DNA of 64,000 nucleotides, taken from assembly GCA_002269645.1 (NCBI GenBank), contig NIVC01000110.1:372001-436000 (forward strand), in the 5' to 3' direction. The position numbers and the translations under genes are program-made. Source of the DNA: Macrostomum lignano. Taxonomy: Eukaryota. This document shows, piece by piece, positions 1 through 64,000 of this stretch (its first letter is position 1; every line of letters begins with the position of its first letter). The notes beneath the pieces are model-generated. The model did not search any database and was not told the origin of the DNA. It worked only from the letters and a program-made list of their open reading frames with translations.

Positions 1-2
1 AC

Positions 3-2372
3 CAGAATTCATTTTTGGACGTAAAAAATCAGCAAGGTCAATTTCAAGGTCAAGATAAAGCAAATGATCTTTATGAGCAGCAGAGACAGTATCTAAATAA
101 TCTTCAGCAGCAGCAGAGAAATCCACAACAGGATGAACAGCAGAGAGAGCAACAGCAGAGAGAGCAGCAGCAGAGAGAGCAACAGAAGAGAGAGCAGCAG
201 CAGAGAGAGCAACAGCAGAGAGAGCAACAAAAGAGAGAGCAGCAGCAGAGAGAGCAGCAGCAGAGAGAGCAGCAGCAGAGAGAGCAACAGCAGAGAGAGC
301 AACAGCAGAGAGAGCAACAGCAGAGAGAGCAGCAGCAGAGAGCGCAGCAGCAGAGAGAGCAACAGCAGAGAGAGCAACAGAAGAGAGAGCAGCAGCAGAG
401 AGCGCAGCAGCAGAGAGAGCAACAGCAGAGAGAGCAACAGAAGAGAGAGCAGCAGCAGAGAGAGCAACAGCAGAGAGAGCAACAGAAGAGAGAGCAGCAG
501 CAGAGAGAGCAACAGCAGAGAGAGCAACAAAAGAGAGAGCAGCAGCAGAGAGAGCAGCAGCAGAGAGAGCAGCAGCAGAGAGAGCAACAGCAGAGAGAGC
601 AACAACAGAGAGAGCAGAATCGGCAACTACATGAACATCCTGCAACTAATTTTCCGTCAAAAGTAGCCTCTCAAAATTTCCAAGAAAAAAATTCTCAAAG
701 CAGCTGGGTCTGCAAGCACTGCACGCTGCTCAACCCGGCTCCATCGCAGCCAGAAACTGGGCTTAGGATTTGCTCTGCTTGCGCACACACTACCGAACTC
801 AGTGGTGGCGCCACTAAAAGAGGCGCAGTCGCTCGCAGTGAAGCCGCTTCTGCTGCGTCCATGCTGGCCTCCGCAGCCACAGAAGCCGCCAGTGATGCAG
901 TCGGAGCGGCAGGAAGCGAGTCCAGCACAGGTTTTACCGAATGGTCCGATAGAGCTCAAAACCTGGCTTCGCAGCTCAGAGTGGAAGACTGGGTAGCAGA
1001 GAGAGTTCTGGCTGTCAAAAGCATGCCCAAGTTTAACGAGTTTTCCGAATCAGACCTTGTAGTTGCGATTGAGTCGTGTGGCGGCCTGGCGTTCGAAGAC
1101 GATGCTCTGATGAGCCAACTGCGTCGCAAGTGCAGCCGCTGTTCGAATGATTTACCGCGTCACAAACTTGTTGCCATGGCAGCATGCGAGTGCCAGATGT
1201 GTCCAGAGTGTTTTCGAAAATTTCTTCTTGAGCTGAAAAGCAGCAGAATTCAGTGCCCTGTCTGCAAGGATGTGTGCGATGATGAAGACAGTCGGGATTT
1301 CATGAGGATGCAGCTGATGGAAATGGCGGATGTGCTTGGCGCTGACGCTGTGGCGTATGCATTGGCGCGCCTTGAAGATAATTCAAGCAAAAATAGCGAC
1401 GAAGGTTGGGAAGTGGTCGAAGCTCCAGGCAAGAGAGGGAAAAAATCAAAAGCCTCAAAAGATGCCTCGACAGTTCCAGTAAACATTTCGAATGGCTATT
1501 GTCCTCATAGGAATGGTGGACTACCGAAAAGAGACACTCGGCAGTTCGAAAGTCACTGCAAAGTTTGTAAGCAGGATGTATGCAAGAAATGCTTTGGCTT
1601 CTGGACTGATCACCAACGGATGGACTGCAGCAGTTATCGGGTTCATGCAGCAGGTATTAAAAAAGGAGATTATAACAAAATGCACATAGCTGCTCAAAAG
1701 CAAGGCCTCTCGCCTACTGACGCAAACCTGCACGATCAGATGATGGAGCATCTGACTTTTGATTTGGTTTGCCCAGACTGCAGTCTTTGCTACCAGCGAG
1801 TGTCCAAATCTGGAGTTCCTGTGTTTCACTGCAGATGTGGGCATTCATTCTGTCCATTTTGTCGAAGCCCTCAGTTGAGACCTCACGAAGGCTGCCAAAT
1901 TAAAGGAATTCATGTGCACCACCAGCGCCAGTGCTACTTTTATTTGAAGCAAGTAAAACAGACGACTCTACTTGATTTGTTGAGGAGAAATAAGATTAAA
2001 GTAAGCGAAGCATGCTCAAAAGTTAACAAAGCTTGTGAGCTTCCTGATTTGAAGATAGAACGAAAGTTGATTGGTATATATCCTTGTACCGAAAAAGTTA
2101 CTCATAACAAGCCGGGTATATGTGACAGGCACTACCGTGAGTATCTAATTCAGCTCATCAATGCAAACAAGCTCGATTTGGTAGATGTTGCCAATGAGAA
2201 TGAGCTGCTTGAGATGTTCAAAAGGTTTGGTTTGGCCCTGCCAAAAGTAAAAGCCTCCAACCCTGCTACTGCTGCGAGAGAGAAGGTGACAATTTACCGC
2301 GGCCAGCTGAAGAAAATGGTGCCACCGCTGCAGCGTAGCCAAGAGAAAAAAAACTATAGTTTAGGTTATTGA
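3..2372 (+). CDS. RNF31: HOIP/RNF31-like RBR-LDD protein, 5'-partial, with predicted inactive RING2
   Basis: Frame is open from the window edge; the ORF-track start at 15 is a TTG. Domains: QQQRE repeat; NZF-like WVCKHCTLLN..CSAC; RING1 CSRCSNDLPRHKLVAMAACECQMCPECFRK (HOIP: LPHNRMQALTSCECTICPDCFRQ); IBR-like CKVCKQDVCKKCFGFWTDH..C; RING2-like CPDC..FHCRCGHSFCPFC; LDD signatures HVHHQRQCYFYLK (HOIP LHGHHPRDCLFYLR) and GICDRHYREYLIQLINANKLD (HOIP GLCQAHYKEYLVSLINAHSLD). Stop TGA at 2370-2372. Confidence 0.88.
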   Translation, partial: QNSFLDVKNQQGQFQGQDKANDLYEQQRQYLNNLQQQQRNPQQDEQQREQQQREQQQREQQKREQQQREQQQREQQKREQQQREQQQREQQQREQQQREQQQREQQQREQQQRAQQQREQQQREQQKREQQQRAQQQREQQQREQQKREQQQREQQQREQQKREQQQREQQQREQQKREQQQREQQQREQQQREQQQREQQQREQNRQLHEHPATNFPSKVASQNFQEKNSQSSWVCKHCTLLNPAPSQPETGLRICSACAHTTELSGGATKRGAVARSEAASAASMLASAATEAASDAVGAAGSESSTGFTEWSDRAQNLASQLRVEDWVAERVLAVKSMPKFNEFSESDLVVAIESCGGLAFEDDALMSQLRRKCSRCSNDLPRHKLVAMAACECQMCPECFRKFLLELKSSRIQCPVCKDVCDDEDSRDFMRMQLMEMADVLGADAVAYALARLEDNSSKNSDEGWEVVEAPGKRGKKSKASKDASTVPVNISNGYCPHRNGGLPKRDTRQFESHCKVCKQDVCKKCFGFWTDHQRMDCSSYRVHAAGIKKGDYNKMHIAAQKQGLSPTDANLHDQMMEHLTFDLVCPDCSLCYQRVSKSGVPVFHCRCGHSFCPFCRSPQLRPHEGCQIKGIHVHHQRQCYFYLKQVKQTTLLDLLRRNKIKVSEACSKVNKACELPDLKIERKLIGIYPCTEKVTHNKPGICDRHYREYLIQLINANKLDLVDVANENELLEMFKRFGLALPKVKASNPATAAREKVTIYRGQLKKMVPPLQRSQEKKNYSLGY
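136..618 (+). repeat. Coding 15-bp tandem repeat (CAGCAGAGAGAGCAR)n encoding about 32 QQQRE units
   Basis: Read directly from the sequence; in frame within the RNF31-like ORF, with a QQKRE variant recurring roughly every third unit. Confidence 0.95.
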
Positions 2373-3739
2373 AACAATCTTGAAACGCGCGTAATGTGGG
2401 AGCGGATATCTGTACTAACACGTTTACTCTTTAAACTACATATGTTCTTAAACAAGCATAAGTATCTTTAATCTTTTTTATTCTCTACATTATCATAAAT
2501 TCCTGCTACCACAAATGATCTTCGAAACTATTTACATTTTTAGTAATGTTATTTCTTGAGCTCACGTTTTAATATTTGATAAATCAACTACTCTGAAGTA
2601 GACAAACATAAAATATATAATTCAAACTCTTTTCAATCTGTCTTTTTTCTTAGAAACAAAGCTACTTCTATGTAAAATTTGACACTTGCCACTTGGCTAC
2701 ACTACTAACGACGTCTCTGAAATATAGCCGGCTTTTTTATTCTGATTTTGATCCCGATGAGTGTCAGTGCTTCCAGTTAATCAAATAATCCAGTTGATAT
2801 ATTAAATGCTGACGTACATACTCTTTCAGTTTCATGTAATGTCATTTCGAATTCAGTAGGTTGAGAAATTCCAATACCAATCTTATCCATCTGTGCTTTA
2901 GCTGTTGTCACGTGCCGAAAGTTTGTTATTATTATTATTTTCTTTTGCTGCTCAATTATCTAACTACGAGTATCTAGCTAGGCTTTCATCAATGCTTATT
3001 CAATCGGATATAATTTCCTATGGTTTCGTTGTTGTAACGTACTTTGTAATGCAATGTTTAATGATTTATTATGAGGAAAAATGCTTTAATAATTGTAGCT
3101 TTGAAATATTGCTATTTTGCTTCCAATTGCTATCTTGAGCATTGATTTACTTGGTTGTTGGTCAAAGTTCTTGGGGATACTTTTTAGGGGGATGCCTGCT
3201 ATCTTTGTGAAGGCTTTATTTTTCTGTTTTTGTTATTTTTAAGAAAAAGATATTTATTGCAAACATCTTTGTCTGTGATAGTTTAACTAGAATATGGTGA
3301 TTTATAAAACTGATAAAGAAATAGGTTCTTAAAAAAATTGGTTTGTAATAGATTTGCATGAATATTTGCTCCTTGCTCATTTGAGCGTCCCGAAGGGGGC
3401 ACTAGATTGCTCTTACTATTTATAATGTTATATGATTACTATAGGTTCCTAATATGCTGGCTTGAGTGATTGGATATTTACTCGGCTATTACTAAATGGT
3501 GGACAACATTAATGTACTTGTCTTTTTATCACATGTTGCTGCGCAGGCAAACTTGCCTTTTATTGCTGCCAATCAGCTACCGGTAAATGTGTCAGATTAA
3601 ATATTTTATTTCACAAATTTTTCTGTAATTTTTTTTCCATGAATGAATTCAAATATACCAGATATTCCAGAACGTGTATTTTAGAATTGACTGCATTGTT
3701 ACTTTGTTTGTTTGTTTTCAATTTAATTTAAATTAAATT

Positions 3740-3845
3740 GGCCTTAAGCATCTGAGCCTTATCATCTGAGCGATTCCCCATGAGCCTTGGTATCTGAGTG
3801 ATTCCCCATGAGCCTTAGCATCTGATCGCAAGCCTTCTGACACTA
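3740..3845. repeat. Short copy of the degenerate ~30-bp satellite (GAGCCTTGACATCTCAGCAATTCCCC family)
   Basis: Units such as tgagccttggtatctgagtgattccccatgagcc match the large array at 36930-39030. Confidence 0.6.
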
Positions 3846-4071
3846 ACTGCCAGAAGCACTAATAAGTCAGAACAGAAACATTTCAGTTATACGCTTGTCT
3901 TATATATTTAGGTAATTAGCCTATCTCCATCAGAGTACTAGTAGTTATGTCATAAAATACACTGGAGTAGTCCCTATGCACGGTACAGTTAATAACATTT
4001 TTTCATTGCTTTTCTTAAAAAACCATAGCCTCAATAATAAAAGTTAATACCTTCATGAAATCCTGCAAAGC

Positions 4072-6375
4072 ATGTCAGAACCCGAGCCGTGCCAATTTTG
4101 CGGCGACGAGCCCGCCAAAAAAGAATGCTCCGTCGCTAGTTGCAGTAGGAAACGGCTGTGCAATAGCTGCGATGACATTTGGCATGGGCATCCTGCCAGG
4201 AAAGATCATCAACGAATCGAGATTCAGCAAAGTGCGACTCATACAGGTTTAAACTCTGGACTATCGAGTGACGGGCGTCAATCTAACTTTCTAACGAAGG
4301 AGCGTGATTCTGGTCAGCCAATGAGAGAGCGCGATTCTGGCCAGCCAATGAGAGAGCGCGATTCTGGCCAGCCAATGAGAGAACACAATTCTGGCCAGCC
4401 AATGAGAGAACGCGATTCTGGCCAGCCAATGAGAGAACGTGATTCTGGTGAGCCAATGAGAGAACGCGATTCTGGCCAGCCAATGAGAGAACACAATTCT
4501 GGCCAGCCAATGAGAGAACGCGATTCGGGCCAGCCAATGAGAGAACGCAATTCTGGCCAGCCAATGAGAGAACGCGATTCTGGACAGCCAATGAGAGAAC
4601 GCGATTCTGGCCAGCCAATGAGAGAACACAATTCTGGTCAGCCAATGAGAGAACGCGATTCTGGTCAGCCAATGGGAGAGCGCAATTTCGGCCAACCAAT
4701 CATAAGTCAACATGTTTATCCTGTCGGCCAGCTGACTGGTATATCTTGGACATGTGCTTATTGCACTACAGTGAATGAATTTAACTGTAACTCTGACACA
4801 ACAAAAAAGGATCGTCTTGCCTGCCAAGTGTGCTCGAAGACCAGCAGCCTGGCGGATATTGTAGAGAGCATCAAGGCTTCAACTGGCAAAGTCCTGTGTG
4901 TACAATGCACATTGCTGAACGACTCACATTTAGTAAAATGTGATGGTTGTGGTGAACCGCTTGATGCTGTTCGTATTCAAGGTGCTTCTTCGGCAGGATC
5001 CCAGCCTTCTGAGTATTCAAGTGGTGGAGCTGTTGCTAATGATTACAACAGACCTTTCTTTGAAGTTGAAACTGCTCATTATAATAGGAGCGGTGATTCT
5101 GCAGGTAATGAAGCTGCTGCTAGAAACACTGATGCGCAGTCTGCAACGAGCAGTGTACCAGATGGTTGTACTGATGGTGATACTTTAGAAGCTGTTCAGT
5201 GTCCGACATGTACCTTTGAAAACCGATTAACTGCCACTGTTTGTGAGATGTGCCATGTTGAAATCCAACCGGCAAGTCATTTGAGCGTTGTAAGGAATAG
5301 GTCATCTGGTGAAGTTGATAGTGAGCGACATCAAATTGATGATACAATTGATAGACTCAGGAATCAGGGCCTTACCTATGAGCAAGCTTGCAGAGCTGTA
5401 TGGGACCAAGTAAATGATCCTTCTGCTAGGCCAACTGAATTCTCAAGTAGCGCCAAGGAAATGGCAGGAGTTGTGCCAGAAAACTCGGAACCAGCGGTCT
5501 CTTTTACTTGCTGTAAATGCCATCACAGGGTTGAGGAGACTGATCCGTTTGAGGTAAAAATTTGCGGCTGCAAAATATGCGTGGACTGTTTTTGGAAAAC
5601 AATAGAACTAATAGAAAAAAATGAATTTTACCTTGGTGACTTCTTTTGCTACTGTGAACGCGCTAGTATTGCGAAAAGAGATCAAAATGAGCATTACGGT
5701 GACGCACGGCTTCAAATTCGCCAAAAGCTCCGTGAGGCAGAATCGGCATCAATCCTTGAGCGCTTCGACCAGAAGCTGTCTATCTGGAGGCGATGGGAGC
5801 GCTTTCCTGATCCATCTGCTGCTGTCAAAGATGCTTTTAAATTTTATTGTTCGAAGTGCCGTCTAGCAAAACACCCACTTGAAAAGATTGATCCTCCGAC
5901 ATGCTCTTGTTCTCTGTGCCAAGATTGCTTTTCCACTGATGTTTTTCGTAAGCTGGTCAATAGATGCCATGACAAGTATGAAATAAAGTGTCCGGTATGT
6001 TTTGGATGCTTTATTTTAGGTACTTCTGCCTGCTCTGAACATGCTAAATGGTTGGAAGATTGCATCTGGGGATGCAAATCAACAAACTGGTCTGTTCCTG
6101 ACCGAAGAACTGCTGCTAATCACCTGCGATTGTTGGTCGGCAATCCTGGTTCTTCTGTTGCTTCTGGCGGTCTTCGTCTAGGTGATTTCCGCAGTGAATA
6201 TTTGCATCGCGATTTGCCGCAAAATTCAAGTCTGCAGTTGGTTGGAGATTGTGGGCACGGATTGAGACCGGCAAACAACGGCTACCTTTGGTGCATTCAA
6301 TGTGTCAAATTTGCCTGTCCTACTTGCAAGCGAGTAATTTACACTTCGACATTCCTACACAAATGTATGTATTAA
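4072..6375 (+). CDS. HOIP-related B-box/NZF/RING1-like/IBR-like zinc-finger protein (767 aa), no RING2
   Basis: ATG 4072 to TAA 6375, uninterrupted. B-box CQFC..LCNSCDDIWHGHPARKDH (HOIP LCPACDHLFHGHPSRAHH); three NZFs including QCPTCTFENRLTATVCEMC; two RING1-like modules (CCKC..CGCKICVDC and CSKC..CSCSLCQDC..CPVC); terminal IBR-like CIQC..CPTC..HKC. Confidence 0.85.
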   Translation: MSEPEPCQFCGDEPAKKECSVASCSRKRLCNSCDDIWHGHPARKDHQRIEIQQSATHTGLNSGLSSDGRQSNFLTKERDSGQPMRERDSGQPMRERDSGQPMREHNSGQPMRERDSGQPMRERDSGEPMRERDSGQPMREHNSGQPMRERDSGQPMRERNSGQPMRERDSGQPMRERDSGQPMREHNSGQPMRERDSGQPMGERNFGQPIISQHVYPVGQLTGISWTCAYCTTVNEFNCNSDTTKKDRLACQVCSKTSSLADIVESIKASTGKVLCVQCTLLNDSHLVKCDGCGEPLDAVRIQGASSAGSQPSEYSSGGAVANDYNRPFFEVETAHYNRSGDSAGNEAAARNTDAQSATSSVPDGCTDGDTLEAVQCPTCTFENRLTATVCEMCHVEIQPASHLSVVRNRSSGEVDSERHQIDDTIDRLRNQGLTYEQACRAVWDQVNDPSARPTEFSSSAKEMAGVVPENSEPAVSFTCCKCHHRVEETDPFEVKICGCKICVDCFWKTIELIEKNEFYLGDFFCYCERASIAKRDQNEHYGDARLQIRQKLREAESASILERFDQKLSIWRRWERFPDPSAAVKDAFKFYCSKCRLAKHPLEKIDPPTCSCSLCQDCFSTDVFRKLVNRCHDKYEIKCPVCFGCFILGTSACSEHAKWLEDCIWGCKSTNWSVPDRRTAANHLRLLVGNPGSSVASGGLRLGDFRSEYLHRDLPQNSSLQLVGDCGHGLRPANNGYLWCIQCVKFACPTCKRVIYTSTFLHKCMY
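4303..4700 (+). repeat. Coding 27-bp tandem repeat (RERDSGQPM), 14 full units plus one partial
   Basis: Unit GGCCAGCCAATGAGAGAACGCGATTCT recurs at 27-nt spacing from 4312 to 4690. Confidence 0.95.
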
Positions 6376-8067
6376 CTTTTAAGACTAGATACTTTTGATG
6401 TGATCACTTGAACACATATACTGTGCATGCATGATATTTAATAAGCAATGTTATATTTTGATTACTTATCTAAGAACTCGCTATATATCGGTTGTTATTC
6501 TATTGGTAACTTTATAGCTTCTATAATCAAATAATGAATGAAATATTTAAACTAAAAAACATGTAAGCTTCTACTCTGTATAGTTATATCTTATTAAGTA
6601 AACGATGTTAAAGCAAAAAAATAATCAGCCCCCAAAGCCTGCTATCCAGCCTAAAATATCAGCATCCCCTATCAGTTTTGGCGTCAAAGCCTCAATTTAA
6701 GCCGTCTTTAACCCAAACTCTCTCTTTGATCTGTGAGTTCCTTTGGCTTGGCCTAACAACAACTTTCAATTGATCATGCGCAAATGGCTAGCACTAAATG
6801 AACCATTTTTTTGCAAAAACTTGAGAAAACCTTTCTTATGTAACGAAAGCAAGTTTCTATAATTAATTTCTAATGCAATTTGAAGTATAATTAGTTTGTT
6901 ATTATTTTCTCATTTCTACGAACATTATCGGCACGTTGTTTGAATTTGTTGCTTTTTGAGTGTTGGTCAACTTTAATTAAACGCCTTGTTGTTATAAATG
7001 AGACTTATTTTTTAAATACGTGAGATGCGCGTTATATTGTAGTAAATAATTCATATGTGTTGTATAATCGATTAATGCCTACTTGTCGGCTGTGTGAAAA
7101 TTTTTATCCAGAGGAATTGTTCCTTTTTTTATTCTAAGCCTAGTGTTCTGTTACAGTGCCTGTCCCTGGTGAGACTTCACGCAGTAAAATAGATATTATT
7201 TATCGTTTTCCTATATCCACTATAGATTTATTAGCAGTAGTTTTTTCTATTTTTATTAAAAAAAACGTTGCATTATGTATTTTAGACACAAATGCGTTTT
7301 GTCCTTCTCATTTTGCAATATATTGACGCGTAGGAATTGTATCTGCCGATCATATTAATTCTCTGTGAAAGTACCATATTCTAAGTAGTAGGTGTTATCT
7401 TTCGTACCTGTGTCACTAAAATCTGTTCATAAAAGTGCTAATTAAGCTTGGAGGACCGATATCAGCCCAACGCCCTAAGTGCCCTTTTTGTATTCTTCAT
7501 CTAGCTTTTGAGTCCCTTATTGAGTTCCTCAGCGCCAAAGCACACCATCTCCTTACCCAGATGTAATTTTGATCACACCAGCCTCACCTTGTAGCCCTTA
7601 TACTCGTTACATTCTATTTTTCTGCCCTGACCTTTCTCTGAAAAATAGATATTATTTTCAAAAAAATCGCGCTCTTTACTATCACTTTCACGACTACGAG
7701 CGTATTCTTGAGTTATTGTGTTCCTCTGCTACTCTCGAAAGCACGAGTCGGAGCTCCCACTAATGGAGTCGCAGCTTCTGCCAGAGTTCATCTACTGATA
7801 AGTAGACAGTATAGAGTGTGGCGCAAAAAGCTTGCGCTGTGGGCAAAGAAATGTTGCGGTATGAGAGACGTGAATCGTTCTGATCAGCCTAGCTAGTGGG
7901 GGGAGTCTAGCCTTGCACAGGGCAGAGGGCAGCAACCTGTCCTGGCAGTATCATTTCGGTTTGACTCCACTTTTAGCCATCTGGCAGCTCCCCAAGTAGG
8001 TCTAGTTGTAGACAATCGCTACAGTGACAATATGTTCTAATTTTTATTCAACTCACTTCAGCTCAGA

Positions 8068-11000
8068 ATGGCCGCTCGAGCTGGCCCAAGTCTGTGCCAC
8101 ATCTGCTTTCGCAACACTGGCAGCTTCAAGTGCATCGATGCCGAGTGTCGTTACGGCTTCATGTGCAGACTGTGTTACCAGCTGCGTCACGGAGACTTGA
8201 ATCATAAGGTTGTGGAGCTGAAGCTGCCCTCTGCATTGGACCGCTGCGACCCAGTCGTGGCTGAGCGATTCTACCAGCTCAAAGATCTGGTCGAGTTCAA
8301 AGAGTTCAACGACTCTGATCTCATCAATGCGATTCAGAACAGCGATTTTGCCTGCTTTGACATTGCTGAGCTGCTTAGCAAGCTGAAATGCAGGTGCAGC
8401 AAGTGCAACAATGAGATGCCACAACTGAAGCTGACTAGCATGAGTAGCTGCGGCTGTGAGCTGTGCTCAGCTTGTTTTGGCAGCTTCGTGCGATCTCTGC
8501 CCAGCCGCTTGGAATGTCAGGTGTGCGGAGTGGCGTGGACTGGCGATTTTGAGGCTCGCGAGTTGATGAAGATTCAAGTGCTCGAGTTGGAGTCTGAGAT
8601 CGGAGTTGACGAGACTAACAGAATGCTTCAGTTGCTGGACGAGTGGGACGATACCTCTGATGTACAGTCTGCAACAAGCAATGGGCTGAATGGATGTACT
8701 GATGGTGGTACTTTAGAAGCCGGTCAGTGCCCGAGATGTACTTTAGAAAATCCATTAACTGTCACTGTTTGTGAGATGCACATTGAAAGTTCCGGTCAGC
8801 CAATGAGAAAAAGCAATTCTGGACAGCTAATAGGAGAATGCGATTCTGGCCAGCCAATGAGAGAGCGCAATTCTGACCAGCCAATTAAAGAGCGCGATTC
8901 TGGCCAGCCAATAAAAGAACGAGATTCTGGTCAGCCAATGAGAGAGTGCAATTCTGACCAGCCAATTGGAGAGCGCGATTCTGGCCAGCCAATTAGAGAA
9001 CGCGATTCTGGCCAGCCAATGAGAGAACGAGATTCTGGTCAGCCAATGAGAGAACGCGATTCTGGGCAGCCAATGAGAGAACGAGATTCTGGCCAGCCAA
9101 TGAGAGAACACGATTCTAGCCAGCCAATGAGAGAGTGCGATTCTGGCCAGCCAATTGGAGAGCGCTATTCTGGTCAGCCAATGAGAGAATGCGATTCTGG
9201 TCAGCCAATGAGAGTACGCAATTCTGACCAGCCAAAGAAAAAGCGCGCTTCTGGCCAGCCATCGCGAAAACGCAATTTCGGCCAGCCAATGAGAGAACGC
9301 AATTGTGGCCAGCCGATAAGAGAACGCGATTCTGGCCAGCCAGTAATGGTTCAACGTGTTTTTTCTGTCAACCAAACGAAAGAAGGCTTATACGTCAGCC
9401 GTCACAACCCAGTCCAGGTGACTGGTCTAACTTGGACATGTGCTCATTGCACTACAATGAATGAGTTCAGCTGTAACTCTGACACGACAAAAAATTATCG
9501 CCTTACCTGCCAAGTGTGCTCGAAGACCAGCAGCCTGGCGGATGTTGTAGAGAGCGTCAAGGCTTCTACCGGCAAAGTCCTGTGTGTAAAATGCACATTG
9601 CTGAACGACTCGCATTCAGTAAAGTGTAAAGGTTGTGATGAACGGCTTGATGCTGTTCCTATTCAAGGTGCTTCTTCGGCAGGATCCCAGCCCCCGAGTA
9701 TTCAAGTGGTGGAGCTGTCGCTAATGATTACAACAGACCTCTCTGTGGAGCTGAAACTGCTCATTATTATAGAAGCGGTGATTCTGCAGGTCATGAAGCT
9801 GCTGCTAGAAACACTGATGCGCAGTCTGCAACGAGCAGTGTGCCGGATGGTGGTACCGATGCTGAAACTTTAGAAGCTGTTCAGTGTCCGCAGTGTACTT
9901 TAAAAAACTCATTAACTGCCACTTTTTGTGAAGTGTGCAGTTTTGAAATCCAACCGGCAAGTCATTTGAGCGTTGGAAGGAATATGTCACTTACTGAAGT
10001 TTATTTTCAGCGACATCAAATTGACGATAGAATTGATAAACTTATGAGGGATCACGGCCTTTCCTATGAGCAAGCTTGCAGAGCTGCATCGGACCAAGTA
10101 AATGGTACATCTGCCAGGCCAACTGAATTCTCAAATAGCGCCACGGAAATTGGATTTGTGCCAGAAAGTTCGGAACTAGTGGTCTCTTTTACTTGCTGTA
10201 AATGCCGACGCAAGGTTGAGGAGACTGATCCGTTTGAAGTAAAAGTTTGTGGCTGCAAAATATGCGTGGACTGCTTCTGGAAAGCAATCGGACGCAATTA
10301 TTTTGTTCTCGGTGACTTTATTTGCTTCTGTTCGCGTGCTTTTATTGAGAAAAGAATCGAGAATGAGCATTACGAATTTGCACGGCTTCGAATTCAAAGT
10401 ATGCTTGGTGGGGCAGAATCGGCATCAATCCTTGAACGCTTCGATCACGAGCTGTCTATCTGGAGGCGATTGAAGGGCTTTTCTGATCCATCTGCCGCTG
10501 TCAAAGATGATGCTTCTAAATTTTATTGTTCGAACTGCCGTCTAGACATAGACCAACTTTACAAAATTGATTTTCCGACATGCTCTTGTTCTCTGTGCCA
10601 ATATTGCTTTTCCACTTATGTTTTTCGTAAGCTGGTAGATGGATGCCGTGACAAGTTCGACATTCAGTGTCCGGTATGTTATAGATGCGTTTTTGCAAGT
10701 ACTCGTACTTCTGACTGCTCAAAACATGCAAAGTGGTTAGAAGATTGCATCTGGGGAAGCAAATCGACAAACTCGTCTGTTTATAAGCGAAGAATTGCTG
10801 TTCATCACCTGCGATCGTTGGTCGGCAATCCTGGTTCTTCCGTTGCTTCTGCTGGTCATCGTCAAGAAAGTGATTTCCGCAGTGAATCTGTGCCTATGGA
10901 TTTGCCGCAAAATTCAAGTCGGCAGTTGGTTGGAGATTGTGGGCACGGATTGAAACCGGCACGCAAAGGCCATTCGTACCTCTGGTGCAAACAATGTTCG

Positions 11001-11069
11001 AATCTTGCCTGTCCTACTTGCAAGCGAATAATTTACTCTTCGTCACACCCACACAAATGTATGTATTAA
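8068..11069 (+). CDS. Paralogous HOIP-related zinc-finger protein (about 1000 aa if repaired) with a 1-nt frameshift at 9691-9695; pseudogene or assembly error
   Basis: ORFs 8068-9873 and 9840-11069 join when one base is restored at CAG CCCCC GAG (paralog: CAG CCTTCT GAG). The 3' two-thirds are colinear with 4072-6375 and end in the same HKCMY-stop; AATAAA lies at about 11136. Confidence 0.8.
8794..9345 (+). repeat. Coding 27-bp tandem repeat (RERDSGQPM family), about 21 more-diverged units
   Basis: Same unit as 4303-4700 with more substitutions. Confidence 0.93.
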
Positions 11070-11800
11070 CTTTTTTCGACTAGATACTTGTGATCCCTTT
11101 ATCACTTAAATTTACTGTGCATATGCATGGTGTTTAATAAACGTTTATATTTTGAATATTTTTCTTAGAAATCGCTATATTTTGACCCTGAGTTTAGATT
11201 TTTACCCTGTATTGTTAGTATCCCAGGGAAAAAATATCAATCCTGAAAGCCCATCTAGGAGATATACTATCGATGATCTACTTGAAGTAGCCTAAGACAT
11301 CAGCAACCCAAATAACCAATCATTTGGGCTTTAACCCAAACTCTCCCTTTTGATCTGCGAGTTCCTTTGGCTTGGCCTACCAAGAACTTCCAATGGATCA
11401 TGCACAAAAATTTGTAAATGGAATTTTTAAGCAAACGGTCCTTCCATAACTTTCTATAAGAAATGCCTTATGTGAACTGAAATTAGTGAAATATGATTTA
11501 TTTGTTATTCTATTCTTTTTTCTACGTGCATGAACGAACATTATTCACATCGCTTTTATTAACTTTGATGCTTCCTGGGTTTCTAAGACAACTACTTTCA
11601 TGAAACATTTTGTTTTAAATGAGAGCCCTATTTTTATTTTTATTTATGGTGCGTTTTACTCAGTATATTGATTTAGGCCGACTTTTCGGCTTTAAAAACT
11701 TTTACCCAGGGCATGTTGTTCCTTTTTTAATTCTCAACCTGCTTTTCTGTTATAGTGAGCATTCGCTCTCTGACGAGACTTCATGCAGTAGAAAAAAATA

Positions 11801-12192
11801 CAGGGTGTCCCATAAGTAACTTTACAACTTGTTTCGTTAATAACTTTGTTATTAATGCTTGGATCCCAACCAGATTTTAGCATAGGAAAATATATAGAAA
11901 AGGGACTTTTTTACACCAAAAGCATGTTCATATCAGGCCCAGATTTCGCCTGAGACGCTTACCAAAGCCCTGCTGTACTTTTCCGCGGCGGCTGAAGGCC
12001 TGCCTTACAAACGGCGGTGGCCACATCGAAGGACCCTGAACGGACTGTATTTTTTAACGTACGAACATGCTTTTGGTGTCAAAGAAATCCCTTTTCTATA
12101 TATTTTCCTATGCTAAAATCTGGTGGGGATCCAAGCATTAATCACAGAGTTATTCACGAAACAAGTTGTAAAGTTACTTATGGGACACCCTG
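11801..12192. mobile_element. Non-autonomous Tc1/mariner-superfamily element (MITE-like deletion derivative), about 392 bp
   Basis: About 130-bp TIRs (11801 CAGGGTGTCCCATAAGTAACTTTACAAC... and its reverse complement ending 12192); TA on both flanks, with one extra G on the right; absent from the paralogous site near 7190; internal remnant CCTFPRRLKACLTNGGGHIEGP* at 11971-12039. Confidence 0.9.
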
Positions 12193-13739
12193 GTATTATT
12201 TATCTTTTTCTACGGATTCACTATATTTTTCTTAGTAGTTTTTTTCTCTATTTTTGTTGAATAACGTTCCACGATTAGTTTTAGACACAAATGCACTTTG
12301 GCCTTCTTATTTCTTATTTTACTATATATTGACGAGTGGGAATTCCGTTTGCCTCGTATTGAATAGTTATCTGGGGAAGAACCATATTCTAAGAATTAGG
12401 TGCGATCGCTATTTGCTTAAAGAATTCAGCTGGACGCTAAATACCATATTCGCATTTCTCCTCCGGTTTTTTAGTCCCTCATTGAGTTCCTCTGTGTCAA
12501 AGTACGCCACCCTCCTACTACTAATCCTGATGTAAGTTTAATCACATTTGCCTCGCCTTGTAGCCCTAAATTCGTTAAATTCTATTTTTGTCTGCCCTTA
12601 TCTGTCTCTGAAATTATATTTATTTTCGAATGATCTCACGCTTTCCTATGAATTTTACGAATATTCTTGAGTTTTTGTGTTTTTCTGCTACTCTCGAAAG
12701 CACGAGTCGGCGAGCTCCCGACTGGGGGAGAACTGGGGAGTCGCAGCTTCTGTCAGAGTTCACCTACTGATAAGTAGACAGTATAGAGTGTGGTACAAAA
12801 AGCTTGCCCTGCGGGCAAAGAATATAAATGTCTCGGTACGATCGAGTATGAGATTATACTATAAGTAGTTCTGTTCAACTTTAAACAACAAAATTAATAA
12901 TGGTCAAAGTACACCGAAGCGCGTGTACGAGCTATTGATAATATAAAGTATTGATTTGGAGCTTTCTGTTTATTTCACGTATACATATGTATTTTTGTTT
13001 TAAACGAACCAAAAGTTTAGTATGAATAAACGCAAATTTTGTCAGGATCAGAGCCTAGTATTTTTCAACTAAATATTGAGAAGTGTGTTCAAGACTCGGT
13101 GAATTTTTCAAAGAGTGAAGTAGATCGGAAACATGCCGTATATACTACTGTATAAGTAGAATCAAAGTGTCAACGAAGATATCAAAGGATACATGTACAG
13201 TATTAAGGTTATGTCAGCCTTTTAATCCCGGTGACGCCAAAATGACTCGATGGTTGAAGAGATTTAAAGGCAACTAAGATGTGCTCAACTTTGAAAATTT
13301 ATAGTTCAGTTTGTATCGTGTACTTTAATTTACAGAAACAAACCAAAAGATTTATTACACTGCATACATTATAAGAGAAAAACTGGTGTCTTACGCGCAC
13401 TGTAAGAAAAGAGCAATTTCAAGTCAAGGAAGACTGTCTCTCTATATCTATGGCGAGCAAAAACAAGACTACGTGCTACATACATGTACACCAGATTTGC
13501 ACTAGAATTTACTAATGGCCAAATTTTGTCTACGGGACATAATACTATCCTTTACAGTAGCTTACGCGCAAATGTTTAAACTCCCAATTATGCGACAAAA
13601 CGAAGCATATTCTGTAAATTTTCTATGTTCCGCTGCGCACTTTTTGAATTTAAATAAACAAAAGAGTAAACCAAAAGTTTTGTTTTTAAATAGTCACAGA
13701 TGAATTTTATTAATGGTTACGAGGGTAGAGATAGTTATA

Positions 13740-14982
13740 TTCGGTTGTCAAGAAAGTTCCCGGCAATTCTCGAAAATTCTACGGCGCAGTTTAATGGAAA
13801 GTTCTAGAAACCTGGCGCATGTGGGTATATATAGGGGGTGTGAGTGTGCATATTTTCCAGCTTTTCACTCATCCAGCGACTATTAACATGGCAGCAAATA
13901 AGTTACTGCAAAAATCTTCTATTCGCATTTGCTTACTGTATGACTTTAAATCTGGCCTGAGCGGCACCGAATCCAGTCGCCGTATCAATGCTGCATTCGG
14001 CGAAGGTACCGTGTCTGTGTCAACAACCAACGACTGGTTTCGACGATTCCGCGCTGGCGACGAATCCATCGAAGATCAGCCACGATCGGGTAGGCCTTCC
14101 AAAGTTGATGACGAAGAAATCGGCGCCATGGTGGAAGCTGACCGCATCTGACAACACGTGAAATAGCGGCTACCCTTGGGGTGTCTCATACAACCGTATT
14201 CAACAAACTGCGTGCCATTGGCAAGGTTTCAAAACTCGACAAGTGGGTGCCCCACGACCTCAGCAACTTTGACCGTCAGCGGCGGGCGGAGGCGGCAACT
14301 TCATTGCTCTCGTTCCGGCGTACCACAGCTTGGCTGGAGTCCACTGTGACTGGAGATGAGAAATGGGTGCTCTACGTCAATGAGAAGCGCCGACAATCTT
14401 GGGTCTCTGAGAATCAACCACCGCAGCATCATCCGAAACCGGAGTTGCAGGGTCATGCTGTCTGTATGGTGGGACAGCAAAGGTATCCTGTACTACGAGC
14501 TGCTTCCTCGCAACACCACCGTCACAGCCGAGGTCTACTGCCAACAACTGCAGAAGGTGGCTGAGAAAATCGACGAACTGCGTCCAGGGCACGGCAAAGT
14601 TCGTTTCCTTCACGACAACGCCCGACCACATACGGCTAAGGTGACCCGCCAGAAATTGCTGCAACTGGGGTGGGAGATTCTCCCACACCCACCATATTCT
14701 CCCGACCTTGCACCATCCGATTACCACCTGTTTCGGCCATGAGCAACAGCTTGCGCGGTCAGAGCTTTGTTGATGACAATGAAGTCAATCAATGGCTCAA
14801 AAACTTCTTAAATCGAAGCCAGCTAGTTTCTATAGTGATGGTATCAAAAGTCTGCCAGAAAAATGGCAGAAGGTCATTGACCCAGATGGGGACTATTTTG
14901 ATATTTGATGCGATTCAGCATTTAAAAAAACTCGGGCTGATGGAACATTGTAGAATTGCCAGGAACTTTCTTGACAACCGAA
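13740..14982 (+). mobile_element. Full-length mariner (DD34D) DNA transposon, 1243 bp
   Basis: 31-bp TIRs TTCGGTTGTCAAGAAAGTTCC(C/T)GGCAATTCT with one mismatch; TA at 13738-39 and 14983-84. Confidence 0.95.
13888..14908 (+). pseudogene. Mariner transposase with four frameshifts
   Basis: HTH region WFRRFRAGDESIEDQPRSGRP, linker WVPHDL, catalytic TGDEKW / HDNARPH / YSPDLAPSDYHLF. Frame breaks near 14146, 14450, 14738 and 14808; repaired C-terminus ...LPEKWQKVIDPDGDYFDI*. Confidence 0.93.
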
Positions 14983-16263
14983 TATTGTCGTGGGCTCTTG
15001 ACAACAAATTATTTAAAACAAATACTTCGTACAACTGGAATAGTTACGAATATCTTTCAAATGGAATCAGTTTTTTATCGTGACTATTTTTACAGGAACT
15101 GTTTGTATAGACAGTAAGCTTTTCTAAAATTAGGACTAGGATATATACTGTTTTTGATTCGATCAGAAAGCAACCAAGTACTTTTTTTCAGTGCAATGGC
15201 ACTCATGGGAGAAGTTGTTATAGTTGCTAATCAATGCATGTATTTATTAAATTTTCTAGTTTATTAATTATCAAAGTCGCAGGGTTTGATAAATCTACAA
15301 CTCAGTTTTCTTCAAAACCGAATCAATACTTCTAAGGGAGATTGTAAAATACCTAATAAAGAGACAAGTATAGAGAAACTTCTATCTATCAATTTATAGC
15401 ATCCACCAGCAGCAGCCACATGCTGATATTCAAAATCCTCTCATAAACTGCGCGCTCTTGCCATTAAGACTGGTGGAGTAGACAGGCTATGGGGCTTGGC
15501 TATATAAGAGATTTCAGTTGGAAGAAATCTGTGCCAAGGAATTCTAGAACTAAGAAACTGGAATACCAGCTGGAAGCTGCACCATCAGATAAAATCCGTC
15601 AATAAAAACAATTCCTTGTTTTGCAGTTAATCTCACGGAAAAAATCGCTTAAAATTTTGAATTTAAGTTTAAAATAAAAACTTAATTTTAAATTTTATTT
15701 AAAAATCTCATGTGTTTTCTTTGTTGAGATTTCGGAATGTTTTAAAATTTGATTCACAACAATAAAAATTGTAATCAGGCACAGCAATTCGCCTTTCTGC
15801 TCGCCTATAGTTGCTATTCCAGACTCTTAGTTCCAGAACTCCTTGGCCTGGGACTGCACAGGCATATCGATTGTCTTCAATCCCTTCTGGACTGCTGCCA
15901 GATAGTTGGTTGGTTCTGCTCTGCATGCCCTGCCTTTTGAGTCCCCGAAGGGCATCCGATAGCTGCTGGGACGGTTAGATGCAGGCGAAAACTCTGTGTT
16001 CGTCTCATGCAGACATGCAGCTAGATGATGCTTTTCTTCTGCCTCAGAATCTGCCTCCCTGTCTCACAGGGCAGCCATGGTTCTTCGTTTTCAATATTTT
16101 GAATCAACGACTCTCGCACTTCTGTAAATACTATGCTATCGAATCTTTGTGAGTCTCTATATACAGCGGCACCCTTTGTAAGTCTCTTGTCATATGCAGT
16201 TATTTGATATACTGTCATCCTGTGTGTCTTTTCCGCCAGGCCTGTCCGTATTCAGAGTTTGTA

Positions 16264-16675
<412 letters not shown>

Positions 16676-17288
16676 ACTTTCAATTATTAAAAGTTGGCTT
16701 CCCACGATGGCATTGCAAACGAGATTTTAGTGTCTATATATGTGCTCTACAGAATTCTTCCTTTCTCACTGTCCATGTGCCCCTTATAAAACCTTGCAAC
16801 TGTCTTTATTATTCAAAGCGTAAATATTTCCCAATAGTAGGCCTATATGTTTCATTCTGAATATAATTTCGCCTTGAAGTCACGTGTAGACAGAATTTAA
16901 GCAACTCATCATTTGGTATATAGCAACTGTAGTAATGAATATTCGACATGCCGAACTGGATTCTGGCTGCATGTTGTGTTTGAAATATAAAACTCGACAA
17001 AATAGTAATTGGCCCGGTTCTGCAGTCTGTCACGAACAGAGGGGCTCTCTGTAGCGGTTTTTCTTCATCGGTTGCCTGACTAACGAAAGTGAAAGAAGCG
17101 GTTGACAGCGAAATACTGAATCCTAAATTTCTGAATTGTGTGAATTTCACTAGAGACCCATTCTCAATTGAAAAATTAATCACCAAAATATAGAAAGTCA
17201 TTTTTCGTTTTTACGCTCGCAGCATCAAACTGACGATATTTTACAATATCTCCATGAATTCTATGAAATTGCATGGTCATAGACTTCC

Positions 17289-18180
17289 ACAATGGCAGAT
17301 TTTGTCTATGGTTTTGGAGTCAGACAATGGCAGATTGTGTCTGTATTGGTTCTGGAGTCAGACAATGGCAGATTGTGTCTGTTTCTGAAGTCAGACATGG
17401 CAGATTGTGTCTGTATTGGTTCCGGAGTCAGAAAATGGCAGATTGTGTCTGTATTGGTTGTGGAGTCAGACAATGGCAGATTGTGTGTTGTGTCTGTATT
17501 GGTTGTGGAGTCAGACAATGGCAGATTGTGTCTGTATTGGTTGTGGAGTCAGACAATGGCAGATTGTGTCTGTATTGGTTGTGGAGTCAGACAATGGCAG
17601 ATTGTGTCTATGGTTCTGGAGTCAGACAATGGCAGATTGTGTCTATGGTTCTGGAGTCAGACAATGGCAGATTGTGTCTATGGTTCTGGAGTCAGACAAT
17701 GGCAGATTGTGTCTATGGTTGTGGAGTTAAACAATGGCAGATTGTGTCTATGGTTCTGGAGTCAGACAATGGCAGATTGTGTCTATGGTTGTGGAGTCAG
17801 ACAATGGCAGATTGTGTCTATGGTTGTGGAGTCAGACAATGGCAGATTGTGTCTATGGTTGTGGAGTCAGACAATGGCAGATTGTGTCTAAGGTTGTGGA
17901 GTCAGACAATGGCAGATTGTGTCTATGGTTCTAGAGTCAGACAACAGCCGATTGTCTCTATGGCTTTAGAATCAGACAACGGCAGACTGTGTCTATGGTT
18001 CTGGAGTCAGAAAATGGCAGATTGTGTCTAAGGTTGTGGAGTCAGACAATGGCAGATTGTGTCTAAGGTTGTGGAGTCAGACAATGGCAGATTGTGTCTA
18101 TGGTTCTGGAGTCAGACAATGGCAGATTGTGTCTATGGTTCTGGAGTCAGACAATGGCGGATTGTGTCTATGGTTATGGA
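17289..18180. repeat. 35-bp minisatellite (38-bp variants) GTCTATGGTTCTGGAGTCAGACAATGGCAGATTGT
   Basis: Head-to-tail units with no spacers. Confidence 0.96.
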
Positions 18181-18514
18181 CATTGTCTATGACGGAACCA
18201 TATGCACAAGCACATTTTCTAACAAATGTATTTCTAGTAGCATTTCTAGGATTATATTCGATTGTTAAACTACAATTGCATTCTTTAAAAGTACTGTAAG
18301 ATTGCATGTAAGAAAGAGAGAAATTGGGGTGAAGCATACGGGGTTAAGAGACCAAAGTTTGTAATTCTGAGGTCAAGAAGGACTCCTATATGGCAAACAG
18401 AGTGCACAACCTCAATGTCTAGCCTTCTATATACCTCAAGGATGCCAACGAGTTGCAACCCCTTCTTAAGCCATTGTTTGCCCTTCTCTGGCAGTCTCTT
18501 TCTGTTTCTTGCTT

Positions 18515-18585
<71 letters not shown>
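18515..18585. repeat. (CT)n microsatellite
   Basis: Read directly from the sequence. Confidence 0.97.
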
Positions 18586-18588
<3 letters not shown>

Positions 18589-19712
18589 CTGAGCACTTTC
18601 TTTTCTTGCCCACATAGAGACGCGGTTTTTATAACAAGAATCCACTTCGAACCATCAAATAAGAAATTATCCAGATGAATATCAGCACGCTAAATTGAAC
18701 TCTGAAAAAAGTTCGATTCCTTCTGAGGCCTGCCTTGTCGATGCGCTGAAATTTGATCGCGACAGAAAATCGAAATTCTCTGCATCGGCTTGGATTTCGT
18801 AAATATTCAAACTCGACACGATCTTTAAATCCCAGAAATAGAACAGCGGAATTCGATTACACTAGTAGATTATAAACAATAACTTAATGCCAGAGGTCAA
18901 AAAACTGATCTGTGGAATGTTGAAAAAATGGCGTATTCACTTTTGCAGCTTTCGGCAGGGCAGGACAGCTAGCTAGCCGAATGCCTGGCGAAATCTGCTT
19001 TCCTCATCTCTTGCAGAAGAGAAAACAGAAGAGAAGGGAGCTCGTGCAACAGCTGGTGACTGGCCAAAACCAGTCCGCAGTCCTGAGCCACGCAAGGGAA
19101 GCCCTGCAATGTCAGTGCAGCTTAGCCAGCTTCTCGATTCCTTCAGGTCGTTAGCTTATTCACGACTGTCGCGTCGCTGAGGACGCCTCCTCTCTTTTCC
19201 CCGTTGCGAAAGTCTCTTATTAACCTCGAATCCGTCAGCCTGCCTGTGCCCCGCTCCCTGTCCAGAATCTGTCATGCCGCAGTTGAAGAAAAAACACCCA
19301 AAAAAGCAACACACTAACAACTGCAAAGTATAGAAGCAATGACTGGCGGCGTTTTTTTCTTCGGCTAGAATTTTTTCCCATTCTTTCCTCGACTTTCCTC
19401 TTCTATCCTAAGCCGGGTTGTTGCTTCAGTTCTGCTGCGTTGTGTTACCTTTCACGACTTGTCAGTTCGCTGCCTCCGATGGTGGCAGAAATCTCAGGCA
19501 GCGCTAATATCAGACAGCTTGCAGTCTGGTTGGTGGATGCAACACCGAGCCGCATGAATGATGACGCGCACTGGAGGCAGCTGGCTAGCCTGACTGTTGG
19601 CCCATTGACTCGCTTGGCAACTGTCAAGACTTGTCCAGACTTGACCGCTGAAGTTTACGAACTTTCTAGAAGAAGAAGAAAACCCCAGGATGTTTGCCTT
19701 GCGTACCGGTGC

Positions 19713-19765
19713 TCCCAGGCACCAGGCACCAGGCCCAGGCACGAGGCACCAGGCCCAGGCACCAG
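19713..19765. repeat. Short (CCAGGCA)n-like tandem repeat
   Basis: ccaggcaccaggcaccaggcccaggcacgaggcaccaggcccaggcaccag. Confidence 0.75.
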
Positions 19766-20340
19766 ATTTTTGTATTTTCTCTTGATATTTTGGTACACAC
19801 GAAGAGGCCGTCTGGGCCCTGTCATAAATACACGTAGATCATAAAACGGCAGAGCATGTTGCAGTCTTGTTTAGCCAGGCTTCTGGCCAGTAGCCATTGA
19901 AGTTGGGTCCATGCAACAGCCATACCGGTAAAATGCTCTTTCCTTGTTTTCGAATTTAAACAAAATTGTAAAACAGGGTCTGCGCCTCTCGCCAGTCTAA
20001 TTGGGGAACTCGATACTCTGTTCACTTATCTTTACCGTACTTTAACTGCGTTTTCGTTAGCTTGGTTCTTTAAAATGGCAGAGTTGAAAGCGATGCATCT
20101 TTGCTGGCGCTGGCTGGCTTTTAAATTAGGAGTTTAAAAAAGTTCACAGTTAGTCTGAAATTTATCGGTTATTATTTTTCAGCAAGATTATCGCGACTCA
20201 TGAGGGCATATGAGGACATTGCAGTGGGCCATGATTTGTCATGTCTTGCATTGGGCAACACTTTTGGCAGCTGTGGCGTACGTAGCTGAGTGTGGCGTAA
20301 GAGTGGGAGCCTGCTGCTTCACTCCCTCCGATCAAAAGGC

Positions 20341-22212
20341 AAGGGCGCCCACCAAAAGACAGGGGCGCACACCAAGAGACAGGGGCGCCCACCAAGAGAC
20401 AGGGGCGCACACCAAGAGACAGGGGCGCACACCAAGAGACAGGGGCGCACACCAAGAGACAGGGGCGCACACCAAGAGACAGGGGCGCACACCAAGAGAC
20501 AGGGGCGCACACCAAAAGACAGGGGCGCACACCAAAAGACAGGGGCGCACACCAAGAGACAGGGGCGCCAACCAAGAGACAGGGGCGCCCACCAAGAGAC
20601 AGGGGCGCCCACCAAGAGACAGGGGCGCACACCAAGAGACAGGGGCGCCAACCAAGAGACAGGGGCGCACACCAAGAGACAGGGGCGCACACCAAGAGAC
20701 AGGGGCGCCCATCAAGAGACAGGGGCGCCCACCTAAGAGACAGGGGCGCCCACCAAGAGACAGGGGCGCCAACCAAGAGACAGGGGCGCCCAGCATGAGA
20801 CAGGGGCGCTAATAAAAGACAGGGGCGCCCACCATAAGACAGGGGCGCCAACAAAGAGACAGGGGCGCCAACAAAGAGACAGGGGTGTCAACAAAGAGAC
20901 AGTGGCGCAAATAAAAGACAGGGGCGCCCACCCAGAGACAGGGGCGCCCACCAAGAGACAGGGGCGCCCACCATGAGACAGGGGCGCCCACCATGAGACA
21001 GGGGCGCCCACCGAGAGACAGGGCCCCAACCAAAAGACAGGGCGCCAACCCACCAAGAGACAGGGCCCCAATCAAAAGACAGGGCGCCAACCCACCAAGA
21101 GACAGGGGCGCCCACTAAGAGACAGGGGCGCCCACCCAGCGACAGGGGCGCCCACCAAGAGACAGTGGCGCAAATAAAAGACAGGGGCGCCCACCAAGAG
21201 ACAGTGGCGCAAATAAAAGACAGGGGCGCCCACCAAGAGACAGGGGCGCCCACCATGAGACAGGGGCGCCCACCAAGAGACAGTGGCACAAATAAAAGAC
21301 AGGGGCGCCCACCAAGAGACAACGGCGCCCACCATGAGACAGGGGCGCCCACCATGAGACAGGGGCGCCCACTAAGAGACAGGGGCGCCTACTAAGAAAC
21401 AGGGGCGCCCACCAAGAGACAGTGGCGCAAATAAAAGACAGGGGCGCCCACCAAGAGACAGGGGCGCCCACCATGAGACAGGGGCGCCCACCAAGAGACA
21501 GTGGCACAAATAAAAGACAGGGCGCCAACCCACCAAGAGACAGGGCCCCAATCAAAAGACAGGGCGCCAACCCACCAAGAGACAGGGGCGCCCACTAAGA
21601 GACAGGGGCGCCTACTAAGAGACAGGGGCGCCCACCAAGAGACAGTGGCGCAAATAAAAGACAGGGGCGCCCACCAAGAGACAATGGCGCAAATAAAAGA
21701 CAGAGGGCACCCACCAAGAGATAGGGTGCCCACCAAAAGACAGGGGGCGCCCACCAAGAGACAGGGGCGCCAACCAAGAGACAGGGGCACCCACTAAGAG
21801 ACAGGGGCGCCCACCAAGAGACAGGGGCGCCCACCAAGAGACAGGGGCGCCCACCAAGAGACAGGGGCGCCCATCAAAAGACAGGAACGCCCACCAAGAG
21901 ACAGAGGGCACCCACCAAGAGATTTGGGCGCCCACCAAGAGACAGGGGCGCCCAACTAGAGATGGGGGCGCCAACCAACAGACAGGGGCGCCCACCAAGA
22001 GACAGGGGCGCCCACCAAGAGACAGGGGCGCCCACCAAAAGACAGAGGCGCCCACAAAGAGACAGGGGCGCTTATCAAAAGACAGGAACGCCCACCAAGA
22101 GACAGAGGGCGCCCACCAAGAGACAGGCGCCCCAACCAAAAGACAGGGCGCCAACCCACCAAGAGACAGGGGCCCCAACCAAAAGACAGGGCGCCAACCC
22201 ACCAAAAGACAG
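20341..22212. repeat. 20-bp GC-rich minisatellite AGGGGCGCCCACCAAGAGAC
   Basis: About 1.9 kb of head-to-tail units with several variant classes. Confidence 0.96.
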
Positions 22213-22684
22213 GTTGTGGCCCATCCAATCGAAATTGCTGCGTACAGCACTATCTAACTCAAAGAGAAGCTCGACTGCAGAGTCAATTGCCGAAAATAAG
22301 ATTGGGTATTAATTTGTCCATTGTCTTTAAATGGATGCAATAAATTATTACTAGAGATTCTTGCAGAAGTTTTACATCACATTAAGTTTTCCTCTAGGGA
22401 AATCAATATTGTTTAATAGTGTTTTTTAAAAGGCTTTTATAGAGGCCAGACTACCATGTTGATTTGGTTACACGGGTATTTTTCTGTTAAAAGATGCTTA
22501 TATTTTAATAAGTTGATTGATTTTTGCTTTGACCAGCGTCTGTTTAATAATTACACTTCATTATAGACTCCAGAAAAGTATTCAGCATTTACGTAAGCAA
22601 AACTCTTTGCTGCAAGGTAATTATCTGTTACTTTATCATACTTAGGCCACTCCAGCCATTTCCTTACTCCCAAAATCAACTCCT

Positions 22685-22694
22685 AGCCAATCAG
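22685..22694 (+). promoter_or_regulatory. Candidate CCAAT (NF-Y) box upstream of GluCl exon 1A
   Basis: AGCCAATCAG about 230 nt upstream of ATG 22919; motif match only. Confidence 0.4.
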
Positions 22695-22918
22695 AACCGG
22701 GCAGATTCCTATTCCCAATTAACAGACATGAAAGGCTGACCCCTCTCTCGCACAGCCAACCAGCGGCCTTGAATCGGCTTGCAAACTGAAGAGCCTTCAA
22801 ATTGACGTTCTGATCTGTATTCTTTGCGACGCGACGTTCTGGGCTTGGCAAGTTTTCAACCAAACCAAACCAGCACTCTCGGATTAGAGAGAAAGTCGGC
22901 AACTTGCCCAACTGGCAC

Positions 22919-23883
22919 ATGGAGGTGCTGCAGCTGCAGGTGCTGTCGCTTCTCCTGGTGCTGCACCAGTTACTGCTGCTGCTGCCGCTGCAGGCCTCCG
23001 CACGCCAGCCGTCGTTGAACAACTACACAAACATCGTGGACAGAATAGTGGACTCGATCTTCCGCAACTACAATAAGCACCATCGTCCAGTGCCGATGAG
23101 TCGACAGTCGAAGGACGGCAAAATCGAAGAGGATCCAACAGCCGTTGACGTCAATATGAAGATCCTCAGCATCAACAAAGTTGACGTCATCAACATGGAG
23201 TTCACGCTGGACATGTACCTGCGACAGTTCTGGCAGGACGACCGGCTTCGATGGGACGACAAGGAGTACAGCTTCTACAATGACTCCATCGCGATTCCAG
23301 CTAAGAAGGACAACCTCTGGTTGCCGGATCTGTTCTTCCGGAACGGCAAGCAGGGCTATCTGCACGAGATGACGCAGCCGAACTATTTGATCAGAGTGGA
23401 TCCCAGCGGGAACATTCTCTATTCGCAGAAGGTCACAGTCAAATTCGCCTGCCAGATGCAGTTGCAGACGTTCCCGATGGACACGCAAATTTGCGATATG
23501 AACATCGGCAGCTACGGTTACACCACATCCAAGCTGCTGTTCCGGTGGAAGAAGGATGGCAACAAAGTGCCCGTTGAGCTGGGCGAAATGCAGATCTCAG
23601 AGTTTAATACGCCACGCGAAAAAGAGATTCAAGCGCTGGATTGCACCAAAGGTAGCGCAACTAGTACCGGAAGTTACGCCTGCTTGAAAGTGATCTTCAA
23701 GCTGGAACGACAGCTGGGTAGTTACCTTTCCAGTACCTACATACCTGCCATCCTGATCGTCACAGTTAGCTGGCTCAATTTCTGGATTAGCGTGGAAGCT
23801 GTGCCAGCCAGGGTGTCTCTGGGCGTGCTCACCTTGCTGGGCATACTCACCCAGGGCATGTCGGTTATTAACAATCTGCCCAG
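22919..23883 (+). CDS. GluCl: GluCl-type Cys-loop receptor, 5' exon 1A (signal peptide, ECD, M1, M2)
   Basis: Leu-rich signal peptide; loop D MYLRQFW; loop A WLPDLFFRNGK; Cys-loop CQMQLQTFPMDTQIC; loop C CTKGSATSTGSYAC; M1 YIPAILIVTVSWLNFW; anion-selective PAR motif; phase-2 donor AG|GTGAGT at 23883/23884. No dedicated M3-M4 exon was found before the next paralog. Confidence 0.9.
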
Positions 23884-23929
23884 GTGAGTCTGTCAATCTT
23901 TTCAGGAGTTAGGGTGGGCAGTCTCGGAA

Positions 23930-24522
23930 GGTGGGGTGTTTTATGGCAAGGAGTGGGGTGGCTTCTGCTGTTGGGGTGTGTTTTTGGGCAGGGATTGAGG
24001 TGTTTGTTGCTTTTGGGGTGTTTTATGGCAGGGAGTGAGTGGGTTGCCGCTGTTCGGGGTGTTTTATGGCAGGGAGCTAGGGGGCTGCCGCTATTCGGGA
24101 TGTTTATGGCAGGGAGTGAGGGGGTTGCCGCTGTTCGGGGTGTTTTATGGCAGGGAGTGAGGGGGTTGTCTGTTCGGGGTGTTTTATGGCAGGGAGTGAG
24201 AGGGTTGTCTGTTCGGGGTGTTTTATGGCAGGAAGTGAGGGGGTTGTCGCTGTTCAGGGTGTTTTATGGCAGGGAGCTAGGGGGCTGCCGCTATTCGGGA
24301 TGTTTATGGCAGGGAGTGAGGGGGTTGCCGCTGTTCGGGGTGTTTTATGGCAGGGAGTGAGGGGGTTGTCTGTTCGGGGTGTTTTATGGCAGGGAGTGAG
24401 GGGGTTGTCTGTTCGGGGTGTTTTATGGCAGGGAGTGAGGGGGTTGTCGCTGTTCAGGGTGTTTTATGGCAGGGAGTGAGGGGGTTGTCGCTGTTCAGGG
24501 TGTTTTATGGCAGGGAGTGAGG
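23930..24522. repeat. About 39-41-bp G-rich minisatellite GGGGTGTTTTATGGCAGGGAGTGAGGGGGTTGTCTGTTC
   Basis: Head-to-tail units just inside the intron after exon 1A. Confidence 0.93.
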
Positions 24523-25059
24523 CGTTAAGCTCGCAGCTGGTAAAGGGTTGGTTGGCAGTGTTAGGCGAGAACGTATTCGGACAGGGAGTGAGTTAAAGAT
24601 ATGAGTTTGAAAGGCATTGAATTTCCTTGGTGCTGAAAAAGCAGATGCAAAAGCTCTTGATTGTGATGACATAGCGCCAAGGTTTACTAAGATCTCTATA
24701 AGGAACATCTTTAACATCTAGAAAGACAGAAAACATCTAATTCTGACTTGCTTTAATTATCATCCATGCTCTGTTATCACTAGATGTGCGTTTACATCTT
24801 CAACGGGGATTTCATCCTTTTGTATCAACCAAGCGACGCTCTAGTCAAAAGTCTAAAAATAGATTGATTCATGTCGTGCTCAACACTCTTAACTATGCCC
24901 GTCCTGCTCTCATCACGAGATGCTGTTTTCTAGTTTGACACTTTGTCCACAAATTTTCCCAATGTATTTGTAAATAAATTGATTTTTTAGCTTTAAGTGG
25001 TAATGAATTTATGACAGCTGCAATCTGTCCGTCTCATCATCTCTTATCGGTGACTCTCA

Positions 25060-25475
25060 TAATCTTTTATCTGTCACTCTCACCATCTGTTATTATCTGT
25101 CAATCTCACCATCTATTATTATCTGTCACTCTCACCATCTGTTATTATCTGTCACTCTCACCATCTGTTATTATCTGTCACTCTCACCATCTATTAATAT
25201 CTGTCACTCTCACCATCTGTTATTATCTGTCACTCTCACCATCTTAATATCTGTCACTCTCACCATCTGTTATTATCTGTCACTCTCACTATCTGTTAAT
25301 ATCTGTCACTCTCACCATCTGTTATTATCTGTCACTCTCACCATCTGTTATTATCTGTCACTCTCACCATCTTAATATCTGTCACTCTCACCATCTGTTA
25401 TTATCTGTCACTCTCACCATCTTAATATCTGTCACTCTCACCATCTGTTATTATCTGTCACTCTCACCATCTGTC
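25060..25475. repeat. 26-bp minisatellite ATCTGTCACTCTCACCATCTGTTATT
   Basis: Read directly from the sequence. Confidence 0.95.
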
Positions 25476-26737
25476 ATCTGAAACTCTCCTAAACTATATT
25501 CTTCAACTCTAAACTTCCAACTTTATCGTCAAGCCAGTCGACTTCCCGTCTGCCTGGCTGCTGGGGTGAAAATCGGGAAAAAAATTATAGTCGAAGCAAA
25601 ACATGCCCTGCTGCTTGGCCATTTTGAGGATTCGGAAATCATTTTGGGAAGCGGCTCATTCCGGGAGGATCATGGCATTCGCCGCAGCTGTTGAGTTTCC
25701 GTTCACCTCTGCACACAGCCCCCCACCCCACCCTCTGACTGCTGAAGGTGCTTCTGACCGCTGAAGTGGAGCCCGTTAAGAAGAGTGAGTCCCGATCTCG
25801 GGAGGTGTGAGAACAGCTCAGCCGCAGCTCTGCTGAGCAGCAAATAAACCAATTGAGTGAGAGAGTGCGGGCAGACTGGCAGAGCCCCCCTCTCTCTGTT
25901 TGCTAAAAAAGTTTTCGGCCTCGAGGTTCAGCCAGCCGAGCCGATGGGCCACTTGAGTTGGTCAGTTTTTTAGGCACTTTTTCCTTTGCCATTGGAAGGC
26001 CTTCGTCGGGCTTCTGGCATAACGGAGATCGGAGGGAACTCATGTTGCGCAGTGCTGCAGTGCCGTAGCTTCTGCTCTTTGTAGGAATTGAATGGGGTTG
26101 TCAACATATCGGTAGATAGCCAACTACCAGTAGGTAGATAGTAGCTGAGTAGGTGGGTTTTCAAATAGTCTCTTGTTAACAACGCTGTTATGCCAGGCAG
26201 ATAAACAAAAAAAGATGAATTTGCTCGAATTTCGACGGGTAGAATCTCGGGTAGAGTTTCCCCCGCAGCTCGTCAGCTCACGCTAAGCTGATGACGGACA
26301 GCATCTGGGGAGTAAATTATTTTTTCGTGGATGTGCAAATGATGAGAGGAAGACTGACGGCAACGGATAGCAGAGCAGTCAGCAGCTACAGTGAGGCAGC
26401 AATGACCCTGATTAGCAAGGTGAGGAAGATGATCAGCACAGCGACAGCAGGTGTTAATACGGTGAAAAAATTCTCCCCATTCCCCGGAAGTCGGTAATTT
26501 TTTCTCCTTGATCCCGCGTGGCTCACCTGGCCGCCCCCCGCCCTCCCCAGCAGTCGCTCGCGGGCTCAGGCCGCTGCTACAGTGGGATGGGGGTGGGGAA
26601 AATGAACAGCTGTAATCTCTTGAGTCTACGGGGCATGAAGAATGTGTCTTTAGCTACTTGTGATTGTGCTGTGTGCTAGTTGGGTAGTTATTAAATAGCA
26701 GAGCCTCTCTGACTGTCTCGCATGTCTATGGAAATAA

Positions 26738-26757
26738 TCTATATATCTATCTATCTG

Positions 26758-26800
<43 letters not shown>

Positions 26801-26827
26801 CTGTCTATCTATCTATCTATCTATCTG

Positions 26828-26860
<33 letters not shown>

Positions 26861-26877
26861 GTATCTATCTATCTCTG

Positions 26878-26976
<99 letters not shown>

Positions 26977-27005
26977 CTGTCTATCTATCTATCTATCTAT
27001 CTCTG

Positions 27006-27060
<55 letters not shown>

Positions 27061-27134
27061 GTCTATCTATCTATCTATCTATCTCTGTCTATCTATCTAT
27101 CTATCTATCTATCTGTGTCTATCTATCTATCTAT
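26738..27134. repeat. (TATC)n microsatellite
   Basis: Read directly from the sequence. Confidence 0.98.
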
Positions 27135-27533
27135 CATGTATTTTAGGCTTACATATTTCTATCCCAGAAAAACTGGGCCGCCCAGGCAAATCCTTCCCGC
27201 GGGTAGCTTGAGGCTGACAAGCCGCGGCCGCCCTCGAATCAAAAATATGCCGGATGCAGCCGCTTCCACTTAGAATTTTATAGCCGCGCCCTTACGCGAT
27301 AGCAAAATCCCCTTGGAAATGTCCCTGCCCAGAAGCCTGGGAGGCTCCCGTCGAAACAGCAGGGATTCGGGCTTGCTGCTCGGGGCATCGGCTGTGCTGG
27401 CTGTTAATAGTCAACTAATTCCCCCATGAGGAGGCCTTTTCTCAAGCGACTTAAAATCTTCAACAGTTAGGCAGAGTGATGAGGCGGAGTTGGAAACTGG
27501 TTTTCTATCGCTTAAATCAAATTGGGATGTCCT

Positions 27534-27636
<103 letters not shown>

Positions 27637-28819
27637 CAAGTAAACAAATAAGCATTTAGCGAGTTTTCTAGAACTATTGGCATTCAAAAAGAAAGTATTG
27701 CTGAGGTTAAGGCATCTGAGCTCATCGTGGATTTCCAATGCAACTTCTCAAAGCTGATTACGCCCGTAAGACCATAAAAAGTGAGAATCCTTCTACATCA
27801 TTACTAACTTGAGTACATTGTACCTACATAGCCTCACCCTTCAGCCTTTATTTCATCCATAAATTTTGCCTAATCCCATCTCTACTGTTCTGAGATCCAG
27901 TTTCTCCATTCTGGACTTGGTCGAATTTCGACTTCAGCCTAATAGTAGCACTTATAGTCAATTAGATTTCATGAGTAGTATTTCAAAATTTCTGCTTAAG
28001 AAAGCTCATTATTAATCTTTTTAGGGAATATCATATTTCTAATTGAATTAAAACTGAGACTGCGGTTGTAATTGATTTGCAAGGAAATAAAGATTAAAAT
28101 GCCGTAGCGTCTACTTAGTCAGTAGACCATTTAGCATTTTTAGTTAATTTTTGCTTGCTCGCTGAAAAAAAATCGCATTATAACTAAGACGATAGGATCG
28201 GGATTTCAGATTTTCCGATACATCCCTAAAGTCTTTAATCCCATACGGTCTAAATTTAGAAACTCGTACTAATCGCAATTTTTTATGGGGGGGGGGACAC
28301 TCACCTGATCCGTGCAGCAGGCCTAATTATAGCCATTGTTGCTTGAATCCCAGTTAGCAGTTAATACGCTTTTGTTTAAGTCTGGTTAAAGTTTTATTGA
28401 AGAGGATCTAAAAATTGCTATTTATAATGACATACGCCTTGTGATTTGAAAGCTAGAAAGCGTTCAATAGAAGATCACCCAGATTGCTCTGGTATCAGTG
28501 CATTGATACAGGATGGCAGCACCAAAACTGTATCGAAATTAGCTTCTTCGCATGACTAATCAGAGAAATCTGTGACAAATTAACTGGAATTTGCAATCTA
28601 TTAGCATCTAACTGCACATATCATAGCATTTATATATGTTAGTAAGTTGCCGTACAACAATACTATTGAGCATTAGTGTGATACGCTTCGCGGTAAAGCG
28701 ATTCTGAAAGAGCCTTTCTGCTGATGCAATTAGCTGGCCAGAGTTGTTTTTGGCCTTTTTATTTTCTATCTATATCTAGGACTGCGGGCCGAATGGGACT
28801 CCATCCATTGGGTGTGGCC

Positions 28820-29377
28820 TCGGGTGGCGGGGCCTCTGAAATCCCCTCCCCCCCCCCTGGATTAGGTTTCTCTCTTTCCTCGGCCTTTCTTTCCGAGTCC
28901 GCCATGCCCCGCCCCTGCTGCTGCCGCTACTCGGCTTGATGAAAAACTGACTTTGCCAAATCAGTCCCCGACAGCCCACCCGTCTCGCATTGCACGGTTG
29001 GCCGTGATTGGCTGCTCGGGCTGATGGACTCTCCGTGGTTGCCTCTAGGTCGAGTAGCCAGAGGTAAAGATTAGCGACACGGCTCTCGGCTGATGCTTCG
29101 AGCTGGAATTCGACTGCACACAAGTTTCGCTGGCGAGCGAGCGGCGTACAAAGAACTGCAGGATTAGCTAGTCCGCTGCTGCCAACCCTTACCGCTGGGC
29201 AGGGGGCTGCTTTATTCCTCCTCAGGTGAGGATCTCAAACAACCTTGTCTCCGCGAAACACAACTTCGAGACAAGCAAAAGAAAGATCGTGTAACGGGGC
29301 AGCTTTCGGCTCCTGTCTCACCGATTTTCCTATTATTCCCGAGGAGCAGCTCAGATCGGGAGAAGCTTGTATAAAAG
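28820..29377 (+). promoter_or_regulatory. Candidate promoter of GluCl exon 1B (GC boxes, reverse CCAAT at 29005-29013, TATAAAAG at 29370-29377)
   Basis: Motif matches in a GC-rich stretch upstream of ATG 29440. Confidence 0.45.
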
Positions 29378-29439
29378 CAGGACTAAGGAGACTGGAAGGG
29401 AGCACGCGGTGCGCCTCTTTTATCGCCTCTCCATCAGCC

Positions 29440-30404
29440 ATGCGAGTCCGCAGTCTCTGCCTTGTGGTCTTTCAACTCGTTTCACTCAGCGTCCAACTGC
29501 TTCAGCCAGCGAGCGCCATCAGAAGGCCTGACAACTACACGAACATTGTCGATCGCATCGTGGACACGATATTCGAGAACTACAACAAGCACCAGAGGCC
29601 CGTTGCCCACCACCTGCCGCTGACAGAGTATGACAGCTCTAAGCGACCCGTGGAGCCGCCAACCGAAGTCAAAGTGAACATGAAAATCCTCAGCATTACC
29701 AAAGTTGACGTCATCAATATGGAGTTCAGCGTCGACATGTACCTGCGGCAATTCTGGCGGGACCACCGACTGGAGTGGGACACCAGGAGGGAGTTCAGCT
29801 TCTACAATGACTCCATCGCAATCCCGGCTAAGAAGGAGCACCTTTGGTTACCCGATCTGTTTTTCCGCAACGGCAAGGAGGGCTACCTGCACAAGATGAC
29901 CCAGCCCAACTACCTGATCAGGGTGGACCCGGACGGAAGCATTTTGTACTCGCAGAAAATCACCATGAAGTTCTCCTGCCAGATGCAACTGCAGACGTTT
30001 CCAATGGACACGCAGACTTGCTTCATGAACATCGGCAGCTACGGGTACACAACTCGCAATCTGCTGTTCAAGTGGAAACGGGACAAGTTGAAAAGCGCCG
30101 TAGAAATGGACCAAATGCAGATCTCGGAGTTCAACACGCCGAAATACGTTGAAGTGAAGGACTGCACGGAAGGCAGCGCCACCAGCACTGGCAATTACGC
30201 CTGCCTGATGGCCATCTTCAGACTGGAGCGACAGCTGAGTAGCTACCTGGCGGGCACGTACATTCCCGCTATACTCATCGTCACAGTCAGCTGGTTGAAC
30301 TTCTGGGTCAGCATTGAGGCAGTGCCAGCCAGGGTGACCCTGGGGCTGCTCACTCTGCTGGGCATCCTGACTCAGGCGTCCACCGTGATGGCCAGTCTGC
30401 CAAG
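29440..30404 (+). CDS. GluCl: GluCl-type Cys-loop receptor, 5' exon 1B (signal peptide, ECD, M1, M2)
   Basis: Paralog of 22919-23883: WLPDLFFRNGK, CQMQLQTFPMDTQTC, CTEGSATSTGNYAC, PARVTLGLLTLLGILTQ; phase-2 donor AG|GTCAGC at 30404/30405. Confidence 0.92.
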
Positions 30405-31811
30405 GTCAGCCGCTGCATGGTCTTGGGGATTCTGCGGGAACTCTGAGACTCGGGGAGAATTGGGGAAAAATAATTTCACAGGATAAGAGAAAGGCGGATT
30501 AATAAGAAAAGAGAGCGCGGAGACAGCGGACGAGGAGGGGAGAGATGGAAAATGGTGCAGTTTGAAAGACGATTTACCGCCAAGCAGCTCTTATCAGTTC
30601 AGTGGAGGACTGAGAGGCAAAAAAGCAGAGGAGAAAACAAATTTCCCGAGCTGAAAAAGATCTCCCAAAAAAGTAAGACTCAGACGTGTCTCTGCACTGA
30701 TCAAAGAAACTTTGCAAGACTCTAATTTGCAGACTTCTCATCTCGGTCTAAAAAATCTAGCCTTGCTCAGCTCAAACAGGTTTTCAACCCGAGTAGAAGC
30801 CTGGCTTCCTGTAGATTCTGCGGGTCTTCATAGATTAAAGGAATTCGCTAGAGGAGGGTGCAGCCTGTATTTCACAGCTGGGAAAATCTAAATTTTATCT
30901 CCCAGCAGTCCTTCATCTTGAATGAGATTTCGAACATGTTTTACTTGCCAACTCGCTCAAATATGACGGACTTACGCTTAGGGGCTTTGGGGACAGTAAA
31001 GTTTATATGCGGACTGTCTGGCTGATGCAAAGAGCTTGTGCTCGGCAAACAGGTTTTTAGACTCTGTACTGCTCAGACGGAAAGTGCTTTGTAGGAGATA
31101 AGAGAGACTGGCGGGGACAGAGAGGCTGTAGAGACTCAAGGATGCAAATATATTTATAAATTTATGCAGATTCAGACCCCAGACAGGGTTCTTATCTACA
31201 TCTACTGCAGCAGAGCTCTCGTTAGCTTCTGTGGGAATCGAAATTCATCTGGGATTGTAGACTTGATTGAATAAAAAAATGTTAACAATCTTCCAATAAA
31301 ACATTGCTAATGAATAATTTAGTCATTATTTGACATCTCTTAGGTATACATCTGAATCTCAGGGGGATGGGCTAGCTATGATGGAGAGGAGAAGCAGGGA
31401 CACCTTGCACTAGTCCGTTAGTCTATCCCTATATTTTGCCCGGAAGTCTGCACCCTGCCCAAGGAGTTTCCATATCCGCAACCCCCGGGCCAGAGCTTCT
31501 TCTGTTGAGTGTCAGCCCTGGCGTCTTTGAAGTGCCAAGTGAGAGGCAAGCTGAAGGAATTCCGGACAACGGAAAGAAGTACATTTGTTCAAGTAAATAA
31601 AGAAAGTCATCATCTTGGGCAAACGTCTCAAACCTCTTCATCTTATGCTTGCGAAACTAAGCGTTAGAATGACACTGGGTTTCTGAGAATACAACACAAA
31701 TACAGACCACGCCCTCTTTTACAATGCTGGATGTCAGTTGATGTCAAACGTAGTTGCTGTTCTGACAAATCAAGATTCTCGTAGCAATTAGTTCCTAACT
31801 GACTTGCAGAT

Positions 31812-32111
31812 ATTAATAATAACTGATAGCACCTGCCCCAATTGGGCCAGATGTGCAACCGACAGCTCAGCCGCAGCTATTGCGCGGCGCATCTGAAGAC
31901 TGCGTATGGCTGTTTAGTCCAAGGACTGGGGGCCATCGTCACACACACCCTCAGTCACCCCAGCTAATGCTGGCACCCATTTTACAGCTGGGTGAACTGA
32001 AGCAATGCAGAGTTAGATGTCTTGCTGAAGAACGCAAATTGTTCCAGTGCGACCCGGAATCGAACCCCCGACTTTCAAGTCGTGAGTCCGACGCTCTAAC
32101 CACTAGGCTAC
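31812..32111 (-). mobile_element. tRNA-derived SINE in the GluCl intron
   Basis: Minus strand: A-box TAGCCTAGTGGTTAGAGCG, B-box GGTTCGATTCC, body motif CCCAGCTGTAAAATGGG resembling the CORE-SINE motif, and a 3' (TTA)n-like tail. The cloverleaf stems do not pair properly. Confidence 0.72.
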
Positions 32112-32236
32112 AAAACCCCTTCAAGCTTCAACTAGCAGAGGAAAGGAATTAGTGCTGAATTAGGTTTTTAATGAAATATGTATCTACATGAAGTATTTAG
32201 CATCCTTGACATGGTCTCCCACCCACTCACACGCAG

Positions 32237-32729
32237 AGTGGCCTACATCAAAGCCATAGACATCTGGATTATCGCCAGCATCATGTTCGTCATCGGAGCT
32301 CTAATCGAATTCGCTGTCGCTTCCTTTCGAGCTCGTCGCACAAAAATCGAGAACTGGCAACAGGAGATTCGCTGCGTGGTTCGCTCCGAACTGCAACGGC
32401 TGGCTGTCATCCGCGGCCCGCCGTTGCAGTTGCCGCAGACAACGGGAACAACTGGCGGAGTCAACGCGCATCACCACCAGATGATGGGAGGCGGCGGATA
32501 TCCCGGCTTCCCAGAGGAGCTTGAAGACCTTCTGGCGGTCAGCATCGAGGACGGAGGAGGCATGGCCAAAGGCGTACCAGCCTCATCGCCGGTGCCCGCA
32601 CCCGACTCCGACATTGACGCCTACAGTCGATTTTTGTTCCCAGCTTGTTTCCTGCTCTACAACTGCTTCTACTGGCTCTACTATCTGGTGCTGGTGATCA
32701 AGATCGAACCGGACCAGGCAGAGAAGTAA
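32237..32729 (+). CDS. GluCl: GluCl terminal exon (M2-M3 loop, M3, intracellular loop, M4)
   Basis: Acceptor ACACGCAG|A at 32236/32237 completes AG|A (Arg), giving LPRVAYIKAIDIWIIASIMFVIGALIEFAV; M4 DIDAYSRFLFPACFLLYNCFYWLYY; stop TAA at 32729. The spliced product is 485 aa with either 5' exon. Confidence 0.92.
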
Positions 32730-34477
32730 CCCACGATAGTCAGGGCTGAGTCTAGTACTCTAGCGCTGATGCTTCCATGTTGGATGGGTAGGATGTGCGA
32801 GAGCAGTATTGCCGTGAGCCACTGAGCTCAATAGATCTACATGTAGTTCCGCATAGATACTTATGGCGAGTTCCTGTTTCTTGTTAATTTGAAAAAAATC
32901 ACAAAACCTGGTGTAATGAAAGTGGACGATCAGAGTTGGCTGTCTCATATTCTCAGTTGGACAAAAGCTTTTACCTCGTAGGGATTGTCCAACCCGATAG
33001 TCCTAAGAAGGCTGGACACTGAAATTGAATGCCAGATGCATCAAGATAATGCGTAATTATAAAAGATTGCCTTTGCCTGTAATAGAGAGAAAGGGAGATA
33101 GCGGGGTACAGTAAGGGATTAAGCTCAGCGAAGCATGCAGCAGCTTCCATAACTGTTGCTAGGCCTTTATTTTCCTACCCATATCTCAGACCCGCAGCCT
33201 GTGTGTCCGATTCGGCGTTAAAAATCTGTGCCCTGCTCCGATGCATCCTTCGAAGGCGTAATTAGTAGGGGAGAGACAGGGCAGCCCCCAGTGTCTTGCA
33301 GCTTCCATTCCTTCGAGCTAGAAGGGCCGTGGGCTCCCTATCGCAACGACTTCGGAGACAGCGCTGATGCATTTTACCCATTCCACTGACTCCTGGCCAT
33401 ATACCAGCGCGGAAATTCTGTTATGCAGGCACGCACTTATGAATTACACACGCTCACACAGGGTTTACAGCGGCCCTGACTTTCTAATCGTCAGGAATGT
33501 ACACTACTCTTGGTTGCAAATCGCTTTGTGAAGCTATTCTGCTTTCTAACATTCCTGGCTTTATTTTGACCTATTCTAAAAATAGCAACACGAAATGTAC
33601 ACTCATTCCCTTTCGAGCCTCAAAGTTCTTCTCTTTCTGTTTTAATCGCTCCTGATTGGTCGGCCTGTTCAAGGTCAAATTTGGAGTGAGGTAGGGGTTC
33701 CATCGGACTGAGAGCGAGTGGCAAATCAAGATGAGCTGAGACAGGGTTAGAGTATCTTTTGCAGGCTGTACACATGCAGTCTTCTGAGTACAATAAACCG
33801 CAACAGGCAAAATTTGTTTTTCTTAAGAAAAAAAACAAAACCTGACCATGTTGAAAACTTACGGATGACTCATCGAGTTCAGTTGGAGTATTCGCTGAGC
33901 TCTAGGGAAAGTGCAGTTCTGCCGAAGCACTGGACAGAGTTTAACTGCCCACCACTCTAATCAAATTATGCTGAACCAGAGCTCCACGCGGGCCAGGAGA
34001 ATGGCAACTCCCAAAAAAATAACTTTTCCCAGTCCCCATCTCAGAGTTTCTGTATACCAGCTCCATGCCTGTGTGATCCATTTCTCTTTGAGGCCTTGGG
34101 GTGCAGTTGTTCCCCCCTCCCCCCCCACCTCCCCCCAGCAATGGCTTTGCTCCCCCCGTGAAGCCCCTGATCCAAAAACTGGACTTGATGCGGATGGAGG
34201 CAACCGGAAGGGCTTATTTATAGCCGATTGTAAGTGTAGCAGAATCTAATAAATTAGACCTCAGGGCTTCAGGAGACGTTCTTCAACAATTAATTCCATT
34301 CTAATAGCGAAATCCTAGACAATTTATAACTTCTCGTCTCAAGATTGTCTCTGGTAAAACCCCATTTGATTTGATGGTTAAGCCAACCAAGTTCTGAACA
34401 GAAGAGGAAGCGAATTCATACGAGCTAATACGGCCATAGACATCAGCACAAAGAAGCCATGATTTTTTTGGGGGGGG

Positions 34478-35017
34478 GGGGGCGCCAAGCCTGCTGGAAA
34501 GGGGGCGCCAAGCCTGCTGGAAAGGAGGCGCCAAGCCTGCTGGAAAGGGGGCGCCAAGCCTGCTGGAAAGAAGGGCGCCAAGCCTGCTGGAGAGGGGGGC
34601 GCCAAGCCTGCTGGAAAGGGGGGCGCCAAGCCTGCTGGAAAGGGGGCGCCAAGCCTGCTGGAAAGGGGGGGGGCGCCAAGCCTGCTGGAAAGGGGGCGCC
34701 AAGCCTGCTGGAAAGGGGGCGCCAAGCCTGCTGGAAAGGAGGCGCCAAGCCTGCTGGAAAGGGGGCGCCAAGCCTGCTGGAAAGGGGGGGGGGGGCGCCA
34801 AGCCTGCTGGAAAGGGGGCGCCAAGCCTGCTGGAAAGGGGGCGCCAAGCCTGCTGGAAAGGGGGGGGGGCGCCAAGCCTGCTGGAAAGGGGGGGGCGCCA
34901 AGCCTGCTGGAAAGGGGGGGGCGCCAAGCCTGCTGGAAAGGGGGGGGGGCGCCAAGCCTGCTGAAAAGGGGGCGCCAAGCCTGCTGAAAAGGGGGCGCCA
35001 AGCCTGCTGGAAAGGGG
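34478..35017. repeat. About 23-30-bp minisatellite GGCGCCAAGCCTGCTGGAAAG(G)n
   Basis: Constant core with a variable-length G run. Confidence 0.95.
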
Positions 35018-36929
35018 GGTGTGAAGCTATTATTAAATTTTTGAGCCCCTTGAATCATGCTTAAACATCGACTTCCCAGTGGCCCAGACAGGCTTCCGAT
35101 CCCGACTATGTTTATGGGCAAGACCAAATGGACTGCTGCCAAAGGGAATTTCAGAATGCCAAAGGGCTTAACTATCAAGTTGTGGCTGTCAACTGAAATA
35201 TAACCTTCATTCAAGTTGTGAAGAATTAAGGAAAACTAGCTTTATACATGTCGGCATCTGCGAATACATTGACTTGCAAAACGTCTGTACAAACGAGATT
35301 CCAAAATATATTTTAAAAGTCCAGCCTTCAACTAAATTTCTAAAACTTTGAAAGTTCCATGTAAATCGCGGCTATTTGTAGCAATTGGTCTACTATTGAA
35401 TACTTTGTCAAATTAACAGCTTTTAACTTTTCCGTTAGACAGCAGGTTTTTGCTATTAATTGTTTTGCTTTGTTCCGTTCTTGTCAAAAAGGCATATTTA
35501 ATAAAATTGAATTTCCATATAAATTACGTTTAGCTCGTGTTGTAAATAAAAAATTTTATTCATTTAAAAAACGCTTTTTACATGAATTGTAGAGCTAGTG
35601 CGGAAAATTTCGAATTGAATTAACGTAAAAAATATAACGGCATTAACAAAAGTTTCTATTTTGCTTGTAACTCGATGTTTTACATCGTATTTTCATGCCA
35701 CCCCCTAACTTCGTCGCAATGATCCAGTTTGTTGATGAAGAAACACTTGTATTTTTAGTATCTATTTTTTGGTGCAGTTGTGGTATATTTTTGTTTACTA
35801 AAATAACTACTCGCGCTTAATTTGTTTGTAAGTTTTGTCCGGAAATTTTATCGGAACAGGTGGCGGGTCAATTAATGTACTTTGTTAGAATCTGCTCCAG
35901 TTAATGTAATTGTGTTAACGCACTGTTAAACAATTTTAATTAGCTTGCAAGAGAATTAATATACATCAATTTTTAATGTTATGTACATTTATGTTATTAA
36001 TACATGCATATATTAATGAGCTGTAATTCAAAATATAAATCTCATTTTCGGACACCGTTGGTCTCAAAGTAAACTTTGGAAACCGTGAGCTTTTGTACAG
36101 GTGCAGGTACATGGATCAGCGCTACAATTAAGGTAATATATGCATGTCACCGACTCCTAATTATAGTCCTAAATGCATAGAACATGGTAGCGAAATTCCA
36201 CTGAAAAAAAACAACCCGGTGGGACTTCAGTTAAACAAAACACTGATAAGCTGATATTTCAAATAAACAAAGTACCGTCAGAATTAAACACGCCATTTAA
36301 ACAAAATATCACATGAAAACACGTACACATCGTCAAACATCGTCAGCAAACACTCCAGAACAAAACTGCAGTTAATCGATGCATGCATTGTCATGTACTG
36401 CTTGCTAGAGAGTATTCTACTAGCCATTTAGCCCCCCGCTGGGGAGCCCTAAAATGACACCAATTGATTTTTATTTTGACACAAGAGTAACCTTACTATA
36501 ATTATCCAAAATGTTGATTTCCATTAATAAAATATTACCTTTTCTCATTTTGGCAAAAACAAATTGCCATGAATCAGAACTTTCATCAGCCAAAAAAGTT
36601 TCCTTCATCAGCCCAAAACCCTTTCTCAATCAGCAAATAGTGCTGATCCTTTCAAGCACAAACTCTTAGTGCATATCGTCGCTGGCCGGGGCATATTCTT
36701 ATCCGCAGCAAATATGCAAATCACTGACGGCCTTAGACCCTCTCTTTTAATTAGCCTAAATCAAAGAATGAAACCTTTAATAAATGCGCTGGTATTTCCT
36801 ATTAGCAGAAATCAGCATCACTTGTGTGTACTATTTCAATATCTGAACTACATGAGCTACTTCAGCCGTACTACCTGACTATCTGACAATCGCCCAACAA
36901 CCTAACACCCCTAACAATTCAGCCATCAT

Positions 36930-39030
36930 CCATGAGCCTTGTCATCTTAGCAATTCCCCCAGTAAGCCTTGTCATCTTAACAATTCCCCCCAGTAAGCCT
37001 TGAAATCTCAGCAATTCCCCAAGTAAGCCTTGACAAGAATTGCTAAGAATTGCTAAGAATACTTAGCTAACAATTGCTAATACTTGCTAAGAATTGCTGA
37101 GAAGCCTCGAGATCTCAGCAATTCCCCCAGTAAGCATTGACATCTCAGCGATTCTCCCAGTAAGCCTTGAAATCTTAGCAATTCCCCCAGAAAGAATTCA
37201 CATCTTAGCAATTGCCGCAGTAAGCCTTGAAATCGCTGCAATTCCCCCAGTAAGCCTTAACATCTCAGCAATTCCCCCAATAAGCCTTGACATCTGAGGA
37301 ATTCCCCCAGTAAGCCTTGAAATCTAAGCATTTCCCCAGTAAGCCTTGAAATCTCAGCATTCCCCAGAAAGCCTTCACATTTTAGCAATTCCCAGTAAGA
37401 CTTGACATCTTAGCAATTCCCAGTAAGACTTGACATCTCAGCAGTTCCCCCATTAAGCATCGACATCGCAGCAATTAAACTCGAGCCTTGACATCTACGC
37501 AGTTCTCTCAGCTGAGTAAGCCTTGACATCCCAACAACCCAACTCCCCTCCCCCAAGAATTCAGCAATCCCCTTATGAGCCTTGATATCTCTGCAATTTC
37601 TTCATAAGCCTTGTCAACTCAGTGATTCCATTCATGAGCTTTGATATCTTAGCAACTCCCATCTTAGCAAGTCTTTAGTTGATGGTTAACAGAGTGGTTA
37701 TTCTATGATTGAACCAAAACTGACCCTAAGCCCCTAACCCTAACCCATAAGTGAGTCTTGGCATGTTAGCAATCTCCCCCGTGAGCCTTGAGCCTGAGCA
37801 TTTAAGTAACTTCCTCATAAGCTTTGAAATCTAAATTTCACCGAAAGCCTTGAACTGTCAGCAATTCCCTAAGAGCCAAAGCATATAACTAATTCGCCCC
37901 TTTAATCTTTGAAATTCCTTGATAAATCATTTATGATTGACACGACGATCGCTCTATAATTAAACTCAAATCCTAACCCTTAACCTGCAGCCGAGTCACA
38001 GCATTTCAGCAACTCCCCCTCTCAGCCCAAGAATTTCAGCAATTCCCCAATGAGCTTTTGAAATCTTAGCAATTTTCCCATGAGCATGAAACTTTAGCGA
38101 CTAACCTTTTGATATCTTGGCACTTTCACATGAGTCTTATGGTTGAAAACTAACCCTGCCAAGTCACAGCATTTCAGCAATTCCCACCGTAAACCACAGC
38201 ATTTCAACAAATACCCAATGAACCTTGACATTTCGTGAATTTCAGCTATTCGCTTTAGGAGCCTTTGAAATCTCAGTCATTCCCCGTGAACCTTAGCATC
38301 TCAGCAATACCCAAGAGTCACAGCCTACAGCATTACAGGGATCCCCCGTGAGCTTTGAAATCTCAGCTATTCCCCAATGAGCCTTGATATCTCAGCAACT
38401 CCTATTTGAGCCACAAAATTTCGGCATTATGAGCAGGTACTGCAATCACAACAATCCCCCTGAGCATTGAGCCACATTATAATTCGGATATCCCCCCACG
38501 ATCCTTTACAACTTAGCAATTCCCCAATTAGTATTTAATGTTAGACAGGCCTATTCATTTATATGGTTTACGTCTTACTCTTACCCTAACAATGTCGGCA
38601 ATTCCCTCAAGAGCCACAGCATTCCAGAAATTATTTCCATGAGCCTTGACAGCAAATAATTTTAATGAGCCTTGATACCTCAGAAATTTCTCAAATGGAA
38701 TTTGAAATCAAAGCAATTCTGCCCAGAATCACATCAGTATAGAAATTTCCCTCTGAGACTTGACAAGACATCTCAGAATTTCTCTCATGGGCCTTGATCT
38801 GGCCCATGGCCCAGTAAGCCTTGAAATTTCAATAATTCCCCAGTAAGCCTTGACATCTCAGAAATTCCCTCATTAAGATCGACATCGCAGCAATTGAACT
38901 TAAGCTTTGAAATCAAAGCAATTCTCCCCAGAATCACATCATTATAGCAATTACCGCTGAGCCTTGAGATCTTAGAAATTCTCCCATGAGTCTTGATATC
39001 ACAGAAATTTTCCATACCAGCCTTGACATC
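36930..39030. repeat. Degenerate ~30-bp satellite (AGCCTTGACATCTCAGCAATTCCCCCAGTA), old and diverged
   Basis: Recurrent gagccttga..atctcagcaattcccc units over about 2 kb. Confidence 0.85.
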
Positions 39031-39162
39031 TTAGCAATTCACATTGAGTATTTTATTCTCGACAGACCGCTTCTTTTATGGTTGACATGATGATTCTTTT
39101 GTCGCTTTTTCTTGTGTTGAGTTTTCTTCTGTTTAAAGTAGCATTTATTAAAAACTTACAGT

Positions 39163-39258
39163 GGTTTACCATCACTTTAGCAATGGTTTACCATCACTTT
39201 AGCGATGGTTCACCAGCAATTTAGCAATGGTTCACCAGCAGTTTAGCAATGGTTCACC
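39163..39258. repeat. 21-bp tandem repeat (TGGTTYACCAKCAMTTTAGCAA-like), about 4.5 copies
   Basis: Read directly from the sequence. Confidence 0.85.
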
Positions 39259-40587
39259 GGCACTGTTCCGCAAAATCTGGGAGCAGATGGCTACTGATCT
39301 CCATATGCTTCTCAATAATCGAAACCATTTGAAATGTTTGCAACTTGCAGTTTAAAATTGATTTGCAATTCTCTTGCATATTTATTAATTCATTGTACGT
39401 CAGATTAGCACTGCTCACCCAGATTAGACCCTTTGCAAATTAGCACTTACAGCAGATTAGCACTGCTCTAGAAGACTAACGCAGCCCCAGCAAAAGTATC
39501 TTTAAATTTAAGTGTTTACCATCTCCATGAATCTGCATAGGATGCAATCATTATTGTCACAGGTCACAAAGATAAATTCGCTGCTTCAATGCAGGCTCGA
39601 ACTGCTGTCATCAAAGCATTCTGTTTGCTTCTGCTTGATACTGCCTGCCTACTGCGGCTATTGTGCCTATTGACATGTGGTCGAAATAATCTAGTTTAGC
39701 AACTTCAGCCGTTTGAAGTTAACCCCCGGAAATCGGCATTTATCCCCACAACAACCTGAAATTATCCCTTCATCTAATCCCGCAAAAAGACTGCAGTTAT
39801 TTCTTAGCAGCCGGCATTTATCATCCACTTTGCATTTTAAAACTTTAATTAAAATTAAGAATGCATACCCTCAGCGGCATAGAATTGTCCCCTTAGCCAA
39901 AAATATTTCACTTAGCAGCCGCAGAAATCCCCTAAACAACTTGTACTTAATCTTCCACAGTAAATATCCACTCAAAACTCAATAGTTAGTTATAAGCCTC
40001 AGAAGTCTGCCATTATCCTCTAATTAGTCCGCAGTTTTCCCTCTCAGCAGTCTGCAGCTATACGCTCATACGTCTGGAGGAACTACCTCAGCAGTTTGCA
40101 GTTGTTTCCCCTTTGCAATCTGCAATGATCCCTTCGACAGTCTGCAGTTCCCCTCAGCAGTCTGCAGTCATTTCATTTTCAGTCTACAACTGTACCATTA
40201 ACGATTTTCATTCATTCTCTCAGCAGCCTGCAGTTCTCCTCTCGGCCGGCTCCTCAGTCTCCTCTGCAAACTGCAATTTGCTCAGAATTGTACGGCTCAC
40301 TAATCAATTTTCGATACATATCGGCAGTCTTGAAAAGCTCAGCATTTAGCAGCATTGTCTGCAGTTTAGTAATTTCGTACTTTTATGGAGCTAGACAATA
40401 CCCATTGATGGGATCAGTTATACTCGAAGCAGTTTTTACAAATCAAATTTGATTAGTGGCTTGTGCCGAGTAGCAAAAAATGAATTGCTAATTAATAAAA
40501 AATGTTTCAAATGAAATTAAATAAAAAATGTTTCAATTAGTCCAGGCACAAGCTATAAATTATTGAATTATTTGAATTTTTATTATC

Positions 40588-40670
40588 CGCCGGGGAGGCA
40601 GACTCGAACCTTGGACCTTACGCCTAGTCTAAACCTAGTCCTAAGTGCCTACACTGCGGCTACTCCGCCT
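40588..40670 (-). mobile_element. Degenerate tRNA-like head (possible SINE fragment)
   Basis: Minus strand: TAGCCGCAGTGTAGGC (A-box-like) and GGTTCGAGTCT (B-box); stems are imperfect. Confidence 0.4.
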
Positions 40671-41020
40671 ATTGATGGGAGGACAACAAAATCAGCCATA
40701 TATGCTTCAGAACTGCAGTTAAATACATAGCAGTGATAGGCTGCTCAGTGTGTAGGCGTGCAGGCGGAGCCAATGCACAGTTGATTGAGTGAAATCTATA
40801 AATAGCAATTTTCTATGGAGTCCGCCAGTCAGAGCCAGGGTCAGAATGTACACACGCAGCCACTGAGCATTTTTTCTCCTTGCACACTGCAACCAGTATT
40901 GAAGCTTACACACTGGAGAGAGAAAAGTTATGGCGCAATCATAATTGGAATTGGAATTCAGCCAGTCCAGTCAAGAATTCAACCTAGTTTGCCCTACCAT
41001 TAAAAGCATTGGGAAAACTC

Positions 41021-41560
41021 GTTTTTCGAATATTTAATACCTTTAGCATTAAAGCCGATTAAAGAAATTTCAACTGTCTTCTTTCCAGATAATTACAAAT
41101 CTTTTCGCAAAAACGCGATTAAAATTGGTCAATGGTTCTATCTCTAGAACGTTACACGAATACTAACACAAATTCTCTTCCAGTGAAAGTCACACGAAGC
41201 AGCTATGACATAATCAAATACTCAGGCAGTCAGCATCAGTCTCAATTAAAGTTAGCAATATGGTTACGCAATTTCTGTCTTTCAACTTGGCACAGTGTTT
41301 TCAACTTGTTGTGATGCAATCTTTATCAAAATCAGAATTCAGTCAGTCGGTTTTTTCTCTAGCATTCTTACAGCGCATTTCAAGTCGAAAGAGCTGCTTG
41401 ACCTTTGCAAAAAAGCATGTTTTTCGAATATTTAATCCCTTTAGCATTGAAGCAGATTAAAGAAATTTTAACCGTCTTCTTTCCAGACAATTTTAAATCT
41501 TTTGGCGAAAACGCGATCAAAATCGGTGAAGAATTGCGATCTCTAGAGCGTTATGGACAT
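41021..41560. repeat. Direct duplication of about 140 bp (41021-41160 and 41419-41560)
   Basis: Both copies read gtttttcgaatatttaat..ctttagcatt..gattaaagaaattt..ctttccaga..aaacgcgat.aaaat.ggt..tctctaga. Confidence 0.8.
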
Positions 41561-42369
41561 ACAAACCTTAGAGATTTAGTATATTTAGATAGAAGAAGAT
41601 AGAAGATAGATAGATTGAATAATATTTATAACTGTCCTTTTAAACGGGTAGATCTCTGTAAGTTTTTTACTGCATTCAAGAGTATAAAAAATTATCTGGT
41701 CTTGCACACAGAATAAACGATCAAAGCTAATCTTACAAGCACAGAGAGAATAAAGATAATCCAATCAGCTTGTGCCGAATAATCCCGGATTTGGCTGGAG
41801 TTCTTATCGGTCAAGCACGTCGGAAAGTCGTTCGACTGCCATGGAAATTATTGAAACTATTGGCTAGCTCTCTGCACTGTATACTGCAGTACGATCGTGA
41901 ACTTTTAAGATTTTTTCCTTTCGATTGATTTGAGGTTTAATCTTATAGCGAACTGGCGCTGCTAAATAATATTATGAAAGCTCTAGTCGATTCAATCGGA
42001 GTAGCCCAGACGAAGCTGCCGACCGAATTAAAGTGCGTAGCTGAGAGAAAGAGTTCTGAGAAAATTTCTCAAAGGAATGCGACGAGCCGTCACGCATGAT
42101 TGGCCCACACAGTAGTCAATCGGACTTTCAAGGCTATACGACAAGAGTGGCGACCATGGCTTCCTTCCGGACTTTGGGCCACTTTCTATAAAATAGAAAA
42201 ACATTACTGAATGCATGTATTACTGTTATTCTTTGGATATTAATGTTCCATAATAGTCCTAACAGGGCTGCATGGTTCGAGGAGTGCGAAATTTTCTTTG
42301 ACAAAAATTCTATTTTTTGCGTCTGAACTTACAGTTCCTAAGAGGCACTACAGGGAAGAAGAAGATAAA

Positions 42370-43990
42370 TGAAGAGAGGAGACAGAGAAAAGAGGGAGAG
42401 TAGACAGCTGGGAAGAGATATAGGGGAAAACATGAAAGAGAGAGAGAGAGAGAGGAGACAGGGAAGAGAGAGAGGGGAGACAGGGGAGAGAGAGAGGGGA
42501 GACAGAGAAGAGAGAGAGGGGAGGCAGGGGATAAAGAGAAAAGAGGCAGGGAAGAGAGAGAGGGGAGACAGGGGAGAGAGAGGAGAGGCAGGGAAGAGAG
42601 AGGGTAGGCAGAGGAGAGAGGGGAGAGGCAGGGAAGAGAGAGAGGGGAGGCAGGGGAGAGAGAGAGGAGAGGCAGGGAAGAGAGAGAGGGGAGACAGGGA
42701 AGAGAGAGAGGGGAGGCAGGGAAGAGAGGGGAGGCAGGGAAGAGAGAGAGGTGTGGCAGGGAAGAGAGAGAGAGGAGAGGCAGGGAAGAGAGAGAGGGGA
42801 GGCAGGGGAGAGAGAGGGGAGACAGGGAAGAGAGAGAGGGGAGACAGGGAAGAGAGAGAGGGGAAGCAGGGAAGAGAGAGAGGGGAGGCAGGGGAGAGAG
42901 AGAGGGGAGACAGGGAAGAGAGAGAGGGGAGACAGGGAAGAGAGAGAGGGGAAGCAGGGAAGAGAGAGAGGGGAGACAGGGAAGAGAGAGAGGGGAGGCA
43001 GGGAAGAGAGGGGAGGCAGGGAAGAGAGAGAGGGGAGGCAGGGAAGAGAGAGAGGGAAGGCAGGGAAGAGAGGGCAGGCAGGGAAGAGAGAGAGGTGTGG
43101 CAGGGAAGAGAGAGAGAGGAGGCAGGGAAGAGAGAGAGAGGGGAGGCAGGGAAGAGAGAGAGGCGAGGCAGGGAAGAGAGAGAGGGGAGACAGGGGAGAG
43201 AGAGAGGGGAGACAGGGGAGAGAGAGAGGGGAGGCAGGAAAGAGAGAGAGGGGAGACAGGGAAGAGAGAGAGGGGAGACAGGGGAGAGAGAGAGAGGGGA
43301 GGCAGGGGAGAGAGAGAGGGGAGGCAGGGAAGAGAGAGAGGGGAGACAGGGGAGAGAGAGAGAGGGGAGGCACGGAAGAGAGAGAGGGGAGGCAGGGAAG
43401 AGAGAGAGGGGAGACAGGGGAGAGAGAGAGAGGGGAGGCAGGGAAGAGAGAGAGGGGAGGCAGGGAAGAGAGAGAGGGGGGAGGCAGGGAAGAGAGAGAG
43501 GGGTGGCAGGGAAGAGAGAGAGAGGAGGCAGGGAAGAGAGAGAGGGGAGGCAAGGAAGAAAGAGAGGGGAGGCAGGGAAGAGAGAGAGGGGAGGCAGGGA
43601 AGAGAGAGAGGGGAGGCAGGGAAGAGAGAGGGGAGGCAGGGAAGAGAGAGGGGAGGCAGGGAAGAGAGAGAGGGGAGGCAGGGAAGAGAGAGAGGGGAGG
43701 CAGGGGAGAGAGAGAGGAGAGGCAGGGAAGAGAGAGGGGAGGCAGGGGGAGAGAGAGAGAGGGAAGATAGGGGAGAGAGAGGGGGGAGGCAGGGAAGAGA
43801 GATGGGAGGCAGGGGAGAGAGAGAGGAGAGGCAGGGAAGAGAGAGGGGAGGCAGGGGGAGAGAGAGAGAGGGAAGATAGGGGAGAGAGAGGGGGGAGGCA
43901 GGGAAGAGAGATGGGAGGCAGGGAAGAGAGATGGGAGGCAGGGAAGAGAGATGGGAGGCAGGGAAGAGAGAGGGGAGGCAGGGAAGAGAG
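42370..43990. repeat. 1.6-kb polypurine low-complexity repeat (AGAGAGAGGGGAGGCAGGGAAG-like)
   Basis: Almost pure A/G plus strand; the ORFs called over it are artefacts. Confidence 0.95.
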
Positions 43991-46900
43991 GTTAGTGGAC
44001 GCTAGAGTGCTCACAGAAGAATCGGGCAGCTTTCATTATACGCTTGGGCTTTCTCTCCTGATCAGTCTTATTACTTCATCAGCTCGCTGCAGCCTCCGCC
44101 GCCATGCCGCCGCCCCCACCCACTCCGCAGCCTTTTCTTCGTTTCTCTTTTGCGCCGGCGCGCCCAGCTGTGGCATTTCGACATCAATAAGCCGCATGCC
44201 CCCTACACAGCTTTTCACTTCTTCCGCACCAACCGTCTCGTCATGTTATATTTCATGATGCATATGCAACATATGCGATCAGTATGCCCCATACTTGTAG
44301 TTATATTGAGTCGTGTGTATGTGGGCAGACTTCCTATTTAGTGCTCTTTTCACGTCTTTCAGAATCTGAATAAAAAGTCTCGAGAAGAAGAATGACTGCA
44401 TGATTTTGTACTCATATGGGGAATTCAATAATATATGCGAGGTATACGATCATATGCTTCCGAGTTATGCATTAGTTACAATTGTACTCGCAAATTGATT
44501 TTGATTTTACGAGACCAAAAATTTAAACAAATAATAAGCTAGAAATATTTATAGTGCTAGGCAATTGTGTTAGCCCGATCAATTTAAAACTGCACATTTC
44601 GTTATTAATTATCTGTTTGTTGGTATTTTCCGGTGTGTGTGCAATGTGCATGTACCCAGTTTAAAAGGCTAAATGCGGATTTATTCAATAAAACATTGTT
44701 TGAAAGAAACAAATTTTTATTTCTGCACTTGCCAAATTTCTAAAGCACGAAAACATTTCAGGCGTTTTATAAGTATCTTTCATAGAAAATTTAACAGAGA
44801 TTCTATAGCATCTCTACTAAGAGTAGTAGGTTATTTAGAGCGTCACCACCGGGGGGGACAGCTGGAGGAAAGCTACATGTATAGGGCCGCGGGAATCGAC
44901 AGTGGCGTATTGTGGGAATCAGTAATTTTGCTTCAATGTGTCAACATACAGCGCCTTCGGCGCCAAAAATGATTGCTATTATCGAAATAATGTACACGTA
45001 ATTCTTGGCTTTACAAATTGATGAACTAAAAACCAAGTGATTCAGGCATAGGTAAATTCTTTATTTTAAACTTTTCTCAGCCAAGAAGTATAGAAAAATT
45101 CTCTTTTGAAGACAAATATAGAGCGTAGTCGTACTTTATATTATTACATGTAACATTACGTATACATTTGCAAGCACAATTCATCCTAGCAACATGTACA
45201 ATAATTACATATTGGTGTGACTATCTGCACGATGAATTATGTGCAGTACATGTAACTTGATCCCTTTCATAGACTCTGACCTGTTACATGTATAACAACT
45301 CAGCTGGTTTTTCATTCGATTGTCGATCTTCAACTGTTTAGTTTACATGTACATGTAATGTTGGTTGGGGACACGTACATGTACATGTAGGTTGCATGGG
45401 GTTTTCCAGCTTCCAAACCCCCCTATAGTTGTAAGCCAAGGAGAGGGCATCGAGATGGGGAATTAATTTGACGTCCCCTGGCGTATATCTCGTGGTCGAT
45501 ATGCATCAGGCTTAGCTAGCGCCTATCGGAAGATTTGAGCTGATGTATTTGTCGAAATGTTGTGAGATTGGCCAAAACAGACGTATCAATGGCTGGTAAT
45601 CAGTGGCGATGGTGAACTTCAACTTCCTACCATAGGATCGAGATACTGAGAGGATGGGCTGTAGCTAAAATATGGCGAGCGCTTTCGGCTCAATGTTGGA
45701 GTATTTTTTCAGAGGCTGATAGGAGGGGGCCGGCCACCCCCTTTAATTTATTGCTGGCGATGATGGCGCCCTTTTTCCTTTTGGGCAAAAAAGGTCCTCA
45801 CCACCCTAAGTCTGCTCAGTATAGTGCCATTCTACTGTGTGTTATCGCCCGTCTCGTCGGCGCCCCTCTAATCATATGGCGCCCCTCTCGTCTATATTAT
45901 GGCGCCCCCATGCACTCTTATAGTTAAAATCCGCCTCCTCATTTTATATTGTAAATACGCCTCTGATTATTTCTGCAATGCATTAGCAACATGAGATAAA
46001 GATTACAAGATGTAGTCTTGAGTCAAAATATTTTTTTTTATCCAAGGACTAACAATTAAAAACGAATTCACTGTACAGTGAATCGAAACAAATTAGAATC
46101 CACAGCAAATTAAAAAATATCGCTAAAGAATGAGGCAGCAGTGGAGTATGGAATTTGTAGGGCATAATTTCAAAATTATATAGCACCACTTTAATAAATA
46201 AATAAATAAATCACTAATTTACACGGTAATTGCGTATTATTAGCAATGGCGCAAATTTAATTTGGTGATAAAAATTGTTCTTTCCGAAATTCCGACCGAA
46301 TGCAAAAAAATCTTAGGCCTAGAGCCTGCTTTAGGTACAAAGAAAAAACTATTAACTTACAAATTATCCTTTCAGAATTACTGCCTTCCCAATATCAGAT
46401 AGCTAATAGCGATAGCTCCAACATTAGGCCAGTAGGATTGATATTTAATTAGTAACACAAAGATATTTGACATGTGTTAAAAACATAACACATAGGCCCC
46501 TACTTTAAGCCTCAGCCTATCCTATATATACATTCTGCCTGTTTAGGTTCCACTGCCTAAAGTATATGACTATTAGGCCCTATAAGCATGGAGATGCAGT
46601 TAATCCTAGGCCACTATCTATTCTCAATATTTTAAATGGCTTGTAGATCATTTATGCTTAAGGCAGGCCAGTTAGGGCCTAGGCCAGTTTTGCATTTTGG
46701 TATAACTGCATAGCATAGCAAATTACAGTTTTGATAGGATCATACTTTTATGAGTTGTGTTGTGGGTTTTTAAGGATCTTGAATAATATGAACTATTATT
46801 TCTAGTATATAATATATAACTTAAAATAAACCTAAATCAACCTTTGAACTAGCCATTGGTATTGGTTGGGATATAGAGAATAGGGCCTAGGGAGCAAGGG

Positions 46901-47372
46901 TTTTTAGTACAGGGAAATTCCTTATGGAGATGGATTTTTGTATTCATAGGCTAATCTTCTAATTAAAGATTCATATTGCATAGATCTCTATTAAAGTTTA
47001 AAGAATGTATAAAAATAAATATTAAGTTATACTATAGTAAAAAAGTTAACATATATAAACCTCATACTCTCAAATTTGTTACATATTACATAGTATGCTA
47101 AAAAAGTGACTCCCTATATTATATTTTTAGCTTTGTAAAAAATTCTTATCAAATAAAGATTTATACTAATATATATTGAATTTTATAAAAATTATATATT
47201 AAAATGTTTTTAATGCTTTTTAGCTTTTAAAAAGTTTTTTTAATTGGCTAATTTAGATCAGGCTTACCCCCAGTTTTTGTCTGTCTAACTTTAACCACTC
47301 TTTTTACTGCTGTCCCCTTGGTTGAGCTAGCTTAGGCCTGTTTCTTGCCTAGGCTAGGCTAAGTTTTGTCTA

Positions 47373-47596
47373 TCTAACATTAACCTCTCTCCTTACTGCT
47401 CTCCTATTGGCTAAGCTAGATTATGCCTGCCCCCTTAGAGTGAGTTTCATTCATCTAACATTAACCTCTCTCCTTACTGCTCTCCTATTGGCTAAGCTAG
47501 ATTATGCCTGCCCCCTAGAGTGAGTTTCGTTCATCTAACATTAACCTTTCTCCTTACTGCTCTCCTATTGGCTAAGCTAGATTATGCCTGCCCCCT
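47373..47596. repeat. About 82-bp tandem repeat, 3 copies plus a degenerate copy from about 47283
   Basis: Unit tctaacattaacctctctccttactgctctcctattggctaagctagattatgcctgcccc starts at about 47373, 47455 and 47536. Confidence 0.9.
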
Positions 47597-47704
47597 CCCC
47601 ACGCTCAGTTTTGTTCATTTAACTTTAATCATTTAAGTAGACACTCTGCCTTTTCATATTTCACAACTCAACTATCGATAAATTAACATTACTAACTCTT
47701 TCAG

Positions 47705-50652
47705 GACTCTGCCAGGTTATCATCTTGGCAGCAGCAGCAGCTGCAGAAGTCAATTCTTGGGTCTCAGTTAAGCCAGGATCAACAAGCTGTTGATCAGGCA
47801 TTTCAGTGTGGCATCTGCCTGTCCGAGTACACAGATCCCAGAGCTCTGCCATGCTTGCACACTTTCTGTGCCAGCTGTATTAAAGGCCTAAAAGCGGACT
47901 ACAATAATAGTCTCACTTGTCCCATGTGCCGTCGAAGGCACTACATCCCTGATCCAGCCAGTTTGCCTAAGAATTTCTACTTGGACCAGCTGCGAGAGGC
48001 CAGTGGAGGTGGTAAAAGTCCAGCTCGGGTGCACAGTTGTGCCGAATGCTCCAACAAGCCTGTAGCATTCTGCGACTGTTGCTCCGGTGCGCTGTGCCTG
48101 CGCCATCTCAACTCCCATTCTAATAGCCTGCTATCCGATTGTAAAACTGTTCTAGATGAAGCGGATGCTTTGATTCGAGCCGGAAAACAAGCCCAAGAGA
48201 GAAGTTCGAATAGCTTAAAACTAGAATTAGACTCGCTGAAGACTCAGGCTTCAATGGCAGATGCCACTCTTGCTCGACTAAGCGACATCATTGCCGAACG
48301 TCGTCAGTTGATAGCTAATCAAGCCGTCAGCTTAGCTAAAAGGCTGCAGCGACAAAGCCAGTTCTCTGCCAGTCGGCTGGCTGAGCTGTCGCTGGCTTGT
48401 CGACATCTGATGGAAGCTACAGAACAGGAAGATTTGCGGACAGCAAAGGGGCAACGGGACTCGCTGAGGCAACTGCTGATCGCTTCAAAGCTTGAAAGTC
48501 AGCGGCCAAAACTGCCAACTTCACTTGACATCAATTTGGACGCTCTGAATGTCCTTGAAGGCCAGTTGAAAGCTGCCACAGCTGTGAAAACAACTAACAT
48601 CGGTGAAGAGCTGGACTTTACTCCGCCGGCGTCGCTTGCTGAAATGCTGGTCGATACGCCGCCAAACTCGCAGCCGCACTCGTTGCTGAACGTTGATGCT
48701 GTTAATTCTCAGCCAGCGTCTGCTGCCGAGGTGCCGCTGCCTCCGGCTACAACGTCAACTCCTCGAGCTCTGCCTTGCGACTTTCGTCCCGTAGACTTGG
48801 CAATCGCTTCTCACCTTCCCGCTCCGCTGTGGTGTCATCCGGTATTGGGCATTGCAGCCGGTTCTGAAGCTCCAACTTCTTCCACGGCGGTGTCTGACGT
48901 AGCTGTCGCCTCCGCCAGTACTATCGCTGCTGTCAATCACAATGAAGCAGTCGATAGTTGGCAGACCATGCCGCGGCCTGTGCTGGCCTGCATCAGCGAT
49001 TCTGGCGAGTTGCACTTTCTAGATGGTGCCGGCAGACCATTGGCTAGATTGGCTCTGCCTGGGGTTAAGGTGAGTTGAACCCGTCGAACTGATTGGACCA
49101 CAGATTCGCTTTGCATACTTTGCATGCTATTTTTTAGTAGCCGTTGTCTAATAGTTTATGAAGCTGCTCTTCCTGTTGACAAAATCGATATTAGCGACTC
49201 TAAAAAAACTCTAAAACGACGAGATTTTGCGGCACAAGTCGCCAAAAAGTCGTCAAAGACTCGCCCAAGAGTCACTTTCGCACTGAGTCACATCTCTAGC
49301 GATTCTTGGACGACTCTTTCGCGACTGTTTCTTCAGCTACGATTCTGCAGCTCAAGTGACGCGCTTGTGACTCAACAGTCGCCTCTCCGTCGTATTAGAC
49401 GCGTTTTGAGTCGTTCAAAAGTCACAAGAGTCACTAGTGAGCTGTTTGCGGTGACTCTTAAGCGATTCTTGTCACGGTAACGCTTTCAGCGGGTAAATTA
49501 CAGGCCCCTTCAGTGAGTCGATAACAAACGGCCTAACCTCCTTGCTAGGCCTCTCGTCTATGCGAGTGCCCCTATCGCGGCGCCCTCGTACTGGCCGACG
49601 CTGTGTCCGGCTCTGTCCGACTTTGGCTGCCGCCTGACAGCGCCAGCTCCAACAGCGAACTCGGCGACTGTTCCGCCAGCGCGAGCATCTGGCAGCCGCG
49701 CGGGCTCGCCAGCTCAGGCGCGACAATCTACGTAGCCAGTCCGGGCGCCGTGCACCTGCTCGACGCTGTTACCATGGCAACCAGAGCGACAATTCGTCGA
49801 CCATTCAAAAGCGCCGACGCGGTGGCCGCTTGGCCCGACGGTGGCTTTGCCGTCTCCGACTGCGCCGAAGGCCTGGTGCACCTGTTCAGCGGCCCGCAGT
49901 CCTGCCAGCACCTCGGCAGCTTCGCCTGTCAGGACGCTTCGTTTATCGAGGTGGGCATTTTGAGCTCGGCTAGCAGGCGCCGGAACCAGGCGGCTTTCGC
50001 TCAGCAGCGTCGGTCAGCCCGGCAGCTGTTCGCTTCGCGGTCTCGACGGCATTCGGTGATCGGAGTGGACGTCGACTCCGAGGCTGACGACGCCGAGGGA
50101 CCGCCCAGGTGAGGCATCCACGTGTGACCTCTAAATGTTACAGCATTATCAAAGTATATGCGTCAGAGTTGGCGCCAAGCTTAACGTCAGAGTTCCTGCG
50201 GCCCAGGCTCGATTCCAAGTGCAGTCACATTAATTTGAGGCTGAATTGGAATCTCAGCTTGGCTCTGCTTGTGCAATTGAGGGCCAACCCCAAGGCACAG
50301 TGAAGTGTACATGCCTAGCGATGAATAAAGTCAGGGCCGCTGTGCACTCCTGTGTGAGTGAGTGCCTGTGCGTATGACTGCGTACGTATCCGCGCGCTTG
50401 TGTGCCTGCTCAGGGGAGTCGGCGGAATGGGCAGCAATGCCTCTCACCGGTTGTGTGACAATGTGAGACATTCGATTTCCACCAGTCATTGTGCGTCCCC
50501 CAATCCGCAGAGAGTTGACTGCCGGAGCCGACGCCAAAGGCGGCGCCCCGGGCCAAGTGAACTGCCCGCTTGGCCTGCGCTTCGATGCAGTCAGCGGCTG
50601 CCTGTACGTCTGCGATTTTTATAACTATCGGCTGCAGATCTTTGCTGTGTAG
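47705..50652 (+). CDS. TRIM-NHL protein (RING, B-box-like, coiled-coil, NHL propeller); exons 47705-49069, 49549-50108, 50511-50652
   Basis: RING CGICLSEYTDPRALPCLHTFCASC..CPMC; B-box-like CAEC..CDCC..CLRH..H; NHL motifs WQPRGLA, WPDGGFAVSDC, CPLGLRFDAVSGCLYVCDFYNYRLQIF. Donors AAG|GTGAGT (phase 0) and AG|GTGAGG (phase 2) match acceptors GCTAG|GCC and CGCAG|A; stop TAG at 50650-52. No in-frame ATG precedes the RING. Confidence 0.87.
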
Positions 50653-50656
50653 AGCA

Positions 50657-51440
50657 CCTCACTGGCTTCCCTGACACCCCACTGGCTTCCCTGACACCCC
50701 ACTGGCTTCCCTGACACCCTACTGGCTTCCCTGACACCTCACTGGCTTCCCTGACACCCTACTGGCTTCCCTGACACCCTACTGGCTTCCCTGACATCCT
50801 GCTGGCGTCCCTGACATCCTGCTGGCTTCCCTGACACCCTACTGGCTTCCCTGACACCTCACTGGCTTCCCTGACACCCCACTGGCTTCCCTGACACCCT
50901 ACTGGCTTCCCTGACACCTCACTGGCTTCCCTGACACCCCACTGGCTTCCCTGACATTCTTCTGGCTTCCTTGACACCCCACTGGCTTCCCTGACATCCT
51001 GCTGGCGTCCCTGACATCCTGCTGGCTTCCTTGACACCCCACTGGCTTCCCTGACATCCTGCTGGCGTCCCTGACATCCTGCTGGCTTCCTTGACACCCC
51101 ACTGGCTTCCCTGACATCCTGCTGGCGTCCCTGACATCCTGCTGGCTTCCCTGACACCCCACTGGCTTGCCTGACATCCTGCTGGCTTCCCTGACACCCT
51201 ACTGGCTTCCCTGACACCCTACTGGCTTCCCTGACACCTCACTGGCTTCCCTGACACCTCACTGGCTTCCCTGACTCCCCACTGGCTTCCCTGACACCTC
51301 ACTGGCTTCCCTGACACCCCACTGGCTTCCCTGACTCCCCACTGGCTTCCCTGACTCCCCACTGGCTTCCCTGACTCCCCACTGGCTTCCCTGACACCCC
51401 ACTGGCTTCCCTGACTTCCCACTGGCTTCCCTGACACCCA
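50657..51440. repeat. 20-bp minisatellite ACTGGCTTCCCTGACACCCC
   Basis: Starts within a few nt of the TRIM-NHL stop codon. Confidence 0.96.
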
Positions 51441-52319
51441 CTGTCCCCATGTACCATGTTACCCTAAAATGTCTTACCCTATTTTCTATGCAAAATTGGC
51501 TTTTTATGTTCTGTAAATTACTTGTTAATTTTAAATCTTTCCGTTTGCTATAACACAATATATTGTTTGATTTTTATTGATTTTTATTTAAATCAGATCA
51601 TCCTTTGAGTTCCTGCACCCAATTATACAGACATTTGTGAATTAATCGTTTCAAAAAAATCTTCTGAGCTAATCTGTACCTTTAGTATGATTTTCTTAAT
51701 GAAATTTAATTTCAAAAATGAATCCTACACAACATGTTTTGATTTTTCATTTTTTTCCGAAAATAAAATCAATCTTTGCTACTACTAAATCAACTGAAGT
51801 AAGTAGGCTGTTGGCATGTTGTCAGAATGTTTTTATTTTTTAACTCATTTGTGCTGTCACTTCTGTTGTTATCAATTTTTTATTTTGTTTTCAATCGCTT
51901 CTCTATTAATCTAGCTAGACTAAACAATTTATATATTAGAAAAACATATTTAAAATCCTGCAAGTGCTTGAAACAAACAGGAATTTTTACGTTTTTTAGG
52001 TGGCATAATCATAATCTTGTAAAATTGCTTTTCACTACGAAATGCGTTGAGAGCGTAGAGAACTTTCTATGTTTTCTTAGAGTAAAAAAACAAATATATA
52101 AATCATAAATCAGTTTTACTTTTTCAATGTGAGTAGTATTTATATTACTAGATAAAAATTTGCTTTACTTTTAAATTGCCTTTTTACTTCTACAAAGACT
52201 TTTTACAGTAGTATGCCAGTCCAGAATTTCATTAACTAAGACTGAATTGTCTCCCACATCATATGCTGCAGAACTCTGATATCCCACTCCCACATTGCAT
52301 GATGTAGTGTAATATCTTA

Positions 52320-53845
52320 AATCACATGATGTAGAATCTGTAATATCCCAAATTAAATGATGTAGAATCTGTAATATCCCAAATCACATGATGTAGAATC
52401 TGTAATATCCCAAATTAAATGATGTAGAATCTGTAATATCCCAAATTAAATGATGTAGAATCTGTAATATCCCAAATCACATGATGTAGAATCTGTAATA
52501 TCCCAAATTAAATGATGTAGAATCTGTAATATCCCAAATTAAATGATGTAGAATGTGTAATATCCCAAATCACATGATGTAGAATCTTTAATATCGCAAA
52601 TTACATGATGTAGAATCTGTAATATCCCAAATTAAATGATGTAGAATCTGTAATATCCCAAATTAAATGATGTAGAATCTGTAATATCCCAAATTAAATG
52701 ATGTAGAATCTGTAATATCCCAAATTAAATGATGTAGAATGTGTAATATCCCAAATCACATGATGTAGAATCTTTAATATCCCAAATTACATGATGTAGA
52801 ATCTGTAATATCCCAAATCACATGATGTAGAATCTTTAATATCCCAAATTACATGATGTAGAATCTGTAATATCCCAAATTAAATGATGTAGAATATGTA
52901 ATATCCCAAATCACATGATGTAGAATCTGTAATATCCCAAATTAAATGATGTAGAATCTGTAATATCCCAAATCACATGATGTAGAATCTTTAATATCCC
53001 AAATTACATGATGTAGAATCTGTAATATCCCAAATCACATGATGTAGAATCTGTAATATCCCAAAAGAAATGATGTAGAATGTGTAATATCCCAAATCAC
53101 ATGATATAGAATCTGTAATATCCCAAATCACATGATGTAGAATCTTTAATATCCCAAATTACATGATGTAGAATCTGTAATATCCCAAATTACATGATGT
53201 AGAATCTGTAATATCCCAAATTACATGATGTAGAATCTTTAATATCCCAAATTACATGATGTAGAATCTGTAATATCCCAAATCACATGATGTAGAATCT
53301 GTAATATCCCAAATTACATGATGTAGAATCTGTAATATCCCAAATTAAATGATGTAGAATGTGTAATATCCCAAATCACATGATGTAGAATCTGTAATAT
53401 CCGAAATTAAATGATGTAGAATCTGTAATATCCCAAATCACATGATGTAGAATGTGTAATATCCCAAATCACATGATGTAGAATCTTTAATATCCCAAAT
53501 TAAATGATGTAGAACTTTAATACCCCAATTTACATGATTTAGAATCTGTAATGCCCCTAATCACATGATTTAGAATCTGTTATATCCCAAATCACATGAT
53601 GTAGAATCTGTAATATCCCAAGTCACATGATGTAGAATCTATAATATCCCACCTCACATGATTTAGAACTGTAATATCCCACATCACATCATTTAGAATC
53701 TGTAATATCCCACCTCACATGACTTAGAACTTTAATTTCCCACCTCACATGATTTAGAACTGTAATATCCCACCTCACATGATTTAAAAGCTGTAATATC
53801 CCACCTCACATGATTTAGAAGCTGTAATATCCCAAATTAAATGAT
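52320..53845. repeat. 31-bp AT-rich minisatellite TGATGTAGAATCTGTAATATCCCAAAT(TAAA/CACA)
   Basis: About 49 head-to-tail units at 31-nt periodicity, diverging at the right end. Confidence 0.97.
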
Positions 53846-53979
53846 AAGAGATCGTGTAGAACTTTACCAGGTAAAATCGTACTCAGATCATAATGCACTT
53901 ACATAAATTGAAGAATTCGCAACCAAGAGACTTGAAATACTACTGTAAATGGCATTAATAGTTTGAATTACGCGATCGG

Positions 53980-53985
53980 TTTATT
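53980..53985 (-). terminator. Candidate polyadenylation signal (AATAAA) of the homeobox gene
   Basis: TTTATT on the plus strand, about 103 nt past the stop at 54088. Confidence 0.5.
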
Positions 53986-54087
53986 AGCAGTTAAAAATGG
54001 TTAAATTAGGATTATCCAGCTGCAACTTCCACAGATTAGATTAAAATTTTAAGTTAAATTTAATTGGCTGAGCGTACAATTTGGTAG

Positions 54088-55793
54088 CTATTGCTGCTGC
54101 TGCTGCAGAGCCAGCGCTAGGAGTCTGAGTTGCTCCGCGTAAGAAAACTGCTGCTGCTGCTGCTGCTGAGCATGAGTCATGAGCTGATCTGTCTCATATC
54201 CGGGTTCTGTACCACCGTATGGAGTTACAGCGGTGCCCTCTTGCTGTTGCTGTTGCTGCTGCTGTTGCTTTCGTCGAGACTTGGCACGTCGATTTTGAAA
54301 CCAGATTTTCACCTGACAGGTGGACAGGCCCAGGCTGATTGCTAAGCGGTCTCTGTCTGGCTTGGCGATGTAGTCCGATTGGTTGAAGGCTGTTTCTAGG
54401 GCTAAGGTTTGACTGGCTGTGAAGTTGCTGCGAGACCTGTGATGGTGCCGCCTTTGCTGCTGCTGCTGGTGCTGCTCATATTGCTGCTGGTCTGGCGGTT
54501 CTTGCGACTGCGAGCTGAGTCTGGTGTGGCCTCCGTGATCTGAGTAAATAAGGGATATTTTTGTTTGTAAAAGATAGCTATAGTGAGTCGTTCGGTCCCG
54601 CAACTATCTGACTGAGTCGATGAGAGGGGCGGCAGTGTCTATAAAGATGTGCCAGTGTCTATAGATATCTCCTAGTGCCTATAGAAATGTGCCAGTGTCT
54701 GTAAAGATATTCCAGAGTCTACGGAGATTGTCCAGTGTCTATATATAGAGATGTACCGGTGTCTATAGAGATGTGCCCGTGTGTCTATAGAGATGTGCCC
54801 GTGTGTCTATAGAGATGTGCCCATGTGTCTATAGAGATTTGCTTGTGTGTCTACAGAGTTTTTTCAGCGTCTATAAAGATTTGACAGTGTTAACATAAAG
54901 AAGTAAAAAAAATATTGTCTATAGCACGTACAGAGAACTTACAGCAACTAAAGAGAAGTTACAGAATCTACAGAGAAGTTACAGAATCTACAGAGAAGTT
55001 ACAGAATCTACAGAGAAGTTACAGAATCTACAGAGAAGTTACAGAATCTACAGAGAAGTTACAGAATCTACAGAGAAGTTACAGAATCTACAAAGAACTT
55101 ACAGAATCTACAGAGAAGTTACAGAATCTACAGAGAAGTTACAGAATCTACAGAGAAGTTACAGAATCTACAGAGAAGTTACAGAATCTACAGAGAAGTT
55201 ACAGAATCTACAGAGAAGTTACAGAATCTACAGAGAAGTTACAGAATCTACAGAGAAGTTACAGAATCTACAGAGAAGTTACAGAATCTACAAAGAACTT
55301 ACAGAATCTACAGAGAAGTTACAGAATCTACAGAGAAGTTACAGAATCTACAGAGAAGTTACAGAATCTACAGAGAAGTTACAGAATCTACAGAGAAGTT
55401 ACAGAATCTACAGAGAAGTTACAGAATCTATAGAGAAGTTACAGAATCTACAGAGAAGTTACAGAATCTATAGAGAAGTTACAGAATCTACAGAGAATTT
55501 ACAGCACCTACAGAGAAGTTACAGCACCTACAGAGAAGTTACAGCACCTACAGAGAATCTACAGCACCTACAGAGAATCTACAGCACCTACAGAGAATCT
55601 ACAGCACCTACAGAGAATATTGAGTGTCCATAGAGGAGCGCCAGTGTTCTATTATAGAGTCAGCAAACTTACCACCAAAGCACGCATTTGCCTGCCGCAG
55701 TGCCAGGGACTGCTCTGTAGTCTTAGCAGCAGCAGAAGCGGAAGCAGTAGTTCCATCCGAAAGCAGACTCTCCACGGTGAACAGGCCTGGCAT
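54088..55793 (-). CDS. NKL-class (ANTP) homeobox protein with N-terminal eh1 motif, 190 aa; exons 55793-55673 and 54539-54088
   Basis: Exon 1 MPGLFTVESLL (eh1-like) ends at a phase-1 donor G|GTAAGT; acceptor TTTACTCAG|AT restores the frame; homeodomain RSRSNFTASQTLALETAFNQSDYIAKPDRDRLAISLGLSTCQVKIWFQNRRAKSRRK; poly-Q tracts. Confidence 0.88.
54635..54860. repeat. Degenerate ~22-24-bp repeat GTGTCTATAGAGATGTGCCC in the homeobox intron
   Basis: Read directly from the sequence. Confidence 0.8.
54925..55618. repeat. 20-bp minisatellite ACAGAATCTACAGAGAAGTT in the homeobox intron
   Basis: About 34 near-identical units. Confidence 0.97.
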
Positions 55794-57464
55794 ACTGGCT
55801 GTGAATGATCAATCAATGGAGTAACTTCTAGTCTTGTATCTCAGAGTCTCAGACCCAAACATCTTCAGCTCTGATTGAGGCTTCTTAAATACATTTACGC
55901 GACTCCCCCAGTCTCATTAGAACTCCCCTTTCCCTCCTGCAGTTCCCAGGCCCTCACAACCCACTCGAGTCCGTGAAGTTTTGACAGGTGCGCCAGGTAA
56001 CAAACATTTCTGGGGTTTGGCGGGTAGGGGATGGCTAGAATTGATTGAGATGAATTATGATAGGGAAGGAGAGAGCATGCAGTTGAGTGGCGATGAGAGA
56101 TCGACAGTCAGCCCTGCAGTTCGCTGTCCAATGATAATTAATGTCGCGTGTCCTCATTGCCCATAACTTCATCTATATGGAATTCTTAAATCGAGAATCT
56201 GAGTTGCAAACTAACTGATTCATAATTTTGATTTTGAGAAAAAACACAACAAAAAACGGAATCAAATTAGAAGCGAATTGAAGTTTGATTATTTCGTAGA
56301 AAATAAAGCAATGTTTTTTCGATAGGTTTTTGCCTCTCTCATAGCTCTATTGATATTCATAGAGCTGTTTAGAGAGATATCATTTTGTTATACAGTCATT
56401 AAGCTAAGAACGATAAGAATAGGTTTATAAAATCAATGAGTCGAGCTGTATCGTGTAGTCGTATGATTTTTAGGCGCAGGACAGGACATGTTCGATTGTG
56501 CGTAGGCTACAAAATTAACACAGAATTCAAATTTTCTCAACGAACAGCTCAATGGAGCTATAATAAAGACACGACATATCAAAAGGGAAAAATTCGGTCT
56601 CATTTCTAAGAAAACTAATCACAATTTTTATGCTGAAAAAAAGAAAACCTTCCCTATCTCCGTATGCAGTTTTTCCGTTAAAAAACCCGGCCTCCTAAAC
56701 ATTTCCAAGAAACGTTGTTTCCCGAGTAGTCGTTGCTCAGTAGTTTAAGACTCCACGCCAGCAGAACTCCGAACCGCTAGGCGCAGCGGGGGTCGCTCCG
56801 GGGGGGGGGGGGGGTTGGGTGATGGGGGGACCCTCATGCGTGCCACGCCATCTCCCGCTACTCAAGTGGTTCCTCCCCCCTTCATTGCGTGGATCCTTAC
56901 TGCTAGGGGAATCAATGATGTGCCTTACTGGAACAATAACAGCTGATCTCTGTGAAACAATGATCAGGCCAGGTGTGGCTCAGACTGAGCACGCTTGATC
57001 AGCTTTATTGAGATGTCGTAGCAATTATTATACGTATATAAAATATATTTTATAATTTCTAATGACTAGCACATTTCTCTCCTCACTGCAGACCACAGCT
57101 TCTAATTGGCAGGCAACAAAGTGTGCAAATCCTACTACCGACCAGTCTTGTCGGGACAAAACCTGAATGAAAGTATGAGAAACAAGTAAGTATTTTATTA
57201 TATAGATTTCATATTCTGGACCATACTATAAAGTGTAATAAAAGCCGCCGGTAAGAACCGAAGGCAAACCGAAATTCTTTTGGAAATTCTCTCTTTACTA
57301 TTTTTTTCATTTTCTTCTCTTGCTTATTGCGCATTTTGCAATCGTAAAAACCCATACAATACAATAGTGTGCCGAGAGACTGCTGTGTCAAGGAGGTCCC
57401 ATGGAAAATTTTCTAGAGTGACAGATTGTTTTGCAATAGAATATATTGAGAAGAGGAAGAGAAG

Positions 57465-58235
57465 AGAGAGGAGGGGAGAAAAGAGAGGAGGGGAGAGAGT
57501 AGAAAGGATAGGGGAGAGAGTAGAGATGATGAGAGAGAGTAGAGATGAGGGGAGAGAGTAGAGATGATGAGAGAGAGTAGAGATGAGGGGAGAGAGTAGA
57601 GATGAGGGGAGAGTAGAGAAGAAGCGGGAGAGTAGAGATAAGGGTAGAGAGTAGAGACAAGGAGAGAGAGTAGAGATGAGGTGAGAGAGTAGAGATGATG
57701 GGAGAGAAGATAGAAAAAGGGAGAGAGTAGAGAAGAGACGGGAGAGTAGAGACAGGGGGAGAGAGTGGAGATGAGATGAGAGAGTAGAGATGATGGGAGA
57801 GAAGATAGAAGAAGGAAGAGAGTAGAGAAGAGGCGGGAGAGTAGAGATGAGGGGAGAGAGTAGAGATGAGGTGAGAGAGTAAAGATGAGGGGAGAGTAGA
57901 GATGAGGTGAGAGAGTAGAGATGAGGTGAGAGAGTAGAGATGATGGCAGAGAGTAGAGATGAGGTGAGAGAGTAGAGATGAGGGGAGAGAGTAGAAAGGA
58001 GAGGGAAGAGAGTAGAGATGAGGGGAGAGAGTAGTGATGAGGTGAGAGAGTAGAGATGATGGGAGAGAATAGAGATGAGGTGAGAGAGTAGAGATGAGGT
58101 GAGAGAGTAGAGATGAGGTGAGAGAGTAGAGATAAGGGGAGAGAAGATAGAGAAAGGGAGAGAGGAGAGAGGTGAGGGTAGATAAGACGGGAAAGAGGAG
58201 AGAAGAGGGGAGAGAGAAGAGAGACTGAGAAGAGA
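57465..58235. repeat. Purine-rich ~20-bp repeat AGAGAGTAGAGATGAGGGG
   Basis: Read directly from the sequence. Confidence 0.92.
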
Positions 58236-58749
58236 CAGACTTTGAGCTGACCGGGTTTTACTATTGCAAAGTTTGAAAGGACCCGAGGGCCCAACAGCGC
58301 GGCTTCGCCGGCTTGAGTTTTCCGACCCCAATGGTTTCGGTAAAGAGTTGTTGGTTCTGCGAGTAGCTCAAAATTCTAGACTAAAGTCTCTCTGACTTGA
58401 GCCCAACTGGCTATTGAGCCCCGTCCCCACCTCCACATCAGCTTCGTCTATTATTTCTTTTTCATTTCTGTCGGCGAAGTGAAACACGAAAAGACGACTT
58501 GAGTGGAGAGTGGGGGTTGGCCATTGAGCGGAGAGCTTCGCTGGGCGTTGACCGTCCGTGGCCACGCGGCCGATAGCATGCCTTACTATAGGTGTACACC
58601 GCATTCTAGGGTGGGGTTCATCTTCTCATCATGTAGTCGCGTGGGCCTTAGCAGGGACCGCTTAATGCGTGCTTGTTTGCAAGCACTTGGATTGGAAAGC
58701 TATCGCTATATCTCACGAGGTTGAAGGTGTATTAGGCGTATGCCTTTGA

Positions 58750-59332
58750 AATTCATTTGATGAAGGGCGCCATTTCATTTGATGAGGGCGCCATTTCATT
58801 TGATAGGGGCGCCATTTCATTTGATGGAGGGCGCTATTTCATTTGATGGAGGGCGCTATTTCATTTGATGGAGGGCGCTATTTCATTTGATGAAGGGCGC
58901 CATTTCATAAGAGGGGTGCCATTTCATTTGATAGGGGCGCCATTTCATTTGATGGAGGGCGCTATTTCATTTGATGGAGGGCGCTATTTCATTTGATGGA
59001 GGGCGCTATTTCATTTGATGGAGGGCGCTATTTCATTTGATGGAGGGCGCTATTTCATTTGATGGAGGGCGCTATTTCATTTGATGGGGGGGCATTTCAT
59101 TTGATGGAGGGTGCTATTTAATTTGATGGAGGGCGCCATTTTATTTGATGGGGGAGCCATTTCATTTGATGGAGGGTGCTATTTCATTTGATGGAGGGTG
59201 CTATTTAATTTGATGGAGGGCGCCATTTTATTTGATGGGGGAGCCATTTTATTTGATGGAGGGTGCTATTTCATTTAATGGAGGGTGCCATTTCATTTGA
59301 TGGAGGGCGCTATTTTATTTCAGGGACGCCAT
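58750..59332. repeat. 22-bp minisatellite ATTTCATTTGATGGAGGGCGCY
   Basis: 22-nt periodicity, read directly. Confidence 0.95.
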
Positions 59333-59829
59333 TTGTAGTCGTAACGGCTGATCTACTTGCATTTCTAATTGAAAGCTTGTTTGTTCAATAAGGTAGCTCA
59401 TTTTGTTTCAATGAATTCCAGTCCAGATTTACTTTAGTGGTCCTTGTTAGACTTAGAACTTCACTGGGCGTAGCCACTGCCAGCCAGCCAGCCACCTACT
59501 CAAATCTGCAGACGTTTACGTAAAGGCATTGAAGCATTCCTACGGCTTTAAGGCTGTGCTTTATACGTACTCGCGATAAACTTCTCTTGCCAAAATGCTC
59601 TCCTTTTCACACACATCATTCATCCATTGAAGATTGAAATGGGCTTTGGAGGGGGAGGTCGCCTGCCCACCGCCCTCCTCTGGCAGAAACAACAATGAAA
59701 GCAGGGCGCAACGTCTACAAGAGCTCGGAAAAGTTGAGGCAACTGCAGCGACCGGAGAGGGCGGCAAACAACTCGAGACAGAGTCTTAGTTGATAACTAA
59801 CCCGACTTACCCAAGCACTGACTTCTCAG

Positions 59830-64000
<4,171 letters not shown>

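What the first reader, a model, noticed from the sequence alone, without database searches (positions are those of the whole stretch)
3..11069. Tandem cluster of three HOIP/RNF31-derived genes, none with an RBR catalytic cysteine: a candidate pseudo-LUBAC family
Seen: gene 1 carries HOIP's C-terminal half (NZF, pre-RING helix, RING1, IBR, RING2, LDD). Genes 2 and 3 carry HOIP's N-terminal B-box and NZFs plus RING1-like modules and stop right after an IBR-like domain. All three are uninterrupted over 2.3-3 kb and have expanded internal coding repeats. Known: HOIP is the catalytic subunit of LUBAC, making Met1-linked ubiquitin through RING2 Cys885/His887 and the LDD, and is usually single-copy. 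Inference: this is a lineage-specific expansion that keeps E2- and ubiquitin-binding modules but has lost catalysis, so the proteins could act as decoys, dominant-negative regulators or scaffolds of linear-ubiquitin/NF-kB-type innate signalling. The lack of introns hints at retroposition before tandem duplication.
Basis: partly seen in the sequence, partly recalled or inferred. Interest (0 to 1): 0.8.

Follow-up and report, generated by a model that had tools for sequence, protein, structure and literature searches.

The report
Catalytically dead HOIP paralogs in a flatworm
In the flatworm Macrostomum lignano, three tandem genes copied from the linear-ubiquitin ligase HOIP keep its zinc-finger folds but have lost the residues that do the chemistry, and they lie just downstream of intact HOIP genes, so they are probably non-catalytic partners or competitors of the active enzyme.

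Summary
The window is Macrostomum lignano DNA (NIVC01000110.1, about 372001-436000). The three HOIP-related genes are real.

- **Gene 1** is cut by the window edge. The full ORF is 998 aa: B-box, NZF, QQQRE repeats, NZF, UBA, RING1, IBR, RING2, LDD. It keeps 26 of 27 zinc ligands. All four functional residues are replaced (C885V, H887V, R935K, D936Q); these are invariant in 29 of 29 other HOIPs. Its dN/dS is 0.5-0.6.
- **Genes 2 and 3** carry the HOIP-type B-box, NZFs, two RING1-like modules and an IBR-like tail. They have no RING2 or LDD. They evolve almost neutrally (dN/dS 0.7-0.9), yet their ORFs and cysteines are maintained.

- Gene 3 is broken by a 1-bp deletion at 9690-9694.
- The cluster is larger. 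Two catalytically intact HOIP genes lie 4.7-9 kb upstream of gene 1.
- A second cluster repeats the order intact, dead, RING2-less.
- A canonical multi-exon HOIP also exists.

Verdict: a lineage-specific HOIP expansion that includes pseudo-ligases. I found no paper describing it. Its function is inferred, not shown.

The parts
3..2372 (+). Gene 1: the 3' 2.37 kb of a 998-aa intronless HOIP paralog. Its ATG lies 625 nt upstream of the window. It is a catalytically dead pseudo-HOIP.
   Evidence: ORF. PDB RNF31 E=1.8e-21. AF2 model pLDDT 73; the top 18 Foldseek hits are all HOIP.
136..616 (+). Gene 1 coding tandem repeat, 15 bp x32 (QQQRE)n.
   Evidence: TRF. Similar E/Q/R-rich repeats occur in the canonical Mlig HOIP P0141.
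705..782 (+). Gene 1 NZF-type zinc finger (WVCKHCTLLN...CSAC).
   Evidence: Pattern. Weak Pfam Vps36-NZF-N hit, E=0.019, below the curated threshold.
978..1265 (+). Gene 1 UBA-like helical region (978-1130) and RING1 (1131-1265). All 8 RING1 zinc ligands are kept.
   Evidence: AF2 pLDDT 85-96 over this region.
1500..1628 (+). Gene 1 IBR. It keeps 7 of 8 ligands. The first pair reads C-x-H instead of C-x2-C.
1770..1862 (+). Gene 1 RING2 with all 6 zinc ligands. The C885 equivalent is Val (1815-1817) and the H887 equivalent is Val (1821-1823).
   Evidence: The same holds in four homeologous or paralogous copies.
1911..2369 (+). Gene 1 LDD. Its zinc ligands are kept. The acceptor-ubiquitin residues R935 and D936 are replaced by K and Q (1947-1952).
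   Evidence: Foldseek TM 0.70-0.75 to HOIP RING2-LDD structures. Residue roles are from PMC7125101.
4072..6375 (+). Gene 2: an intact 767-aa ORF. Layout is B-box, 9-aa repeats, 3 NZF, helix, RING1-like a, RING1-like b, IBR-like tail. It has no RING2 or LDD.
   Evidence: The annotated gene model is transcript-based.
4090..4209 (+). Gene 2 HOIP-type B-box zinc finger.
   Evidence: 63% identical to the gene 1 B-box. The family HMM hits the N-terminal finger of metazoan HOIPs.
4306..4700 (+). Gene 2 coding tandem repeat, 27 bp x14.6 (RERDSGQPM)n.
4753..5253 (+). Gene 2 region with three NZF-pattern fingers (4753-4833, 4897-4950, 5200-5253). The last one carries the canonical T-F dipeptide.
   Evidence: Pfam Zn_ribbon_RanBP E=0.0013, below the curated threshold.
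5506..6009 (+). Gene 2 RING1-like module a plus its helix (5506-5790), and RING1-like module b (about 5812-6009).
   Evidence: hhalign against a HOIP RBR-LDD profile: 89% (E=2.2e-6) and 55% (E=1.2e-4). PDB 7v8f HOIP RING1 was the only hit, E=0.25.
6250..6366 (+). Gene 2 C-terminal Cys/His tail (C-x-H ... C-x2-C-x4-C-x2-C ... H-x-C). It has an IBR-like pattern and no candidate catalytic Cys.
   Evidence: It matches the same regular expression as gene 1's bona fide IBR. No profile match is significant.
8068..11069 (+). Gene 3: about 1000 codons in two frames (8068..9873 and 9840..11069). It is a mosaic: a variant B-box plus UBA plus RING1 at the N-terminus, followed by a gene-2-like body.
9690..9694 (+). 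Gene 3 frameshift site, a C5 homopolymer. The homeolog has C6 and gene 2 has CCTTCT. It is either a real disabling mutation or a long-read assembly error.
8242..8643 (+). Gene 3 N-terminal UBA+RING1 module, gene-1-like and P0001-like.
   Evidence: 35% identity to gene 1, E=7e-24. 44.6% identity to the P0001-type N-terminus, E=8e-51.
8790..9342 (+). Gene 3 coding tandem repeat, 27 bp x20.5.
10194..11060 (+). Gene 3 RING1-like a (10194-10331), RING1-like b (10527-10688) and IBR-like tail (10938-11060).
   Evidence: Alignment with gene 2.

Best explanation
The window holds the distal part of a tandem, same-strand cluster of HOIP (RNF31) paralogs in Macrostomum lignano. The cluster begins upstream of the window with catalytically intact, compact HOIP genes (HOIP_B and HOIP_A).

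Gene 1 is a full-architecture HOIP copy: B-box, NZF, charged repeats, NZF, UBA, RING1, IBR, RING2, LDD. It still folds like HOIP. It has lost the thioester cysteine, the general-base histidine and the two LDD residues that position acceptor ubiquitin. By the canonical RBR mechanism it cannot make Met1-linked chains.

Genes 2 and 3 are further-reduced derivatives. They keep the B-box, NZFs, duplicated RING1-like modules and an IBR-like tail.

The most likely function is non-catalytic. These would be ubiquitin- and E2-binding pseudo-ligases that modulate the neighbouring active HOIPs or read their products. They could act as partners, competitors or scaffolds, and they appear to evolve fast under diversifying or relaxed selection.

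Shown here: homology, architecture, residue losses, ORF and cysteine maintenance, the presence of intact paralogs, and transcript-based gene models.
Inferred: loss of activity, ubiquitin and E2 binding, and a regulatory role in Met1-ubiquitin signalling.
For: - Gene 1 against human RNF31 RBR-LDD: E=1.8e-21. AF2 model pLDDT 73. The best 18 Foldseek hits are all HOIP, with TM 0.70-0.75 on RING2-LDD.
- Residue table: 26 of 27 zinc ligands kept. C885->V/Y, H887->V, R935->K, D936->Q/H in all four gene-1-class sequences. All four positions are invariant in 29 of 29 other HOIPs.
- 135 of 141 HOIP representatives have GGCxH.
- Residue roles come from PMC8589444 and PMC7125101.
- Gene 1 dN/dS is 0.50-0.61 and significantly below 1 (Fisher p=0.0005 and 0.004).
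- Random substitution at the observed divergence leaves the ORF open in 0.1% or fewer of simulations for genes 1 and 2.
- In the genes 2/3 C-terminus, 25 of 29 Cys are invariant against 141 of 321 other residues (p=9e-6).
- Intact HOIP_A lies 4.7 kb upstream: E=7.6e-87, GGCMHFTC, dN/dS 0.15.
- The same gene order recurs on three homeologous contigs. A second cluster has the order intact HOIP (P0141), dead P0008, RING2-less 803-aa protein.
- The dead classes group together in a neighbour-joining tree and share an SKS motif. This suggests one old inactivation event.
- Gene models in this assembly derive from RNA-seq (PMC5730564).
Against: - No biochemical or expression data specific to these copies were available. 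Three supplement searches found none of the gene IDs.
- Gene 2 has dN/dS 0.86-0.94, not distinguishable from neutrality.
- Gene 3 is frameshifted here and carries a nonsense codon in the nearly identical homeolog.
- Pfam recognises no RING, IBR or LDD in the three window proteins.
- The AF2 model of the gene 2 C-terminus was unusable, pLDDT 39.
- A conserved extra cysteine (CPDCSLCYQ, 3 residues after the second RING2 ligand) is present in all gene-1 copies. I could not place it in 3D.
- Whether M. lignano has HOIL-1L, SHARPIN or OTULIN was not checked.
Confidence: 0.6

Rival explanations
1. The three genes are redundant duplicates decaying towards pseudogenes in a recently polyploidised, highly duplicated genome. 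Loss of the catalytic residues would be one step in that decay and would carry no new function.
For: - Gene 2 dN/dS is 0.86-0.94 (p about 0.7 against neutrality).
- Gene 3 has a frameshift here and a nonsense codon in the near-identical c691 copy.
- Gene 1 dN/dS (0.5-0.6) is well above that of intact HOIP_A (0.15).
- The assembly holds 180-312 Mb of duplicated sequence (PMC5730564).
Against: - Gene 1 and gene 2 ORFs of 700-1000 codons are open in all three or four copies despite 9-16% divergence. Simulated probability is 0.001 or less.
- Zinc ligands are selectively conserved.
- Exactly the four functional residues changed, while 26 of 27 structural ones did not.
- The dead lineage is old. Gene 1 and P0008 are about 29% identical and both remain intact.
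- The c762 copy of gene 3 is an intact 1049-aa ORF.
Confidence: 0.2
2. Gene 1 (and perhaps genes 2 and 3) is still an active E3 working through a non-canonical route. It could use the extra conserved cysteine in RING2 (CPDCSLCYQ), or RING1 could act as a classical RING that promotes direct E2-to-substrate transfer.
For: - A cysteine 3 residues after the second RING2 ligand is conserved in all gene-1-class copies. P0008 has one 2 residues after it.
- The RING1 ligands are intact and predicted with high confidence.
Against: - In the alignment to human HOIP this cysteine falls on S877, not in the catalytic loop.
- H887, R935 and D936 are also lost. That argues against any Met1-specific transfer.
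- From general knowledge, RBR RING1 domains hold E2~Ub in an open conformation and do not stimulate direct discharge.
Confidence: 0.08
3. The genes have been neofunctionalised away from ubiquitin signalling. For example, they could be fast-evolving zinc-finger and repeat proteins in reproduction or pathogen recognition, where the HOIP-derived folds serve only as binding scaffolds.
For: - High dN/dS, variable repeat copy number, mosaic identity between homeologs and domain shuffling (the gene 3 N-terminus comes from the P0001 type) fit an arms-race or reproductive gene family.
- Rapid evolution of reproduction-related genes is documented in Macrostomum (PMC7336406, seen).
Against: - The genes remain physically linked to active HOIPs in two independent clusters.
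- They retain NZF fingers, one with the canonical ubiquitin-binding T-F dipeptide.
- None of the gene IDs appears in the region-specific or differential-expression supplements I could search.
Confidence: 0.12

Closest known systems
Human HOIP/RNF31 (the LUBAC catalytic subunit) and its invertebrate homologs such as Drosophila LUBEL
   Same: Gene 1 shares the B-box zinc finger, NZFs, UBA-like region, RING1-IBR-RING2 scaffold and the HOIP-specific LDD. All best sequence and fold hits are RNF31.
   Different: - C885, H887, R935 and D936 are all substituted.
- No PUB domain: the ORF starts 5 residues before the B-box.
- It is intronless.
- It carries (QQQRE)n repeats, although the canonical Mlig HOIP P0141 also has E/Q/R-rich repeats.
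- Genes 2 and 3 lack RING2 and LDD altogether and have a duplicated RING1-like module.
Catalytically intact M. lignano HOIP paralogs: HOIP_A (Mlig033604.g1/g2/g6), HOIP_B, and the canonical multi-exon HOIP P0141 (UniRef A0A1I8H8R9)
   Same: They are in the same cluster and on the same strand. The UBA-RING1 and RING2-LDD regions are homologous. P0141 has the same overall architecture as gene 1.
   Different: They keep GGC[ML]H and, in HOIP_A and P0141, the LRD motif. HOIP_A is strongly conserved: 295 bits to the human protein and dN/dS 0.15, against 79 bits and 0.5-0.6 for gene 1.
Inactive RING partners and pseudo-ligases: BARD1, MDMX and PCGF-type partners (from general knowledge), and the TRIM RING pseudoligases (bioRxiv 10.1101/2024.10.15.614675)
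   Same: The concept is the same: an E3-fold protein that has lost activity but is retained, often working alongside an active paralog.
   Different: Those are RING-type E3s that lose E2 activation. Here an RBR (RING-HECT hybrid) has lost its thioester cysteine. My literature searches found no natural Cys-less HOIP paralog described.
LUBAC accessory subunits HOIL-1L and SHARPIN
   Same: They are NZF-bearing proteins that bind ubiquitin and regulate HOIP. That is the role I propose for genes 1-3.
   Different: No UBL domain was seen in genes 1-3. Their evolutionary origin differs: they are HOIP duplicates. Any interaction with active HOIP is untested.
Other Cys-less HOIP-family representatives: M. 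lignano P0008/P0155 (Mlig012393.g2, Mlig019305.g1), the spider Caerostris/Trichonephila protein P0073 (GGS), and the metagenomic P0139
   Same: All have a HOIP RING2-LDD without the catalytic Cys.
   Different: P0008 is a second, very divergent Macrostomum dead class (about 29% identity to gene 1) and lacks a recognisable IBR. The spider case is a single C->S change with H887 also replaced. None of these is characterised.

Membership tests
HOIP/RNF31 (gene 1) | RING1-IBR-RING2 zinc-ligand scaffold | tested here: met
   26 of 27 ligand positions conserved. PDB RNF31 RBR E=1.8e-21. Foldseek top hits are HOIP RBR. Pfam IBR and RING models do not reach significance.
HOIP/RNF31 (gene 1) | C-terminal linear-ubiquitin-chain determining domain (LDD) | tested here: met
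   The alignment to 4ljo/5edv runs through the LDD. TM 0.70-0.75 and rmsd 3.3-4.6 A to RING2-LDD structures. PF18091 is precomputed on the homeolog fragment P0159 but is not detected on gene 1 itself.
HOIP/RNF31 (gene 1) | Catalytic Cys885 and general-base His887 in RING2 | tested here: not met
   Both are Val in gene 1 (window 1815-1817 and 1821-1823). They are V/Y and V in the paralogs, and C and H in 29 of 29 other HOIPs.
HOIP/RNF31 (gene 1) | Acceptor-ubiquitin contacts Arg935 and Asp936 in the LDD | tested here: not met
   K and Q at 1947-1952. R and D in 29 of 29 other HOIPs. Their role is from PMC7125101.
HOIP/RNF31 (gene 1) | N-terminal HOIP-type B-box zinc finger and NZF fingers | tested here: met
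   The full ORF (L001 10007..13003) starts with CSFCGD...CDQIWHNHPNRKNH and an NZF. The family HMM hits 50 B-box domains in metazoan HOIPs, and 49 of them lie upstream of RING2.
HOIP/RNF31 (gene 1) | PUB domain and UBA that recruit OTULIN/SPATA2 and HOIL-1L/SHARPIN | tested here: inconclusive
   There is no room for a PUB domain, because the ORF starts 5 aa before the B-box. A helical UBA-like region is predicted with pLDDT around 90, but Pfam UBA_HOIP is not detected. Partner proteins were not searched for.
HOIP/RNF31 (gene 1) | Met1-linked polyubiquitin synthesis | not testable with these tools
   This needs an in vitro ubiquitination assay.
RBR E3 ligases (genes 2 and 3) | RING1 | tested here: inconclusive
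   hhalign to HOIP RING1 plus helix: 89% (E=2.2e-6) for module a and 55% (E=1.2e-4) for module b. Gene 3 also has a clear gene-1-like UBA-RING1 module (E=7e-24). Pfam found nothing. The AF2 model was unusable.
RBR E3 ligases (genes 2 and 3) | IBR | tested here: inconclusive
   The tail has the same C-x-H...C-x2-C-x4-C-x2-C...H...C spacing as gene 1's IBR. The best profile match is non-significant and falls on the second half of RING2 (E=0.098).
RBR E3 ligases (genes 2 and 3) | RING2 (Rcat) with a catalytic cysteine | tested here: not met
   Both ORFs stop 2 residues after the last cysteine of the tail. No RING2/LDD-like coding sequence lies downstream or anywhere else in the window at E<10, apart from gene 1 and weak hits inside genes 2 and 3 themselves. 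The homeolog gene model P0005 maps collinearly and shows no added exon.
Pseudoenzyme (pseudo-E3) | Fold retained, catalytic residues lost, sequence kept under selection | tested here: met
   - Gene 1: all three criteria are met.
- Gene 2: ORF and Cys maintenance are met, but dN/dS is about 0.9.
- Gene 3 in this window: frame broken.

The most novel reading that the evidence does not exclude
An active HOIP, a dead full-length HOIP and a RING2-less B-box/NZF protein form a conserved three-gene module. The module is present in two paralogous clusters and may be co-transcribed as one trans-spliced unit. Its products would assemble into a flatworm-specific LUBAC-like complex, with HOIP-derived pseudo-ligases taking the regulatory roles that HOIL-1L and SHARPIN play in vertebrates. 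The fast evolution of the dead subunits would reflect conflict with pathogens that target linear-ubiquitin signalling.
Probability: 0.15. Interest if true: 0.8.

Novelty: new variant of a known kind. Interest (0 to 1): 0.55.

Why it matters
HOIP is the only known ligase dedicated to Met1-linked ubiquitin chains, and it is normally present as one gene. Here the fold is kept while the thioester Cys, the catalytic His and the acceptor-site Arg and Asp are removed together. These are the same positions biochemists mutate to kill the enzyme, so this is a natural experiment. If the dead copies regulate the adjacent active HOIPs, they would be the first natural RBR pseudo-ligases shown to control linear ubiquitination. 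They would also offer an independent evolutionary solution to LUBAC regulation.

M. lignano has RNAi and transgenesis (PMC5730564), so the idea is directly testable. The locus is also a clean example of tandem duplication, domain shuffling and repeat expansion in a neopolyploid genome.

Tried and rejected
1. Pfam on the four window ORFs gave no RING, IBR or LDD hits, only sub-threshold NZF/RanBP matches. Pfam alone would have missed the family.
2. AF2 on the gene 2 C-terminus with a 3-sequence alignment gave pLDDT 39, so I did not run a fold search on it.
3. A profile search of alignment A2 against PDB gave no hits at E<=10.
4. Exact-protein look-ups for expression evidence from other assemblies returned only the NCBI genome contig.
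5. Supplements of three M. lignano expression papers were searched for Mlig033604, Mlig005926, Mlig011956, Mlig012393, Mlig027647 and Mlig019305. None was found.
6. The idea that gene 1 is the species' only HOIP and lost activity in the whole lineage is rejected. Intact HOIP_A, HOIP_B, the 1328-aa ORF and P0141 all exist.
7. The idea that a RING2 exon is spliced onto genes 2 or 3 is rejected within the window.
8. The idea that the gene 3 break is an intron is rejected. The homeolog differs only by C6 against C5, and the flanking sequence is coding and collinear with gene 2.
9. My first whole-gene dN/dS values were inflated by misaligned repeats, so I recomputed them on non-repeat segments.
10. 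The word-index homolog searches were uninformative beyond M. lignano.

Full report
**Origin and coordinates.** The best protein matches to the window's ORFs are Macrostomum lignano proteins (BOX15_Mlig011956g1 and Mlig033604g4, 82-83% identity). The window's own gene models lie on NIVC01000110.1 of assembly GCA_002269645.1. Window position 1 equals position 10632 of locus L001, which is NIVC01000110.1:361370-383689. The window is therefore about 372001-436000 of that contig. It is eukaryotic DNA. Neighbouring genes such as two Cys-loop channel genes are multi-exon.

**Checking the observation.** Four long + strand ORFs occupy the region: 15..2372, 4072..6375, 8068..9873 and 9840..11069. Coding tandem repeats are real:
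- 15 bp x32 at 136-616, encoding QQQRE.
- 27 bp x14.6 at 4306-4700, encoding RERDSGQPM.
- 27 bp x20.5 at 8790-9342.

- Gene 1 is truncated by the window edge. In L001 it is one uninterrupted 998-aa ORF (10007..13003). Its first 213 residues, upstream of the window, carry a B-box zinc finger and an NZF. It is therefore a whole HOIP-like protein, not a C-terminal half.
- Gene 3 is not uninterrupted. Compared with gene 2 and with its own homeolog, it lacks one C in a homopolymer at 9690-9694 (C5 against C6). This shifts the frame. The nearly identical copy on NIVC01000691.1 instead has a GAA->TAA nonsense codon in the repeats. The copy on NIVC01000762.1 is an intact 1049-aa ORF.
- The cluster does not start at gene 1 (see "The wider cluster" below).

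**Gene 1 is a HOIP with its active site removed.** phmmer against all PDB sequences returns only RNF31 entries at the top (5edv RBR-LDD E=1.8e-21, 4ljo RING2-LDD 3.5e-16, 7v8f RING1 1.8e-8). An AlphaFold2 model built on a 33-sequence alignment has mean pLDDT 73. By region, UBA/RING1 scores 85-96 and LDD 82-91. Its best 18 Foldseek hits in the PDB are all HOIP, with TM 0.70-0.75 and rmsd 3.3-4.6 A on RING2-LDD structures. HOIL-1 and RNF216 follow far behind.

A column-by-column table shows that gene 1 and its three paralogs keep 26 of 27 zinc-ligand positions in RING1, IBR, RING2 and LDD. The single exception is IBR ligand 2, where a nearby His gives C-x-H. The four functional positions are all replaced:
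- C885 -> V (Y in one paralog), at window 1815-1817.
- H887 -> V, at window 1821-1823.
- R935 -> K and D936 -> Q (H in one paralog), at window 1947-1952.

Translation is confirmed. All four positions are invariant in 29 of 29 other HOIP homologs in that alignment. In the exhaustive representative search, 135 of 141 HOIP-family proteins with a recognisable RING2 have GGCxH. C885 is the thioester cysteine, and H887 is the base that activates Met1 of acceptor ubiquitin (PMC8589444). R935 and D936 bind acceptor ubiquitin, and alanine substitution abolishes linear ubiquitination (PMC7125101). By the canonical mechanism gene 1 cannot make Met1 chains. This is inferred from sequence, not assayed. One caveat remains. 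A cysteine three residues after the second RING2 ligand (CPDCSLCYQ) is conserved in all gene-1 copies, and I could not place it in three dimensions.

**Genes 2 and 3.** Pfam sees only sub-threshold NZF/RanBP fingers, and the only PDB hit is HOIP RING1 at E=0.25. Family-level comparisons say more.
- The N-terminal finger of gene 2 is 63% identical to gene 1's B-box. An HMM of the Macrostomum B-boxes finds 50 domains in metazoan HOIP/LUBEL proteins, 49 of them upstream of RING2, with the signature CDxxWHxHPxRxxH. This is HOIP's own zinc finger.
- A profile of the genes 2/3 C-terminus was compared by hhalign with a 46-sequence HOIP RBR-LDD profile. Module a (gene 2 aa 479-573) aligns to RING1 plus the following helix at 89% probability (E=2.2e-6). 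Module b (aa 581-645) aligns to RING1 at 55% (E=1.2e-4).
- The C-terminal tail has the same unusual C-x-H...C-x2-C-x4-C-x2-C...H...C spacing as gene 1's bona fide IBR, but no significant profile match. It could equally be a RING2 remnant. Either way it has no candidate catalytic cysteine.
- Gene 3 is a mosaic. Its first 192 residues (variant B-box, UBA, RING1) are 44.6% identical to the N-terminus of another cluster member, the P0001 type (E=8e-51). They are 35% identical to gene 1's UBA-RING1. The rest is gene-2-like (71% identity).
- No RING2/LDD-like coding sequence lies downstream of either gene in the remaining 53 kb. The homeologous transcript-based model P0005 maps collinearly without an extra exon.

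**The wider cluster.** Upstream of the window on the same strand lie three further elements.
- HOIP_B (its end is at L001 898) has an intact GGCLHLTC motif.
- HOIP_A (L001 3657..5258, 533 aa) has the layout NZFx2-UBA-RBR-LDD. It matches human RNF31 RBR-LDD at E=7.6e-87, has GGCMHFTC and FYLRD intact, and passes the Pfam IBR, IBR_1 and E3_UbLigase_RBR thresholds.
- A stand-alone B-box mini-ORF lies between HOIP_A and gene 1.

HOIP_A ends 4.7 kb before gene 1's ATG. The same order (HOIP_B, HOIP_A, mini B-box, gene 1, gene 2, gene 3) recurs on NIVC01000691.1 and NIVC01000762.1. On the former it is preceded by a 1328-aa ORF with two RBRs and by the P0001-type dead gene.

A second cluster on NIVC01001484.1 holds three genes in the same order.
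- The first is a multi-exon canonical HOIP. It corresponds to P0141 (UniRef A0A1I8H8R9, 1169 aa), with B-box, E/Q/R-rich repeats, NZFs, UBA, RBR-LDD and GGGCLHFVC.
- The second is another dead HOIP, P0008 (SKSTADHIAC; the LDD is detected by Pfam).
- The third is an 803-aa protein with B-box, NZFs, a coiled coil and an IBR-like end.

The order intact, dead, RING2-less is therefore present twice. In a neighbour-joining tree the two dead classes group together on long branches, apart from the intact Macrostomum HOIPs. They also share an SKS motif before the lost cysteine. This suggests one old inactivation event, with the usual long-branch caveat. Gene-1-type proteins were found only in M. lignano.

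**Selection.** I used Nei-Gojobori estimates on non-repeat segments between homeologous copies.

| Gene | dN/dS | Note |
|---|---|---|
| HOIP_A | 0.15 | dS 0.037 |
| Gene 1 (post-repeat) | 0.50-0.61 | dS about 0.15; Fisher p=0.0005 and 0.004 against neutrality |
| Gene 3 | 0.68 post-repeat, 0.34 pre-repeat | |
| Gene 2 | 0.86-0.94 | p about 0.7 against neutrality |

Despite this, the gene 1 and gene 2 ORFs are open in every copy. Random substitution at the observed divergence leaves them open in 0.1% or fewer of simulations. In the genes 2/3 C-terminus, 25 of 29 cysteines are invariant against 141 of 321 other residues (p=9e-6). Identity between the homeologous contigs is mosaic along the locus: 94-96% around HOIP_A, 88-91% over gene 1, and 84% or 96% over genes 2 and 3 depending on the contig. 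This points to recombination or gene conversion.

Together this describes proteins whose zinc scaffolds are constrained while their surfaces evolve fast. That pattern fits diversifying selection or relaxed selection, but not plain decay. The window's copy of gene 3 may be an exception, unless the C5 run is a long-read assembly error.

**Expression and introns.** The assembly's gene models derive from RNA-seq (StringTie/TACO plus a de novo transcriptome, with trans-splice and poly(A) evidence; PMC5730564). Models exist for gene 1, gene 2 and their homeologs. In that naming scheme a shared prefix marks one cluster of transcriptional units. HOIP_A (Mlig033604.g1/g2/g6) and the gene 1 homeolog (Mlig033604.g4) share a prefix, which raises the possibility of co-transcription. 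This is a lead only. M. lignano genes average 4.9 introns and the canonical HOIP has introns. The intronless state of the cluster-1 genes is therefore unusual and compatible with a retroposed founder. It applies equally to the intact HOIP_A and HOIP_B.

**Interpretation.** The best-supported reading is a lineage-specific HOIP expansion that produced pseudo-ligases. Gene 1 is a dead full-length HOIP. Genes 2 and 3 are RING2-less derivatives. Retention of NZFs (one with the canonical T-F dipeptide), UBA, RING1 and the LDD fold suggests that they bind ubiquitin, E2~Ub or the active paralogs, and so modulate or read Met1-ubiquitin signalling.

Rival readings are:
- ongoing pseudogenisation, most plausible for gene 3 and to some extent gene 2;
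- residual non-canonical activity;
- neofunctionalisation outside ubiquitin signalling.

I found no paper linking Macrostomum to RNF31, and none describing natural Cys-less HOIP paralogs. A few other uncharacterised Cys-less HOIP-family sequences exist, including one from a spider and one from a metagenome.

**Verdict.** This is a new variant of a known kind, a HOIP-derived pseudo-E3 family. It is moderately interesting and experimentally tractable in this model flatworm.

Noticed in passing
L001:3657-5258 and L001:1-898 (5.4 kb and about 9.7 kb upstream of window position 1, same strand): Two catalytically intact, intronless HOIP genes precede gene 1. HOIP_A is 533 aa with GGCMHFTC. HOIP_B has GGCLHLTC and an extra C-terminal NZF. 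This changes how the window's three genes should be read.
   Followed up: yes
L001:6762-7241 (also annotated as 112-114 aa genes at L002:8482-8826 and L003:3364-3702): A stand-alone HOIP-type B-box mini-ORF lies between HOIP_A and gene 1 and is conserved on three homeologous contigs. It is either a truncated duplicate of gene 1's 5' end or a separate small gene.
   Followed up: partly
L004:904-4890 (NIVC01000691.1): A 1328-aa single ORF contains two complete RBR units, both with an intact GGCLH motif. One is HOIP_B-like and the other HOIP_A-like. They are joined by a long QQQRE/ERE repeat tract. This is either a gene fusion or an assembly chimera.
   Followed up: no
L005 (NIVC01001484.1): 2-3497, 9953-12094, 13672-16083: A second cluster has the same logic as the first. 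It holds a canonical multi-exon HOIP (P0141), the dead HOIP P0008 (no IBR, SKSTADHIAC), and an 803-aa protein with B-box, NZFs, a coiled coil and an IBR-like end.
   Followed up: partly
L001 compared with L002 and L003: Identity between homeologous contigs is mosaic. HOIP_A is identical between two contigs whose gene 1 copies differ by 14% at the protein level. Gene 3 is near-identical between two contigs whose gene 1 copies are 88.6% identical at the DNA level. This suggests recombination or gene conversion, or very uneven evolutionary rates.
   Followed up: partly
window 22904-23887 and 29245-30486 (+): Two tandem paralogous Cys-loop ligand-gated ion channel genes. Each ORF holds Neur_chan_LBD plus the first part of the transmembrane region, and the remainder must lie in further exons.
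   Followed up: partly
window 47855-49078 and 60862-62944 (+): A RING/B-box/coiled-coil ORF is followed by filamin-repeat ORFs. Together they probably form one TRIM-filamin type E3 gene, so another ubiquitin ligase is in the neighbourhood.
   Followed up: partly
window 16204-18031, 20198-22250, 34301-35214, 42338-44258, 57324-58331, 62685-63431: Long simple or tandem repeat tracts give spurious ORFs on both strands. Examples are (CLSV)n and purine-rich GA-type repeats with GC skew 0.74 at 42-44 kb. This fits the repeat-rich M. lignano genome.
   Followed up: no
Gene names: HOIP_A (Mlig033604.g1/g2/g6) and the gene 1 homeolog (Mlig033604.g4) share one transcriptional-unit prefix in the published annotation. 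This hints that the active and the dead HOIP may be co-transcribed and separated by trans-splicing.
   Followed up: partly
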